Shown one piece after another: positions 1 through 64,000 of a DNA stretch of 64,000 bases. The DNA is taken from the NCBI GenBank assembly GCA_016872835.1, contig VGYX01000007.1, positions 9,184-73,183 on the forward strand, written 5' to 3'. Every line of letters begins with the position of its first letter. Positions within the stretch are counted from its first letter, which is position 1. A model generated the notes under the pieces. It made no database searches. It saw nothing but the letters and a program-made list of their open reading frames with translations, and was not told the origin of the DNA. The DNA is from Planctomycetota bacterium. GTDB lineage: Bacteria > Planctomycetota > Phycisphaerae > Phycisphaerales > SM1A02. A program made the position numbers and the translations under genes.

Positions 1-297
1 GTGGTGCCCCTCTACTTCGCGAAGGAACGGCCCGTGGTTGAGCGCGACGGCACGCTGCTCATGGTCGACGACGACCGCATGCGATTGCTGCCAGGCGAGC
101 GCATCCAGCGGCGCCGGGTGCGCTTCCGCACGCTCGGCTGCTATCCGCTCAGCGGCGCCTTCGAGAGCGACGCGGACAGCCTTGAGGCGATCATGGCCGA
201 ACTGATCGCGGCGCGCACCAGCGAGCGCCAGGGTCGCATGATCGACCACGATCAGGCGGCCAGCATGGAAAAGAAGAAGCATGAGGGCTACTTCTGA
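1..297 (+). CDS. cysD: Sulfate adenylyltransferase subunit 2 (CysD), C-terminal fragment; the gene starts upstream of the window
   Basis: The ORF enters from the window edge. Its tail, [24 protein letters not shown]...[10 protein letters not shown]...[10 protein letters not shown], resembles the conserved CysD C-terminus. The TGA stop overlaps the next ATG (TGATG), a typical cysD-cysN coupling. Confidence 0.85.
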
Positions 298-2201
298 TGC
301 CGCGACCGCGAAAGAAGCCCGGGACGCCGCCTTCGACTCCTGCGGTGTCCCTCGACGAGTTCCTCGAGCGCCAGCGCCAGGCGGAGCTGCTGCGCTTCAT
401 CACCTGCGGCAGCGTGGACGATGGCAAGAGCACGCTGATCGGTCGACTGCTCTGGGAAAGCCAGATGCTGTTCGAAGACCAGGTCGCCGCGCTCGAGCGC
501 GACTCGAAGCGCCATGGCACGCAGGGCGAGGGCATCGACTTCGCCTTGCTGGTCGACGGACTCGCCGCGGAGCGCGAACAGGGCATCACGATCGACGTGG
601 CGTACCGCTTCTTCTCCACCGCGCGACGGCGCTTCATCGTGGCCGACACCCCGGGGCACGAGCAGTACACCCGCAACATGATCACCGGCGCCAGCACCGC
701 CGACGCGGCGATCCTGCTGGTCGACGCGCGTCAGGGCCTGATGGTGCAGACCCGCCGCCATGCGTTCCTGGTGTCGCTGATGGGCATTCGGCACGTCGCG
801 TTGGCGGTGAACAAGATGGACCTCGTCGGCTTCGATCGGGTCACCTTCGAGTCGATCGTGCGCGATTTCGAGGCCTTCGCGAAACCGCTCGACTTCGCCT
901 CGATCACGCCCCTGCCGATCTCGGCGCTGCGTGGCGACAACGTGGTGACCCGCTCCAGCGAGACGCGCTGGCACGCCGGCCCCACGCTCATGGGCTGGCT
1001 GGAGACGGTGGAACTGCCGCGCGCACGCGAAGGCCGGTTCGTCTTCCCCGTGCAGGTGGTGAGCCGTCCCGATCCGTCCTTCCGTGGATTCGCGGGCACG
1101 ATCGCCGAGGGCTGGGTGCAGGCCGGCGACACCGTGCGTGTCACGGCGAGCGGCGAGACCGCGCGCGTGCAGCGCATCGTGACGATGGATGGGGACCTGC
1201 CGCGCGCCGAGGCTGGACGCGCCGTCACGCTGACGCTGGATCGCGAGATCGACGCGAGCCGCGGCGACGTGATCAGCTGCAGCGACGCGATCGACACCAC
1301 GGATCAGTTCGAGGCCACGCTGGTCTGGATGAATCAGGATCCGGGTCACGTGGGCCGCGCCTACCAACTGCAACTGGCCACGCAGTCCGTGCCGGCCTCG
1401 ATCACCGCGATCAAGCACGGCGTGAACGTGAACACGATGGCGCAGGAGCCACGTACCGCCCTGTCGCTGAACGACATCACCGTGTGCACGCTCGCCACGG
1501 GGCAGCCCGTCGCGTTCGACGCCTACGCGAAGTCGCGCGCGCTCGGCAGCTTCATCCTGGTCGATCGCATCACGAACGCCACGGTGGCCGTCGGCATGAT
1601 CCGCCACAGCCTCCGACGCGCGCAGAATGTGCATCGACAGGCCCTGACGGTCAGCCGCACCGATCGCGAGCGCCTGAACGGCCATCCCGGACGCGTGATC
1701 TGGTTCACCGGTCTCTCGGGCAGCGGCAAGAGCACCATCGCCAACGCGCTTGAGATGGCGCTGCACGCGCAAGGCCGACGCACCTACATCCTGGACGGAG
1801 ACAACGTTCGACAGGGCCTGAATCGTGACCTCGGATTCACGGATGCCGACCGCGTGGAGAACATCCGCCGTGTGGCGGAGGTGGCGAAACTGATGTGCGA
1901 TGCAGGCCTGATCGTGATGACGAGCTTCATCTCCCCCTTCCGGGCCGAGCGCGAGATGGCGCGCGAACTCGTGGGGCGCGAGCGGTTCACCGAGGTATTC
2001 GTGAACACGCCGCTCGCCGACTGCGAACAGCGGGATCCGAAGGGGCTGTATCGAAAGGCGCGTGCCGGGCAGCTGCCGAACCTGAGCGGCATCGGAAGCC
2101 CCTACGAGGCGCCCGCCATGCCGGACTTGACCATCAACACCGCGCGCACGAGCGTTGACGATGCGGTGAAGACGCTCCTGAAGGCGATCGACGCGCGCTG
2201 A
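297..2201 (+). CDS. cysNC: Bifunctional sulfate adenylyltransferase subunit 1 / adenylylsulfate kinase (CysN-CysC fusion)
   Basis: 634 aa. GTPase motifs [23 protein letters not shown] and NKMD are present. The C-terminal APS-kinase domain has the P-loop [17 protein letters not shown]. Confidence 0.9.
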
Positions 2202-2203
2202 CT

Positions 2204-2378
2204 CGCGGCGGAGGCCGCGAACCGAACGACACACAGCGCACCTCGCGAAGCCCTTCGCGGCGGAGGCCGCGAACCGAACGACACACAGCGCACCTCGCGA
2301 AGCCCTTCGCGGCGGAGGCCGCGAACCGAACGACACACAGCGCACCTCGCGAAGCCCTTCGCGGCGGAGGCCGCGAAC
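2204..2378. repeat. Direct tandem repeat: 52-bp unit x 3 full copies plus a 19-bp partial copy, with no spacers
   Basis: The unit cgcggcggaggccgcgaaccgaacgacacacagcgcacctcgcgaagccctt starts at 2204, 2256, 2308 and 2360 (partial) and looks identical by eye. Each unit holds two inverted repeats, cgcggc-ggag-gccgcg and cgcgaag-cc-cttcgcg. The array fills the gap between the convergent cysNC stop (2201) and the tmRNA 3' end (2386). Confidence 0.95.
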
Positions 2379-2385
2379 TCAAACA

Positions 2386-2732
2386 GTGGAGCCGAGGGGA
2401 GTCGAACCCCTGTGCCGAGACGCTCGCAACGAAGGCTTCTACGCGTGTATCCAGCTATTCCATCTCAAATCCCGTGTCAGTCGCTGGACACTTCATGGGA
2501 TTCCAGACAGACAAGATGTCGCAGGGAACCGCCTGTCAGGGTTCACCCACCAGCCTGATATTGATGGACATTCACGCCATCAGGCGTCACATGGTGTCCA
2601 TGCAGCCAAATTAGGCCGCGAGAGCGTACTGCGTGTTGGCAGACGTTTTTGTGCCTACTTTTTACGTGGCCAGCAGGCTCCACGACGCGCGACCTTCGTC
2701 CGATTGCGCCCGGTCGATGCCGGTACGGCCCC
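2386..2732 (-). ncRNA. ssrA: tmRNA (SsrA), about 347 nt, CCA not encoded
   Basis: The minus strand reads 5'-GGGGCCGUACCGGCAUCGAC...GGGGUUCGACUCCCCUCGGCUCCA-3'. The acceptor stem GGGGCCG/CGGCUCC includes the G3:U pair, and the T-arm carries GGUUCGACUCC. An internal tag frame reads ...GCC AAC ACG CAG UAC GCU CUC GCG GCC UAA = ...ANTQYALAA*, bounded upstream by an in-frame UAA. Confidence 0.88.
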
Positions 2733-2752
2733 GATTGTCACAGAACTCAGCC

Positions 2753-2758
2753 ATTGTA
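2753..2758 (-). promoter_or_regulatory. Candidate -10 box (TACAAT on the minus strand) for the ssrA precursor
   Basis: TACAAT lies about 20 nt upstream of the mature tmRNA 5' end, in the 58-bp gap after the sthA stop. The -35 is only a weak TTCGCG-like match at 17-nt spacing. Confidence 0.3.
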
Positions 2759-2790
2759 GGCGCAAGCGTCGTCGGCGCGAAACGACCCGA

Positions 2791-4218
2791 TCACTTCCCG
2801 GCGAATTCCACCGCGCGCAGCCGATTCAGGCAGTTCAACGCGGCCACCTTGTAGCACTCGGCGAACGTCGGGTAGTTGAACACCGTGCTCAGGAAGTAGT
2901 TCAGGCCTCCACCCAGCGCCATCACCGCTTGGCCGATGTGCACCAGTTCGGTCGCCTGACTGCCAATGCAGTGCACCCCGAGCAACGCGCGGTTCTCGCG
3001 ATGGAAGATCAGTTTCATCAGGCCAGAGTCATCACCCCGGATCTGGCCACGCGCACTCTCCGCATATCGCGCCACACCGATCTCGTAAGGAACGCAATCC
3101 TTCGTGAGCTGCTCCTCGGTCTGACCTGTGCAACTGAGCTCGGGCACGGAATAGATGCCGTAGGGCCAGTGCGGACTCATGCCGGGATGCGGCTCACCGA
3201 ACATCTCGCACGCGGCGATGCGTCCTTGCTCGTAGCTGGTCGCCGCCAGGCCGGGCGCGCCGATCACGTCACCCGCCGCGAAGATCCATGGCACCGAAGT
3301 GCGGAAGCGGTCATCCACCTTGAGGCGTCCGCGATCGTCACCCTGCAACCCGACCGACGTCAGGTTCAGCTCCTCGATGTTGCCGATACGGCCGGCGCTC
3401 ATCAGCACCATCTCGGCGCTCATCTTCTTGCCGCTGCGCGTGGTCACGGTCACGCGCGTATGCCCGTCGGCGCCCTTCTCCTTGACGGCCCCCGCGACCT
3501 CTTCGCCCAGTCGGAAGGTGACCTGTGCCAGACGCATCTGATGGACAAGCTCGTCGATGATCTCGTGATCAATGAACGGCAGCGGACGATCGGCCTTGTC
3601 CATCACGGTCACCTGCACGCCGGCATGCGCGAACATGCTCGCGTACTCGATGCCGATCACGCCCGCGCCGATCACCAGCAGTGTGCGCGGCAGTCGCGGC
3701 GCCTGCAAGATCGTGTCGCCGGTGAACACGCACTCGGGGTCGGGCTGCGTGTCGCCTGGCATGATGGCGCGGCTGCCGGTGGCGATCATGACAAAGCGTG
3801 CCGAGAGGTGCTGCACGCCCTCCGCGCTCGTGACTGCCATCCGATTCGCGCCGTCCATGCTTGCAGTGCCGTGCAGAAGCTCGATCTCGTTTCGGTCGAA
3901 CTGGTCATGCACCACCAGGCTTTCGCGCTCCACCACCGTGCTCACGCGGCTCAGCAGCGCCTGCATGGTCGGACGCACAGGGCGCGCGCCGATCGAATAC
4001 AGGCTCAGCATCTGGCTGCGCCGGGTCAGACTGCACACGGCCTCGCGGAAGGTCTTGCTTGGAATGGTGCCCAAATCCACGCAGTTGCCGCCGATGTGGC
4101 GACCCTTCTCGATCACGCAGACTCGCTTGCCCAGCTTGCTCGCCTGCACCGCAGCGCGCTGGCCGGCAGGGCCGCTTCCAATCACGACCAGGTCGAAGTC
4201 GAATTCAGGCTCGGACAT
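2791..4218 (-). CDS. sthA: Soluble pyridine nucleotide transhydrogenase (SthA/UdhA-type FAD flavoprotein)
   Basis: Trimmed to MSEPEFDFDLVVIGSGPAGQRAA (dinucleotide fold). GGNCVDLGTIPSK has Thr in place of the second redox Cys of Lpd-type enzymes, as in SthA. A second GxGxxG (LLVIGAGVIGIEYA) is present. Confidence 0.78.
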   Translation of the reverse strand: MSEPEFDFDLVVIGSGPAGQRAAVQASKLGKRVCVIEKGRHIGGNCVDLGTIPSKTFREAVCSLTRRSQMLSLYSIGARPVRPTMQALLSRVSTVVERESLVVHDQFDRNEIELLHGTASMDGANRMAVTSAEGVQHLSARFVMIATGSRAIMPGDTQPDPECVFTGDTILQAPRLPRTLLVIGAGVIGIEYASMFAHAGVQVTVMDKADRPLPFIDHEIIDELVHQMRLAQVTFRLGEEVAGAVKEKGADGHTRVTVTTRSGKKMSAEMVLMSAGRIGNIEELNLTSVGLQGDDRGRLKVDDRFRTSVPWIFAAGDVIGAPGLAATSYEQGRIAACEMFGEPHPGMSPHWPYGIYSVPELSCTGQTEEQLTKDCVPYEIGVARYAESARGQIRGDDSGLMKLIFHRENRALLGVHCIGSQATELVHIGQAVMALGGGLNYFLSTVFNYPTFAECYKVAALNCLNRLRAVEFAGK

Positions 4219-4259
4219 GAGGTCGAGCATAACGGCGACCGGCGCGTGGTCTGATACCC

Positions 4260-4937
4260 GTGCACAATGCGCCCATGCACAACGGAATCGACCCATCTTC
4301 CCTGCCCGTGGATCGTCGCTATGCGCTGCTGATCGGATCGATCGTTCCGCGACCCATCGCGGTGGTGGGCACATGCGCACCGGACGGATCCGAGCCGAAT
4401 CTTGCGCCCTTCTCGTTCTTCGCAGGGGCAGGCAGCGACCCCATGTGTCTCCTGTTCTGCCCCGCGAACCGTCCCGACGGAACCGAGAAGGATTCGCTGC
4501 GCCACGCGAAGCCCCGCGCCGAGGGTGGCAGCGGCGAGTTCACGGTGGGTGTGGCCACCGAGCCGATCATTCGCCGGATCGTGGCATGCGCCGAGGAGCT
4601 GCCACCCGACCAGAGCGAGTTCGATCTGAGCGGACTGACGCCGGTGGGTGGCAGGAAGGTGCGCGCGCCGCGCTTCATGGAAAGCCCGATCGCGTTCGAG
4701 TGTCGCACCCTGCAGGTGATACGCACCAATCCGGGCAAGCCATCCGGCGGCAACATCGTGATCGGCGAGGTGGTGTGGATCCACGCCGATCCTGCGCTGA
4801 TCGACGAGCGACTTCGCGTGGATCCCGAGCTGCTTCAGGCCGTGGGCCGCATGGGAGGCATGGAGTACACGCGCACGCGCGACCGATTTGCGCTGCCGTG
4901 GGGCGCCGCGGCGCTTGCGTCCAGAAACAAGTTCTGA
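4260..4937 (+). CDS. Flavin reductase-like (FMN-binding split-barrel) domain protein
   Basis: 225 aa. SIVPRPIAVVGT...GSEPNLAPFSFF is the typical N-terminal signature of the flavin reductase-like family. An alternative ATG lies at 4275. Confidence 0.65.
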   Translation: MHNAPMHNGIDPSSLPVDRRYALLIGSIVPRPIAVVGTCAPDGSEPNLAPFSFFAGAGSDPMCLLFCPANRPDGTEKDSLRHAKPRAEGGSGEFTVGVATEPIIRRIVACAEELPPDQSEFDLSGLTPVGGRKVRAPRFMESPIAFECRTLQVIRTNPGKPSGGNIVIGEVVWIHADPALIDERLRVDPELLQAVGRMGGMEYTRTRDRFALPWGAAALASRNKF

Positions 4938-4958
4938 CCCTGTTACGCGGACGGTGAT

Positions 4959-6098
4959 TCAACCGCGCCGACGCGCGAAGTCGCGCATGAAGTCCGCCAG
5001 CGCCCGCGCACCCGCCACGGGCATCGCGTTGTACATGCTGGCGCGGATACCGCCCGTGCTTCGATGGCCCGCAAGTCCGTCCATGCCGTGCGCCGCCGCC
5101 TCAATCACGAACGCGGCGTCGATCGCCGCACTTGGGCCGCGGAACAGCACGTTGATCGGGCTCTGACACCAGCGCTCGGCGTGGGCCTTCCAGAAGCCGC
5201 CGCTGTCGTCGATCGCCTTCAGCACGATGTCGCTGCGCTCCGCCGCGAGCCGCTCCATGGCCTTCACGCCACCCTGCTTCTCGATCCACCGGCACATCAG
5301 GCCCACCACATGGATGCCGAAGGTGTTCGGCGTGTTCGGCCGGCTCTCGCCCTTCTCGTACTCGTCGTAGCGCAGCATGCTCGGCAACGTGCGGCACGAC
5401 TTCTCAAGCAGGTCACGCCGGATCAGGACCATCGTCATGCCGCTCGGCCCCAGATTCTTCTGCGCCGCGGCGTAGACGAAGCCATGCCCCGAAAGATCCA
5501 GCGGCTCCGCGAAAATGTCGCTGCTCGCGTCACGCGCAAGCCACGCTCCGTCGGCGGCGGTCGGCATCACGCTCCACTTGGTTCCGTCCACGGTGTTGTT
5601 GCTGCACCAGTGGTGGTAGGCGGCACCCTTGCTCGGCGCCGCCTCATCGGCGCGTGGCGTGCGGCTGAACGCGCATGACTTTCCGTCGAAGGTCAGATTC
5701 ACCTTCCCGACCATCTTCGCGTCAGCGATCGCCTTCGTCGTCCATAGCCCAGTATCGGCATAGTCCGCGTGTCCGCCCTCCGGCAGGAAGTTCATCGGCA
5801 GCATGCCGAACTGCAGCGTTGCGCCACCCGGAATGAACAGGCCCGCCCAGTCCTTGCCCGCACCCGCCACGCGCATGAACGCCGCGTGGCTCTCCGCCAG
5901 AAGCGCGTCGAACACCGGGCCGCGATGGCTGTGCTCCAGGATGCCGATGCCGCTTCCGTTCAGATCCAGCAGGTCCTGCCGCAGCTGCTCCAGCACTTCC
6001 AGCGGCATCGCCGCCGGGCCCGCGCTGAAGTTGAACACGCGTCCGCCCGGCATCGGCCGCACGGCGGCGAGCATCTCCAAGCCTTGCACCGCGCTCAT
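4959..6098 (-). CDS. serC: Phosphoserine aminotransferase
   Basis: 379 aa. The N-terminal region VFNFSAGPAAMPLEVLEQ is a SerC hallmark. The ATG overlaps the serA stop (ATGA). Confidence 0.85.
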   Translation of the reverse strand: MSAVQGLEMLAAVRPMPGGRVFNFSAGPAAMPLEVLEQLRQDLLDLNGSGIGILEHSHRGPVFDALLAESHAAFMRVAGAGKDWAGLFIPGGATLQFGMLPMNFLPEGGHADYADTGLWTTKAIADAKMVGKVNLTFDGKSCAFSRTPRADEAAPSKGAAYHHWCSNNTVDGTKWSVMPTAADGAWLARDASSDIFAEPLDLSGHGFVYAAAQKNLGPSGMTMVLIRRDLLEKSCRTLPSMLRYDEYEKGESRPNTPNTFGIHVVGLMCRWIEKQGGVKAMERLAAERSDIVLKAIDDSGGFWKAHAERWCQSPINVLFRGPSAAIDAAFVIEAAAHGMDGLAGHRSTGGIRASMYNAMPVAGARALADFMRDFARRRG

Positions 6099-7363
6099 GC
6101 CCGCCTCACGATCGTGAACAGGCCTGCGCTCAGCACCGCCGGATTCTTGCGGATCGCGGCGAGCTGGTCCTCGCTGGGTGCCTGGTCAAGATGGATGCGC
6201 GCCATCGCAGCCTCGCCTCCCTCGTAGATGATGTTCTCCATCTCCTCCACGTTGATCCCGCCCTGACCGAGCGTGTAGAAGACATGCGCCAGCACGCCCG
6301 GGCGGTTCAGGTGCCGCACCGAGAGCAGCGTGGTCGCCGGCGTCTGCCGTGCGCGATTCACGCAGTTGGGTGCGGTGCCTCGATCCAGCCACTCGCGGAT
6401 CACTCGGACCGTCTCGTGCGAGACCGCCTGCGCCGCCTGGTCGGTGCTTGCGGCCACATGGAACGTCCCGTAGACGCCGGGCAACTTGGCGAGCGGACTT
6501 TCGAAGCTGGCGCAGTCCGACTCGGGCTCCTTCGAGAAGACGTCGAGTCCCGCGCGAATGCCTCGATCCCGCACCGCGGCGGCCAGCGCGCCTTCGTCGA
6601 TCACGCGGCCGCTCGAGATGTTCACCAGGATCGCGCCCTGCTTCAGCGCGTTCAGGAACTTGTCGCCGATCAGGCCATCGGTCTCCTCATTCACCGCCAC
6701 GCACACGCACACCACATCGGCGAGCTTGGCCAGATTCACGATGTTCGCGCAGAAATGCACACCCGCAGCGTCGGCCTTCTCCTCGGTCAGGTGCCGGCTC
6801 CACGCCACCACGCCCATGCCGAAGGTCTTGGCGCGACGAGCAATCTCCATGCCCACCTGTCCCAACCCGACGATGCCCATGGTGCGTCCATGCAGGCCCG
6901 CCGCCCTCAGGAAGTCGGCGCGATCCCACTTGCCCTCGCGCATGCGGATCACCTGATCGGGCACGCGACGATCGCACGCCAGCACGTGCGCCCATGCCAG
7001 CTCCGCCACGGCATGCGCATTGCGTCCGGGGCAGTTGCTCACGAACACGCCGCGACGGCTCGCCGCCACCAGATCGATCTCCTCGGTGCCGGCACCCGCC
7101 TGCACCACGAGCGCCAGACGCGGACTCGCCTCGATGGTCGCGGCCGTCACCGCGGTCTCGCGCACCACAAGGACCTCGGGCTGCAGCGTCGCGAGTCGCG
7201 CCGGCAACTCCGCCGCGCTCACGGTGGGTTCATGAATGGTGTCGCACCCAAGATCGCGCAAGGCCTGCAGACTGGCCGCCTCGAAGGCGTCGGCGACAAG
7301 AATGCGCGCGGTGGTGCGGCTCCCGGAGGCTGGCGCGCCGCTGCGCGGCGAAAAAGTGGTCAT
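6095..7363 (-). CDS. serA: D-3-phosphoglycerate dehydrogenase with C-terminal ACT domain
   Basis: Trimmed to MTTFSPRSG (422 aa). It carries the 2-hydroxyacid dehydrogenase NAD fold GIVGLGQVGMEIARRA and a C-terminal ACT-like LLSVRHLNRPGVLAHVFYTLGQGGINVEEM. There is an ATGA overlap with the upstream gene. Confidence 0.82.
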   Translation of the reverse strand: MTTFSPRSGAPASGSRTTARILVADAFEAASLQALRDLGCDTIHEPTVSAAELPARLATLQPEVLVVRETAVTAATIEASPRLALVVQAGAGTEEIDLVAASRRGVFVSNCPGRNAHAVAELAWAHVLACDRRVPDQVIRMREGKWDRADFLRAAGLHGRTMGIVGLGQVGMEIARRAKTFGMGVVAWSRHLTEEKADAAGVHFCANIVNLAKLADVVCVCVAVNEETDGLIGDKFLNALKQGAILVNISSGRVIDEGALAAAVRDRGIRAGLDVFSKEPESDCASFESPLAKLPGVYGTFHVAASTDQAAQAVSHETVRVIREWLDRGTAPNCVNRARQTPATTLLSVRHLNRPGVLAHVFYTLGQGGINVEEMENIIYEGGEAAMARIHLDQAPSEDQLAAIRKNPAVLSAGLFTIVRRA

Positions 7364-8445
7364 CGCGAAATTGTAGTCGCCGCCCGCTCCAATTCCGCCA
7401 TGCACAGACCCGATCGGAACCGGGGCTCGAACCACGTGCTGGCCTCCGGAAGCAGCCTGCCGTCCGCGGAAAGTCCACGCAATTCAGAGAGTTCCGGATC
7501 CGCCACCAGGATCATGCAACCTGCCGCGCCGGCTCGAACCTGCGCCTCGATCGCATCCTGATGCATTCTCGATCCCGCCTTCCAGGATGCTCCGCCGGCC
7601 CATGCCTCCACCTGGAGCACGGCCTGCTCGAAGCGCTCCGACATCTCGCAGCAAAACCAGGCGACGCCCCCCGGATCGGCGGCGCAGACCAGTGCGCATC
7701 CCGGCGCGGGCGCGACACCCGTCATGTCCGCCACGCGAACCGCCTTGCTGGCCGTCAGGAACGCCGCGGAACGATCCACGCCGATGCCTGCGATCGACGC
7801 ACGCCCCGCCACGTGCTCCATCGGAACCAGCATGGTCAGGGTGTCACCGCTCGCGGCGTGAGGTGCCGCACGATGATGCCCCTCCAGCAGAAGGCCTTCA
7901 CGCACCTCTCCGAAAGCTCGTGCCAAGGCCTCGGCTCGCGTGCCCAACCACAAGGTGTGCGTCGCGCCATCCTCGGCCACCACATGGAACAGCGGACGAT
8001 CGTTCATCTCGCGCTCGAACAGATCCAAGATCTCGGGCGTCGCGTCGAAGCCCACGATCGTCGGATCCGCATGCACGCCCACGTGCGACGTGTGTCGTTG
8101 CCACGACGCGGCGCGATCGGCATGCGCACGCCGGTGCGGCCGCACCACCTGCGATCCGAAGACACCGCTCTCGACGCAGGCCACCAGCGCCACCGAGGTC
8201 CGTCCCGCGTGCACCTGCCGGTGCATGAACATCGCCGGCTCCGCGTGCCGAATCAGCGCGCGTGACTCCAGAAGTTCCTGCACCAGAGGTGTGCCGCGCT
8301 CCAGCAGCGCCGCCAGACTCCGTGGGGTGCGCTCCGCATGCAGGCGCCGATCCGGTTCGCTGTGGTGGTCCAGACGGGCCATGGAGAACTCGCGCACGCG
8401 GGCTGCAGAGGGCCGGATGGCCAGGAATGGACGGATGCGAATCAC
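7360..8445 (-). CDS. DUF1015 family protein
   Basis: 361 aa. The N-terminus is MIRIRPFLAIRP, there is an internal EGHHRAA (compare the ADGHHR motif), and the C-terminal LPEASTWFEPRFRSGL resembles the MPpKST.F.PK..GL signature of DUF1015. Confidence 0.65.
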   Translation of the reverse strand: MIRIRPFLAIRPSAARVREFSMARLDHHSEPDRRLHAERTPRSLAALLERGTPLVQELLESRALIRHAEPAMFMHRQVHAGRTSVALVACVESGVFGSQVVRPHRRAHADRAASWQRHTSHVGVHADPTIVGFDATPEILDLFEREMNDRPLFHVVAEDGATHTLWLGTRAEALARAFGEVREGLLLEGHHRAAPHAASGDTLTMLVPMEHVAGRASIAGIGVDRSAAFLTASKAVRVADMTGVAPAPGCALVCAADPGGVAWFCCEMSERFEQAVLQVEAWAGGASWKAGSRMHQDAIEAQVRAGAAGCMILVADPELSELRGLSADGRLLPEASTWFEPRFRSGLCMAELERAATTISR

Positions 8446-8626
8446 GGTTTTTGACTCAGGAATGCCAGTTTAGGCGCCCGGTTCCATCTGCACCGCCTTC
8501 ACCGGGCCTCGAAAGCGGCAGATCCGCTTCAGGAGGTCCCCCTTCGGACCGACCTCCCGGTGGGACTCGGCTTGGCGCCGGACCCCACGACCGCACAGTC
8601 AAGACCAGATCCGAAGCGAGGTTCTC

Positions 8627-9733
8627 ATGCGTTCCAATCTGCCAACCCGTCACGATGCGCCCGAAACGGAAGCGCTGCTCCACGCGCCACAGTCGAACAC
8701 CGACCTGCCCGGTGGCGCAGGCTTCGATCGACTCGCCCGCAAACTCCGACGCGCCGGCCTGGTCTGGGCCCAAGCGGAACCAAGCCACCTTCGCTGGAGC
8801 CTGAGCGGTGACTTCCTGACCACCTTGGTGGCGGAGAGCCCTTGGATCCGCCGACGCGTGGACGAGATCTCGCAGGGATGGAACCATGGCGCCACCGTCT
8901 CGCATGTCGAGGCGATCCCAGGCTGCTGGGTGCTGCCTTCGGGTGCACGCGATCGCTGCGATGGCGCGGCTCGTGGACTCGCGGTGGCGGTGACGCGCCA
9001 GGCCGCAGGCCCCCGCGGCAGCCTCCGCGCGCTCTGCCAGGGTGCCGGACTGGATCACGACCTGGTCCGCGACATGCTGCTGCGCGACTCCGCCATCTCG
9101 CTGAACGAGATCCCACGTCTGGCGGCCATGGTGCGCCTGCTCAAGCCCGTAGCGCTGCAACCGTCCACGGTTCCAGGCGTCGAGACCCTTCTGCGGGCGG
9201 TCGAGACCACCCATCGAACCGTGCGCGGACACAGCGAGCGGACCTCACGGCTGGCCCAGCGTCTGGCCGAAGCCGCGGGCCTGAGCAAGAAAGAGCGTGA
9301 AACCGCGCGCCTGGCAGGGTTGCTGCATGACGTGGGCAAGCTCGGCGTGCCCGAAAGCGTCATTCGGAAGCCTGGTGCCCTGACTGCGGAGGAACGCTCC
9401 GTCGTCAACCTGCACCCCGAGATCGGCCATCGCATGCTTCAGGGGGTGCGTGGGCTTGAACACGCCCTTCCCGGCGTGCTGTGGCATCACGAACGTTGGG
9501 ATGGCGCGGGCTATCCGCACCGTCTCTCCGGCGAGTCCATCCCCCAGGTCGCCCGAATCATGTCGATCGCGGACAGTTTCGATGCCATGCGAAGCGAACG
9601 ACCATATCGCCGGGCACTCTCCGATCAGGAAGCCATCCGTGAGATTCGCGAGGGTTCCGGCCGTCAGTTCGATCCGCGTCTGGCGAAGACCTTCCTGCAG
9701 CTGCTGGAGTGCCAACCGGCGTTGGCGGCCTGA
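8627..9733 (+). CDS. HD-GYP domain protein (putative c-di-GMP phosphodiesterase) with an uncharacterised N-terminal region of about 190 aa
   Basis: 368 aa. Motifs GLLHDVGKLGVP, HPEIGHRML, HHERWDGAGYP and IADSFDAMRSERPYR are present. GAGG lies 7 nt upstream of the ATG. Confidence 0.82.
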   Translation: MRSNLPTRHDAPETEALLHAPQSNTDLPGGAGFDRLARKLRRAGLVWAQAEPSHLRWSLSGDFLTTLVAESPWIRRRVDEISQGWNHGATVSHVEAIPGCWVLPSGARDRCDGAARGLAVAVTRQAAGPRGSLRALCQGAGLDHDLVRDMLLRDSAISLNEIPRLAAMVRLLKPVALQPSTVPGVETLLRAVETTHRTVRGHSERTSRLAQRLAEAAGLSKKERETARLAGLLHDVGKLGVPESVIRKPGALTAEERSVVNLHPEIGHRMLQGVRGLEHALPGVLWHHERWDGAGYPHRLSGESIPQVARIMSIADSFDAMRSERPYRRALSDQEAIREIREGSGRQFDPRLAKTFLQLLECQPALAA

Positions 9734-9754
9734 CGACTTGCGCTCCCGGCGAAT

Positions 9755-9991
9755 GTGGCACAAAATGCCCGCATGACGGCCGAGGTCATGGATCGACCCG
9801 CGCAACTCGCGAACCTCGAGAGAGTCGCTTGCGCGCTGCCACACCTCGACCGACTGGTGCTCCAGTTGCGCTGGGCGGATGGACTGACTCGCGGAGAGAC
9901 CGCACTGGTGCTCGATGTGGAGGCCGCCAGCGTGCTGGCCGCCGAGATGCGCCTACGCAGGTGGTCTGCAGCTGCGGTGCCGATCAGTTGA
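9755..9991 (+). CDS. Small protein made only of a sigma-70 region 4 / ECF-type HTH-like segment
   Basis: 78 aa (alternative ATG at 9773). LPHLDRLVLQLRWADGLTRGETALVLDVEAASVLAAEMRLRR follows the region 4.2 pattern LP...R.V..LR...GL...E.A..L......V......R. GC3 is high and consistent with coding. No region 2 is present. Confidence 0.4.
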   Translation: MAQNARMTAEVMDRPAQLANLERVACALPHLDRLVLQLRWADGLTRGETALVLDVEAASVLAAEMRLRRWSAAAVPIS

Positions 9992-11018
9992 AGTCGAGCA
10001 AGATGAGGGCCACGTCGCCGAAATCGACGAAGCCCGAGCCATCGATGTCAGCAGAGCATGCATTGCACGGGCCGAATTCCAGCAGCACGAGCGAGACGTC
10101 CCCGAAGTCCACTCGCCCATCGCAGTCAAGATCAGTCGCCCTGCACGGACTCGCCGTCTCCACCACGATGCGAAGACGCGACGCCTGTGCCAAGCCGAGC
10201 GTGACCAAGCCGTTCTCCTTCGAATAGAACGACGGGAAGGCTCCGCCCTGCTGCTGCACAAGCGTCAGAGAGCTAACTGACAAGAACAGGCGTCCCACAT
10301 CGAGCCCCTGCGCGAGATACCGTTGGATCCCAGGATCCGCGACGTTCAGCGTGAACTTCATGATGGCGTTCGCGGGCACCAGCGCGCCTACCGCAAGTCC
10401 CTCCACATCGCCGATGGCGAAGGGCTGAGCCTGAAATCCCTGTCGGGGATTGTTCGAGATGTCTGTGGCCACACCTTCCGCGTTCACCTGCGCCGCGAAG
10501 GCGTTGCGCACACCCGGACTCAGCGGACTCAGACCCGCGTTCGCGAAGACGGAATTCTCGAGAAAGTTGCCCGAGTTCCATCCACCGCGGAACCCTACGC
10601 CGAACAGCTCAATTGGCTGTCCGGGGTCGGTGTCCACCGTCAATCGTGGATCCGTCGATGGAAGGAAGTTAGTCCATGGATCACTGGTCGTGTCCAGCCG
10701 GAAGACGAGATCGTTCGCAACCTGCACCGTGACCTCGGCACTGGTGATCACGTAGCCTGAAGCGCCTGCACCAACGGGGATCTGCGGGCCCGTGTCGAAT
10801 GCAAGCAGTACCTGTCCGTCGCGTGCATCGAATTGGGTCTGCACTTGACGGTCACTTCCGAACACACTGAACGTGCTGCGGGTTCCCGGCGTGGCATTGA
10901 ACGGGTACATCCAGCGATCCAATGCTGGGCGTGCGAGCAGAACATCAAAGGTGTTTGCGCCGGAGGGCCGAACGACAATAGTCGCGAGGAGCACGATCAG
11001 AGGGAAAAGGTGTCTCAT
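9984..11018 (-). CDS. Secreted protein of unknown function with a C-terminal double EF-hand/dockerin-like tail
   Basis: Trimmed to MRHLFPLIVLLATIVVRPSGA (signal-like), 344 aa. The tail is DLDCDGRVDFGDVSLVLLEFGPCNACSADIDGSGFVDFGDVALILLDFN. Confidence 0.7.
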   Translation of the reverse strand: MRHLFPLIVLLATIVVRPSGANTFDVLLARPALDRWMYPFNATPGTRSTFSVFGSDRQVQTQFDARDGQVLLAFDTGPQIPVGAGASGYVITSAEVTVQVANDLVFRLDTTSDPWTNFLPSTDPRLTVDTDPGQPIELFGVGFRGGWNSGNFLENSVFANAGLSPLSPGVRNAFAAQVNAEGVATDISNNPRQGFQAQPFAIGDVEGLAVGALVPANAIMKFTLNVADPGIQRYLAQGLDVGRLFLSVSSLTLVQQQGGAFPSFYSKENGLVTLGLAQASRLRIVVETASPCRATDLDCDGRVDFGDVSLVLLEFGPCNACSADIDGSGFVDFGDVALILLDFN

Positions 11019-11041
11019 GGGTGGAAAGGGACGGTATACTG

Positions 11042-11938
11042 ATGGACTTGCCGGGTCCACGCCGAAGCAACTTTTTCCTGCCCGCAAAAGGCTTCACGCT
11101 CGTCGAACTGCTGGTGGTCATCGCCATCGTCGGCCTGCTTGCCGCGCTGGCAGTGCCAGCCATCTCGAAGGTTCGAAATCGGGCCGCCGCGGTGAGCGAA
11201 CTCGCTGCCCTGCGCGGCGTGGTGATGGGCTGGACCCAGTACGCCGCGTCACAAAAGGGCTCGCTGATTCCCTGCTTTTATGGGCTGCCCCCCCTCGAAC
11301 CCCTGCCCGCCTTCTACGAGGATGGGCTTGCCATTCCCCTGACCGTGTACGGGAACCAGCGCTCCGTCGTGGCACGATGGCCATGGCGGCTCGCGCCCTA
11401 CCTCGATCATGATGCGCGCCCGCTGCAGCCCGGCAACGAGAACTGGCAGGTGAACGAATGCAGCGCGGGCGATCCCATGAAGGCGCTCTATTTCGGCAGC
11501 CTCTATCCCGGCTTCGGCATGAACGGCATGTGGGTTGGTGGCGACCAGGAGCGATACGGCTTCATGCCGTCGGAGATCGGAGGTCGCCCGAATCCGTTCC
11601 ACAAACTGCATGTCTCACGACTCTCAGGCATCCGACATCCGGAACGTCTCACGGTGTTCGCAAGCGCCCGCACAAATCAGGATGCGTGCGCGACCGGCCA
11701 AGTCCGTGAGGGCTATTTCAGGCTCGAAAGCCCGCAGTGGCTTGGCCCGCAGTGGCAGGCGCGCTACGACCCTGAGCTTGCCAGCAGCTGCGGCAACGTG
11801 AGCGCCCGATGGGATGGGCAAGCCTCGGTCGCGACGGCCAACGGCGGCGTGGAACTCGTGCCGATCGAGGAACTGCGCGACATGCGTCGCTGGGCCGATC
11901 AGGCGGACAAGGCCGACTGGCGCTTCAGCCCCCGCTAG
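11042..11938 (+). CDS. Prepilin-type N-terminal cleavage/methylation domain protein (type II pseudopilin-like, DUF1559-like)
   Basis: GFTLVELLVVIAIVGLLAALAVPA is the class III signal/methylation motif. AAGGGA lies about 10 nt upstream of ATG 11042. The ORF track starts at GTG 11021. Confidence 0.75.
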   Translation: MDLPGPRRSNFFLPAKGFTLVELLVVIAIVGLLAALAVPAISKVRNRAAAVSELAALRGVVMGWTQYAASQKGSLIPCFYGLPPLEPLPAFYEDGLAIPLTVYGNQRSVVARWPWRLAPYLDHDARPLQPGNENWQVNECSAGDPMKALYFGSLYPGFGMNGMWVGGDQERYGFMPSEIGGRPNPFHKLHVSRLSGIRHPERLTVFASARTNQDACATGQVREGYFRLESPQWLGPQWQARYDPELASSCGNVSARWDGQASVATANGGVELVPIEELRDMRRWADQADKADWRFSPR

Positions 11939-13952
11939 GCGGCGGCACAGTCGGCGGCGGCGCGACGGGCTGAGCGCCCGCGTTCGGTGCCGGCGTCGGC
12001 GTAGTGGTGCGACCCGTTGGAAGCGTGGAGGGCGACTTCGGCTGGGAGATCGTGGGTGGCGGTACGGGCTTCACGCCCAGATCGGGCGCCGGCGGCGCGC
12101 GCTGCGGTCCCAACTGACGCTCCGAGGGCTTGGTGCCCAAGCCCTGCGAGGGCAACACGCCCTGCGCCGTCACGGGCATCTCAAGCGCCTTCAGTTCCTC
12201 CTCCGACAGCGGCTTCACATCGGAGGGATCGGGCTGGTTTCCCTCCACGCCACTCTCGTTGAAGCCCCACGCGCCCATGCCCTGCACGGCCTCGCGCGCG
12301 CTCGGGATCGGCAGCACTTCACTCCAATCGATTCGCGCCTGTCCCAACTGCGTGCCGGTCGCGAACGCGAGGTCCACCAGCGAGATCTGCCAGGTGGCAA
12401 GAGCGCGAACCTCGCGGCTCTGCGCGTCGCCCAACCGCGCGGCCGCATCGAGCACGTCGATGCTGGTTCGAAGGCCCACGTCGAACTGTCGCTTCTCGGC
12501 CTCATATGTTCGCCCAGCCAGCGCGGTCTCCAGACGCGCCGCCAAGATGCGCCGCCATGAGTTCTCCAGATTGTCCATCGCGTTCAGCACTTCCTGCCGG
12601 ATCGACAAGCGGCGCTGGTCGCGTGTGGCGAGCCGCTGCAGCCGCGTCAGGATCGCCCCCTGGACACGGTTCTTGGCAGCCTCGTTCCCCAAGGGAATGC
12701 GCGCGTTCGCGGTGAGCGAATATTGATCGGCGTCACCGATGGAGTCCCACGACTGGACGAAACTGGTGCCGTATCCGAAGTACTGGTAGGTGTAGTCCAC
12801 CGTGAAGAGGGGCAGCGCCTGATTGCGCGCCAGGTCGATGTTGTTGGCGTCGATCGAGAGCTGCAGCTCGAGTTCGAGCATCTCCATGCGGTTGTCGATC
12901 GCCTTGGTGCTCATCCGCTCGGGATCGAACTGCAGCGATATGGGGCTCGGCAGCGTCTTGGTGGCCACGTACGTCGTGCCGTCAAGCGGGAGTTCCGGAT
13001 CGTTCATGATCCGCTTCAGATCACGCTGTCGCAGCCGCACCACGTTGTCGGCAAGAATGATCGCCTCCAGTCGGCTGCCCACGCCACTTTCGGCGCGGAT
13101 GATCTCCACCTCGGCCGTCTGACCAGCCTTCACGAGTCGCCGGGCCAGCTCCAGCTGCACCACGGCAAGCTCGTACTGCTGCAGCCGGACCTCCAACTCG
13201 CGCGTGGCGGAGTACAGGTTCCAATAGGCCCTGTCCACGTTCGCCAGCACACGAATCGCCTCCAACTTCGTGCGTGCATCCGCGATCTGGCTGTTCAACT
13301 TCGCGACACGGATGCTTGCCGTATTCGCCTCGATGCCCGCGCCACGCAAGAGCGGCTGAGCGATCGAGAACTGCAGGCCACTCTGATTGTCCTGGGAGGC
13401 CGGAATCAGTCCGGCGAGGTCCTGTTCCGCCAGGATCGACTGGGCGGACAGATCCACGGTTCCGCCGGTCGCCAACGGTACGGTAAGACCTGTGCCAAAC
13501 GTGTCCCGTGCCAACCCCTCGCCGCCCAGCACGCTCGAGACCAGATTCTGATCGTTGCGGTTGTAGTTGGAGAAGATGCTGGTCTCGAACTTCGCCATCT
13601 CCACCCCGACCGCCGACTCGGCGAGTGAGGGATTGAACAGCTGCACGCGCAGATCCAGGTTCCGTTCGAGCGCCAGCAGGCGGCAAGCGGCCAGCGTCAT
13701 CTCGCGCATCGGCGGCGGCTTCTGCCCGGGCAGTCGGTCGGCAGCAAGATCCTTCGATGCCTCCGCCAATGTTCGGGCAGGAATCGAACTTTCCCGAACA
13801 GGATCGAAGGTGCCCACCTCGCGTAGACGCTCGGGCGACGCGGTGTGTGGCGTCATCGAGTCACTGAAGAGCTCGTTCTGGCAGCCGAGCGCAGCCGACA
13901 GGACCAGCGCGACCGCCACCCGCACGATCCGAATCGTGCCATGCTCACTCAT
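11925..13952 (-). CDS. TolC/NodT-family outer membrane efflux protein with a Pro-rich C-terminal extension of about 135 aa
   Basis: Trimmed to MSEHGTIRIVRVAVALVLSAALGCQ (lipoprotein-like signal), 675 aa. It has the duplicated coiled-coil/beta-barrel OMF pattern and a tail rich in P/T/S (..PAPDLGVKPVPPPTISQPKSPSTLPTGRTTTPTPAP..PPPTVPPPSGG). It overlaps the upstream permease gene by 8 nt. Confidence 0.72.
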   Translation of the reverse strand: MSEHGTIRIVRVAVALVLSAALGCQNELFSDSMTPHTASPERLREVGTFDPVRESSIPARTLAEASKDLAADRLPGQKPPPMREMTLAACRLLALERNLDLRVQLFNPSLAESAVGVEMAKFETSIFSNYNRNDQNLVSSVLGGEGLARDTFGTGLTVPLATGGTVDLSAQSILAEQDLAGLIPASQDNQSGLQFSIAQPLLRGAGIEANTASIRVAKLNSQIADARTKLEAIRVLANVDRAYWNLYSATRELEVRLQQYELAVVQLELARRLVKAGQTAEVEIIRAESGVGSRLEAIILADNVVRLRQRDLKRIMNDPELPLDGTTYVATKTLPSPISLQFDPERMSTKAIDNRMEMLELELQLSIDANNIDLARNQALPLFTVDYTYQYFGYGTSFVQSWDSIGDADQYSLTANARIPLGNEAAKNRVQGAILTRLQRLATRDQRRLSIRQEVLNAMDNLENSWRRILAARLETALAGRTYEAEKRQFDVGLRTSIDVLDAAARLGDAQSREVRALATWQISLVDLAFATGTQLGQARIDWSEVLPIPSAREAVQGMGAWGFNESGVEGNQPDPSDVKPLSEEELKALEMPVTAQGVLPSQGLGTKPSERQLGPQRAPPAPDLGVKPVPPPTISQPKSPSTLPTGRTTTPTPAPNAGAQPVAPPPTVPPPSGG

Positions 13953-15186
13953 GCCGCAGCGCCTCGATCGGATCCAGTCTGGAGGCCTTGATGGCCGGGA
14001 ACATGCCGAACACCACGCCCACTCCCGCGCTGAACACGAACGCGAGCGCCACGGCCCACGCGGGCACGCTCGCGTTCTCAAGCTTCGCGCCCGGGATCTG
14101 GCTGACCGCGAACGCGAAGCCCTGCCCGATCAGCACGCCCACCAGACCGCCCACCAGACACAGGGTGACCGCCTCCAGCAGGAACTGCAGCAGGATCGCG
14201 GTCGGCGTGGCGCCCACGGCCTTGCGAAGGCCGATCTCGCGCGTGCGCTCGCTCACGCTCACCAGCATGATGTTCATGATGCCGATGCCGCCGACCAGCA
14301 GGCTGATGCCCACGATGCCACCCGCCACCGCGGTGATGCCGCTCGCGATGCTCTTGAACTGGTCGATGAACTGGTCGATGGCCTGCACGCGGAAGGTGTC
14401 GGGATCGCCTGGCGTCAGGCCGCGCACCTTGCGCAGCACGCGCGTGATCTCGGCGCGCGCGTCGTCGGCCTCGGCGGGCGAGTTCGCCAGCGCCACGAAG
14501 CGCATGAAGAAGTCGCGGTCCATGAACTTCTCCATCAGCGGATGCGGAATGAAGAGCTCCGCGCTGATGGTGTTGAAGCCCGTCATGCGCTCGGTGATCG
14601 TCTCCACCACGCCCACGATCAGGAACCGCCGTCCGCCGATGATCAGGTGCGTGCCCACCGGATCGGCCGGCAGCTGCAGGTCGCGCACCGCCAGGTCGTT
14701 CACCAGGCAGACCTGGCGCGCATTGTCGATGTCGAGCTGGCTGAAGGGCCGCCCCATGATCACCTGACGGTTCTCGGTGGCGTGCCACGCGGGCCAGATG
14801 CCGCTCACGCTCACACCCTCCAACGTCTCCGCCTCGCTCTGCACGCTCAGGCTGGTCTCGCTGATCGGCGTCAGCCCCTTCAGCGAGGTGCATTGATCGC
14901 GAAGCGCGAACGCCTCGGGTGCCTTCAGCCGGATCTTCTCCCACGGAAAGAGGTTCCTCGGCACGCCCTCGGGGCGGCTCGGCCACACGTACAGGCGCGC
15001 GGCGCCGAAGGTCTCGAACTCGGCCAGGACCTTCGTCTTCAGGCCGGTCAACGCCGCGATCACGGCGGTGGTGCTTGCCACGCCCACGATGATGCCAAGC
15101 GCCGTCAGGATGCTGCGAAGCTTGTTGGCCCAGATCTGCCGCAGGGCCAGCACCACGTTCTCGTAGTAGAAGAGTGGATTCAGCAT
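13945..15186 (-). CDS. ABC transporter permease, MacB/FtsX type with a large periplasmic domain
   Basis: 413 aa. An N-terminal TM helix is followed by a periplasmic domain of about 230 aa and then three C-terminal TM helices containing REIGLRKAVGAT, a typical FtsX-family motif. Confidence 0.85.
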   Translation of the reverse strand: MLNPLFYYENVVLALRQIWANKLRSILTALGIIVGVASTTAVIAALTGLKTKVLAEFETFGAARLYVWPSRPEGVPRNLFPWEKIRLKAPEAFALRDQCTSLKGLTPISETSLSVQSEAETLEGVSVSGIWPAWHATENRQVIMGRPFSQLDIDNARQVCLVNDLAVRDLQLPADPVGTHLIIGGRRFLIVGVVETITERMTGFNTISAELFIPHPLMEKFMDRDFFMRFVALANSPAEADDARAEITRVLRKVRGLTPGDPDTFRVQAIDQFIDQFKSIASGITAVAGGIVGISLLVGGIGIMNIMLVSVSERTREIGLRKAVGATPTAILLQFLLEAVTLCLVGGLVGVLIGQGFAFAVSQIPGAKLENASVPAWAVALAFVFSAGVGVVFGMFPAIKASRLDPIEALRHE

Positions 15187-15187
15187 C

Positions 15188-15940
15188 TCAGGCCGCGCTC
15201 CGGATCGCGGGCACCAGCGGACCGACGGCAGGATCCTGCTCGGCCGGCAGGTCGCTCAGCACCAGTCCGTCACGCAGCCGCACCACGCGCTGGCAGTGCG
15301 CCGCCACGTCGTTCTCGTGCGTCACCATCAGCACCGTCTGTCCATCCTGGTGGATCTGCTCGAAAAGCTTCAGGATCTCCTCGGTGGTCACAGTGTCGAG
15401 GTTGCCAGTCGGCTCGTCGGCCATCAGGATGCGCGGCTTCGCGATCAGCGCGCGCGCGATCGCCACGCGCTGCTTCTGGCCGCCGCTCAGCTGGTTCGGC
15501 CGGTGATCCATGCGCTGGCCCAGGCCCACCCGCTGCAGCGCCTCCTCGGCCAGCTTGCGTCGCTCGCGCGCCCAGCCCCATCCCTTTCCACGCGCGTACA
15601 GCAGCGGCAATTCCACGTTCTCGAGCGCCGTCAGACGCGGCAGCAGTTCGAAGCTCTGGAAGACGAAGCCGATCTGCTCGTTGCGGATCTGCGACAGTTC
15701 CGCCGCATCCAGCCCGCTCACCTCGCGTCCACTCAGGTGGTACGTGCCGGCCGTGGGACGATCCAGACAACCCAGCGTGTTCATCAGCGTGCTCTTGCCG
15801 CTGCCCGAACTCCCCATGATGGCAACCATCTCGCCCGCATGCACCGTCAGGTCCACGCCGCGAAGGGCGTGCACGATCTCCACGCCCACTTGGTAGACCT
15901 TCGTCACCCCCCGAACCTCGATGATCGGCTGCTGGGTCAT
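15188..15940 (-). CDS. ABC transporter ATP-binding protein (MacB/LolD-type)
   Basis: Trimmed to MTQQPIIEVRGVTKVY (250 aa). Walker A is GSSGSGKST, the signature is LSGGQKQR, Walker B is ILMADEPT, and the H-loop is VTHE. Confidence 0.92.
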   Translation of the reverse strand: MTQQPIIEVRGVTKVYQVGVEIVHALRGVDLTVHAGEMVAIMGSSGSGKSTLMNTLGCLDRPTAGTYHLSGREVSGLDAAELSQIRNEQIGFVFQSFELLPRLTALENVELPLLYARGKGWGWARERRKLAEEALQRVGLGQRMDHRPNQLSGGQKQRVAIARALIAKPRILMADEPTGNLDTVTTEEILKLFEQIHQDGQTVLMVTHENDVAAHCQRVVRLRDGLVLSDLPAEQDPAVGPLVPAIRSAA

Positions 15941-15947
15941 GTCGGAC

Positions 15948-17282
15948 TCAACGCATGCCCCTGCGTCCGCCTCCCATGGGCGGACCCATGCCGCCACCCT
16001 GCCCTCGTGCTTCCTCGGCGGCGGCCCAGCGGCTCGCGTCCTTCGAGGGATCCTCCTTCTCGACCGCTTCACCGTCCTTGAGCTTCTCCAGGGATCGATA
16101 CGGACCGGTGATGATGGTGTCACCCGCGGTCAGGCCTTCCTTGATGAGCGTGTCCGTCAGGTTGCTCGGGCCGGTCAACACCGGCGTCACGACGGCCTTG
16201 CCGTCGACCACCCGGAACACCACGGTGGTCACGCGGCGATTCTTCTGCACCAGCGGACTCGACTGCACCGATTCGGGCAGGTCGTTCACCGGACGCTCCA
16301 CCACGGCCTGACTGGGCACTATCAGCCCCTCCTGCCTCGCGATGTCGATGTCCACGTTCCCGGTGAGTCCGCTGAAGATCTGCCGACCCTTCAGGTCCAG
16401 GTTCACGAGCACCTTGAAGCTTCCGGTGCCGTCCTTCTCCACGGTGCGCTGCAGCGCGATCTCGCTCACCTTGCCGTCGAAGGGATCATCCTTGTAGGCA
16501 TTCACGTAGATCTTGGCGTCCTGACCCACGGCCACGCGCGCGATGTCGGTCTCCGCCACCTTCGCGTTCAGGTGCATCGCGCCCAGATCGGCCACGGTCA
16601 TGATCAGCGTGCCCGGACTGTTCATGATTCCCACCACCGCCAGCTCGCCCACCTCCGCCTTCAGGTACGTCACCAGGCCGTCGATGGGGCTCACGATCAC
16701 CGTTCGACGCACCGCCTCGCGCGACTGTTCGATCGTGGCCTCACTGGCCGCAAGCGACCTCTCCAACTGCGCGATCGTCTTCTCCGCGGCCTGTACCTGA
16801 CTCTCGATGTCGCGCGCACGCGCGATCGCGTCGTCGAGCTGCTGTCGGCTCACGTCACCCGTGTCGTGCAGGGCTTGCGTGCGCGCCAGGATCGCCCGCA
16901 CGTTCTCCTGATTCTGCTTTGCGCCCTGGATGCGGCTGCGCTCCGCCTCCAGACGGAAGCGGTCGCCGTCACGCCGCGCCTCGGCACCCGCGAGCGCGGC
17001 CTGCAGATCGCGGCCATCCATGCGAACCAGCACGTCGCCCTTCTTCACGCGCGCACCCTCGCGCGCCGGCAGCTCCATGATGCGGGCACTCACCTCAGCG
17101 CTCACGTCCACCTTGCTCTTGGGCTCCACCACGCCCGGGGCCGACACGCTCTCGACCAGCACGCCGTTCTTCACCTCGGTCATGCGGACTTCGGTGGCGC
17201 CCGTGCCGTCGGAGCTCATCATGAAGGCCACAGCGCCCCCAATCAGGCACAGCACGACGGCGATGATGAGATAGGTGCGCAT
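15948..17282 (-). CDS. Efflux periplasmic adaptor (HlyD/MacA family membrane fusion protein)
   Basis: N-terminal TM MRTYLIIAVVLCLIGG, then a long coiled-coil hairpin (..QAALAGAEARRD...IAQLERSLAASEATIEQS..), then beta-barrel and lipoyl-like regions. The ORF-track start at 17303 is TTG; ATG 17282 is preferred. Confidence 0.8.
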   Translation of the reverse strand: MRTYLIIAVVLCLIGGAVAFMMSSDGTGATEVRMTEVKNGVLVESVSAPGVVEPKSKVDVSAEVSARIMELPAREGARVKKGDVLVRMDGRDLQAALAGAEARRDGDRFRLEAERSRIQGAKQNQENVRAILARTQALHDTGDVSRQQLDDAIARARDIESQVQAAEKTIAQLERSLAASEATIEQSREAVRRTVIVSPIDGLVTYLKAEVGELAVVGIMNSPGTLIMTVADLGAMHLNAKVAETDIARVAVGQDAKIYVNAYKDDPFDGKVSEIALQRTVEKDGTGSFKVLVNLDLKGRQIFSGLTGNVDIDIARQEGLIVPSQAVVERPVNDLPESVQSSPLVQKNRRVTTVVFRVVDGKAVVTPVLTGPSNLTDTLIKEGLTAGDTIITGPYRSLEKLKDGEAVEKEDPSKDASRWAAAEEARGQGGGMGPPMGGGRRGMR

Positions 17283-17380
17283 GGGATCCCTGTTTAAGTC
17301 CAATAACTTGTCAGTACCCCCGTCGGAGGAGGCTACCTGTTTCGCCCAACCCGTGTGCTGGTTGCAGCCGAAGGGGGTGC

Positions 17381-17416
17381 AGGGAAAGGAAAAGCCCGCA
17401 GGGAGCGCCTGCGGGG
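17381..17416 (-). terminator. Rho-independent terminator downstream of paralogue 1
   Basis: On the minus strand, CCCGCAGG-cgcuc-CCUGCGGG (8-bp GC stem) is followed by CUUUUCCUUUCCC. It sits about 40 nt after the stop at 17457. Confidence 0.7.
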
Positions 17417-17456
17417 GCTTGATGGGCTGTTCAGGGGCCCTGTCGCCGGCGCGACC

Positions 17457-19661
17457 TTACTGGCAGGGTCCGGTGCTCAGCAGGATCAGTGCCACGTCAC
17501 CGAAGTCCACCTCGCCGGTGCCGTCCAGATCGCTGGCGCAGCCCGGGCAGCGACCGTAGTCCAGCAGGGCGAACGCCACGTCACCGTTGTCGACCTCGCC
17601 GCTGCCATCGATGTCACCGAAGCATGCGTTCACCACGCCCTTCAGTCGCAGCGCCGTCTTGTAGTAGATGTCCGGGTTGTCACCCGTCTGCACCACGTAG
17701 GTTGGCGTCGCGCTTGCCGCGTAGCGCCCGAAGCCCGACGTCGGCCAGTTCAAGCTTGCCCAGTAGGCGGGTCGGAAGCTCGTCGGGCTCTGCTGCGGAA
17801 TGCCGTTGGCCGCGTAGTAGAACACGCCAAACGCACCGTTCGTGGCTCCAGCCTTCTCCGGCTTCAGCACCCAGTAGTAGTCGCCCGAGAACAGGTCGAT
17901 CGGCGCAGTCAGATCGATGAAGTACCGCCGGCCGTAATCCGAGTTGATGTTCGCGTACGAATTCGGGTTGAAGGTCACGGTGCCCTCGGCCACCAACGTC
18001 TCGCCGTTGGCTTCACTGAAGGCGTTCAGCCAGTTGCCGGATCGGGAATACACGGCGTAGCGCAGGGTGTCCGCGATCGCCGCACCCGCAGGAAGCGTGT
18101 TGGCCGTGCTGTAGTTGAAGCCGACGAATTCGAAGCCGTCGATCGTGCCTCCGTTGATCAGCGTGAACGGCTGGGCGATCACGTAGCGTGCGTTCGTCGC
18201 GCTCTGATAGCCCGAGGTGTAGTAGAGATTCACCAGCGAGCTGTCGGAGACCTTCTTCACCCGCTTCTGACGACCGTTGTCGTACAGCGTCGAGCGATAG
18301 GCGACCGTCATGGAGCCCGGCGTGAGCGCCGGCGCATCGTCGGGGCTCTGTCCGTCGTCCAGGAAGGTTCCAAGCCGGATCAGGTAGTAGTTGCCCTGCG
18401 TGGTGCCCACCAGCGTGATGGCGGAAGGCCCGCCCGAATCCGTGGTGCCATCGCCGTCCTCGTCGCAGCTGTCGTCGCGGCAGCCCGCGTACTTCGTCGG
18501 CAGGTCCGACGGATCGCCGATGTCGGGGCTCGCACCAAGGTTGTAGATGCTCACCACGGAGTCGCCGAAGTTGCCGAGCCCGCACATGGTGACTCGAAGG
18601 TCGCCGTCGGTCGGTGCGGGGCCCGCCAGGTACCACACGTCGCGCGCGGTGTTGCTGGAGCAGAGCGAGTTCACGTTGTTCGGGCCATCCGTGTTGGCGC
18701 CCGTGTTGTCGAAGCCGAACGTGATGGAGCCTCCGGCCAGGTCGATCTGGGCCGGTGTGGTGAAGCAGTCGTTGTCCGTGATCGGATTCACGCACGCGAA
18801 CACGAAGTTCCCGCACTCCGCAACGCCGACCTGCACGCAGTTGGCGTCCCAGGCCACATTGCAGCACTCGGTATTGAACTGACAGACGGTCTCGCAGCAC
18901 AGCGCGTCATTGCAGCCGGGCTCGGTGCTGGCCTGGGTGCACTCCCCCGCCGCCGTACCACACGAGGCGCTGTCCAGCGCGCTCACGGTGACATCCAACG
19001 CATAGAGCACTGGTCCGTCGTACTTGGTGGGCGCGCTGGTGGGATTGAAGGCCGTCGAGATCACCAGCACCACGTCGCCCGCAGGCGCCGGGATGCGGAA
19101 GCGTTCAATGCCGTTCGGCAGGCGCACCAGCGGAACCTGCGGGCATCCATCCGAGTCGAAGGCGCCGGCCACCAGCGTCTTCGCCGAGGCCTGCACCGAA
19201 CCCGAATACATCGAGAGGTAGCTCTGCTCCCCACCCGCGAAACCCACCGGCGCCCCATCCACGGTGCGCCCCATCGACAGCGTGACTTCCAGATAGCAAC
19301 TGGCCGGCACCGAGAAGCGCAGCCAATCCAGGTCTCGCGAGCTGGAACTGGTGCCATTCAGTGGAACGAAGGTCCCGACCTCGCCAGTGAATCGAAAGCT
19401 CGAACCCACCGACTGCGCACCAAGCTCGCTGAACGCGGCCGGGGTGACGTTCCATCCACCATTCGGATCAGGATCCGCCACGCCGTCCAGATCGGCGTCG
19501 ACACCGTTGTTGAATCCAGTCTCGACCAGACCGGCGCCACTCGCGGGGTCCGCAAGGTTGCACACCTGCGCCCAAGCCGCGCCAGTCGTGCCGATCACAA
19601 GCCATGCGCCCAACGAGCGCCCGAGGAAGGTCGCGAGATTCTTCATTTGCATCTGATTCAC
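17457..19661 (-). CDS. Secreted multi-module protein, tandem paralogue 1 of 3; function unknown
   Basis: 734 aa from GTG 19661 (ATG alternatives at 19652 and 19646). The signal-like N-terminus ends AWAQVC. Other blocks are RDLDWLRFSV, the 10-Cys module SCGTAAGECTQASTEPGCNDALCCETVCQFNTECCNVAWDANCVQVGVAECGNFVFAC, ARDVWY..GDSVVSIYNLG, and GCRDDSCDEDGDG. The tail is CFGDIDGSGEVDNGDVAFALLDYGRCPGCASDLDGTGEVDFGDVALILLSTGPCQ. Confidence 0.8.
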   Translation of the reverse strand: MNQMQMKNLATFLGRSLGAWLVIGTTGAAWAQVCNLADPASGAGLVETGFNNGVDADLDGVADPDPNGGWNVTPAAFSELGAQSVGSSFRFTGEVGTFVPLNGTSSSSRDLDWLRFSVPASCYLEVTLSMGRTVDGAPVGFAGGEQSYLSMYSGSVQASAKTLVAGAFDSDGCPQVPLVRLPNGIERFRIPAPAGDVVLVISTAFNPTSAPTKYDGPVLYALDVTVSALDSASCGTAAGECTQASTEPGCNDALCCETVCQFNTECCNVAWDANCVQVGVAECGNFVFACVNPITDNDCFTTPAQIDLAGGSITFGFDNTGANTDGPNNVNSLCSSNTARDVWYLAGPAPTDGDLRVTMCGLGNFGDSVVSIYNLGASPDIGDPSDLPTKYAGCRDDSCDEDGDGTTDSGGPSAITLVGTTQGNYYLIRLGTFLDDGQSPDDAPALTPGSMTVAYRSTLYDNGRQKRVKKVSDSSLVNLYYTSGYQSATNARYVIAQPFTLINGGTIDGFEFVGFNYSTANTLPAGAAIADTLRYAVYSRSGNWLNAFSEANGETLVAEGTVTFNPNSYANINSDYGRRYFIDLTAPIDLFSGDYYWVLKPEKAGATNGAFGVFYYAANGIPQQSPTSFRPAYWASLNWPTSGFGRYAASATPTYVVQTGDNPDIYYKTALRLKGVVNACFGDIDGSGEVDNGDVAFALLDYGRCPGCASDLDGTGEVDFGDVALILLSTGPCQ

Positions 19662-19784
19662 AATGGGATCACACGGCCCACCACACGGGCCTGCGTGCAG
19701 TATGAACCAGAATCGCCGCCTGTCAGGGGCGAAACGGTCGATTGCGCGAAACTTTCCCCGACGCGGGGTGGGCGCCGTCGCGCC

Positions 19785-21950
19785 TCACTGACAGGGTCCG
19801 GTGCTCAGCAGGATCAGGGCCACGTCGCCGAAGTCGACCTCACCGGTGCCGTCCAGATCGCTGGCGCAGAGCTGGCAGGAACCGAAGTCCAGCAGGGCAA
19901 ACGCCACGTCACCATTGTCGACCTCCATGCTGAAATCCAGGTCACCGAAGCACGGCATCGAACTCACGGGCGTTCCCTTGAGCTTGATGGGTGCGTGGTA
20001 CAGCACGCCAGCACGATCGCCCGTCTGCACGCGATACGTCGCCGTGGAGCTGGCCGTCGTGAGCACCCACGTGCCCGGGGCGGTCGCGTAGTTCTTGGCG
20101 TTCCACCAGCAGGCGCGGTTGTTCGCCGGGTTGAAGTGCTCGATGCCGTCCTGACCGTACACATAGAAGCCCAGCGCACCGCTGGTCGAGCCCGCCGTGG
20201 TGCCCTTCAGGCCCATGAAATAGGACCCGGCCGTCAGCATGAACGGGGTCGGGAAGTCCAGGAAGTAGCGGCGGCCCGCGTCGGAACTGATGTTCGAGTA
20301 GGCCGTGCTGTCGAAGACGAGCTCGCCCTCGGCGACCACGGTGTTCACGCCGGGATTCCAGGTTCCCATCCACGCCGCACTGCTTCCGTCACGCGCGAAG
20401 ATCACCCACTTCACGCGATCGGCGATCGCGGAGGCACTCGTCGGTACGGTGGTGCTTGCGCAGAACTCCAGACCCTCCACCTGCGCGTCCTCCGGGAGGG
20501 TGAACGGCGTCGCCAGCATGTAGTCCGCATCGGTCGTCGAGCGATAGCCCGTCTGCACCGTGAGATTCAAGGCCGTGTTGTCAGAGTTGCGAATCACCTG
20601 ACGCTGACGACCGCTGTTCCACAGGGTCGTGCGCACGTTGAAAGACACCTGCCCCTGCAGCGCGAGGGCCGAGTCCGGATCCGCGCCGGGCTCCAGATAG
20701 GTGCCGATCCGGATCAGGTAGGTGTTGTCCTTCAACACGTTCACCATGGTGTACGCCGATGGTCCGCCGGCGTCGGTGGTGCCATCGCCGTCGTCATCGC
20801 AATAGTCGTCGCGGCAACCCCGATACAGCGCCGGAAGCGTCTGGCCATCGGCAAGACCCGTCACTGCGCCCAGGTTGTAGGTCGAGATCACCGAATCGCC
20901 AAGATTGCCGACGCCGCACATGCTGATGGTCACATCCGCGTCCGCGGGCATCGGGCCGATCTGGTACCAGATGTCGCGCGCGGTCAGCGCACCGCACAGC
21001 TCCAGCAGGTTGTTTGGGCCATCCGTGCTGGCGTTCGTGGTGTCGAAGGCGCGCACCACCGGCATCGAAGCGACATCAATGATTTCGGGCGAGGTCGCGC
21101 AGTCGTTGGCCGGACCACCCGCGTCGCAGGCGTAGACGAAGTTGCCGCACTCTGACACACCAGTCTGGATGCAGTTGTTGTCCCAAGCCACACTGCAGCA
21201 GTCGGGCTCTAGGGTGCAGACCAGATCACAACACGCAGCGTCGCTGCAACCAGACGTGGCGCGAGCGGTCACGCAGTTGCCCGTCGCCGTTCCGCATGAC
21301 GCATTGTCCAGCACCTGCAGCGTCACGTCGAGTCCGTACAGGATCGGGCCCGCGTAGAGGGAGGCATCCTTCGGCGTGGTCGCGATCACCAGCACGTCGG
21401 CGCCCGCGGCGACGGGCACCCGCACCTGGGTGCGTCCGTTTGGATACACATAGGTCGAGCCATTCGGGCAGCCGACCTTGGCGGTGTTGGACAGTTCAAC
21501 GGCCTCTGTCTGCGACTGCACATTGCCGGTGTACACCGACAGTTCACTCACCTCACCCTGCCCAAAGGGCAGCACGAAGCCCCCAAGGTCGCGGCCCATC
21601 GAAAGTGTGATCGCGGCGTAGCACGGACCGGTCGCCGTGAAACGGATGAAGTCAAGGTCACGGAAGTTGGTCCCGCTCGTGCCGGAGTAGTTGCCCACCT
21701 GACCGGTCACGCGGAAGCTGGTCCCAGGCGCGTGCGTGCCAGCCTCAAGGAACGGGTACAGACCTGTTCCGGGATCGGCCGGGGTAAACCAGCCACCGTT
21801 GCCGTCCTTCAGGATCGCCTGATTGAAGCCGCCGTCCACCAGCGTGGCGGGTGAGGCCGGAGAATCCAGATCACACACCTCCGCCGTTGCAACGGAAGCG
21901 GCAACGGAGGCGATGGACATGGAGATCGCGATTCGGATCGTGGGGCGCAT
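19785..21950 (-). CDS. Secreted multi-module protein, tandem paralogue 2 of 3; function unknown
   Basis: Trimmed to MRPTIRIAISMSIASVAASVATAEVC (721 aa). The module order matches paralogue 1: RDLDFIRFT, SCGTATGNCVTARATSGCSDAACCDLVCTLEPDCCSVAWDNNCIQTGVSECGNFVYAC, ARDIWY..GDSVISTYNLG, GCRDDYCDDDGDG. The tail is CFGDLDFSMEVDNGDVAFALLDFGSCQLCASDLDGTGEVDFGDVALILLSTGPCQ. Confidence 0.8.
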   Translation of the reverse strand: MRPTIRIAISMSIASVAASVATAEVCDLDSPASPATLVDGGFNQAILKDGNGGWFTPADPGTGLYPFLEAGTHAPGTSFRVTGQVGNYSGTSGTNFRDLDFIRFTATGPCYAAITLSMGRDLGGFVLPFGQGEVSELSVYTGNVQSQTEAVELSNTAKVGCPNGSTYVYPNGRTQVRVPVAAGADVLVIATTPKDASLYAGPILYGLDVTLQVLDNASCGTATGNCVTARATSGCSDAACCDLVCTLEPDCCSVAWDNNCIQTGVSECGNFVYACDAGGPANDCATSPEIIDVASMPVVRAFDTTNASTDGPNNLLELCGALTARDIWYQIGPMPADADVTISMCGVGNLGDSVISTYNLGAVTGLADGQTLPALYRGCRDDYCDDDGDGTTDAGGPSAYTMVNVLKDNTYLIRIGTYLEPGADPDSALALQGQVSFNVRTTLWNSGRQRQVIRNSDNTALNLTVQTGYRSTTDADYMLATPFTLPEDAQVEGLEFCASTTVPTSASAIADRVKWVIFARDGSSAAWMGTWNPGVNTVVAEGELVFDSTAYSNISSDAGRRYFLDFPTPFMLTAGSYFMGLKGTTAGSTSGALGFYVYGQDGIEHFNPANNRACWWNAKNYATAPGTWVLTTASSTATYRVQTGDRAGVLYHAPIKLKGTPVSSMPCFGDLDFSMEVDNGDVAFALLDFGSCQLCASDLDGTGEVDFGDVALILLSTGPCQ

Positions 21951-22083
21951 TGGCTGTGGACTCCCGAGAGATGGGCGTGGCGTTCGCCGAGAGCACACCT
22001 CGACATATTCCCAATGTGACCCGCCAACGCCCGCGTTCCAACATCAAAGGCCTGTTTCCAATCGAAGACCGGCCACTCATCCG

Positions 22084-22120
22084 CAAAAAGGAGGACCCCC
22101 CGGCGCAAGGCCGGGGGGTC
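22084..22120 (-). terminator. Rho-independent terminator downstream of paralogue 3
   Basis: On the minus strand, GACCCCCCGGC-cuugc-GCCGGGGGGUC (11-bp stem) is followed by CUCCUUUUUGCGG. It sits about 40 nt after the stop at 22161. Confidence 0.85.
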
Positions 22121-22160
22121 GTGTACCCGTAGTGATGTGCCTTCTCAGATCAGCCGTGCA

Positions 22161-24425
22161 TCAGGAGCACGGACCGGTGCTGAGGAGGATGAGGGCGACG
22201 TCACCGAAGTCGACCTCGTTGGTACCGTCGAGATCGGCCGCGCAACCCGGGCATTGCCCGAAATCGAGCAGGCAGAACGCCACGTCGCCGTTGTCGACTT
22301 CATTGTTTCCGTCGAGGTCGCCGAAGCAGGCGACAGCGAGGTCACCCTTGATGCTGAACGCGGGCTGGAAGGTCAGGCCCTGGTTGTCATCGGACTGCGG
22401 CGTGTAACTCTCGGTCGTGCCATTCGCCTCGAACAGCTGGTAGGCGATCATCTCGGGACCCGGGCCAATGCCACGCCAACCGAACGCCTTGCCGGCGACC
22501 GTCGGACCAGCGGGGTTGGTACCGGTGTTGTTGAGCGAGAGGAGATACTGGTCGGGGATACCCTCGATGCCGTAGCTGAGCCACGCGAAGTACGTGCCAG
22601 TCGTCGTGCCTTCCGAGTTGTCGCCGTAGCAGGTGAAGTAGTAGTCACCTGCCGCGAGCTCGAACGCCGCGCTGAGGTCGACGAAGTAGCGCTGGCCGTA
22701 ACGGTCACCGACGTCCGCGAAGGCCTCGATGTCGAACGGTTCGATGCCCTCGAAGAGGACCTGCGAAGCATCGAACATGCCGGCGCCGAACGGACGGCTG
22801 AAGGCCCCGTGATCCGTGTCGGCGCTGTTACGCGCGATGACCTTCCAGGCAACCCGGTCTGCGACGCCGGAATCACTGCCGAAGGCGGTGAAGTCGAAGC
22901 CGTTGACTGAGGCTGGCTCCAAGGTGGAGAAGGGCACGAACATCCAACGCTTGGGGTTGGTGGATGAAGCGACACCCGAAATCCAGCCCAGGTTTACGTT
23001 GGTACCGTCCGCCTTCGCCAGCGCCTCCTGCGCGCCGTTGCTGAACAGCTGGGCACGGAAGCTCACGTTCAAGCTGCCGGTGAGACCAGCGATGCTTGGG
23101 TCGTTCGGATCCTGACCAGCATCCAGGAAGCTGCCGAGGCGGAGCATGTAGTACTCGTCCTTCAACACGCCAATCAAGTTGATGCCGGCGGGACCACCGA
23201 AGTCGAGCTGACCGTCGTCGTTGTCGTCACACACGTCGTCGCGGCAGCCGATGTAGAGGTCCGGCAGCTTGCTGCCGTCGTCCAGCGACGAGATCGGCGT
23301 GCCGGCGGTGTCGGTGCCCAGCCCATAAACGCTGAGGACCGCGTCACCGGTGTTGCCGGCATCGCACATGCTCGCGCGGAGCTCGCCGTCATACGGCAGC
23401 GGGCCCACCACGTACCACACGTCACGGGTGGTGTTGCTCGAGCAGAGCGCGTTCACGTTGTTGGGACCGTCGTTCGTCGCCTGCGAAGCGTCGAAGCCGA
23501 AGGTGATCGGCAGCGTAGTCGCATCGATGAACTCGGCCTGGCCCGCACAGTCGTTCGGCACGCTGGCGTTCGTCACGCACTCGTACACGAACAGACCGCA
23601 CTCCTCAACGCCCGTTTGGATGCAGGACGCATCCCACCCCACGTTGCAGCAGTCCGGGACGAACAGGCAGACGGTGTCGCAGCACAGCGGGTCATTGCAG
23701 CCGGGCGACGTGTTCACGTCCGTGCAGTTGTTGGTGCTGGTGCCGCACGAGGCGTTGTCCAGATTGACGATCTCCAGGTCGATCGCGTAATTGATCGGGC
23801 CGGTGTAACGCGCCTCGTCGAATGGCGTGGTCACCACGATCATGTGCTGGCCCGCGGGCACCGGCACCTTCGCGCTGGTGGTGCCGTTGGGAAGCGTGGC
23901 CTCCACGACCTGCGGGCAGTCGGTCGTCAGACCCTGGCCGTAGATGAAGAGCGCGCCTTCGTCACCGCAGTACACGGTGTTGTCAGCCGTGGACGGGCCG
24001 GTGGCCACGAACACGACGGACTGGGTCGCCGGATCACCCAGCGCCGAGAACGGCACGCCGTCCTTCGACATGCTGACCGTGACCTTGATGTAGCAGGGCT
24101 GGGTGACGGTAAAGCGCCACCAGTCGAGATCGCGGCGATTGCCGCCGTCGGAGCCGAGGTAGTTGCCGGTCAGGCCCTTCGCGCGGTACGCGCCGGGGGC
24201 AAGGGTGCCGAGCTCGGCGAACGCGGGCTCGCCGAGGTTGCAACCGCCGTTCTCGTCGGGGTCATCGGAGCCGTCGTAGTCGGAGTCGACATTGTATTCC
24301 CACGCGGTGTCGGCGGGAAGGTTGCCCGCGCTGTCGGTGTCGCACACCTGCGCGTAACAGAGTGACGCAAAGCCGGTCAGCGACGCGAAGGCCGCCAGGC
24401 TTGCGAAGAGGTTCTCACGCTTCAT
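22161..24425 (-). CDS. Secreted multi-module protein, tandem paralogue 3 of 3; function unknown
   Basis: 754 aa. AGGAGA lies 8 nt upstream of the ATG. The signal-like N-terminus is MKRENLFASLAAFASLTGFASLCYAQVC. Blocks are RDLDWWRFTV, SCGTSTNNCTDVNTSPGCNDPLCCDTVCLFVPDCCNVGWDASCIQTGVEECGLFVYEC, TRDVWY..GDAVLSVYGLG and GCRDDVCDDNDDG. The tail is CFGDLDGNNEVDNGDVAFCLLDFGQCPGCAADLDGTNEVDFGDVALILLSTGPCS. Confidence 0.85.
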   Translation of the reverse strand: MKRENLFASLAAFASLTGFASLCYAQVCDTDSAGNLPADTAWEYNVDSDYDGSDDPDENGGCNLGEPAFAELGTLAPGAYRAKGLTGNYLGSDGGNRRDLDWWRFTVTQPCYIKVTVSMSKDGVPFSALGDPATQSVVFVATGPSTADNTVYCGDEGALFIYGQGLTTDCPQVVEATLPNGTTSAKVPVPAGQHMIVVTTPFDEARYTGPINYAIDLEIVNLDNASCGTSTNNCTDVNTSPGCNDPLCCDTVCLFVPDCCNVGWDASCIQTGVEECGLFVYECVTNASVPNDCAGQAEFIDATTLPITFGFDASQATNDGPNNVNALCSSNTTRDVWYVVGPLPYDGELRASMCDAGNTGDAVLSVYGLGTDTAGTPISSLDDGSKLPDLYIGCRDDVCDDNDDGQLDFGGPAGINLIGVLKDEYYMLRLGSFLDAGQDPNDPSIAGLTGSLNVSFRAQLFSNGAQEALAKADGTNVNLGWISGVASSTNPKRWMFVPFSTLEPASVNGFDFTAFGSDSGVADRVAWKVIARNSADTDHGAFSRPFGAGMFDASQVLFEGIEPFDIEAFADVGDRYGQRYFVDLSAAFELAAGDYYFTCYGDNSEGTTTGTYFAWLSYGIEGIPDQYLLSLNNTGTNPAGPTVAGKAFGWRGIGPGPEMIAYQLFEANGTTESYTPQSDDNQGLTFQPAFSIKGDLAVACFGDLDGNNEVDNGDVAFCLLDFGQCPGCAADLDGTNEVDFGDVALILLSTGPCS

Positions 24426-24538
24426 GAATCATTTCTCCTACGGGTACTCGGTCGTACAGTCTTTCTCCGCCTCGGAGACGCTTCCGGGGCTTGCAACGCA
24501 TACAAATGAACCACGCCATGTGTGGATGGTGTCGACCC

Positions 24539-24566
24539 AACATAACCCTTCCTTCACAAGCGGCAA
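24539..24566 (-). promoter_or_regulatory. Candidate sigma-70-like promoter for paralogue 3 (-35 TTGCCG, 16-nt spacer, -10 TATGTT on the minus strand)
   Basis: It lies in the 249-bp, visibly lower-GC gap upstream of ATG 24425 and would give a leader of about 110 nt. This is pattern recognition only. Confidence 0.25.
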
Positions 24567-24674
24567 AAAGGATTCTCACACTTCAGCCGGGGTTTTCTGA
24601 GCCATGGCACGGTCCTAAAGTCCGAAAATAATTATCGGATCATTGCCCTGCCTCCGCAACAGGCATTCGGTGGA

Positions 24675-24965
24675 TCAGCCCCGAACCCGCTCCACCGTGG
24701 CCGTCAGGCCCTTGGACTGGAACTGCTCGCAAACGAGTTCCGCATGCTCACGATGGGTGCGCAGGACGACCGCCTGTCCTTCCTCGTGCGCCTCAAGCGT
24801 GTGCTCGAACGCCTGCTCCATCGGAACGCGTGCGAGCATGGCCACCGTCTGCACCACGAAGCCCATCTCATTGTGGTCGTCGTTGTGAAGCACGACGGCG
24901 AAGGGCGGCAGCGCGCGGGTCTGCGGAGCGGCCGGGGCGGTTTCTGGCAGCGTGGCGGTGGACAT
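24675..24965 (-). CDS. clpS: ATP-dependent Clp protease adaptor ClpS
   Basis: Trimmed to MSTATLPE.. (96 aa). The core PPFAVVLHNDDHNEMGFVVQTVAMLARVPMEQAFEHTLEAHEEGQAVV is the ClpS signature. No clpA is adjacent. Confidence 0.88.
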   Translation of the reverse strand: MSTATLPETAPAAPQTRALPPFAVVLHNDDHNEMGFVVQTVAMLARVPMEQAFEHTLEAHEEGQAVVLRTHREHAELVCEQFQSKGLTATVERVRG

Positions 24966-25032
24966 TCGCGCAGTGTGCCCGAACGCCCCCACCGCTTTCA
25001 AGCCCCACCACGACATTTCTCGACTTCTCGCC

Positions 25033-26064
25033 TCAGCGCCAGTCCACCACGACCTTGCCGAACTGCTGGCCTGACTCAAGTCGGGCATAGGCCTCGGACC
25101 CCTGTTCCGGGAGCAGCGTCGAATCGATGACCGGCCGGATCGCGCCCGTCCGGAAAAACTGCACGACTTCCCGGAACTCCTGCATCGAGCCCATCGTGCT
25201 GCCGAGAATGCTGAGCTGATTCCAGAACACCCGCGCCAGATCCAGGGTGCCTTCGAAGCCGCTGGTGCAGCCACACGTCACGAAGCAACCACCCCGCGCC
25301 ATGCCACGTACACACGCGGGAAGCACGGAACGGCCGACCGAGTCGATCACGATGTCCACCCCCCGACGACCCGTGGCGGCGCGTACGGCCTTGGACCAGT
25401 CGCTGCCGTCGTCCAGAATCGCATGGTCGGCACCAAGTTCGCGAGCACGCTGCAACTTGTCCGCGTGGCGACTTGTCACGATGGTGCGGCAGCCGACATG
25501 GCGCGCCAGACCCAACGCCGCAAGCGCCACGCCTCCACCGATGCCGGTGATCAGCACGGTCTGACCCGGGCGAACATGAGCCCGCGTGACCAGCATGCGA
25601 TAGGCCGTCAGGTGCGTCAGGCCGAAGGCGGTGGCCTGCACCGGATCGGCGTCGCCGATGTCCAGAAGATTGGTGACCGGTGCCACGAAGAACTCGGCCA
25701 TGGTGCCCGGCGAATGCTCGCCGATCATGTGAATGTCCTCGCCGGCATCGACGTGATCCGGATGCCCGGCACCCGATCGAATGATCGCCGCGTTCAACAG
25801 CACGCGGCGGCCCACCCAGGAAGGATCCACGCCCGGGCCCACCGATTCGATCCGTCCCGCGCCATCCGAACCGGTCACGGTCGGAAACTTCGTGTCAAGG
25901 CCGGGCAGGCCGCGCCCCACCCAAAGATCGAGATGGTTCAGCGCCGATGCCTCGGTTCGAACGCGGGCCTCGCCGACACGCGGTTCCGGCAGCGCACGAT
26001 CCTTCGTGAACTGGACGTTCGCCGCGACGGGGCTTCCTTGACGAAGAATCTCGACTGCTCGCAT
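25033..26064 (-). CDS. Medium-chain (zinc-type) alcohol dehydrogenase / quinone oxidoreductase family protein
   Basis: 343 aa. It has a GroES-like N-terminal domain (ASALNHLDLWVGRG) and the Rossmann motif VLITGIGGGVALAALGLA. Confidence 0.75.
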   Translation of the reverse strand: MRAVEILRQGSPVAANVQFTKDRALPEPRVGEARVRTEASALNHLDLWVGRGLPGLDTKFPTVTGSDGAGRIESVGPGVDPSWVGRRVLLNAAIIRSGAGHPDHVDAGEDIHMIGEHSPGTMAEFFVAPVTNLLDIGDADPVQATAFGLTHLTAYRMLVTRAHVRPGQTVLITGIGGGVALAALGLARHVGCRTIVTSRHADKLQRARELGADHAILDDGSDWSKAVRAATGRRGVDIVIDSVGRSVLPACVRGMARGGCFVTCGCTSGFEGTLDLARVFWNQLSILGSTMGSMQEFREVVQFFRTGAIRPVIDSTLLPEQGSEAYARLESGQQFGKVVVDWR

Positions 26065-26125
26065 GACGGAACTCTACCGTCGCCCTCCGACGCACCCGTG
26101 TGAAGCGTCGCCGTAGCATTCGCGC

Positions 26126-27226
26126 ATGGTGCATGTGCGCTTGCTCACCGCCCTGCTGGTCCTGACCACCACGCTCACCGCGTGGGCCGAGCCACCGCAG
26201 GCCGTCCCGGCCCCCGCCCCACAACCGGGCGTGCAGGTGATCGCGGACCCGGGGGGGCTGGACTTCGGAATCGTGCCGCCGCACACGCTTCTGCAGGGCG
26301 ACTTCAAGCTGGTGAATCTTTCCGACAAGCCGCGCAAGGTGCTGCAGGCGGTGCCCAGTTGCCAGTGCACCACGATCGACATTGTTGGCAAGGAGATTCC
26401 GCCCAAGGGCACGCTGCAGGTGCCCGTCAGCATGAAGGTGAGCAGCACAGGCACCAAGACGGCGAATGTGAAGGTGATGGTCGAGGGCGAGGCGAAGCCG
26501 ATCTCGCTGGGACTGAAGGCGGAGGTCTCGTACCCGGTTCGGGTGCAGGTGGCCGATGCCAACGGCACGTTGCAGCCATTCATCGACGCGGCCGCGAATC
26601 CGGCCGCGCTGAAGGGCGTGGCGGTCGTCTCCAGTGTGGATGGCAAGCCGTTCCGTATCCGAAGCGTGCAGAACGAGGCACCCCAACTTGTGGCTGGCCA
26701 AGGCGATGCACCGCGCGCGAGCTGGCAGGTTGAGTATGAACTCCCCGGGGCGCCGTGCGATCGCGTGCCCGCCTACCTGATCGTGGAAACCGATCGGCCC
26801 GATGCGCGGCTGATTGACGCGCGCGTGCGCCACGCGTGCACGCGGATCAGCCCGGGAATTGACATCGCGGAGTTCCGTTCCAACGCCGGTGTGATGGCGG
26901 CGGGCGCCGGAGCCACGTTCGAGCTGGAGGTGAAGAAGCTCGGCCAGAACCGCATCGGCAAGATCGAGGCCCTCGATCCGCGGTTCAATGCATCGATCGT
27001 GTCGCAGCGCTCCGATGGCGCCTCCGCCATGGTCACGCTTCGAATCGAGCCTGGTCCTGACGTGCGCGGCGTGTTCCTGACACCGGTGCGGATCGTGGCC
27101 GTGGACGCGCTCGGCAACACGGTCTTCGTGCGCAAGCCAGGTGGCGCACCGGGCAGCGGCGACCCGACGGAGTCCCGAAAGGTGCCCGCGGAAGCGCAGC
27201 TGCTTGTGTTCGGCAAGGTCGAGTGA
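26126..27226 (+). CDS. Secreted DUF1573-like protein (Ig-like fold repeats)
   Basis: 366 aa. The signal peptide is MVHVRLLTALLVLTTTLTAWA. LDFGIVPPHTLLQGDFKLVNLSDKPRKVLQAVPSCQCTT..IPPKGTLQVPV fits the DUF1573 pattern (DFG....G....F...N.G..PL.I.....SC.CT). Confidence 0.6.
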   Translation: MVHVRLLTALLVLTTTLTAWAEPPQAVPAPAPQPGVQVIADPGGLDFGIVPPHTLLQGDFKLVNLSDKPRKVLQAVPSCQCTTIDIVGKEIPPKGTLQVPVSMKVSSTGTKTANVKVMVEGEAKPISLGLKAEVSYPVRVQVADANGTLQPFIDAAANPAALKGVAVVSSVDGKPFRIRSVQNEAPQLVAGQGDAPRASWQVEYELPGAPCDRVPAYLIVETDRPDARLIDARVRHACTRISPGIDIAEFRSNAGVMAAGAGATFELEVKKLGQNRIGKIEALDPRFNASIVSQRSDGASAMVTLRIEPGPDVRGVFLTPVRIVAVDALGNTVFVRKPGGAPGSGDPTESRKVPAEAQLLVFGKVE

Positions 27227-27232
27227 CGCGAT

Positions 27233-28663
27233 TCAGAACGAGACTGACACGCGGAAGGTCAGGATCCACGCGCCGCCGATGTCGTATTGCGACTGGTCGC
27301 TGGGCTGACGGACCCACTGCAGATCCGGCTGGATGCCAAGCCACGGCGTGACCTGAATGTTGTAGAAGGCTTCCGCCACGTACTCGCCCTCGCCGGGCGA
27401 GACGCCCAGATACGGCAGATTGCTCATGTGCGCGTAGGCGAACAGGAAGCCTGCGGTGTCGTTCGGGCGCGCCTCGAGAATGCCCTTCCAGTCCGCGCCA
27501 CCCATGATCGACCACTGCGATGGATTCTGCGAGGGCGGGCTCCAGCCGAATTGCCCGAAGAGTGAAAGGCCCTGCCCTTGCGTCGCACCCTCGGGCTGGA
27601 AGACGGTCTGCGAGAACGATGTATACAGGCCCCACGGACCCTCGACATCCGCGTCACCCCCTGGCGAGGGAACCATGGAGGTGTTGGGCGCGGCGGATGG
27701 GCCCGTCTGGTCGAACCAGCCGATGTTCGCATGGCCTGGGTTCTTCGCATCGCTCCAGCGGAAGTCGACCTCGCTGATCAGGAAGTAGCTGCCAGGGTTG
27801 TCCCAGAAGAAACCGCCCACCCCGCGCCGACCCGATGCAGGACCGGACTGGCCCGTGGAGGGGTCGTACCAGTTGGTGGAGCCGTCGAACATGCCGAACT
27901 TGGCGTCGATCCAGTCGATCGGTTGCAGCAGGATCTCGAATCCGCCCGCCTGGTTGGGATAGGTGGGAAGATCCTGCGCCATCACCGACGGTATGTACGC
28001 GGCAGAGTTCACGAACTGCAGGTCCGGATAGCTCACCGCGAAATCCACGTTCGCGTCGATCTTGCCGAGCTTCAGCCGCAATGCGCCATCCGCGAACGAC
28101 TGCTGGTACCAGTACTGGCCCAGTTCGGTGAAGTCCTGCGCGAACGGATACACCGCGTCCCAACCCCAGTAGTCGGGCACGTAGTCGGTGGCTAGATTCG
28201 TGGAACCCGCCTGCTGGAAGTCGATGAAGGCCTCGCCACCCTGCCAAAGTCCCATGCGACTGGTGTCGATCGACAGGTTCACATCGATCAGGTAGGGCAT
28301 CACGAAACCCTGCTTGGGCGTGTCACCCATCACGGTCGCAAGATCCAGGGTGGCGGTTCCGTTGAAGGCTACGCCCGAGTCGCTGAGCTTGTCGCGAAGT
28401 CCACCCCAGTTTCCCGTGAGGTCCGCGGTGGCCCAGGGCCATGTGCCGTTCGCGTCCGGTTCATTGAAGGTCGGGCTCTGCGGGCCCGTCGAAGTTCCCT
28501 CGGTCACGGCTTCGGGGCGCGGCGATGGCGGCGTGGGTGCCTGCTGCGGTGCAGCGTCATTGCCGACCGCGGACGCGGTGATGGCGGTGCAGAACAGGAT
28601 GGGCAGCACGCGGCGCAATGATGGAAGGGATAGCACAAGACCGATGACGCTCGCATCTACCAT
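27233..28663 (-). CDS. Carbohydrate-selective porin OprB-family outer membrane protein
   Basis: Trimmed to MVDASVIGLVLSLPSLRRVLPILFCTAITASAVG (476 aa). LTGNWGGLRDKLSDSGVAFNGT resembles the OprB N-terminal motif. There is alternating beta-strand character and a C-terminal ...RVSVSF ending in Phe. Confidence 0.55.
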   Translation of the reverse strand: MVDASVIGLVLSLPSLRRVLPILFCTAITASAVGNDAAPQQAPTPPSPRPEAVTEGTSTGPQSPTFNEPDANGTWPWATADLTGNWGGLRDKLSDSGVAFNGTATLDLATVMGDTPKQGFVMPYLIDVNLSIDTSRMGLWQGGEAFIDFQQAGSTNLATDYVPDYWGWDAVYPFAQDFTELGQYWYQQSFADGALRLKLGKIDANVDFAVSYPDLQFVNSAAYIPSVMAQDLPTYPNQAGGFEILLQPIDWIDAKFGMFDGSTNWYDPSTGQSGPASGRRGVGGFFWDNPGSYFLISEVDFRWSDAKNPGHANIGWFDQTGPSAAPNTSMVPSPGGDADVEGPWGLYTSFSQTVFQPEGATQGQGLSLFGQFGWSPPSQNPSQWSIMGGADWKGILEARPNDTAGFLFAYAHMSNLPYLGVSPGEGEYVAEAFYNIQVTPWLGIQPDLQWVRQPSDQSQYDIGGAWILTFRVSVSF

Positions 28664-28669
28664 GTCGGC

Positions 28670-30019
28670 ATGTCGACCGCATCGCTGATCGCATGGACGC
28701 TGGTGTTCGCGCTTGTGGCGCCGCAAACCGACGTGGATCGCGCGCTTCGCGATGCCCCGACCGTGCCGCTGGATGCACGCGTGGATGCGTCCAAGATCAC
28801 GTGCCTCGCCCCGCCCGGTGTGCCGGATCGCCTGACACCTCCCCCGCCCATCCTGCGACGCATCGCCGAGAACGCGGGGGACGTGCCGATCGAACCCGCG
28901 ACATTCGACGCGGCGCAAGCGTCGATCCTGCGGGGGCTCGCATTCCTGCGTGGCACGCAGTCGGCCTCCGGTGGATGGATGGAGGGAACGCCCGCGCAAG
29001 GTTCCGAGGCGCCGAAGATCTCGAAGGCCGCCTCCAGCGCGGTGACGGGCCTCGTGCTCCGCGCCTTCGCTCAGGCCGGAATGCTGGAAAGCAACGACTC
29101 TGGCGTCGCGCGCGGTGTGGCGTGGCTGATGAAGGCCTGCTGGGGAGCCGACGGCTTCGAGCCTGACGCATCCGGCGGCCTAGCGACCTATGTCGCCAGT
29201 TGCACCGCGCTCGGATTGGCTTCGCTGGATTCCGACAAGCACGCGGAACGGCTGCGTGAGGTGATCGCGTGGCTGCGTCGCGCGCAATGGGATCAGGGCG
29301 AGGGGATTGGACCGGAGCAGGACTGGTTCGGCGGCGTTGGCTACGGAAGCCGCGGCCGTCCCGACCTGAGCAACACGCAGATGATGCTGGAGGCGCTGCA
29401 CGAATCGGGCGCCAAGGCCGAGGATCCTGCCGTGCAGCGCGCGCTTGCCTTCGTGGCGCGCTGCCAGAACATGCGCTCTGAGGGTGGTGCGGCATGGGCC
29501 AACGCCGGTGGTGCCGACGGCGGCTTCGTGTACACGGTGGCCAACGGCGGCGAGAGCTTCGCAAGCGAGGCGGCTGGCGAGGGTCGATTCGGCGAGAAGA
29601 TGCGGGAAGGCACGCGCGCGCTTCGCAGCTACGGAAGCATGACCTACGCGGGCTACAAGAGCATGCTGTTCGCAGGCTTGCGGCGCGACGATCCGCGCGT
29701 ACTGGCGGCACTCGACTGGGCGCGCGCGCACTGGAGCATGCAGGAGAATCCGGGGTTGGGAAAGCAGGGACTTTTCTACTACCGGCTTGCGCTGGCGCGC
29801 GGACTCGCCGCATCCGGCCGCGACACCATTCAGGACGCCGGCGGCACGCCGCACGATTGGCGCACGGAACTTGTCGACGCGCTGGTCGCGGCACAGCGAC
29901 CGGACGGCAGCTGGATCAACGATCAGGACCGCTGGATGGAGGGAGAGCCGGCGCTGGTGACCGCGTACGCGGTGCTGGCGCTGGAAGAGGCGATCAAGCC
30001 CTCGCGGCAGTCGCAGTGA
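28670..30019 (+). CDS. Secreted prenyltransferase/squalene-oxidase-repeat (terpenoid cyclase-like alpha/alpha toroid) protein
   Basis: 449 aa. The signal-like N-terminus is MSTASLIAWTLVFALVAP. Recurrent Q..(D/G)G(S/G)W-type repeats occur: TQSASGGW, RAQWDQGEG, RCQNMRSEGGAW, AQRPDGSW. Confidence 0.6.
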   Translation: MSTASLIAWTLVFALVAPQTDVDRALRDAPTVPLDARVDASKITCLAPPGVPDRLTPPPPILRRIAENAGDVPIEPATFDAAQASILRGLAFLRGTQSASGGWMEGTPAQGSEAPKISKAASSAVTGLVLRAFAQAGMLESNDSGVARGVAWLMKACWGADGFEPDASGGLATYVASCTALGLASLDSDKHAERLREVIAWLRRAQWDQGEGIGPEQDWFGGVGYGSRGRPDLSNTQMMLEALHESGAKAEDPAVQRALAFVARCQNMRSEGGAAWANAGGADGGFVYTVANGGESFASEAAGEGRFGEKMREGTRALRSYGSMTYAGYKSMLFAGLRRDDPRVLAALDWARAHWSMQENPGLGKQGLFYYRLALARGLAASGRDTIQDAGGTPHDWRTELVDALVAAQRPDGSWINDQDRWMEGEPALVTAYAVLALEEAIKPSRQSQ

Positions 30020-31460
30020 GGACTGGCTCGGCCGCGACCAGTCGACGGCTCCACACCGCGCCCTGCAGGGTGATCATGAGGAGCAGCGCGCCCGTGGCTT
30101 GATGGGCACTGGTCGAGATCACTTCCCAGCCGGGAATCGCGGAGCCCTTGCGCATCATCACCGCACCCCACGCGATGAAGCCAAGCAGCACCTGTACCGC
30201 GACCACGATGGCCATCGAGGTTCCACAGCGACCGAGTGGCGACAGATTGCCCTGCGTGCGTGCGACACCAGAGAGACGACTCGCCGAGAGCAGCACCACG
30301 ATCACCGCCACCACGGCGAAACCCAGGTGTCCATGCATGGCCCAGACCGGGTGCACGATCCGCGCGTCGGCCTCGGTGGGCGAGACCTGCAGATGGCGGT
30401 AGGCCGCGCCAAGAAAGAGCTGCAACAGCAGGATCACAGGCGCGATGCCCGCAAGAGCTCGAATCGAGGCGCCCGCGTCCATGACGATCGCTGGCGTGGG
30501 CGCGACCCACCGCGCGCTCATGCAGGCGGCCAGCACCGCCACCGTGGCGAAGACGATCTGACCGAACACGCCATGCGCGATCGCGAGCGCGATGCTGGGC
30601 TGCAGCAGCGATGGATCCTGCGCAAGCGTGGGCGTGCCGGTGACGCGAAGACCTCCCATCAGGCCCTGCACGCACACCGCCAGCAGCACCAAGGTCGCCA
30701 ACCAACGCACCCACGCGCGCGATTCGTGTCGCCAGCAGAGCGCGGTCAGCGTGAAGGTGGTCAGACCGACCAGCATGCCGAAGAGGCGATGCGCGTGCTC
30801 GTAATAGACTCCGCCCTTCATCTGGCTGACCGGATACAGGAGCATGTTGTGACCGAAGGAGTTCGGCCAGTCGGGCACCGCGAGTCCCGCCTCGAGTCCG
30901 GTGACCAGGCCTCCCGTGACAAGCAGCAGGAAGATGGTCGCGGCATTCACCAGCGCGAACAGCGAGAGCGGTGGCGGCAGGCGACCGGGAATCTCGGGCA
31001 TACGGCGCGCCAATGCGCCACCGATCCCGGCCAGCGCGCCACTGCCAATCAGCAGGGCGACGCTCCAAGCCACCGACTCGAGGACCATCGCGCGAGCGTC
31101 CTTGCCACCCACCACGCTTCCGACGATGAGCAGGTTGACCACGCCACACACCAGACCAGCCGCGATGGGCCCCGCCTGACCGCGTGCATGGCGCACAGCG
31201 ACGAATCCAACGCAGACAGGCGCCAGCAGCGTGAGCGCGAAGAGGGCCTCGCCTATCCAGAAACCCACGCCCAGCATGGCGATGTAGGCGATCCCCCACT
31301 GCGTCGCGGCGCCCGCGAAGCCAAGCGCAAGCGTGTAGGGCCGCACCCGGCCCGCGAGCACGGCGAAGACGCCAAGTGCGCCCGCAACGAACGTGATCCC
31401 AGCGAGCAGCGCGATACCCGGGGACATGGAGGCGGGGGGCACGGCGACGGGTTCAATCAT
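29994..31460 (-). CDS. ctaA: Heme A synthase (COX15/CtaA family) with an extra N-terminal multi-TM region of about 170 aa
   Basis: 488 aa. The core has LAVPDWPNSFG, YYEHAHRLFGMLVG, AIAHGVFGQIVFA, HGHLGFAVV and SAHQATGALLL (conserved His-bearing helices). The first 170 aa or so form additional hydrophobic helices. Confidence 0.78.
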   Translation of the reverse strand: MIEPVAVPPASMSPGIALLAGITFVAGALGVFAVLAGRVRPYTLALGFAGAATQWGIAYIAMLGVGFWIGEALFALTLLAPVCVGFVAVRHARGQAGPIAAGLVCGVVNLLIVGSVVGGKDARAMVLESVAWSVALLIGSGALAGIGGALARRMPEIPGRLPPPLSLFALVNAATIFLLLVTGGLVTGLEAGLAVPDWPNSFGHNMLLYPVSQMKGGVYYEHAHRLFGMLVGLTTFTLTALCWRHESRAWVRWLATLVLLAVCVQGLMGGLRVTGTPTLAQDPSLLQPSIALAIAHGVFGQIVFATVAVLAACMSARWVAPTPAIVMDAGASIRALAGIAPVILLLQLFLGAAYRHLQVSPTEADARIVHPVWAMHGHLGFAVVAVIVVLLSASRLSGVARTQGNLSPLGRCGTSMAIVVAVQVLLGFIAWGAVMMRKGSAIPGWEVISTSAHQATGALLLMITLQGAVWSRRLVAAEPVLTATAARA

Positions 31461-31497
31461 GGGTCCCTATGGTAGACCTCCCCTGCCGGCCCGTCGC

Positions 31498-32445
31498 ATG
31501 AACTTCCCCGCAGACATCTCCGTGCAGAAGCCCCCAAGCCGGGCCGATGACTGGACGGCGCTGGTGAAGGCGCGATTGAGCCTGATGGTGCTTGCCACCA
31601 CGCTGGTGGGCTTCTTGGTGGCCGTGCCGGGCTCGGTGGACTGGCAGCGATTGCTCTGGACGCTGGGCGGCACATTCCTGTCCGCGGCGGCGGCGGCGGT
31701 GCTGAATCAGGCGATCGAGGTTCGCCATGACGCACGCATGCATCGGACCGCCAACCGGCCCGTCGCAGCCGGTCGAATGAGCGTGACATGGGCGGTAGTC
31801 GTTGGGTTCGCTCTTGGCTATGCCGGTTGCTTCATGCTGGCGATGCGCGCGAACCTGCTGGCCTGCGGACTCTCCGCAGTCACGATCGTGCTGTACGCCG
31901 GGGTGTATACGCCCTTGAAGCGCGTCTCCACGTTGAACACCGTGGTTGGCGCGGTGGTGGGCGCCATTCCACCGATGATCGGTTGGGCCGCCGCGAGCGG
32001 CGGACTGCAGCGTGGTGCGTGGGTGCTCGCGGTGCTGCTGTTCACATGGCAGCTGCCGCACTTCTTCGCGCTGGCTTGGCGGCATCGAGAGGACTACGAG
32101 CGTGGCGGATTTCGCATGCTTCCCTCCGTGTCCGGCGGTGAATTGATTGCGGCGCAGACCAGCGTACTGGGGTCACTGCTGCTGGTTCCGATCGGTCTGA
32201 TGGCCACGCTGCTGGGGCTGGCGGGGCTCACAAGCGCGGTCGTGTGCGCGCTCGCTGGACTCGCCATGACCTGGTTCGCGGTGGCGCACCTGCGGCGTCT
32301 GGATCGCGACACCGCACGCAACCTGTTCCTGATGAGTCTGGTGTACCTGCCCGTGGTGCTGCTGGCGCTTGCGCTGGATCGAGGACCGACTTCCGGCATG
32401 GCCGGCGTGCGTGGCGGACGGACCGTGCTGCAGGAAACGCCATGA
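31498..32445 (+). CDS. ctaB: Protoheme IX farnesyltransferase (heme O synthase)
   Basis: Trimmed to MNFPADIS.. (315 aa). UbiA-family motifs are AAAAVLNQAIEVRHDARMHRTANRP and YTPLKRVSTLNTVVGAVVGAIPPMIGWAA. Confidence 0.85.
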   Translation: MNFPADISVQKPPSRADDWTALVKARLSLMVLATTLVGFLVAVPGSVDWQRLLWTLGGTFLSAAAAAVLNQAIEVRHDARMHRTANRPVAAGRMSVTWAVVVGFALGYAGCFMLAMRANLLACGLSAVTIVLYAGVYTPLKRVSTLNTVVGAVVGAIPPMIGWAAASGGLQRGAWVLAVLLFTWQLPHFFALAWRHREDYERGGFRMLPSVSGGELIAAQTSVLGSLLLVPIGLMATLLGLAGLTSAVVCALAGLAMTWFAVAHLRRLDRDTARNLFLMSLVYLPVVLLALALDRGPTSGMAGVRGGRTVLQETP

Positions 32446-33491
32446 GCCGGCCCCCTGACGTGCCCGCGACGGGGCCGCGCCGACTGCGATTTCGCGAGGG
32501 TGGATGGGTGATTCTGTTGGCTGTCGCGGTGTCGATCACGCTGCTGGCGTGGGCACTCTCGGGCGTGCTGACGGGACATCGGCCCAAGGGGGATGGCCGA
32601 ACCGTGGAGAGCTACGGCTTCGACCTGTCGAACCAGCGGCTGGAGGGTGGCGCGCTGGTCGCAAGCGGAAATCCACGCGACTTTCTTCCGCCACTCGATG
32701 CGCCACGCACCATGGCCGGCTTCGAGATGCAGGGCTGGAACGAGACACATCGCACCAAGCTGGTCGTGAGCGACGATCGCGTGATCGGTGTGGTCGTGGG
32801 CGGCGAGGCCCGTGCCTACCCAGTGCGCGTGATGAACGTGCACGAGGTCTGCAACGACACGCTTGGTGGAATGCCGATCGCGGTCACCTTCAGCCCGCTG
32901 TGCGACGCGGCCGTGGCCTTCGATCGGCGCGTGGACGGGCGCGAGCGCCTGTTCGCGGTGAGCGGACTGTTGCTTGACTCGAATCTGGTGCTGTATGACC
33001 GAAGTGACACGCCGAGCCTCTGGAGCCAGATGGGCCTCAGCGCGATCGCAGGACCTGAAGCCGCACGCGGAGTCACGCTGCGGCAACTTCCGGATGTGCA
33101 GCTGTGCACCTGGAAGCACTGGCTTGCGATGCATCCTCGCACGGATGTGGTACTGCCCGATCCCGATGATGCACGCCGCATGAAGCAGTTCAGTTACAGC
33201 CGCTACCTGCTGAGTCCGCGCCTGGACTTCCCGGTCGCGCGCTGGCGGGACCCGGGTGACATGGCCGCCAAGACGCCCGTGATTGTCCTGCGTCGCGGCG
33301 AGGCGTTGAGGGAAATCCTGCTGGCGGACGCCGCCACGGGCATGCCGCCGTTCGAGCTTGGTGACGCGACGATCGAGGTGGATGCGCAGGCGAAGCCTGC
33401 GTCGGTGTTGTTCCGCACACGCGACGGCTCGCCCCTGCTGGTGACCCCCTGCCTGCACTTCGCCAAGGTGGCGTTCACGCCGCAGCGTTGA
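32442..33491 (+). CDS. DUF3179 family protein (N-terminal TM anchor)
   Basis: The ATG overlaps the ctaB stop (ATGA). 349 aa. GGEARAYPVRVMNVHEVCNDTLGGMPIAVTFSPLCDAAVAFDRR..LFAVSGLLLDSNLVLYDRSDTPSLWSQ fits the DUF3179 pattern. Confidence 0.65.
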   Translation: MSRPPDVPATGPRRLRFREGGWVILLAVAVSITLLAWALSGVLTGHRPKGDGRTVESYGFDLSNQRLEGGALVASGNPRDFLPPLDAPRTMAGFEMQGWNETHRTKLVVSDDRVIGVVVGGEARAYPVRVMNVHEVCNDTLGGMPIAVTFSPLCDAAVAFDRRVDGRERLFAVSGLLLDSNLVLYDRSDTPSLWSQMGLSAIAGPEAARGVTLRQLPDVQLCTWKHWLAMHPRTDVVLPDPDDARRMKQFSYSRYLLSPRLDFPVARWRDPGDMAAKTPVIVLRRGEALREILLADAATGMPPFELGDATIEVDAQAKPASVLFRTRDGSPLLVTPCLHFAKVAFTPQR

Positions 33492-34098
33492 GCGATCCAA
33501 GCCACAGCGTGGCATAAAGCACCAGCCACACTGCGTCGAGGAAGTGCCAGTACATGGCGCAGTACACGGCGCCCTCGGGATGCTCCGGGCTGTAGCGGCC
33601 CGAGCGCGCACGCCACCACACCACGACGAGCGGCACGAGACCGCCGATCACGTGGGCAGCGTGCAGTCCCGTGAGCACGTAGAACGTCCAGGCATACAGA
33701 CTGTCCTCGATCCGAAGCTCGGCGCGCCACAGATCCAGCCACGCCCACGCCTGCAACGACAGAAAACCGATCGCAAGCGCAAGCGTGAGACCCGCGAGTC
33801 GCGCCGCCCGACGCTGTAAACCCTGCCGGATCGCACGCACCGTGCCATGCATGGCGGCACTGCTTGCCATCAGCGCACCCGTCGAGAGCAGCAGCAGATG
33901 CGGCAATCCAGGCGCATCCAGCGGCCGGAACGGCTCGGCAGGGTCGGGATTCAGCCGCACCACCAGATACCCCAAGATCGTGGCCACGAAAAGGACTCCC
34001 AGCGTGATCAGGAAGAGCCACATCCCGAACACTCCCGCCGCATGTCGTGCGCGCGGGGCGTCGAACGGATCCACGACGGTGGCGGTCTTCACCGCCAC
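33475..34098 (-). CDS. Second cytochrome c oxidase subunit III-like membrane protein
   Basis: The ORF track runs to 34182 but overlaps coxIV by 68 nt. GTG 34098 has GGAG 9 nt upstream (207 aa). Motifs are GMWLFLITLGVLF, YVLTGLHAAHVIGG and YWHFLDAVWLVLY. Confidence 0.7.
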   Translation of the reverse strand: MAVKTATVVDPFDAPRARHAAGVFGMWLFLITLGVLFVATILGYLVVRLNPDPAEPFRPLDAPGLPHLLLLSTGALMASSAAMHGTVRAIRQGLQRRAARLAGLTLALAIGFLSLQAWAWLDLWRAELRIEDSLYAWTFYVLTGLHAAHVIGGLVPLVVVWWRARSGRYSPEHPEGAVYCAMYWHFLDAVWLVLYATLWLGSLNAAA

Positions 34099-34114
34099 GA
34101 CACCGGACTCCAGT

Positions 34115-34534
34115 TCACGGGCTGTACGGCGTGTAGCGGGCGACCGGTGCGCCCGGAGCGTTGGCCTGCAGCGTCGCTTCAACTTCTGGCGGATTTCCCA
34201 CGAACTGCGTGGGGCGGTACTGCGCGGTGTCCATCATGCAGAAGGCCATCATGAGGATCACGAAGACCATGCTGCCGACGAAGGTGAGCAGGTTGAATGG
34301 CCGATCCCACTTCAGGTGCATGAAGAACAGCGCCACCAGAGTCGCCTTGATCACGGCGACGCCCAGGGCGATCACCATGTTGAACTCGCCGACATCGATG
34401 TAACGAACCGCCACCGTGATCGCGGTCAGCACCAGCAGCGCGCCGCCGACGGCGAACAGGATCCACATCGGGACCAGATGGCCAACCAGCGGATGTGGCT
34501 CGTGCTTGGAATCGTGGGCGGTGCCGTGTGCCAT
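34115..34534 (-). CDS. Cytochrome c oxidase subunit IV (prokaryotic COX4/CtaF-type)
   Basis: 139 aa. GAGGA lies 6 nt upstream of the ATG. There are three TM helices with VIKATLVALFFMHLKWD, typical of the family. Confidence 0.72.
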   Translation of the reverse strand: MAHGTAHDSKHEPHPLVGHLVPMWILFAVGGALLVLTAITVAVRYIDVGEFNMVIALGVAVIKATLVALFFMHLKWDRPFNLLTFVGSMVFVILMMAFCMMDTAQYRPTQFVGNPPEVEATLQANAPGAPVARYTPYSP

Positions 34535-34553
34535 GAGGGTCCTCGCGACCGGA

Positions 34554-35591
34554 TCAGTGGATCAGGTAGAAGAGTGGGAAGAGGAAGATCCAGACGAGAT
34601 CGACGATGTGCCAGTAGAGGCCGCCGACGTCGACTGGAGTGAAATAGTTGCTGTTGAAATCACCGCGTGCCCCACGCCAGATCAGCCAGGCCAGCATCAC
34701 CATGCCCGCCAGCACGTGAATGCCGTGCAAGCCAGTCATGCAGTAGTAGATGGCGAAGAAGAGGTGCGTGTTGGCCGGCATCTTTGGATCGGCCAGGTGC
34801 ATCGAGGGATGCGCGAAGGCCGGATCGTTGTCTGCGACTGGCAGGCCCTCGGCAGTCGCCTGCTCGCGAACGCTTGCGAGGCCACCTGGAGCCGCTGCGG
34901 CAGGCTTGATGGCACTCGCCTCGACCGGCGGTGTGGACACGAGAGACGCCACGGATGGCGCCGCAGGATTCGCCACGGTCAGCGCAACTGGGGCGGGCGC
35001 AGGTGCGGTGCTGATGACCTTGGCCTCCTCGGCCCCCGCCTGATCCGGTGGCGGCACGTAGAAGGACTTGCCCCACACCAGATGTTCGTGGATCTTGTGG
35101 CTGTACTCGAAGTACTTGATCACCATGAAGCCCACGGCGCCCATGAAGGTGAGCACCAGACACCACACCATCGCTTTCGTGCGGTTGGTCTGCGCGAAAC
35201 GCACGGCCAGCGCCATCGTGAGGCTGCTCAGGATGAGCACGCAGGTGTTGACGCCACCCATGAGCGTGTCCAGGTAGTGGCTCGCGTAACTGAAGACCTC
35301 GGGGAAGCGGCTGCGCAGCACCGCGTACGCCACGAAAAGGCCTCCGAAGAACAGCACCTCGGTCGCCAGAAACAGCCACATACCGAGCTTCGCACTGTCG
35401 AACTGGTGCGCAGGTGTGTCGAAATGGTGCTGCAGGAACGGATACTTGGCATGATCGCCATGCCCGTGGGCGTCATGCCCGTGCGCCTCGTGAGCGGTTG
35501 CCTGACTGGTGTGGAGGGTGCTCACGGCAAGGTCCTTGGTGCGATCAGTGGAGCGGATTTCGTGCAGCCTCGGCCGCAAGCGCCGGGTCAT
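34554..35591 (-). CDS. ctaE: Cytochrome c oxidase subunit III with a low-complexity loop insertion of about 95 aa
   Basis: Motifs are [32 protein letters not shown] and, at the C-terminus, [15 protein letters not shown]...[19 protein letters not shown]. The start is uncertain: ATG 35591 overlaps ctaD by 47 nt, and GTG 35525 is an alternative. Confidence 0.8.
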
Positions 35592-37245
35592 TCACGTAGC
35601 CCTGCGTCGTTTCGTCCCAGCGCAGCGCCCGGAAATCGTAACAATCTCCGACGCTCGGCTGGACCGCGAAATTGTCATGCGGTGGCGGGCTTGTGCATTG
35701 CCACTCGAGGCTTCCGCCACCCCATGGGTTCGCAGCGGCCTTGCGTCCGCTGTACAGGCTGCTCAGCAGGCAGTAGGCCGTCAGGAAGAAGCCACTCGCC
35801 ATGATGTACGAGCCGATCGTGCTGATCACGTGATACGTCTGGTACTCGGGCAGGTAGTCGTAGTAGCGACGCGGCATGCCCTTGGCGCCCAGGTAGAACT
35901 GGGTGAAGAACGTCACGTTGAAGCCGATGAAGATGATGATGCAGGCCGCGGTGCCCAGCTTCTCGCTGTACATCTTGCCCGTCATCTTGGGCCACCAGTG
36001 GTGCAGGCCGCCGATCATGCCGATCAGCGCCGAGCCCATCATCACGTAGTGGAAGTGGGCCACCACGAAGTAGGTGTCGTGCAGGTGCACATCGGTGTTC
36101 AGGGTGGCCAAGTGGATGCCGGTCAACCCTCCGATGGTGAAGAGCACCATGAAGCTCAGGGCATACCACATGGGCGTGGTCAGCGAGATGTTGCCCTTGT
36201 AGAGCGTGGTGAGCCAGTTGAAGACCTTGACCGCGCTCGGGATCGCCACGCTGAAGCTGATCAGGCTGAACAGCGTGTTCATGAGCGGGCTCTGGCCACT
36301 GGTGAACATGTGGTGACCCCACACCAGGAAGCTGAAGATGGCGATCGCGATCGAGCTGAGCGCGATGAACTTGTAGCCGAAGATGTGGCGGTGCGCGTGC
36401 ACGCTGATGAGCTCACTGATGATTCCCATCGCGGGAAGGATCATGATGTACACCGCGGGGTGGCTGTAGAACCAGAAGAAGTGCTGGAAGAGAACCGGGT
36501 CGCCACCCATCGAGGGATCGAAGATGCCGATGTTGATCGTGCGCTCGATCACCACGAGCATGAGGGTGATCGCCAGCACCGGGGTGGCCAGCACCTGAAT
36601 GATCGCCGTGGCGTAGATCGCCCACAGGAACAGCGGCATCCGGAACCAGGTCATGCCCGGAGGCCGCAGCTTGTGCACCGTCACCACGAAGTTCATGCCG
36701 GTGAAGATGCTGCTGAAGCCAAGGATGAAGACTCCGAAGAGCACCGGGATCACGCCACCGGTCGTGGTGGTGGTGCTGTACGGGGTGTAGAAGGTCCAGC
36801 CGGTGTCGAATCCGCCCATGGCAAGGCTGACAAGCGTGAACGCCGCGCCCGCGAGCCACAGATAGAAGCTGCCGAGGTTCAGTCGCGGAAAGGCCACGTC
36901 CTTCGCGCCAAGCATGATCGGCAGCACGAAGTTGCCGAGTGCCGCCGGGATGCTGGGGATGATCACCAGGAACACCATGATCGCACCATGCAGGGTGAAG
37001 AACTGGTTGTAGACGTCGGCGGTCACGCCGGGGATGGTCTGACCTGGCGTCAGCAGCTCGGTGCGGACCAGCAGCGCGAAGACGCCACCCACGAAGAAGC
37101 TGACGAGCACGGCGGCCATGTACATCACGCCAATGCGCTTATGGTCGAGCGTGAGCGCCCAACTCAAGAAGCCGCGCGTATGGGTGAGATAGTTGTCCGG
37201 CCGGCTGGCCAGATCGATCGGTCGGGATGCGTCAATGGTGGTCAT
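35545..37245 (-). CDS. ctaD: Cytochrome c oxidase subunit I (heme-copper oxidase, A-type)
   Basis: 566 aa. Motifs are [25 protein letters not shown] and HFHYVMMG, with 12 or more TM helices. Confidence 0.93.
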
Positions 37246-37264
37246 GGCGTGTTTCTCTCTTCGC

Positions 37265-38383
37265 TCACTTCATGCTGACCTTGGGGGCGGCGGGCGCCTC
37301 CTTGAGATACTTCCCCGTCTTCGGGTCGAAGTCGTCCAGATGCTGCATCATGCCGATCACTGCGTCGATGGCCTTGTCGTTCAACTGGCCCTTGAAGCTT
37401 GGCATCGCGTTGCCGTAGCCGCCGACCAGTTCGCTGCCCGGATTCAGGATGCTGTTGCGCAGGTAATCCTCAGGCGTGGCGTACTTCTTGCCCGGTCCGA
37501 TGAGGCTGGCGTAGGTGGAGCCGTCGCCGAACTTCTCATTGGATCCCTCGCCACCGTGCACGCGGCTCCACAGCCCCTTCCAGCTGGGCCCAATGCCCTT
37601 GGTGCCGTCGAGCGAGTGGCACTGCTGGCAGCGCGCGTAGATCTTCGGACCGGCGCGGAAGAACAGCTCCTCCTCAGGGATCTTGTCGAGCCACTGGCTC
37701 TGCTCCACCAGCCATGCGTCGAAGTCCTCCTGCGCCAGCACGTGCACCTTGCGGTTCATGGTGCTGTGGCCCGTGCCGCAATACTCGGTGCAGAACAGAT
37801 TGTGCGGATTCTGGCCCGACACGTCATCGGCCTGGAACCACAGGTAGCTGTAGCGGCCAGGCACGAGATCCTTCTTCACGCGGAAGTCGGGGATGTAGCA
37901 GCAGTGGAGCACGTCGCTGGCCCGCATCGTGAGCTGCACGGGACGGCCGGCCGGCACATAGAGGTCGTCGCTGGTGGCGCCGTTGGGATACTTGAAGTTC
38001 CACGCCCACTTCTGCGCCGTCACCTGTACCACGTACGCGTTCTTCGGCGGCGTGCTGATGTTCAGGAAGTCGCGGAAACCGATGTAGAAGATCACGATCA
38101 CGATGAGCAGCGGCACCACGGCCCAACTCGTCTCCAGCGGCAGGTGGTGGAGCGGTCCATCGCTCCGGAAGGCCTGGCCCTTGCGTACGCGGTACTTGAC
38201 CACGAAATACACCAAGGCCGCCAGGATGCCGAAGAAGAAGATGTAGCAGATCCAGTTGATCGCATAGAACATGGGATCCACGCTCTGGGCGATGTTGCTG
38301 GCGGCTGGCGGAAGCCACGCGGTGCCCTGCGGAGTGGTGTCGGCGGCAAGCGCTGCGACGAGAGTGTGAAGGGGAGCGATCAT
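37265..38383 (-). CDS. ctaC: Cytochrome c oxidase subunit II fused to a C-terminal cytochrome c domain (caa3-type)
   Basis: Trimmed to [14 protein letters not shown].. (372 aa). The CuA site is HCCYIPDF...[12 protein letters not shown]. The C-terminal heme c motif is CQQCHSLDG. Confidence 0.88.
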
Positions 38384-38415
38384 GGTTGGTTTCTTGGAAG
38401 CTGATTGTTGGGGGC

Positions 38416-39324
38416 TCAGGCCGTCCGGACCACCCCAGGATCCGACGATGCCGCGCTGGGCGGCGCGAGCCGGCGCGCCCGGACTTCCCTGCGATAAAGC
38501 ACGAAAAGGGTTGTTCCAAGGCCGATCACGGTGACCAGGCCACCCAGTTGCATGATCCGGAAGGCCCACAGCACGTAGCCGCCCTTGGAGGGGTCGAACT
38601 GGTGGCACCAGAAGACGAAGCGATCGAAGGTGGAACCGAGTCGGCCCTCCCCCGCGCCGGTGAGCGCCAGACGCAGATCGGCGGCGGATGGCGCAACCCC
38701 AGGGAGATACTGGCTGAGCACGCCCGTTCCCGTCATCGCGAAGACCGCTGCCGGGTGCGCGTACTCGCCGTCAGGCATCAGGCGATACGGGAAGCCGACG
38801 GCCTCGGCGATCGAGCGAACGGTCGCCTCGTCACCGGTGAGGAACCGCCAGCCCTTCTCGCCACCGGCACGACCGTACTCGGCCGCATACCCCTTGCGCT
38901 TGGCGGCTGCGAGCTCGGCATTCTCTGCGGGATTGATGCTGATGAAGACGACGTCAAACTGGTCGCCCACGGTCCAATCGAGTCCCTGCAGCCCACGCAC
39001 CATGCCATTCAGCGCAAGACTGCACAGCATCGGGCAACGCATGTAGCCAAGCTGCAGCAGCCGCGGACGACCGTCCGCAAACAACTGGCCGATGGTGATG
39101 GGTGCGCCCGTCTCATCACGCAGGGTCGCCTGCATCGGAAGCGGGCGACCACGGCAATCGGTGACCTCGAGTCCCTCGAGTTCCTTCGGGGTGGCTGTGG
39201 TCTCAGCGCTGGGCGCGAACCCGACGCCATCGAGCGCACGCTGCGCCATCGCGCCACACGACAGCGCCAATGCGGCGAGCGCCGCGAGCTGCCGCTGGCA
39301 GGATGGACGCGAGCGAAGGCTCAC
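38416..39324 (-). CDS. SCO1/SenC family copper chaperone (thioredoxin fold) with a C-terminal TM segment
   Basis: The CxxxC motif is GYMRCPMLCS, followed by FDVVFISINP. The likely start is GTG 39324, overlapping the upstream stop (GTGA) and giving the signal-like segment SCQRQLAALAALALSCGAMA. The ORF-track start at 39507 runs through the upstream gene. Confidence 0.72.
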   Translation of the reverse strand: MSLRSRPSCQRQLAALAALALSCGAMAQRALDGVGFAPSAETTATPKELEGLEVTDCRGRPLPMQATLRDETGAPITIGQLFADGRPRLLQLGYMRCPMLCSLALNGMVRGLQGLDWTVGDQFDVVFISINPAENAELAAAKRKGYAAEYGRAGGEKGWRFLTGDEATVRSIAEAVGFPYRLMPDGEYAHPAAVFAMTGTGVLSQYLPGVAPSAADLRLALTGAGEGRLGSTFDRFVFWCHQFDPSKGGYVLWAFRIMQLGGLVTVIGLGTTLFVLYRREVRARRLAPPSAASSDPGVVRTA

Positions 39325-39746
39325 TTGGCAGGTCCTCCCCGTGCAGGTGCAGGTGCGGGGGCCGCGGGTGCGGCGGGCGCGGGTGCGGCGGGTGCGGGTG
39401 CGGCAGGCGCGCCTGAGATCGGCAGGCCTTCCTTCGCCACCATCTCCATCGCACGCTCCACCGGGATGCGGATCTTCTGATTCACCTTGCCGTCTGCCTC
39501 GGTCCATGGATAGCGCTGGTAGCTGCCGAGTTGCTCACGCCACGTCGCGCGAGCGGCCTCAAGCTTGGCATAGGCCGGATCGATCACCTTGGCATCCGTC
39601 TCGCGTGTCTCGGCGTGGAAATACATCACGCTTGCCGCCACGACCAACGCGACCAGGATCACGATGCCTGCGAGTGAGAAGAACCAAGTGCTCCCTGGCT
39701 CGGGATCATCCAGTTGCCTTGTGATGGCGGATGTGTCGGTGCTCAT
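39321..39746 (-). CDS. Small single-TM protein with an Ala-Pro repeat tail, encoded between actF and SCO (possible accessory ACIII/oxidase subunit)
   Basis: Trimmed to MSTDTSAITRQ.. (141 aa), with GGAGAA upstream of ATG 39746. The TM is WFFSLAGIVILVALVVAASVMYF. The tail is SGAPAAPAPAAPAPAAPAAPAPAPARGGPAK. Confidence 0.65.
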   Translation of the reverse strand: MSTDTSAITRQLDDPEPGSTWFFSLAGIVILVALVVAASVMYFHAETRETDAKVIDPAYAKLEAARATWREQLGSYQRYPWTEADGKVNQKIRIPVERAMEMVAKEGLPISGAPAAPAPAAPAPAAPAAPAPAPARGGPAK

Positions 39747-39757
39747 GTGTTCTCCGA

Positions 39758-41050
39758 TCAGAAGTTCTCGAAGCGCAGGCTCTCTGCCAGGCGTGGATCG
39801 CCCTTGCACAGCAGGCCCGTACGCACCAGACGCGCAAGCGTGCGGCCCACGAGAAGGAACAGCATGCCGGCCGACAGCGCGATCAGACCAGGGTTCAGAA
39901 CCGGCGCCGCCTCGTTGGCGTAGGCCGCCAGCAGCGCGTCGTAGGTGTCGTACTTGCCGATGTCGTGCGGAATCACAGGCTGGATCAGGTAGGCCAGATC
40001 CACCCAGTGGAACACCAGCATCCAGGCCACACCAAAGGTCAGCGTGCCACGCCATCGCTTGGTCCAGCGGCTGATCAGGAAGAGGAACGGGATGACAAAG
40101 TGGCCGAACAGCAGCGCGGCACTGACGATGCGCCACTGGCCGATCTGCCGTGCCATGAACCACGTGGTCTCCTCGGGCACGTTGCCGTACCAGATCAGCA
40201 TGTACTGACTGAACGCGATGTACGCCCAGAACACGATGCCGAAGCCGAACAGCATCTTGCCGAGGTCCTGATAGTGCTCTGGCGTGACGACGTCCTTCAG
40301 CAGGCCGCGACTCTGCGCGCGAAGGGACATCAGCGCGATCGCCGAGAAACCTCCGGCGCAGCAGGCCGCAAAGAAGTACACGCCGAACATGGTGCTGAAC
40401 CACGCGGGGTTCAGACTCATGATCCAGTCGAACGAGGCGAAGGTCGTGGTCAGACCGAACAGGATGGCGGCGGGGCCCGCCCACTTCCCCATCTTCTCCG
40501 ACCGCGCCACGCTGCGGTCACTGTCCTGCGCCACAGAATTCGACAGGAAGAATCGTGCGAGCAGCGCCCAGACCAGCAGATAGCTGGCAGCACGGATCAT
40601 GAAGAAGCCGGGGTTCAGGAACGCCACCTTCTTGCCCACCAAGGCGGCCTCCTCGGGCGCGACCTCGCGCAGGTGATCCAGATTGGCCCACGGGAAGAGC
40701 GTGTCCAGACGGCCGTCGAACCAGAGCCACGCGATCGGCAGGAAGCCCAGCCACAGCCACAGCAAGTTTGCGGCGATGCACTCGGCCACGCGGCGAACCA
40801 CCACGCTCCAGCCAGCACGCGTGAGGTGCTGGATGATCACGAAGAACAGCGCGCCCAGCGAGAGCGACACGGCAAAGAGCCACGCCTGAAGCCACGCCTT
40901 TGCGGCGAAGCCCGGGTCCGTGCGCACCATCGCGAAACCGGCCACCAGCAGCACGATGCCGGCGATCGTCAGCACGCGCGAGCGCGGTGCAAGGCGCTCG
41001 CCCGAAATGGCGGCTGCGGGAATCGCGTTGGCACTCAGGGCGTGCGCCAT
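39758..41050 (-). CDS. actF: Alternative Complex III subunit ActF (NrfD-like polytopic membrane protein)
   Basis: 430 aa, about 10 TM helices, in the gene-order position after actE. Assignment rests on context plus membrane topology. Confidence 0.7.
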   Translation of the reverse strand: MAHALSANAIPAAAISGERLAPRSRVLTIAGIVLLVAGFAMVRTDPGFAAKAWLQAWLFAVSLSLGALFFVIIQHLTRAGWSVVVRRVAECIAANLLWLWLGFLPIAWLWFDGRLDTLFPWANLDHLREVAPEEAALVGKKVAFLNPGFFMIRAASYLLVWALLARFFLSNSVAQDSDRSVARSEKMGKWAGPAAILFGLTTTFASFDWIMSLNPAWFSTMFGVYFFAACCAGGFSAIALMSLRAQSRGLLKDVVTPEHYQDLGKMLFGFGIVFWAYIAFSQYMLIWYGNVPEETTWFMARQIGQWRIVSAALLFGHFVIPFLFLISRWTKRWRGTLTFGVAWMLVFHWVDLAYLIQPVIPHDIGKYDTYDALLAAYANEAAPVLNPGLIALSAGMLFLLVGRTLARLVRTGLLCKGDPRLAESLRFENF

Positions 41051-41051
41051 G

Positions 41052-41729
41052 TCACTTCGCCTCCGCCAGCGTGGTGCCGGCCGGCACGTCCGAGGGACGC
41101 GCGTTCTGACTTCGCTGCAGGGTCTTCACGTACGCCGCGATAGCCCAGCGGTCCTCGACCGGGATCTGGCTGCCGTAGCCGGCCATGTTGCGGATGCCGT
41201 GCGTGATCGAACTGAAGATCTGACCCACGGGCTGCACCGTGACGGTTTCGTCGTGAACCAGATTCTTCGCGGTCACCCACACGGTGCCGTTCACCGGACC
41301 GTTCGTGTTGGCGACCAGCTCCATGGCGCGCTTGTTCACCAGGCCGTCACCGTTGCCGGTCTCCCCATGGCACACCGAGCAATAGATGTTGAAACGTTCC
41401 TGGCCGCGCTTGAGCGTGGCCACCGTCAGTGGCACCTGTGGCGGAAGCGTCTGGGTCCACGCACCATCGGTGACCCCCTCGTACAACAAGCCGTCGACGT
41501 AGGTCTCGCCACGCGCGACCGCGTTCTGCACAGGCGGTCGGATGGTGCGGCGATCGGCGAAGAGCGGGTTCACCGCCTGCGTCTTGAATTTCGACTGGAA
41601 GTCCATGTCCTGAATGATGTGAATCGGCAGGTTCGGATTCGGCGTGGCTCGCACGCGGGCGATCACCGCCGGCGGAATGAGCAGGCAGAGCAGCGCGATC
41701 AGTCCGACGTAGATGAAGATTCGCGGCAT
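41052..41729 (-). CDS. actE: Alternative Complex III subunit ActE (monoheme cytochrome c)
   Basis: 225 aa. It has an N-terminal TM/signal MPRIFIYVGLIALLCLLIPP and a single CSVCHGETGNGDG heme-binding motif. Confidence 0.75.
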   Translation of the reverse strand: MPRIFIYVGLIALLCLLIPPAVIARVRATPNPNLPIHIIQDMDFQSKFKTQAVNPLFADRRTIRPPVQNAVARGETYVDGLLYEGVTDGAWTQTLPPQVPLTVATLKRGQERFNIYCSVCHGETGNGDGLVNKRAMELVANTNGPVNGTVWVTAKNLVHDETVTVQPVGQIFSSITHGIRNMAGYGSQIPVEDRWAIAAYVKTLQRSQNARPSDVPAGTTLAEAK

Positions 41730-41730
41730 G

Positions 41731-42345
41731 TCAGGCCTCCACCGCCTCGACGGCCTTCGCGCCCAGGCCCTTCAGGAAGTCCTCGGTGCGGCTGCGGAAG
41801 AAGCGTGGGTCGCGCGACTGGATCACGATGAAGAAGCGATCGTCGGTGGCGCGCAGGAATCGCTTGTTCGCCAGCAGTGGATGGGAGAGCCACGGCAGGC
41901 CGTTCAGCAGGAGCATCAGGCCCACACAACTCGTGGCCGCGAGCAGGATCGTGAGCTCGAACATGACCGGAATGAACGCCGGCAGGCTGATGAGCGGCTT
42001 GCCGCTGATGAGGAACGGATAGCCCGTCACCCACACCAGCGCCCACACCGAGATGCTGGTGGCGTTGGTGAAAGCCTGCAGGATGAAGCCGACCGTGGTG
42101 CCGGTCAGGCCCGCGCCGAACACCAGTAGCGGCAGGATCGTGCGCTGGATGCCCATGGCCTTGTCGAGGCCGTGCACGGGGAACGGCGTATGGCAGTCCC
42201 ACCAGCGATAGCCCGCCTCGCGCACCTTCTCGGCGGCGTGCAGCAGCGAGGCCGGATCATGGAACTCGGCGAGGACGCCGTGGATCTTGGGGCGCGGCGC
42301 GGATTGCGCGCTGGCCGGTGGACTGGATGGAGCGAAGGTCGTCAT
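41731..42345 (-). CDS. actD: Alternative Complex III subunit ActD (DUF3341)
   Basis: 204 aa. HGVLAEFHDPASLLHAAEKVREAGYRWWDCHTPFPVHGL matches the DUF3341 N-terminal pattern. Two C-terminal TM helices follow. Confidence 0.75.
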   Translation of the reverse strand: MTTFAPSSPPASAQSAPRPKIHGVLAEFHDPASLLHAAEKVREAGYRWWDCHTPFPVHGLDKAMGIQRTILPLLVFGAGLTGTTVGFILQAFTNATSISVWALVWVTGYPFLISGKPLISLPAFIPVMFELTILLAATSCVGLMLLLNGLPWLSHPLLANKRFLRATDDRFFIVIQSRDPRFFRSRTEDFLKGLGAKAVEAVEA

Positions 42346-42368
42346 CTCTTGGGATTCCGGTGCTTCAA

Positions 42369-43867
<1,499 letters not shown>

Positions 43868-43871
<4 letters not shown>

Positions 43872-46800
43872 GCCTGCGCTCCGTTCTTGCGCGTGTTCAA
43901 TGCATGGCCACCATGGCCGGCATCGCTGCCGTGGCCATGGTCATGCCCGTGGTCATGGGCCCCATGGTCGATGCCCGGGTTGTTGACGCGCGCGAGGTAC
44001 TTCAGTCGCGGCTTCACATTGAGTTCCTCAAGCATGCCGTAGGAGACCTTGCTGGCGTGCAGCCTGGACACCTCGCTGTTCGGATCGTTCAGGTCGCCGA
44101 ACACGATCGCGCCCGCAGGGCAGGCCTGCTGGCAGGCCGTCTGGATGGCGCCATCGGGAATCGAGAAGTTGGGCTTGCCACTCGCGATGCCGCCCGCCTT
44201 CACCCAAGCGTTCTTGTACTTGATCTTCGCCTGCGCGATGCGCTGCACGCAGAACGAGCACTTCTCCATCACGCCGCGCATGCGCACCGTGACCTCGGGA
44301 TTGAACTGCATGCGCAGCCACTCGTCGGGACCGGTCTCCACGAAGTAGTCCGGCTGCACCTGCAGCGGCGTGGTCTGCTCGCGGATCGGATCGCGGCGCT
44401 GGTAGTCGAAGAAGTTGAAGCGGCGCACCTTGTAGGGGCAGTTGTTGCTGCAGTAGCGCGTGCCGATGCAGCGGTTGTAGACCATGTTGTTCAGGCCGTC
44501 CGCGTCGTGCACCGTCGCGGCGACCGGGCACACCTGCTCACAGGGCGCGTTCTCGCATTGCATGCACGCGACGGGCTGAACGGAGAACGCGTCGGGCTTC
44601 CTTGGGTCGGCCCCTCGGAAGTAGCGATCCACGCGGATCCAGAACATCTCGCGGCCACGCTTCACCTGATCCTTGCCGACGATCGGAATGTTGTTCTCCG
44701 CCTGGCACGCGGTCACACATGACTGGCAGCCGGTGCAGGTGGTCAGATCCACGCTCATCGCCCAGCGGAACTGCGCGCCGTCGAGGTTGCCCTCCTGCCA
44801 CAGGCTGAGCCGATGCGGCACGTGCGCAACATGCGCCGCGAAGTCCGGATGATGCTTGTAATTCTCGAGCGAGGTGCCACGCACGAGCGAAGGCAGTCGG
44901 TCCTGCACCCCCTGGTGCGGCACGCTCGGGATCAACGCAGCGTCGATGCTGCCGTGATCCTGCGTGTGCGCGAATTCGTAGGTCTCGCCGGTCGGCTGCA
45001 CGCTGGCGCCGCGCACCATCGCCATGTTGGCGGTGGTCCGCATGGGGTACGCGTTGAAGCCCGCGTCCTTCGCCAGACTTCCTGCGCTCTCGCCACGACC
45101 GCCACCAAGGGCGATCGCGGCGCTGTCGTCGGCCATGCCGGGCACGGGGAAGACCGCGGCCTGCATGCTGCGATCGCCTGCGCTGACCTTCACCATGCTG
45201 CCCTGCTTCACGCCGAGCCGGATCGCCGTGGCCGGCGAGACGAGCAGCGCGTTGTCCCAGGTGATCTTGGTCACCGGGTCGGGCAGCTCCTGCATCCATC
45301 CGATGTTCGCGAAGCGACCGTCGAGCACGCGGCTGTCGGGAATGAAGCAGAGTTCGACGCCCGCATCGCGGCTCGCTGGCTGCGCATCCGCGAGCACGGA
45401 GACGGCCTTGGCGACTTCGCCAGCACGCAGCGAGGTCGAGGGCGACTGCGGGGTTCCGGTCATGAAGACGCCCTTGTCGAGCGCGCCGCGCCACATGGCC
45501 TCGAACGCCGAGCCACTCAGACCGCTCGACGCCATGGAGGTGCGGCGCACGATGGTGTAGCCATCCTTCGGCTCGCTGCCACCCAGCAGTCGCGCGAGCA
45601 TCTCGATGGCGCTCAGACCACCCTGTGCGGGATCGATCAGCGGCTGGATCAGCGGCTGCTGGATCGACTTCGTGCCGTCGGGGGAGGACACGTCGCCCCA
45701 ACACTCCAGGAAGTGCGCCTGCGGCACGTGGAACGTGCACGCCGCATCCACGCTGGTCTCGTCGCGGTGATAGGCCAGTCGCGCCACGTTCGGGACCTTG
45801 GCCATCGCCTTGGCGAAGTCCAGATCCGCCGGCGCGTCGTAGCACGGGTTCGGACCGAGGATCAGCAGCGTGTCCACCGATCCCGACGTCATCGACTTCA
45901 CCAGGTCCACGAGTCCCTGCGGCGCCTCGTTTATGGCCGCAAGGGCCATGGTGGTGCCGACCGAACCGAGCGAGGCGTTGATCGCGGCGACCAGCGCGTG
46001 CATCTCGGCGGACTGGCCGGTGCCGCAGCACACCATCGAGGCTCCCTTGGCCTCGCGCAGGTCCTTCACCATCTGGTCGAAGACCTCCTGCGAATGCTCG
46101 TCGAGCACGTTCTTGGCGGCAGTCGATCCCGCGAGGCGCTCGATCGCCGCCACCAGCGCGGCGTCACCGCCGACGCCGACGGCCTTGGCGATCATCGCGG
46201 CCAGCACTGGCATGTCGCCGCGCCGCACGGCGACGCGATTGTCCGCGGCCATGCCCGTGACGGTGACATGCGGCTCGAACGCGTAGAGACGGTTCTGCGA
46301 CTGCTTCGAAGGGTCCTGTGCCGACAGACGTCGGCTCGCGGCCCAATCACGCGTGACGCGCAGGGCCATTGGCTCGGTGCCGAGCATGTCCCAGTCCAGC
46401 GCGACGATGATCTGGGCCTTGTCGACCCGGGGCGTCACGCGCATCGGCGAACCGAACGCGATGCGCATGCCTTCTCGCGACCGGCGGGCGGTGAGCGCCT
46501 CCCACGCCGACACGGTCGCCTTCGGGTATGCCTGCTGCACGCGGGCGAGCATGTCGAGCATCGAGGGGCTCGAGGTCTCGGGCATGAGGATCGCGAGACC
46601 CTCGCCCTGCTTCGCGCCGAGCACCTTCGCGCGCTCGCCGATCCACGCCTCGAACTCCGCCATGCTCGAGGCCTTGCCAGCCTTGAACACCTGGCGGCTG
46701 CGCTCGGGGTCGTAGAGTTCGAGCACGCGCGCCTGCATCCACGGCGTGCTTGCGCCGCCCCAGAACGGATGATCCGGATTGCCGTCGAGCTTGATCGGGC

Positions 46801-47230
46801 GTCCGTCGTAGCTCGTGGCGATCAGGCCGTAGCCGATGCCGCGCAGTTCGCACGCTGTCGCGTAGGTCACCGGCACGCCGGGGGTGCGGTTCGCGGGCTG
46901 GCTCGAGTTGGGGACGATGTAGCTCTCAGGCCAGCGGCGACAGCCGGTCAGTCCGAGTCCGGCCAGCCCGAACCCTGCGCCCATGATCTTGATGAAGGTG
47001 CGACGGTCCTCCCCCTCGAGGGTGTCCGCGGCAGCGGGAAACTCGCGATGTGCGAAGGCAAGAGCCTGCGCATCCTGCTCGCGCTCGCCCAACGACCGCC
47101 ACCACGAGGCGCCCTTGCGTGCGTCGACGGTGCGCTTGGGCTCGCCGCCGCTGCAGCCGCAGCCGCCGGTGGTCTCGGGCTGCGACACGGGAAGCGGGAT
47201 CGTCCGGTCGTGTCCATTCAGCGATGACAT
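43868..47230 (-). CDS. actB: Alternative Complex III subunit ActB (fused molybdopterin-oxidoreductase-like B1 and 4-cluster ferredoxin-like B2 domains)
   Basis: 1120 aa. The twin-arginine signal is [23 protein letters not shown]. The C-terminal FeS motifs are [49 protein letters not shown] and CSFCVQR. Confidence 0.88.
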
Positions 47231-47916
47231 GTGGAGCAGTTCTCGTTTGGATGAATGTTGAACGTCTTCTGCAACTGCTCGCGCTGTTCACGCGTCATCT
47301 CCTTCTTCTGATCCCACGCCAAGTTGGTCACCTGCGAGACAGGGCGAAGGCGGTCGACCGGCTCACGGTGGCACTCAAGACACCAACCCATGCTGAGCGG
47401 CGCCACGCGATAGACCTCTTCCATCTGATCCACTCGGCCGTGGCACTCCACGCAGCCCACGCCGCGATTCACGTGCGCAGCGTGGTTGAAGTAGGCGTAG
47501 TCGCCGAGCTTGTGGACCTTCACCCACTCGATCGGCATGCCGGTCTCGTAGCTCGCGCGAACCTTCGCCAGCTTCGGGCTGTCCTTGTGGATCTGCGTGT
47601 GGCAGTTCATGCAGGTCTGCGTGGCTGGTACCGCCGCGAAACTTGCCTGCTCGACCGAATTGTGGCAGTAGCGGCAGTCCATGCCGAGCTTGCCCGCGTG
47701 AGTCGCGTGGCTATAGGGCACAGGTTGATGGGGCATGTAGCCGGCCTCAAGGGTCTTGGGACTGAACCCATAGGCGACGAACATGACGGCGTACAGCGGG
47801 GCCACGGCACCGACCACCAGCACGAAAGGCAGGATGGCGTTGGTCCAGCGAGGGAAGAGGAAGCGGCTCACGGCCTGGGAGGTCCTCAGGAAGGAGGCGG
47901 GGCGACTTTGCACCAT
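47218..47916 (-). CDS. actA: Alternative Complex III subunit ActA (pentaheme cytochrome c)
   Basis: 232 aa. There is an N-terminal TM and five CxxCH motifs: CRYCH, CMNCH, CVECH, CLECH, CSTCH. Confidence 0.88.
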   Translation of the reverse strand: MVQSRPASFLRTSQAVSRFLFPRWTNAILPFVLVVGAVAPLYAVMFVAYGFSPKTLEAGYMPHQPVPYSHATHAGKLGMDCRYCHNSVEQASFAAVPATQTCMNCHTQIHKDSPKLAKVRASYETGMPIEWVKVHKLGDYAYFNHAAHVNRGVGCVECHGRVDQMEEVYRVAPLSMGWCLECHREPVDRLRPVSQVTNLAWDQKKEMTREQREQLQKTFNIHPNENCSTCHR

Positions 47917-48050
47917 TTTTCACAAAGTCGGTCTAAGATGTTAGGGAAATTTCGGGGGGCGTGCCACCGGAAATTGAATTGCTTGATACTCGGAGCAACT
48001 TCTCTTGATATCGCCGGGCGTTTGATCCGTTCGCTACCTTTGCGCAGAGC

Positions 48051-48506
48051 ATGCTCCAGCAGGTCCTGCTTCCAGAAATTGTGCGTCGGATCGATGATCC
48101 GACCGAAGCATCGGTCTTGATTCGAATGTTATCGGAAGTTATGGCAGACCCGACGGGTCTTGCGGCTCCAACGCTTGAGCAGGCTTTCTCGGAAAGGCTT
48201 CGCCGAGGCGGAGTTGCGACTCCCGAGGGCGTCGCCTTCCCGCATGCAGTGATCGCGGGCGTCCACCGTACCTGCGTGGGACTGATCTGCCTTCCATCTG
48301 GAGCGCGGCTGGATCCGAACCAGCCGGCGAGCGATCTGATCTTCGCGATCGCAGGTGACGCGGCTCGCCCGTGGGAGCATGTCCGCCTGCTCGCGCGACT
48401 GAGCCGAATCGCGGTGGACGAGTCGGCGCGCCGTCGGTTGCGCGCGGCGCCCGATGACGCCGCCCTGCTTGCGGCCCTCCTGCGGGAGGACGCGAGCCAT
48501 GCATGA
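48051..48506 (+). CDS. PTS EIIA(Ntr)-like (PTS_EIIA_2 fold) regulatory protein
   Basis: 151 aa. GVAFPHAVIAGV contains the candidate phospho-His in the G.A.PH context. DLIFAIAGDAARPWEHVRLLARLSRI fits the distal EIIA_2 pattern. Confidence 0.62.
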   Translation: MLQQVLLPEIVRRIDDPTEASVLIRMLSEVMADPTGLAAPTLEQAFSERLRRGGVATPEGVAFPHAVIAGVHRTCVGLICLPSGARLDPNQPASDLIFAIAGDAARPWEHVRLLARLSRIAVDESARRRLRAAPDDAALLAALLREDASHA

Positions 48507-48837
48507 GCCCGGATCGAATGAACTGCAGCTGCTGGTGCTGATCGCGCGAACCGAGGAGAGCTTCGATCCGGTGGTGACCGCACTGCTCGACGCGGGCATC
48601 ACGGGCGCGACGGTGCTCGAGAGCCGCGGCATCGGCGCGATCATCCGATCCGAGATGCCGATCTTTGCGGGCCTGGCCGCGCTGCTGCCACAGGCCACCG
48701 GAAGTCGCGTGATCCTGTCGATCGCGACCACCGAACGCATCGCCGCGCTCATGCGCTACCTGGACCAGTTGCCACGCGAGCGCAGGCCGATCGGGGTCAC
48801 GCTGCCGGCGCGACAGGTCCTGGGTCTGGAGCCGTGA
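48499..48837 (+). CDS. PII-like (GlnB-fold-like) small signalling protein, non-canonical
   Basis: 112 aa; the ATG overlaps the upstream gene by 8 nt. The predicted pattern is beta-alpha-beta-(loop)-beta-alpha-beta: LQLLVLIA / ESFDPVVTALLDAGI / GATVLESRG / loop IGAIIRSEMPIFAGLAALLPQATG / SRVILSIA / TERIAALMRYLDQL / PIGVTLPARQV. Confidence 0.5.
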   Translation: MHEPGSNELQLLVLIARTEESFDPVVTALLDAGITGATVLESRGIGAIIRSEMPIFAGLAALLPQATGSRVILSIATTERIAALMRYLDQLPRERRPIGVTLPARQVLGLEP

Positions 48838-50033
48838 ACGCGCTGGCTTCGGCCACCACCCTGCGCGGCTTGCCGGAGGCCATCGCGGCGCTCGCGGTTG
48901 GAGGCACCGCACTGCTGCTCGCGTTCCTGTCGCTCACGCGCCCCGCCGCAAGACTCTCACGCTGGCCGCTTGCGAGCGCCCTGCTGGGCGGCGGATGGAT
49001 CGCGCTGGCGTGCGGCGTCGCGCTGGGGCCGCTGGGCACAGGCCTGCTTCGCCGCGAGTCCGTCGCGGAATTGGAGCCACTTGGCCAGATGTGTCTCGCG
49101 TGGATCGGGTTGCTTGTGGGTATGCAGATGAAGGGCACACTTCTGGCGGCCGTGCCTGCGCCACTGCTTCGCTGGATCACCATGGACGCGGTCGTGAGCT
49201 TCGTCGGCGCGGCGGTGGTGACGTGGTGGGCCCTTCGGACCGCGGCGCCGCAGGTCGACCTGCGTGTGATGTGGCCTCTGCTGGCGATGATTGGCGCTGC
49301 ATCGATCGGCTGGTCCGGCGAGCTGCGGTCGCTGCACGGTCTGGATGCGCGCGCGTCGAGCGTCGCCGCACTGATTCAGGGTGGTGCTGGATTGGCAAGC
49401 GCCATCGCGATCGTGGCGTCCGACCTCGTCACGCTGAAGCCGGGCGGCTCCGCGTCCCTCATCACCACGCTTGCGATCGCCGCGGCGGCGACCGTCGCCC
49501 TTCGCTCCACGCTTGGAACGGAGACCGGCAACCAAGGGCGACTCACGCTCGCGCTTCTTGGAACGCTGGCTCTGGTCGCGGGCGCCGCGGCGCTCGCCGG
49601 CGCAAGCACCCTGCCCGGCGCATTCCTGCTGGGCATGGCGATCACGAACCTTCGCGGCGGATCGATGCGTCGCATGGAGCGACTGGTGGCGGAGAGCGAA
49701 CCCGCGGTGGCGGCGGTGTTCTTCCTGCTGAGCGGGATCATCCTTGGACGAACGCCGGGATGGTGGCCATGGATGATCGCGGGCGGACTGCTGTTCGTGC
49801 GGATCGTCGCCAAGCCCATCGTCGCGCGCATCGCGCTGGGCGATGCTTGGGATCAGCCAGGCGCGCAGCGACTCCGGCCTGCTCCGGTGCGACAGGCACC
49901 GATCGCGGTGGCGCTGGCGGTGGCCGCGCTGCTTGCCCACGACACGGTCGCGGAGCGGGGCTGCCTGCTTGCGCTGGTGCTGTGTGGCTTGGGCAGCGGC
50001 GTCCTTCCGCTGCTCTGGAGGGCGCGATCGTGA
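48834..50033 (+). CDS. Cation/proton antiporter (CPA2, Na_H_Exchanger)-like polytopic membrane protein 1
   Basis: 399 aa; the GTG start overlaps the upstream stop (GTGA). It has 10 or more hydrophobic helices with LGPLGTGLL and LPGAFLLGMAI segments like the CPA family. Confidence 0.6.
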   Translation: MNALASATTLRGLPEAIAALAVGGTALLLAFLSLTRPAARLSRWPLASALLGGGWIALACGVALGPLGTGLLRRESVAELEPLGQMCLAWIGLLVGMQMKGTLLAAVPAPLLRWITMDAVVSFVGAAVVTWWALRTAAPQVDLRVMWPLLAMIGAASIGWSGELRSLHGLDARASSVAALIQGGAGLASAIAIVASDLVTLKPGGSASLITTLAIAAAATVALRSTLGTETGNQGRLTLALLGTLALVAGAAALAGASTLPGAFLLGMAITNLRGGSMRRMERLVAESEPAVAAVFFLLSGIILGRTPGWWPWMIAGGLLFVRIVAKPIVARIALGDAWDQPGAQRLRPAPVRQAPIAVALAVAALLAHDTVAERGCLLALVLCGLGSGVLPLLWRARS

Positions 50034-51397
50034 GGCGCGTACTCGGACTTCTCTCCAGCCTGCTGCTGCTGGTCATTGCAGTGGGATTGCTTCGGGCGTG
50101 GGGCGGCGACAACGAGGCCGGTCTGATGACTCCTGGCGTGCTCGGGGATCTGCCTCGATCACCGGCGACCGGTGTCGGCACGGCGGCACTCTCGCTCGGC
50201 CTGCTGCTCGTGGGATCGTTCGTGCTTGGCGAGATCGTGGCGCTGGCTGGACTGCCGCGGGTGAGTGGTGCGCTGCTGTTCGGAATGCTGACCGGGCCGA
50301 ATCTGCACGTGGTGCTCACGCCACCATTCCCGGCGCTCGTGCCACAGGCGGAACTCGACTATCTGCAGTTCGTCGACGCCCTTGCCGTGAGCCTGATCGG
50401 ACTTGTGGCCGGCGGCGAGATCCGCATCGAGTTCCTGCGACGCTCCGGCAGCATGCTGGCGCGCCTGGTGGCGGCGGAGATGTCCGGCGTGCTGTTGCTG
50501 GTCGGCGGCGGCGTGGCGGCGCTCTCCGGCATGATTCCACTGCTGAGCGAGCGTGGCACCGGCGAGCGCTGGTATCTGGTCGCCGTGCTCGCCGCGATGA
50601 CCGTGGCCAACAGTCCGGCGATCGTGACGGCGATGCTGCGCGAGACGCGCGCCTCCGGACCGTTCGCGCATCTGGCGCTGTCGATCACGGTGGTGAAGGA
50701 CCTCACACTCGTGATCATCGTGAGCGCACTGCTGGCGGCGTGGTCCACCTCGGACGCCGGTGGTGGTGGTGCCGCCGCGTTGGGCGTGGGCTGGCATCTC
50801 GCCGGATCGCTTCTCGTCGGCGCGGTCTTCGCGGCGGTGCTCGCAGCCATCACGCTGCGCACGCGCGGGCGACTGGACCTGCTGGTGGTGGTGATCGGCT
50901 TCTCGATCGCGCTGGCTGGACGCATGCTGTCGATCGCGCCGCTGCTGGCCGGGATCACCGCGGGCTTCGTGCTGGCCAACGCGGCACCCAACCGCTCTCG
51001 GCGCCTCTTCAACTCGATCGACGACCTGCTTCCGGCGACCTACGCCCTGTTCTTCGCGGTGGCTGGCGCGCGCATCGGACTCTCGAGCCTGGCGGCGCTG
51101 TGGCCGTTGGCGCTGGGCATTTCGGCACTTCGCCTGGCGGGCCTCTGGTGCGGCATGCGGGCCGGGTGCGCCTGGGCGGGCGTGCGACCACCGGTGCGCA
51201 CCTGGCTGTGGACCAGCATGGTGCCGCAGGCCGGCGTGAGCATCGCGCTGGCGGCCGAGGCGCGAAACGCCTTCGCCGGTCAACCGTGGGCGGACCTGCT
51301 GCACGCGCTGCTGCTGTCGATCGTGGCGCTGCACGAGATCGTCGGCCCTCCCCTGCTGCGGCTCGGTCTGCTTCAATGTGGCGAGGTCCGACGATGA
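50030..51397 (+). CDS. Cation/proton antiporter (CPA2)-like polytopic membrane protein 2
   Basis: 455 aa; the GTG start overlaps the upstream stop (GTGA). Segments include LPRVSGALLFGMLTGPNL, LIGLVAGGEI and APLLAGITAGFVLAN. Confidence 0.6.
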   Translation: MRRVLGLLSSLLLLVIAVGLLRAWGGDNEAGLMTPGVLGDLPRSPATGVGTAALSLGLLLVGSFVLGEIVALAGLPRVSGALLFGMLTGPNLHVVLTPPFPALVPQAELDYLQFVDALAVSLIGLVAGGEIRIEFLRRSGSMLARLVAAEMSGVLLLVGGGVAALSGMIPLLSERGTGERWYLVAVLAAMTVANSPAIVTAMLRETRASGPFAHLALSITVVKDLTLVIIVSALLAAWSTSDAGGGGAAALGVGWHLAGSLLVGAVFAAVLAAITLRTRGRLDLLVVVIGFSIALAGRMLSIAPLLAGITAGFVLANAAPNRSRRLFNSIDDLLPATYALFFAVAGARIGLSSLAALWPLALGISALRLAGLWCGMRAGCAWAGVRPPVRTWLWTSMVPQAGVSIALAAEARNAFAGQPWADLLHALLLSIVALHEIVGPPLLRLGLLQCGEVRR

Positions 51398-52176
51398 TCG
51401 ACACGCACTGCCACCTCACCTTCTCGCAGTACGACGGTGCCATCGACGCCGAGATCGCGCGCATGCGCGAGGCCGGCGTGCGCGCGAGCATCACGGTGGG
51501 CACCACCAGCGCGGACAGCGTGCGCGGGCTGGCGATCGCCAAGCGCCACCCGGAAGTCTGGTGCAGCGCCGGGGTGCATCCGCTGCACAGCGACGAGCCG
51601 ATCGACTGGAGCACCTTGCGCGCGTGCGCGCAGGATCCGCGATGCGTGGCCTGGGGCGAACTCGGCCTCGACAATCACTACGCCACACCCGTGCGCGCCA
51701 CGCAGCTGTCGGCACTGGAGGGACAACTCGACCGCATCGGTCGTTGGAGCGCCGAAGGGCTGTGCAAGCCGATCATCATCCACTGTCGCAAGGCGTTCGA
51801 CGACCTGCTGCCGATCCTTGAGGCGAGCGGCCTGCCGCGCGAGCGCTTCGTCTTCCATTGCTTCAGCGGCACGCCCGACGAGGCGCAGCGCGTGCTTGAC
51901 TTCGGCGCGTGGATCAGCTTCACCGGCATCGTGACCTACCGCAACGCGCCCGAGGTGCAGGAAGCCGCGCGACGCGTGCCCGCGGATCGCATCATGGCCG
52001 AGACCGACGCACCCTTCCTGTCGCCCGAGCCCATGCGCACCGCGAAGCCAAACCGGCCGGCGCACGTCATGCTGGTCGCGAAGCATCTGGCCGCGATCCG
52101 CGGCGTCGACGAGGCCTCGTTCCTGTCGACGCTGGACGCCAACGCATGCCGCTTCTTCGGGCTACCGGCGGCGTGA
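51394..52176 (+). CDS. tatD: TatD family metal-dependent hydrolase/DNase
   Basis: 260 aa. It starts MIDTHCHLTF, with later HCF, ETDAPFL and similar motifs. There is an ATGA overlap with the upstream gene. Confidence 0.85.
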   Translation: MIDTHCHLTFSQYDGAIDAEIARMREAGVRASITVGTTSADSVRGLAIAKRHPEVWCSAGVHPLHSDEPIDWSTLRACAQDPRCVAWGELGLDNHYATPVRATQLSALEGQLDRIGRWSAEGLCKPIIIHCRKAFDDLLPILEASGLPRERFVFHCFSGTPDEAQRVLDFGAWISFTGIVTYRNAPEVQEAARRVPADRIMAETDAPFLSPEPMRTAKPNRPAHVMLVAKHLAAIRGVDEASFLSTLDANACRFFGLPAA

Positions 52177-52206
52177 TCGCCGCGATGAAGGGCTAGCATC
52201 GATCCC

Positions 52207-53220
52207 ATGGACACAGGCCACCAGGGCGATCGCAGCGAAGGCGCCGTGATGACGCTGGGCGATCATCTGGACGAACTGCGTCGACGCATGATCTGGGCGG
52301 TCGCGCTGCCGCTTCCGGTGGCGGTGATGGCCTTCGCGTGGGCGGAACCGATCCGGACTTTCCTCTGCCAGCCCGCCGTGCACGCGCTGGAGGCGCACAA
52401 CCTGCCCACGCAACTGCAGGTGCTGAGCCCGATCGAGACGCTTGGCACCGATCTGAAGATCGCGCTGGTGACGGCGTTGGTGCTTGGTGCGCCGTGGATC
52501 CTGCTGCAGGTGTGGAAGTTCGTGGAGCCCGGCCTGTACGCGCACGAGCGGCGCTTCGTGCGGCTGCTGCTGCCGATGTCGGCCGCGCTCACGGTGTCGG
52601 GTCTTGCGCTGCTGCACTTCCTGCTGATGCCGATGATGCTGGAGGTGCTGGTGAGCTTCGGAAGCGAACCGCCGCAGCGCATGGAGTCGGCGTCGACCGC
52701 GCAGGTGGCCGCCGCACCCGCCGTCCCCACGCTGCCGGTGCTGCACGAGGCCCCCGCGCATCCTGCGCCGGGACAGGCGTGGCTCACGCCGGACCATCGA
52801 CTCGCGGTGGCGGTGCCCGACGGCGAAGGCATGGTGCAGGTGCTCAGCGTTCCCCTGGTGCAGGGAAGCCGTCTTGCGCAGCAGTTCAGGCTGAGCGAGT
52901 ACCTGGACTTCACGCTGGATTTCGCGCTGGGCACGGCGATCGCGTTCCAGACCCCGCTGATCGTGCTGCTGCTTGGATGGCTTGGTGTGCTCACGCCGCA
53001 GGCGCTTGGGCAGTTCCGCCGATACGCGATCTTCCTGTCCGTGCTGGTGTCGGCGATCGTGACGCCGAGCGGCGACCCATTTTCGCTGGCCCTGCTGGCC
53101 GTACCGATCTACGGGCTCTACGAACTCGGCATCCTGCTGCTGCGTGCGGCACCGCCTGCGGTGGTGGCGCGAGGCGAGGTGTTCTCGCGCATCGTTCGCG
53201 CGGCACGGGGCGGCACGTGA
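52207..53220 (+). CDS. tatC: Sec-independent (Tat) protein translocase subunit TatC with a loop insertion of about 75 aa
   Basis: 337 aa. LGDHLDELRRRMIWAV is the TatC N-terminal motif. Also present are FVEPGLYAHERR and FQTPLIVLLLGWLGVLT. The extra segment lies between TM4 and TM5. Confidence 0.82.
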   Translation: MDTGHQGDRSEGAVMTLGDHLDELRRRMIWAVALPLPVAVMAFAWAEPIRTFLCQPAVHALEAHNLPTQLQVLSPIETLGTDLKIALVTALVLGAPWILLQVWKFVEPGLYAHERRFVRLLLPMSAALTVSGLALLHFLLMPMMLEVLVSFGSEPPQRMESASTAQVAAAPAVPTLPVLHEAPAHPAPGQAWLTPDHRLAVAVPDGEGMVQVLSVPLVQGSRLAQQFRLSEYLDFTLDFALGTAIAFQTPLIVLLLGWLGVLTPQALGQFRRYAIFLSVLVSAIVTPSGDPFSLALLAVPIYGLYELGILLLRAAPPAVVARGEVFSRIVRAARGGT

Positions 53221-53774
53221 GTGGATTCCTTCGCGGCGTGCTGCGACGAGATCGTGCGTGGCTGGATCGCATGCGCCTGCAGCACGCGTGGCTGGAGTCG
53301 CGCGATCTGGCGATGATGCGACGCGCGCTGGATCTGGCACGCACCGCAGCCACCGCGGGCGAGGTGCCGGTGGGTGCCGTGATCTATCGCGAAGGCGAGA
53401 TCGTGGCCGAAGCCGCCAACGACCGCGAGGCGACCCGAGATCCCGCCGGCCACGCAGAACTGGTCGCGCTGCGACGGGCGGGCCAGAAGTTGGGGCGTTG
53501 GCGCCTGCACGACTGCCGGATGGCCGTCACGCTGGAACCCTGTCCGATGTGCGCCGGTGCGTTGGTGAACGCGCGACTCGGCGGACTGGTTTTCGCCGCG
53601 TTCGATCCGAAGGCGGGTGCCGTGGGAACGCTCTACGACATTCCCAGGGATCAGCGCCTGAACCATCGGTTGCCCTGCGCGGGCGGACTGCTGGAACCCG
53701 AGGCGGTCGGCCTCCTGAGGGCATTTTTCAGGCAGCGCCGCGGTTCCAAGGTTTCAACGTCCGAGAATAGTTGA
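53217..53774 (+). CDS. tadA: tRNA-specific adenosine deaminase
   Basis: Motifs are GEVPVGAVI, HAELVALR and LEPCPMCAGAL (the CDA zinc motif). The start is uncertain: GTG 53217 overlaps the tatC stop, and ATG alternatives lie at 53271 and 53313. Confidence 0.85.
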   Translation: MSGFLRGVLRRDRAWLDRMRLQHAWLESRDLAMMRRALDLARTAATAGEVPVGAVIYREGEIVAEAANDREATRDPAGHAELVALRRAGQKLGRWRLHDCRMAVTLEPCPMCAGALVNARLGGLVFAAFDPKAGAVGTLYDIPRDQRLNHRLPCAGGLLEPEAVGLLRAFFRQRRGSKVSTSENS

Positions 53775-53916
53775 TATTTCGTCATCCTTCCCGTCTCTGT
53801 GTGGGAACCGCTGGCGGTGTGCCGGTCGAATCTCACAGTGCGGTGGTCCACCCGTTTTGGGGTGGGGAGCCGCTTCGGCTCCAACTTGGACATAGGGAGA
53901 TAGGAGAGGACTTGCC

Positions 53917-55068
53917 ATGCACATGTCGAGGGAAAAGGGTCGCGCCTCTGGCGCGAACGGTCGTTCGGTACTTGGTACGTCGCTGCCGTGGCTGATCGCC
54001 TCGATGGCGTTCGGCAAGACGGTGCCGTTCACGGCCGGGCAGTTCAAGGTCGAGTCCGGAGCCAGCCCGTCCGCGGCTGCCGCGGTCCACGAGAACGTGA
54101 AGATGCGCTCGCTGACGATCGGCGATCGCACGCTGCGACTGGATGACGGTCGCCAGCGCGCCCCGATTCATGTGCGCGTGACGGAAGTCGACGCCGCTGG
54201 TCAAGAGAGCGCCCCCATCGATTCCGGCGACGCAGCGCCGCTGGCACTGACGCCGGACATCCAGCGTCCGGTCGGCATGTCCGCGCTCGACGCGTTCAGC
54301 AGCTTCGATCTCGGCCGCATGGTGCGCGGCGGTGGGGCCAAGGCGCTCCGCGTGCAGGTCTTCCTGACCATGCAGGAACGCGATGACGACGCGTTCGCCG
54401 ATGACGCGATGCCTGAACTGGTGGTCTTCGGCGGCACGCAGGGCTCGATGCGCGTGACGCCGATCCTGGACGGCAGCCCCGATGTACCTGCATCACTGAG
54501 CTTCGGTCAGGCGCGCGAGATTCCGGCCGATGCGTTCACGCAGGGCCGTCTGCCGATGACCATCGGCTTCACCGGTGACACGGACCCTCAGTCGATCGGT
54601 GCGGTGGGTCTGGATCTGTCCGGCGACCTGGGTGTCGGCCCCGGCAAGTCCGTCGTGGGCTATCAGATCGACCTGCCCGCGGGCTCAAGCGCCCCGGTGA
54701 AGGTGCTTGCCAGCGGCGAGGTGGAATTCGGCGCCTACGCCAACTTCGCGGATGTCTCTTCGGTGCTGGCGAAGGCGGCTCTCGGTCAGTTCGGCTCGGA
54801 CAATGCGGCGCTGGACTCGGCAGAGGACGCCGCGACGAGGATCATCGGCCCGGTGTTCATGGGTGTGGGGGATGGACTGAAGACGCCGGCGTACGACCAA
54901 CTGCCGCTGAACGCGTACACCGCCCCCGAAACGAAGGGCTTCGAGGAAACAGGCTCGCGCCGCACGCCACCTCCACCACCTCCGACGCCGGTCATCCCTA
55001 CGCCTGGCGCGATTGCGCTTCTGGCGCTGGGCGGTGTGTGCGCTGGCCGACGCCGTCGCTCCGGGTGA
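53917..55068 (+). CDS. Secreted protein of unknown function with a PEP-CTERM-like C-terminal sorting signal
   Basis: 383 aa. AGGAGAGGA lies upstream of the ATG. The C-terminus has a poly-Pro linker (RRTPPPPPPTP), then VIPTPGAIALLALGGVCAGRRRRSG: a P-x-P motif, a hydrophobic helix, then an Arg cluster. Confidence 0.6.
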   Translation: MHMSREKGRASGANGRSVLGTSLPWLIASMAFGKTVPFTAGQFKVESGASPSAAAAVHENVKMRSLTIGDRTLRLDDGRQRAPIHVRVTEVDAAGQESAPIDSGDAAPLALTPDIQRPVGMSALDAFSSFDLGRMVRGGGAKALRVQVFLTMQERDDDAFADDAMPELVVFGGTQGSMRVTPILDGSPDVPASLSFGQAREIPADAFTQGRLPMTIGFTGDTDPQSIGAVGLDLSGDLGVGPGKSVVGYQIDLPAGSSAPVKVLASGEVEFGAYANFADVSSVLAKAALGQFGSDNAALDSAEDAATRIIGPVFMGVGDGLKTPAYDQLPLNAYTAPETKGFEETGSRRTPPPPPPTPVIPTPGAIALLALGGVCAGRRRRSG

Positions 55069-55072
55069 TCAC

Positions 55073-56362
55073 TCAGGACTCGGTGACATCCGACGTCTCG
55101 AAGATCTCCGCCAACACTTCCGTGGCGTAGCCCCCGCGCGGCAGATCGAACGCCAGCCGCACGAAGGCGCCATGCTGATCCACGCCGGACTCGACCTCCG
55201 CGCTTGACACGCGCATGCGCAGGCTTCGTCGTTCACCCTCGGGCGCGAGCGCGGACGCCGCGAAGCGGTCGACATCGACGCCGGTCCCTGCGGCGACGGA
55301 CCGCTCCAGTTCCGCCGCCTCCTCCTCGCTCGGCATGCCGGTCGCGCCGATCATCGGGCCTGTGGGCGAACACTCGAAGGCGTCAACGCGTGTCGCGAGC
55401 GTCTGCGCCTCCTCGGGTCGCGCCAGCATCGCCCCAGTCACGCGGAACAGGGAACGCCCCGGATGCAGGTTCGCCACGTCGCCCGGGATGAATCGGTTGA
55501 AGAGCCCTCGCTCCATGCGCGCCGAAAGCACCGCGTTGAAGACCGCGCTCTGGACGGCGTTCAGCCAGAATGATCGCGTGGGACCACGCACCGACAGCAC
55601 CGCGGAGCGGGCGGATCGACCCTCCGCAAGGGCTCGGGTGACCGCGCGCTCCGCGAAATCGCCTCGCGCCCACAGCGGCACGCTGGCCGCGTGGTCGCCG
55701 GCGGCGAATCGTTCACGAGCCTCTCGCTGCGACTCTGGGAAGGGTGAACCTGACACGCCTGCGAGTTCCTGCAGCAGCTCCTCCCAGCGTTCCTGCGCCA
55801 GCAGCGATCCCAGCACATGGCTGTTGCGACGGTGTCCGAAGCGCTGCACGCCATAGGCGTTGGGGGCCCCCACGCGCTCGAGTTGCCGAATGGCCTGCAG
55901 CACGCGCGGCGCCGCAAGCGGATCCGTCTGACGCACGCGGATCGAGAAGCGGTTGCCTCGGAGTTGGCCCGGGCGCAGCTTGCCATCGTGCCGCCGCGTC
56001 CAGAGCACCTGTATGCACGGATGCTCCAGCACCGGCGGATCCGGAAGGCCGGGCAGATGCACGGACACCGTCTGTCGCGTGACCGCCTGCCGATCCTTCA
56101 TGCCTGCATGGCCGATCGCGCCCTCACGCACGCCGCAGTGACGCGCGAGCACGCGCACCATCTCGTCATGCGTGAGACCCGACTTCTGGATGCCCATGTG
56201 CAGATGCTCGCCCTGCCCGCTGGGCTCGATGAGTGGAATCTCGTCGACCAGAAAGTCCTCGGGACGCTCCTTGATCACGCCGCGCACGCGAGTCGTGGTC
56301 ACGAGACGGCATGTGAGCAGCGGACTGCCGAAGGCGGACGTGCTCACGCGAGAATCTCCCAA
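55073..56362 (-). CDS. truD: tRNA pseudouridine(13) synthase
   Basis: 429 aa. IKERPEDFLVDEIP lies near the N-terminus, and the GMKDRQAVTRQ motif carries the catalytic Asp. The start is uncertain because of a 19-nt overlap with the upstream gene. Confidence 0.82.
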   Translation of the reverse strand: MGDSRVSTSAFGSPLLTCRLVTTTRVRGVIKERPEDFLVDEIPLIEPSGQGEHLHMGIQKSGLTHDEMVRVLARHCGVREGAIGHAGMKDRQAVTRQTVSVHLPGLPDPPVLEHPCIQVLWTRRHDGKLRPGQLRGNRFSIRVRQTDPLAAPRVLQAIRQLERVGAPNAYGVQRFGHRRNSHVLGSLLAQERWEELLQELAGVSGSPFPESQREARERFAAGDHAASVPLWARGDFAERAVTRALAEGRSARSAVLSVRGPTRSFWLNAVQSAVFNAVLSARMERGLFNRFIPGDVANLHPGRSLFRVTGAMLARPEEAQTLATRVDAFECSPTGPMIGATGMPSEEEAAELERSVAAGTGVDVDRFAASALAPEGERRSLRMRVSSAEVESGVDQHGAFVRLAFDLPRGGYATEVLAEIFETSDVTES

Positions 56363-56979
56363 CCGCGCAGCGCCTCACGGATCTGCGGGACGGTCTCCTG
56401 AAGCGGATCGATCTGCCGCACGCGCCAACCCGCCGCGCGGGCCGCGGCACAGTTCTCGGGAAGGTCGTCGAAATAGGCGATCTGGGTGCCGGCGCGTCCG
56501 ATGGCCTGCTCGAACGCCTTGAAGATCCGCGCCTCGGGCTTCACGAGCTGCATCAGGTGCGATGCGTGCCGGTGATTCAGGCGCGCGAAGAACGGCATGG
56601 GCTCCATCTGCCGCCAGTGCACGGCGTTCGTGTTCGACAGGCACGCCGTGGGAAGGCCGGCCTGCTGCAGCTCTCCCAGCATCTCGCTGACACCTGTGTA
56701 TTCGCCCAGGATCCACGCATCCTGCACCGCCGCGACGTGTTGGGGAGGAAGCTCGGACCCCACGCACCGCGAGAGTTCCGCGCAGAAGATGCCGTGCTCG
56801 AGTTCACCGCGCTGATACAGCGACACGAGTTCGCGAACGCGCGAGGGATCCACGGCAGCGGGGTCCGCTGTACGCGGCAGTCCCGCAGCGTCGCATCCCT
56901 CATGCCAGGTCTGGCAGATCCGCACGAGCACGCCACCCAGGTCGAACGCGACGAGCACGCCACCACGCGACGCGCTCAC
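56344..56979 (-). CDS. HAD superfamily hydrolase
   Basis: 211 aa. Motif I is VAFDLGGVLV, there is an LSNTN motif, and the distal motif is FDDLPENCAAARAAGW. There is an ATGA overlap with the upstream gene. Confidence 0.75.
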   Translation of the reverse strand: MSASRGGVLVAFDLGGVLVRICQTWHEGCDAAGLPRTADPAAVDPSRVRELVSLYQRGELEHGIFCAELSRCVGSELPPQHVAAVQDAWILGEYTGVSEMLGELQQAGLPTACLSNTNAVHWRQMEPMPFFARLNHRHASHLMQLVKPEARIFKAFEQAIGRAGTQIAYFDDLPENCAAARAAGWRVRQIDPLQETVPQIREALRGWEILA

Positions 56980-57446
56980 GCTTCGTCATCCTCGTCGTCG
57001 GGCTCCTGCTCGGGCCCGATCTCGGGCACCGGCCCGGAACCCGCGGCCGCCTCGGACGAGGCCTGCTCCAGCACGTCCTCCTCGACGAGGATCGGCGCGC
57101 CCTTGGCAACGCCGAGCGCGATCGCGTCGGATGGGCGCGAGTCCACCTCGATCTCCGCGCCGTCCCGGCTCAGCACGAGCCGCGCATAGAAGGTGCCCTC
57201 GCGCATGGCGTGGATCTCGATCCGAAGCAGCGTGGCGCCGAGCGCGTCGATCACCGACGCAAGCAGGTCGTGCGTCTGCGGACGTGGAATCTCGATGCCC
57301 TTCAGGCGCCGCTCGATGGCGAAGGCTTCGGGCAGGCCGATCACGATCGGAAATGTGCGGTCGCCGCCGACCTCGCTGAGCTCGATGATCTGCATGTCGG
57401 TCATCTCTCGGATGAAGATTCGCGACAGTTGCATGGCGACTTGCAT
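56976..57446 (-). CDS. Bifunctional nuclease family protein (DUF151/BFN)
   Basis: 156 aa. FPIVIGLPEAFAIERRLKGIEIPRPQTHDLL...TFYARLVL...VDSRPSDAIALG matches the BFN family pattern. An acidic C-terminal tail is present. Confidence 0.78.
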   Translation of the reverse strand: MQVAMQLSRIFIREMTDMQIIELSEVGGDRTFPIVIGLPEAFAIERRLKGIEIPRPQTHDLLASVIDALGATLLRIEIHAMREGTFYARLVLSRDGAEIEVDSRPSDAIALGVAKGAPILVEEDVLEQASSEAAAGSGPVPEIGPEQEPDDEDDEA

Positions 57447-57547
57447 GGGAGCCTCGACGAGGATGGTAGGACCCGCCCCATCCTTTCGCCCTGTGGTCGG
57501 CTACCATATTCACTTTCCGTCGCATCCCACACTCCAAGGAACACGCC

Positions 57548-58750
57548 ATGGCCAAGCACCTTTTCACGAGCGAGTCCGTCTCGATGGGCCACCCCGACAA
57601 GCTCGCCGACCAGATCAGCGACGCCGTGCTCGACGCGATGCTCGCGAAGGATCCGGCCAGCCGCGTGGCGTGCGAGACGCTGGTGACCACCGGCACCGCC
57701 GTGGTGGCGGGCGAGGTGACCACGAAGGCGCAGATCAACGTGGCGGACATCGTGCGCAGCACGGTGCTCAAGGCCGGCTACGACTGCCCCAGCAAGGGCT
57801 TCGACGGCAAGAGCTGTGGCGTGAACGTGCTCCTGGGCAAGCAGAGCCCGGACATCGCGCGCGGCGTTGGCCGCAAGAAGAAGAAGGCCCAGGGCGCCGG
57901 CGACCAAGGCATGATGTTCGGCTTCGCGTGCAACGAGACCAGCGAATACATGCCACTGCCGATCGCGCTGAGCCATGAACTGGTGAAGCGTCAGGCCAAG
58001 GTGCGCGAGAAGAACCTGTTGAAGGGACTGCGCCCCGATGCGAAGAGCCAGGTCACCGTGGAGTACGACGGCCTGAAGCCCGTGCGCGTGGTGACGGTGG
58101 TCCTGAGCACACAGCACGCCCCCGAGTGGAACGGCCCCGCAGGCCAGAAGCGCCTGAAGGCCGAGGTGATCAAGCACATCATCAAGCCGGTGCTCGGCAG
58201 GTGGTGGAGCAACGGCATCAAGGTGCACGTGAACCCCACCGGACAGTTCGAGATCGGTGGCCCACACGGCGACTGCGGCCTGACCGGCCGCAAGATCATC
58301 GTGGACACCTACGGCGGCCGCGGTCGTCACGGTGGCGGCGCCTTCAGCGGCAAGGATCCAAGCAAGGTGGATCGCAGCGCCGCCTACATGTGCCGCTACA
58401 TCGCGAAGAACATCGTGGCCGCGGGCCTGTCCGACGTGTGCGAGGTGCAGGTGAGCTACGCGATCGGCGTGGCCGAGCCGACCAGCGTGCTGGTGGACAC
58501 CCAGGGCACCGGCAAGGTGCCCGACGCCTGGCTGGCCAAGGAGGTGCGCAAGCACTTCGACCTGACGCCGGCGGGCATCATCGGCTCGCTCAAGCTTCTG
58601 AACCCGATCTACAGCCCCACCGCCACGCACGGTCACTTCGGTCGCCATCCCGGCGAGGGTGGCCCCGGCACGTTCACGTGGGAGCGCACCGACAAGGCGC
58701 CCCTGCTGAAGAAGGCTGCGGCCCGCAAGTACCCCAAGCGCGCGCGCTGA
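57548..58750 (+). CDS. metK: S-adenosylmethionine synthase
   Basis: 400 aa. Motifs are [33 protein letters not shown] and [19 protein letters not shown]. Confidence 0.95.
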
Positions 58751-58759
58751 TCGGCCCTC

Positions 58760-60130
58760 GTGAATCCAGGGCGCATCGCGGCATTCGAACGGCTCGAGGC
58801 GCACGCCGCCTCGTGGCCCAGGATCGATCCGCCCAGCGAGGAACTGCCGAGTCTCGACGCTCGCGACGCGGCGCTGGCGCGCAACATCGAGCGCCAGTCG
58901 GTGCGGCGCTGGTTCACGCTGAAGGCGGTTCTGGAGCGGCAACTGACGCGCCCCTGGTCGAAGGTCGAGGCGCCGCTGCAGGCAGCCTTGATCGGTGGCG
59001 CGGCGCAACTGCTGCTGATGGACCGCATCCCCGAGCATGCCGCGGTCGACGAGACGGTCGAATGGGCCAAGCGACGGTTGCGTGCCGGTGCGGGCGGACT
59101 CGTGAATGCGGTGCTTCGTGGCGTTTCGGGCATGCGCGAGACGCGCATGAGCCGCGAGATCTTCGCCGCGTTGGATCCCGAGGCATGCGACACGCTGCCG
59201 CTTGATGACGGCGGTGGCTGGAAGCTGGCGAAGGCCGTGTTCAGCGCCTCGCCGCCGGAACGTTTGGCGCAGAAGTCGGGGCTTCCCCTGCATCTGCTGC
59301 TTCGGTGGATCAATCGCTTCGGCATGAACGCGGCGCGTGACCTGGCCCTGCACACGCTGGCGCAGCCTCCGATCGTGGTGCATGAGCTGCCGGCCGGAAT
59401 GGAAGGAACGGAGTCGATCGCGGGCACTGACGCCGTCACCTGGACAGGCGACCATGCGCAGCTGCTCGCCGCACTGCAGGCGTACCCGGCCGCACGCGTG
59501 CAGGACCTTGCCAGCGCACGCGCCATCGAGAGCACGCGGGCGCTGCGACCCGGGATCATCGTGGACGCCTGCGCAGGTCGCGGCACGAAGTCGCTGCAGC
59601 TGGCGAAACTGCATCCGGACGCCGAGGTGGTGGCGAGCGAACCCGACGAGCGCCGTCGCGCCAGCCTTCGTGAGACCGCGGCGCGCGCCGCACGCGCGGG
59701 ACTGGGAAAGATCCGCGTGGCCGAGGGTGATGATCTGCGCGAACTGCTCGGCAAGGCGGACCTGCTGGTGCTGGATGTGCCGTGCTCGAACACCGGCGTG
59801 CTGCCGCGCCGCGTGGAGGCCGCGCACCGCATGAGTCCCGCAAGCATGGAGTCGCTGGTGAAACTGCAGCGATCGATCGCCGAGTCGCACCTGCCGCTGC
59901 TGAAGTCCGGTGGCGCCCTCCTGTACGCGACCTGCAGCCTGGAGCCCGAGGAGAACGAGCGTCAGGCCGAGTGGCTGACCGCGCGCCTGGGCCGGGTGCA
60001 GCCCACGATCGAGCGCCTGACGCCCAAGGGGCTGCCCGGCGGCGGCGCGACCTCGTACCGGGACGGGGCTTTCGTGGCCCTGTGGACCGGGGTTTCCCCG
60101 CAGGCCCGATCACAGCCTGCTTCGCGGTAG
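58760..60130 (+). CDS. rsmB: 16S rRNA (cytosine-C5)-methyltransferase, RsmB/Sun family
   Basis: 456 aa from a GTG start. An NusB-like N-terminal domain is present. The SAM-binding motif is VDACAGRGTKSLQLA, and the catalytic motifs are LDVPCSNTGVL and LLYATCSLEPEENE. Confidence 0.8.
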   Translation: MNPGRIAAFERLEAHAASWPRIDPPSEELPSLDARDAALARNIERQSVRRWFTLKAVLERQLTRPWSKVEAPLQAALIGGAAQLLLMDRIPEHAAVDETVEWAKRRLRAGAGGLVNAVLRGVSGMRETRMSREIFAALDPEACDTLPLDDGGGWKLAKAVFSASPPERLAQKSGLPLHLLLRWINRFGMNAARDLALHTLAQPPIVVHELPAGMEGTESIAGTDAVTWTGDHAQLLAALQAYPAARVQDLASARAIESTRALRPGIIVDACAGRGTKSLQLAKLHPDAEVVASEPDERRRASLRETAARAARAGLGKIRVAEGDDLRELLGKADLLVLDVPCSNTGVLPRRVEAAHRMSPASMESLVKLQRSIAESHLPLLKSGGALLYATCSLEPEENERQAEWLTARLGRVQPTIERLTPKGLPGGGATSYRDGAFVALWTGVSPQARSQPASR

Positions 60131-60159
60131 CATTGTCCGATTCCCCTGCGAGGGATCGC

Positions 60160-60621
60160 ATGAACGTCACGGACGTGCTCCAGCCCAATTGTGTGAAGGT
60201 GCCGCTCTCGGCCACCGACAAGCGTGCAGCGATCGACGAACTCGTCGACCTGCTGGCTTCGGAGGGCGCCGTCAGCGATGCGGCCGAACTGAAGGCCGCG
60301 GTCTGGCAGCGCGAGACCCAACGCAGCACGGGCATCGGCGAGGGACTGGCGATCCCCCACGGCAAGGGGCCTGCCGTGAGGCGCCTCGCCATGGCGATCG
60401 GCATGCCGGCCCAGCCCATCGTGTACGACAGCATCGATCACAAGCCGGTGAAACTGATCGTGATGCTCGTGAGCCCGCCGGACAAGGTCACCGAGCATGT
60501 GCAGGCGCTGGGTCGCCTGAGCCGCCTCATGACCGACGCGAACTTCCGTGAGAGAACCTACGCCGCACGCAGCGCCGCCGAGGTCTACGACCTCTTCCAC
60601 AAGGCCGAGAGGGCGGGCTGA
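60160..60621 (+). CDS. ptsN: PTS EIIA(Ntr) nitrogen-regulatory protein
   Basis: 153 aa. [22 protein letters not shown] carries the phospho-His motif, followed by [28 protein letters not shown]. Confidence 0.8.
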
Positions 60622-60626
60622 CGCGC

Positions 60627-61535
60627 ATGCCGAGGGATCCGTACGAGGTCCTGGGCGTGGCCCGCTCGGCGACCACGGAGCAGGTGCGCGAGGCGCACCG
60701 CAAGCTCGCGAAGAAGTTCCACCCCGATCTGAACAAGACGCCCGAGGCCGCAGCGAAGTTCAAGGAGATCCAGGAGGCGTACGACCTGCTCTCCGACGCG
60801 CAGAAGCGCGCGCAGTTCGACCAGCACGGTCATGCGGGGCCGTCGATGGGTGGCGGCCCCGGCGGCGGATTCGGTGGTTTCGGTGGCGGCGGCACATGGG
60901 GCAACGTGGATCCCTCGACCTTCCAGGAGATCTTCGGCGACTTCATGGGCGGCGGCGGACGGCGCGGTGGTGCGCGGCGCGGGCCGAGCGCCGGTGGTGA
61001 TCTGGAGAGCGAGATCACCGTGGATTTCATGACCGCGGCCGTGGGCGGCGTGCGGCACGTGAGCGTGAACGACGGTCACGAGACGCTGAGTCTGGATGTC
61101 CGCATTCCTGCGGGCATCGAGACCGGCGGAACGCTGCGTGTGCGCGGCAAGGGTTCGCCCGGAGGCGGCGGCGGACCCGCGGGCGACCTGGTGCTTCACA
61201 TCACTGTGGCGCCGCATCCATGGTTCCGGCGCGAGGGTCTGGACATCCTGGTCGACGTGCCGATCTCGATCGCCGAGTGCGCCTTGGGAACGACCGTGCA
61301 GGTGCCGCTGCTTGAGGGCACCGCAAGCCTGCGCGTGCCGCCCGGCACCGGAAGTGGCAAGCGTCTGCGACTGAAGGGCAAGGGCGTGCAGGCGAAGGCC
61401 GGTGCGGGCGACCTGTACGCGGTGATCCGCGTGGAGGCGCCGAAGTCCATGTCCGAAGAGGACCGCGCGGCGCTGGAACGCATGAAGTCGAACGAGGGCG
61501 ATCCGCGCGCCGACGCGCCATGGAATGCGCGCTGA
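60627..61535 (+). CDS. J-domain co-chaperone lacking the zinc-finger domain (CbpA/DnaJ class II-like)
   Basis: 302 aa. The J-domain is [34 protein letters not shown], followed by a G/F-rich linker and DnaJ C-terminal beta domains. No CxxCxGxG repeats are present. Confidence 0.82.
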
Positions 61536-61537
61536 AC

Positions 61538-62094
61538 TTAGCGCACCATCGCCGACGACTCGCCCACCTTCCGCAGGCTCACGACATCCGGCAGGTTCCT
61601 GAACCAGCCGTCGTAGTCCAGGCCATAGCCCGCCACGAAGAGGTCGGGAATGTCGAAGCCCACGAATTCGCAGGCCGTGGACATCGCCGCAGGAATGCGC
61701 TTGCGCAGGAGCACGCAGGTACGCACGCTGGCGGCCCCGCGATCGAGCATGTCCTTGCGGAGGAAGGTGAGCGTGCGGCCGCTATCCAGGATGTCGTCGA
61801 CCAGCAGCACGTGCCGGCCCTGAACCGTCGGCATGACGCCCTCGATGCGCGGCCCCTGCGACGTGGTGCCTCCACCGTAGCTGCGCACGGTGGCAACGTC
61901 CACGCGCAGGCGATTCGGCATTCGCCGCACAAGGTCTGCGGCGAACACGAACGCGCCGGTCATCACCGGCACGATCACGATGCCCTCGGCGCCTCCGCCA
62001 TAGGCCTCGACGATCTCCTGCGCGAGCGCAGGCATGCGCGCGGCGATCGCCTCGGCGGGCACGACGACTTCGGCAGGTTCATAGGTCAGCATGG

Positions 62095-62098
<4 letters not shown>
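61538..62098 (-). CDS. hpt: Hypoxanthine(-guanine) phosphoribosyltransferase
   Basis: 186 aa. The PRPP-binding motif is HVLLVDDILDSGRTL. The ATG overlaps the gatB stop (ATGA). Confidence 0.88.
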
Positions 62099-63609
<1,511 letters not shown>

Positions 63610-63632
63610 GGATGGATCATAAAGTGCCGGGG

Positions 63633-64000
63633 ATGAGTGCGTCCCGACTTGCCATGGCCATGCTCCTGACGCTCGGTGTTGGCTGCGCGAGCACTTCGGA
63701 GTCGCCGGCCCAGGAGGCCGCGTCTCCGTCGCCGCCGCAGCAGGCGGCCGTGACCAAGTCTGCCCCACGCGGCGCTTCCTCGAAGGGACGCGTGCTTCGC
63801 ACGAAGGAATCGGTGCTCGCCCCCGAGGACACGAACGCGCGCATGCGCTCGGATGCGCCCGTGACCGCCGCCTCGGACATGCCGAGCGAGGCGCCCTCGA
63901 CACCGCCGGAGTCCGTCACGCCCTCGACACCTCCCTCGCCGCCGCCGATCCAGCCGGTCACAAGCCCGATGCTGGTGCCGGTGCGCACCCTGTGCCGCCC
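63633..64000 (+). CDS. Putative lipoprotein, N-terminal fragment running out of the window
   Basis: ATG 63633 gives MSASRLAMAMLLTLGVGCASTSESPAQE.. (signal plus a lipobox-like LGVGC), followed by a Pro/Ser-rich linker. The frame stays open to the window end. It is absent from the ORF track, presumably because no stop is reached. Confidence 0.45.
   Translation, partial: MSASRLAMAMLLTLGVGCASTSESPAQEAASPSPPQQAAVTKSAPRGASSKGRVLRTKESVLAPEDTNARMRSDAPVTAASDMPSEAPSTPPESVTPSTPPSPPPIQPVTSPMLVPVRTLCR

Follow-up and report, generated by a model that had tools for sequence, protein, structure and literature searches.

A tandem array of three dockerin-bearing modular secreted proteins next to a MacAB-type pump in a Phycisphaerales bacterium

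The array locus and its neighbours

The window (the whole stretch of 64,000 nucleotides analysed) carries three consecutive large genes on the minus strand, called here par1 (17457–19661, an ORF of 734 aa), par2 (19785–21998, 737 aa if a GTG start is used) and par3 (22161–24425, 754 aa), the last with a Shine-Dalgarno sequence, AGGAGA, at 24434–24439. par2 also has an alternative ATG start at 21950, with GGGAG upstream at 21961–21965, which gives 721 aa and is probably the true start; the three same-strand ORFs of 734, about 721 and 754 aa described in the initial annotation are present at these coordinates when par2 is read from this ATG. The terminators proposed at that stage were also found, with a strong hairpin and T-run after par3 (22094–22120, minus strand, an 11-bp stem with 10 G-C pairs) and after par1 (17395–17415, minus strand, separating the array from the pump genes), and none between par2 and par1, where the spacer shows a weak hairpin only. 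The same spacer contains a sigma-70-like promoter match on the minus strand (CTGACA-16-CATACT, 19699–19726), which is a consensus match only.

Downstream of the array lies a conserved MacAB-type tripartite pump (11925–17303), encoded entirely on the minus strand by the MFP (15948–17303), the ABC ATPase (15188 to about 15950), a permease of the MacB_PCD/FtsX type (13945–15186) and a TolC-like OEP (11925 to about 13900). The conserved upstream neighbours, also on the minus strand, are ClpS (24675 to about 24990) and a zinc-type alcohol dehydrogenase/quinone oxidoreductase (25033–26064). A mobile-island origin of the array was rejected on account of flat GC content and housekeeping flanks.

Paralogy, export signal and catalysis

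The three proteins are paralogues with a single architecture (Sec signal peptide, D1, CYS, D2, D3 and DOC). Pairwise comparison gives 44–49% identity across their full length, and the module-by-module paralogy is significant in tblastn against the window (E 1e-20 to 1e-45). The motifs first described for the array, RDLD(W/F).RF(S/T), (A/T)RD(V/I)WY ... GD(S/A)V.S.Y(N/G)LG and GCRDD.CD(E/D)(D/N)(G/D)DG, occur in all three proteins, as does a duplicated tail motif, D.DG.(G/N)EVD..GDVA; the acidic DPD.NGG(W/C) stretch is confined, as reported, to par1 and par3, with a shortened KDGNGGW in par2.

The signal-like N-terminus ending A(Q/E)VC was borne out by a pattern present in 33/33 aligned members, with cleavage sites AWA/QVC in par1 (signal peptide 19569–19661, minus strand), ATA/EVC in par2 and CYA/QVC in par3 (residues 1–25, minus strand). 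By sequence pattern, all three have the positive n-region, h-region and A-x-A-type site of a Sec signal peptide. The cysteine near the cleavage site is at +2 or +3 and lies outside any lipobox, and a lipoprotein reading was ruled out for want of a lipobox. The array proteins resemble RTX substrates of type I secretion systems (T1SS) in being acidic, in having a C-terminal Ca2+-binding module and in being encoded directly upstream of ABC/MFP/OMP genes. However, they differ from them in their Sec signal peptide, in the 23–28 cysteines of the family proteins and in the lack of GGxGxD repeats, and their locus differs in having a MacB/FtsX-type instead of a HlyB-type transporter and a terminator between the genes. 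The T1SS-substrate reading was ruled out by the signal peptide, the cysteines and the MacB-type ABC neighbour, and Pfam and NCBIfam scans gave no RTX family match.

No curated family matches par1-3 by sequence (Pfam, NCBIfam and PHROGs scans), and no meaningful match to a solved structure was obtained from PDB sequences with a three-sequence profile or a D3 profile. One PDB match, to an iota-carbonic anhydrase (E 0.005), covers a short GDYY-type strand only and was judged to be due to chance. Every public relative is annotated as 'hypothetical protein', and cluster look-ups returned no informative names.

The absence of a recognisable catalytic motif, as initially stated, also holds: Pfam, NCBIfam and PDB sequence comparisons reveal no catalytic domain, structural comparison points to binding domains only, and no conserved residue of catalytic type was seen. 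The invariant or near-invariant columns of the family are Cys, Gly, Asp, Trp, Asn, Arg, Tyr, Pro, Ala, Phe and Leu, with no conserved set of His, Ser, Glu, Lys or Met among them. A protein with no known catalytic motif may still be catalytic.

The D1, CYS, D2 and D3 modules

D1 (par1, 18972–19559; par2, 21306–21881; par3, about 23757–24350; all modules on the minus strand) is weakly supported as a beta-sandwich similar to PPC domains and to the collagen-binding domain (CBD) of collagenases. PPC (PF04151) matches 12 of the 33 members at E<=1, mostly over D1, with best scores of 25.2 bits (P0033) and 24.6 bits (within A3), both under the 25.9 cut-off; the Pfam scan gave no PPC match in par1-3 themselves. 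The collagenase collagen-binding domain matches the family profile with E of 0.02–0.06. D2 (par1, 18297–18785; par2, 20658–21107; par3, 23058–23555) gives profile matches to GBD_T9SS_assoc and PPC and is, from these signals, a putative PPC/galactose-binding-like sandwich. The likeness of D1, and more weakly of D2, to PPC and clostridial collagenase CBD lies in a strand motif of the (R)D(L/V)D(W)Y.F type, a predicted beta-sandwich and sub-threshold matches, but the array proteins have no attached peptidase. The PPC resemblance first suggested therefore stands in part, since D1 receives weak support and D2 shows PPC/galactose-binding-like signals, but every score falls below the Pfam cut-off. 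Similarity between D1 and D2 is not significant (E 0.13), and their origin by internal duplication is thus not supported.

Between both sandwiches lies CYS (par1, 18786–18971; par2, 21126–21308; par3, 23574–23759), which had been described as a 57-aa module with 10 cysteines; the module is there (residues 234–290 of par1), but it holds 11 cysteines and not 10. It belongs to a repeat of about 55 aa with 10–11 cysteines that is widespread in Planctomycetota and has no match in the Pfam version searched. The module is predicted to be helical and probably forms a small disulfide knot; relatives carry stalk-like CYS arrays of up to 26 copies.

D3 (par1, 17628–18296; par2, 19974–20633; par3, 22344–23060) was modelled separately because a fold search with the full-length protein returned only generic multi-sandwich proteins (TM <= 0.17). 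The AlphaFold model contains 13 strands and no helices (pLDDT 91.7), in agreement with the beta-rich stretch of about 250 aa noted originally, and D3 is confidently predicted to be a family-specific jelly-roll. It occurs solely in the five-module family and in truncated forms of that family. Its structural analogues are phage capsid, baseplate and fibre proteins, Eph LBD, PHR and TNF-like domains, the C-terminal domain of C. perfringens enterotoxin (CPE) and a gingipain adhesin, all of them non-catalytic binding domains but weak matches (TM 0.40–0.48, 8–16% identity). D3 shares the jelly-roll class with receptor-binding knobs (phage minor-tail proteins, collagen-like fibre tips, Eph LBD, PHR and TNF-like domains) as well as a distal position adjoining a tethering module; it differs from them in the weakness of the match and in showing no sequence homology in PDB sequence and PHROGs searches. 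D3 may be a binding domain, an argument from fold class only (TM <= 0.48).

The C-terminal dockerin

The tail of each protein (DOC; par1, 17460–17627; par2, 19788–19952; par3, 22164–22331; minus strand) had been called a double EF-hand. Duplicated Ca2+-loop motifs are indeed found there, but the profile matches to solved dockerins are more specific, and on this evidence DOC is assigned as a four-cysteine dockerin. It is about 56 aa long, with two D-x-D-x-S/N-G-x-V-D-x-x-D loops, DIDGSGEVDNGD and DLDGTGEVDFGD, after each of which a helix is predicted (H692-700 and H720-728). Conserved cysteines, four in all, bracket the repeats, and the motif GPC is terminal, with ...LILLSTGPC(Q/S) at the end of all three proteins. 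A tail profile matches the solved dockerins 2jnk/2ozn (2.2e-6) and 2y3n_B (5.9e-5) as well as 2ccl, 1ohz and 8ajy, and the full-length family profile matches at least nine dockerins (5.8e-5). Dockerin_1 (PF00404) matches 12 of the 33 members, two distant ones passing the Pfam cut-off (34.6 and 34.4 against 22.9 bits); no Dockerin_1 match was obtained for par1-3 individually in the Pfam scan.

DOC shares with the type I dockerins of cellulosomal and non-cellulosomal cohesin-dockerin systems the duplicated Ca2+-loop and helix, the length and a usually C-terminal position, and its similarity to solved dockerins is at profile level; as in those systems, a single organism bears it on a wide variety of secreted proteins, and its conservation greatly exceeds that of the cargo. 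It differs from type I dockerins in the four cysteines that bracket the repeats, in the terminal GPC and in that the array tails are below the Pfam cut-off. A close relative is NF041540 ('GC-type dockerin domain-anchored protein'), a C-terminal dockerin-like domain of Planctomycetota that also ends in G-(P)-C. This model is matched end to end (positions 1–63 of 67) by 13 of 28 aligned tails, with a best E of 8.6e-7, but its cut-off of 29 bits is not reached by any tail tested individually (best relative 23.7 bits), and neither the three array tails nor full-length par1-3 match it. The array tails align in register with those that do, and represent a divergent DLDGSGEVD(N/F)GDVA subtype. Literature searches found nothing on the 'GC-type dockerin'.

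Tails of this type terminate more than 100 other ORFs, among them a GH13 amylase, PAD_porph deiminases, RCC1/FG-GAP/LVIVD propellers, a beta-helix protein and a lamin-tail-domain protein. Occasional copies are N-terminal or internal, which weakens the reading of DOC as an obligate C-terminal sorting signal. When the tail profile was used for a protein search, most of the matches were fragments at contig ends. No cohesin-like partner for DOC was found within the window or elsewhere.

Family distribution and selection

The five-module family was defined by the fixed order D1-CYS-D2-D3-DOC, using module HMMs built from A3. The common architecture initially proposed for the three ORFs is conserved in at least 37 of the sequences fetched (par1-3 and 34 others), all of them from Phycisphaerales, and almost no further members came from a protein search that used a broader alignment. 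The family always occupies one locus, with 1–3 copies directly upstream of the MacAB-type pump and a terminator between them. D1, CYS, D2 and DOC, by comparison, recur in shuffled form in a very large number of proteins from Planctomycetota (10,876 matches, E<=1e-3), and only D3 and the module order are specific; the family consequently belongs to a recognised class, that of dockerin-bearing modular secreted proteins, and is not a wholly new kind of protein. The suggestion of an undescribed secreted family is accordingly retained insofar as no curated family exists and D3 and the fixed order are specific, but most modules are widespread and the class is known.

A pseudogene reading is ruled out by intact ORFs and dN/dS values of 0.08–0.33, which place the genes under purifying selection; the value is raised in par3 (0.33). 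The history of the array is one of repeated duplication and loss (birth-and-death) at one locus, and close relatives have lost single paralogues with nothing in their place. Between paralogues, D1 and D3 show fast divergence (31–44% identity). In DOC, dN is 0.13–0.18 compared with 0.28–0.83 for the other modules, dS being saturated in comparisons with par3, and such values indicate strong purifying selection on the tail. Gene conversion as the cause of tail conservation is rejected for the par3 comparisons, where dS is saturated, and is possible for par1 and par2.

A proposed docked binding protein and the alternatives

The array proteins are most likely surface-displayed binding proteins whose family is unnamed but not exotic, and we hold, with slightly more confidence than doubt, that they dock, as non-enzymatic binding subunits, into a surface system based on dockerins. 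Each protein would be made with a cleavable Sec signal peptide (A-x-A/Q-x-C), fold outside the cytoplasm with its many disulfides, and probably Ca2+, giving stability, and be exported across the outer membrane. The build would be a PPC-like sandwich (D1), a CYS knot, a PPC/galactose-binding-like sandwich (D2), a jelly-roll 'knob' (D3) and the four-Cys DOC, the latter being a common docking handle to a shared cohesin-like partner on the cell surface that would also receive the amylase, deiminases, propellers and lamin-tail-domain proteins. The beta-sandwich modules, in particular D1 and D3 with their fast divergence, may bind a ligand (polymer, particle or cell surface) rather than play a structural role, and repeated local duplication and loss could have diversified their binding specificity. 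Counted against this docking model are the missing cohesin-like partner and the sub-threshold scores of the array tails, as well as the strict adjacency to the MacAB-type pump and the odd number of conserved core cysteines (23), which it leaves unexplained.

The same features could be read as those of abundant disulfide-cross-linked blocks of an outer surface or S-layer, in which DOC and CYS would serve assembly and not ligand capture. The proteins are very cysteine-rich, CYS forms stalk-like arrays in relatives, no enzyme signature is seen, and planctomycete envelopes contain cystine-rich proteins; moreover, the genes are monocistronic with good RBS on par2 and par3, and strong terminators follow nearly every family gene in the genomes compared, a combination typical of highly expressed genes. 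We nevertheless consider this reading rather unlikely, since the copy number is 1–3 and paralogues are lost without replacement, the divergence of D1 and D3 suits specificity modules more than lattice contacts, and any S-layer or SLH-type signal is absent. Dockerins usually carry enzymes, and the sharing of the tail with an amylase and deiminases raises the idea of a cryptic enzyme borne on a dockerin like the cellulosomal subunits, with an undescribed catalytic site in D3 or in the D1-D2 pair; the two-jelly-roll enzyme PHM is even listed in the full-length fold search. Yet that match has a TMq of only 0.11–0.14, the invariant columns offer no His/Ser/Glu/Lys/Met set typical of catalysis or of the PHM Cu sites, and the non-catalytic nature of all D3 matches together with the absence of family or PDB sequence matches makes such an enzyme improbable.

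The pump could itself be the key, the family protein being a partner or cargo of the adjacent MFP-ABC-MacB-OEP system that is exported, released or matured by it or acts on its exports. Periplasmic proteins delivered by Sec, enterotoxin STII for example, leave the cell through MacB-type systems, as dispersin does through the related Aat system; wherever a genome gives sufficient context, the family genes lie directly upstream of the pump and share its strand, down to 28–34% family identity and 65% MacB identity. Nonetheless, almost every genome has a strong terminator between the family gene and the MFP gene, and conservation is equally high for the genes on the upstream side, which are unrelated (ADH, usually ClpS and DUF1573), so that the adjacency looks like block synteny. 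A folded, disulfide-rich Sec substrate of about 75 kDa is also an implausible cargo for a TolC-like duct, and more than 100 other proteins bear the DOC-type tail without any pump linkage; a role as pump partner or cargo is accordingly improbable. Its narrower form, a dedicated extracellular partner that the pump releases, matures or exports from the periplasm or outer membrane or that captures or processes its exports, would explain adjacency and co-orientation across Phycisphaerales despite family identity below 30% and would be the first case of a MacB-type system with a large modular protein as its partner, and is judged a shade less probable again. Finally, the fold searches return Cry toxin domains, the claudin-binding domain of the C. 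perfringens enterotoxin and receptor-binding knobs of phages; along with the raised dN/dS of par3 and the variable copy number, these matches could suggest a secreted toxin or antagonistic effector that binds receptors through its sandwich modules and so brings a toxic activity to competitors or grazers. We regard this as highly improbable: TM scores are low, overall selection is purifying, a pore-forming or enzymatic toxin domain is absent, no small immunity-like gene adjoins the array, and the locus lies in a core housekeeping region and not in a mobile island.

Comparison with surface complexes and significance

A non-cellulosomal cohesin/dockerin surface complex, the 'Planctosome', has been proposed as a hypothetical model for freshwater Phycisphaerae (Nemodlikiaceae), in which peptidases are combined with an adaptor and with a cohesin-bearing anchoring protein (Andrei et al., 2019, ISME J; PMC6461901). 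The docked binding subunits favoured here share with it a similar ecological group (freshwater planktonic Phycisphaerae), the assembly of dockerin-tagged secreted proteins on the surface and the involvement of lamin-tail-domain proteins, but the family is absent from that model and no cohesin was found here. With respect to cellulosomal subunits, par1-3 differ in their Gram-negative-type planctomycete host, in a cargo without catalytic domain or known CBM and, again, in the missing cohesin.

Freshwater Phycisphaerales are abundant uncultured lake bacteria, and the array gives a concrete, testable parts list for their surface biology: a dockerin variant with four cysteines that marks a large, diverse set of secreted proteins, the widespread 55-aa cysteine-knot repeat, and locus-bound, apparently non-enzymatic 'knob' proteins that are duplicated and lost like a specificity determinant. 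These findings are a useful annotation advance and not a conceptual surprise. If the docking model is true, par1-3 would be candidates for the subunits that capture substrates or particles in a surface complex of planctomycetes, and the DOC tail would be a handle for finding its missing cohesin-like scaffold. A fourth ORF with a dockerin-like tail is present in the window (9984–11087, minus strand, 367 aa); it is unrelated to par1-3 and its tail scores 14.7 bits with NF041540, below the cut-off.

The tandem array and its modules

The three tandem paralogue genes, par1 (17457–19661, 734 aa), par2 (19785–21998, 737 aa counted from the first GTG) and par3 (22161–24425, 754 aa), lie on the minus strand where the initial annotation had placed them, and its length of about 721 aa for par2 is reproduced from an alternative ATG at 21950 preceded by GGGAG. 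An AGGAGA Shine-Dalgarno sequence stands 8 nt ahead of the par3 ATG. The encoded proteins are 44–49% identical pairwise over their full length, and five segments of par1 each retrieve both other genes (E = 1e-20 to 1e-45). As had been noticed from the sequence, strong intrinsic terminators on the minus strand follow par3 (22120–22094) and par1 (17415–17395). Between par2 and par1 the spacer contains no more than a weak hairpin and a match to a sigma-70-like promoter. The motifs quoted at that stage are all present; the sole correction to the observations concerns the 57-aa module, which is present but contains 11 cysteines instead of 10.

Along par1, a signal peptide (residues 1–31) is followed by the modules D1 (35–230), CYS (231–292), D2 (293–455), D3 (456–678) and DOC (679–734). 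In the AlphaFold2 model of par1 (33-sequence alignment, mean pLDDT 80), D1, D2 and D3 are predicted as beta-sandwiches, CYS as three short helices and DOC as two helices. The signal peptide is shared by all 33 aligned members: K/R residues in the n-region lead into a hydrophobic core and then A-x-A↓Q-(x)-C, and there is no lipobox. Scans of par1–3 against Pfam, NCBIfam and PHROGs gave no significant match (a PHROGs match for par2, E 0.0088 and 17 bits, was weak and judged to be chance), and neither did a PDB sequence search. The conserved core cysteines are odd in number (23: three in D1, 11 in CYS, five in D2 and four in DOC; par1 positions 34, 122, 173, 234–290, 299–399 and 680–733), and therefore one may be free, or paired across modules or molecules.

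The DOC tail as a dockerin

The tail had been described as a double EF-hand. The alignment of 28 tails does show a pair of Ca2+-loop-plus-helix repeats with cysteines at both ends of each (consensus C.GDLDGSG.VD.GDVA..LLD.GPC.GC..DLDG.GEVDFGDVAL.LL..GPC), and profile searches make the assignment more specific. The DOC profile matches solved dockerins, namely C. perfringens NagH (2jnk/2ozn, 2.2e-6), the Cel48 dockerin (2y3n_B, 5.9e-5), Xyn10B, ScaH and others, with calmodulin-type EF-hands ranking after them, and the full-length family profile likewise matches solved dockerins. Pfam Dockerin_1 is matched by 12 of 33 family members, and two of these pass its cut-off. For NCBIfam NF041540 ("GC-type dockerin domain-anchored protein"), end-to-end matches were obtained with 13 of 28 tails, the individually tested tails all scoring below its 29-bit cut-off, and the three array tails gave no match. 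From these matches DOC is assigned, at the sequence level, to a divergent, four-cysteine, GPC-terminated dockerin subtype, of which NF041540 represents the NCBI-curated sister form.

DOC terminates well over 100 different ORFs in the fetched loci, often neighbouring genes in runs (varied examples are L043:7580–10150, L045:7601–10237, L059:7868–10228, L054:7658–10180, L017:13075–14970, L055:1118–3907 and L082:6353–10171). Most have no Pfam match; the recognisable cargo includes a GH13 alpha-amylase, two PAD_porph-type deiminases, a lamin-tail-domain protein, RCC1, lactonase-like, LVIVD and FG-GAP propellers, and a beta-helix/PMP protein. In a few proteins DOC is N-terminal or internal, a placement more in keeping with an interaction module than with a sorting signal that has to be C-terminal. 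A fourth DOC-tailed ORF of the window (9984–11087, minus strand, 367 aa, no Pfam match) lacks the terminal GPC and ends in LILLDFN. Its synteny is kept in L002, L005, L009 and L081, and at the 5' end it overlaps with the beginning of a divergent prepilin-type N_methyl gene (11021–11938, plus strand).

Among the paralogues DOC is 80–86% identical, against 31–63% for the other modules. In the par3 comparisons its dS (1.1–1.6) is saturated like the rest of the gene, and its dN is 0.13–0.18 versus 0.28–0.83 in the other modules; this conservation is due to purifying selection, the saturated dS speaking against gene conversion as its source. Between the par1 and par2 tails (17460–17627 and 19788–19955, minus strand) dS is 0.26, compared with 1.0–1.7 in the remainder of the genes, a value that covers 56 codons only and hints at recent local gene conversion. 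Conservation of the tail above the other modules is what would be predicted where a single partner has to accommodate many cargo proteins. A non-cellulosomal cohesin–dockerin surface complex, the "planctosome", has been proposed for freshwater Phycisphaerae (Andrei et al., PMC6461901). No cohesin-like gene was found within the 64-kb window.

The D1, CYS, D2 and D3 modules

A block resembling PPC-type beta-sandwiches had been pointed out. PPC (PF04151) matches 12 of 33 members, all sub-threshold, and lies over D1 in six of the 10 members scanned individually; the family profile also matches the PPC-type collagen-binding domain of clostridial collagenase over D1 (E 0.02–0.06). D2 gave weak matches to GBD_T9SS_assoc (galactose-binding-domain-like) in two of the 10 and a near-threshold PPC match in one relative protein (P0033). 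For both D1 and D2 the matches amount to a resemblance to these families and do not extend to membership.

CYS is a widespread repeat unit of about 55 aa with 10–11 cysteines (par1 copy at 18786–18971; consensus CG..aG.C.....tPGC.D..CC..VC..DPfCC...WD..C...A...C). It occurs 766 times among 167 fetched proteins, P0025, P0037 and P0040 among them, and as many as 26 copies follow one another in tandem. No model in the Pfam copy searched recognises it; PF26780, outside that copy, is annotated on two relatives and may correspond to this repeat.

Modelled alone (26 sequences), D3 is predicted with high confidence (pLDDT 91.7, pTM 0.88) as all-beta with 13 strands, in agreement with the beta-rich stretch of about 250 aa recognised at the outset. 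Its best PDB analogues are weak (E 1.6e-4, TM 0.35–0.47) and all non-catalytic: the cyanophage A4 capsid protein, the phi812 baseplate and the mycobacteriophage Douge central fibre; the EphA4/EphA7 ligand-binding domains, a PHR domain and RANKL/TRAIL; and the C. perfringens enterotoxin claudin-binding domain and a gingipain adhesin domain. Predicted viral structures add distal domains of minor-tail and collagen-like fibre proteins (TM 0.40–0.48), and a sequence search of the PDB gave no relative with a solved structure. D3 is thus a jelly-roll "knob" to which no known domain is closely related.

Genomic context and evolution

Wherever the context is long enough (the window, L001, L002/L005, L006, L009, L013, L085, L087, L088 and L090/L091), the family genes are flanked upstream by a zinc-type alcohol dehydrogenase, in most cases with ClpS after it, and downstream by a MacAB-type MFP-ABC-MacB-OEP pump, all on the same strand, an order kept at family-protein identities of only 28–34% and MacB identity of only 65%. 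Elsewhere the window carries core housekeeping genes at flat GC content, including a CysN-CysC fusion (297–2201), tRNA-Thr(CGT) (2060–2140), tmRNA (2384–2732), an OprB-family porin with a long N-terminal extension (27233–28999) and a cytochrome oxidase plus ACIII-like (NrfD and Fe-S subunit) cluster (35545–47230), which places the array in the core genome.

One family copy is present in L087, L088 and L090, two in L005, L009, L013 and L085, and three in the window, L001, L006 and L007. According to a neighbour-joining tree, the par1, par2 and par3 lineages are older than the split of the window genome from L005, L006 and L009, with later losses of par1 from L009 and par2 from L005 and independent duplications in L013, L001 and L085. 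Relative to L009 and L005, dN/dS is 0.08 for par1, 0.12 for par2 and 0.33 for par3 (flanking genes, 0.01–0.13), values that mark all copies as functional genes and not pseudogenes, par3 being under the least constraint. The same block in the distant relative L088 (5366–7435) encodes an extra 689-aa protein with shuffled D1, CYS and DOC and neither D2 nor D3.

Proposed role of the par proteins

These features fit secreted, disulfide-stabilised, non-enzymatic modular proteins, probably stabilised by Ca2+ as well. DOC would dock each protein to a partner common to many secreted proteins, the fast-diverging D1 and D3 sandwiches would bind something extracellular, and the array would represent a birth-and-death cluster diversifying D1/D3 binding; that the proteins leave the periplasm, and what they dock to and bind there, is inferred. 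A structural envelope protein is a rather unlikely alternative, and a toxin a highly improbable one. The par proteins are also quite unlikely to be cryptic enzymes: the absence of a catalytic motif was upheld, with no family match and no conserved His, Ser, Glu or Lys set among the invariant and near-invariant columns, which are Cys, Gly, Asp, Trp, Asn, Arg, Tyr, Pro, Ala, Phe and Leu.

The persistence of the neighbouring pump (MFP, ABC ATPase, MacB/FtsX permease and TolC-like OEP; 11925–17303, minus strand), which in all genomes examined comes directly after the family genes, makes a functional tie between the two the most interesting reading, yet an improbable one. A strong hairpin-plus-T-run terminator of its own follows almost every family gene in every genome, the copy nearest the pump included, and the pump is therefore a separate transcription unit. 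Besides these terminators, the equal conservation of the unrelated upstream genes and the implausible passage of a folded, disulfide-rich 75-kDa protein through a TolC-like duct argue for plain block synteny.

Distribution

A word-indexed protein search returned only about 15 close relatives, all labelled "hypothetical"; an exhaustive profile search recovered 10,876 proteins at E<=1e-3, of which 230 reach E<=1e-30, and some 35 clusters at 50% identity cover the whole profile. By module HMMs, the D1-CYS-D2-D3-DOC order occurs in 37 sequences and D3 is restricted to the family or its truncated forms; D1, CYS, D2 and DOC are reshuffled in dozens of other architectures. The proposal of an undescribed secreted family was essentially right: the family lacks a curated model and its D3 domain is unique, but it belongs to an already known class of dockerin-tagged modular secreted proteins of Planctomycetota.

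Among species-representative genomes, full-length members were found only in MAGs with window-like neighbouring genes, mostly from freshwater such as Lake Mendota and Swedish lakes; some of these MAGs bear unrelated labels (Bifidobacterium, Singulisphaera, Actinomycetota). The closest genome is L009, with MacB 100% and MFP 96% identical to those of the window. In L006 (5133–7276) and L007 (1572–6187), family copies are broken up into ORFs that overlap or adjoin each other, representing either frameshifted pseudogenes or MAG assembly errors.
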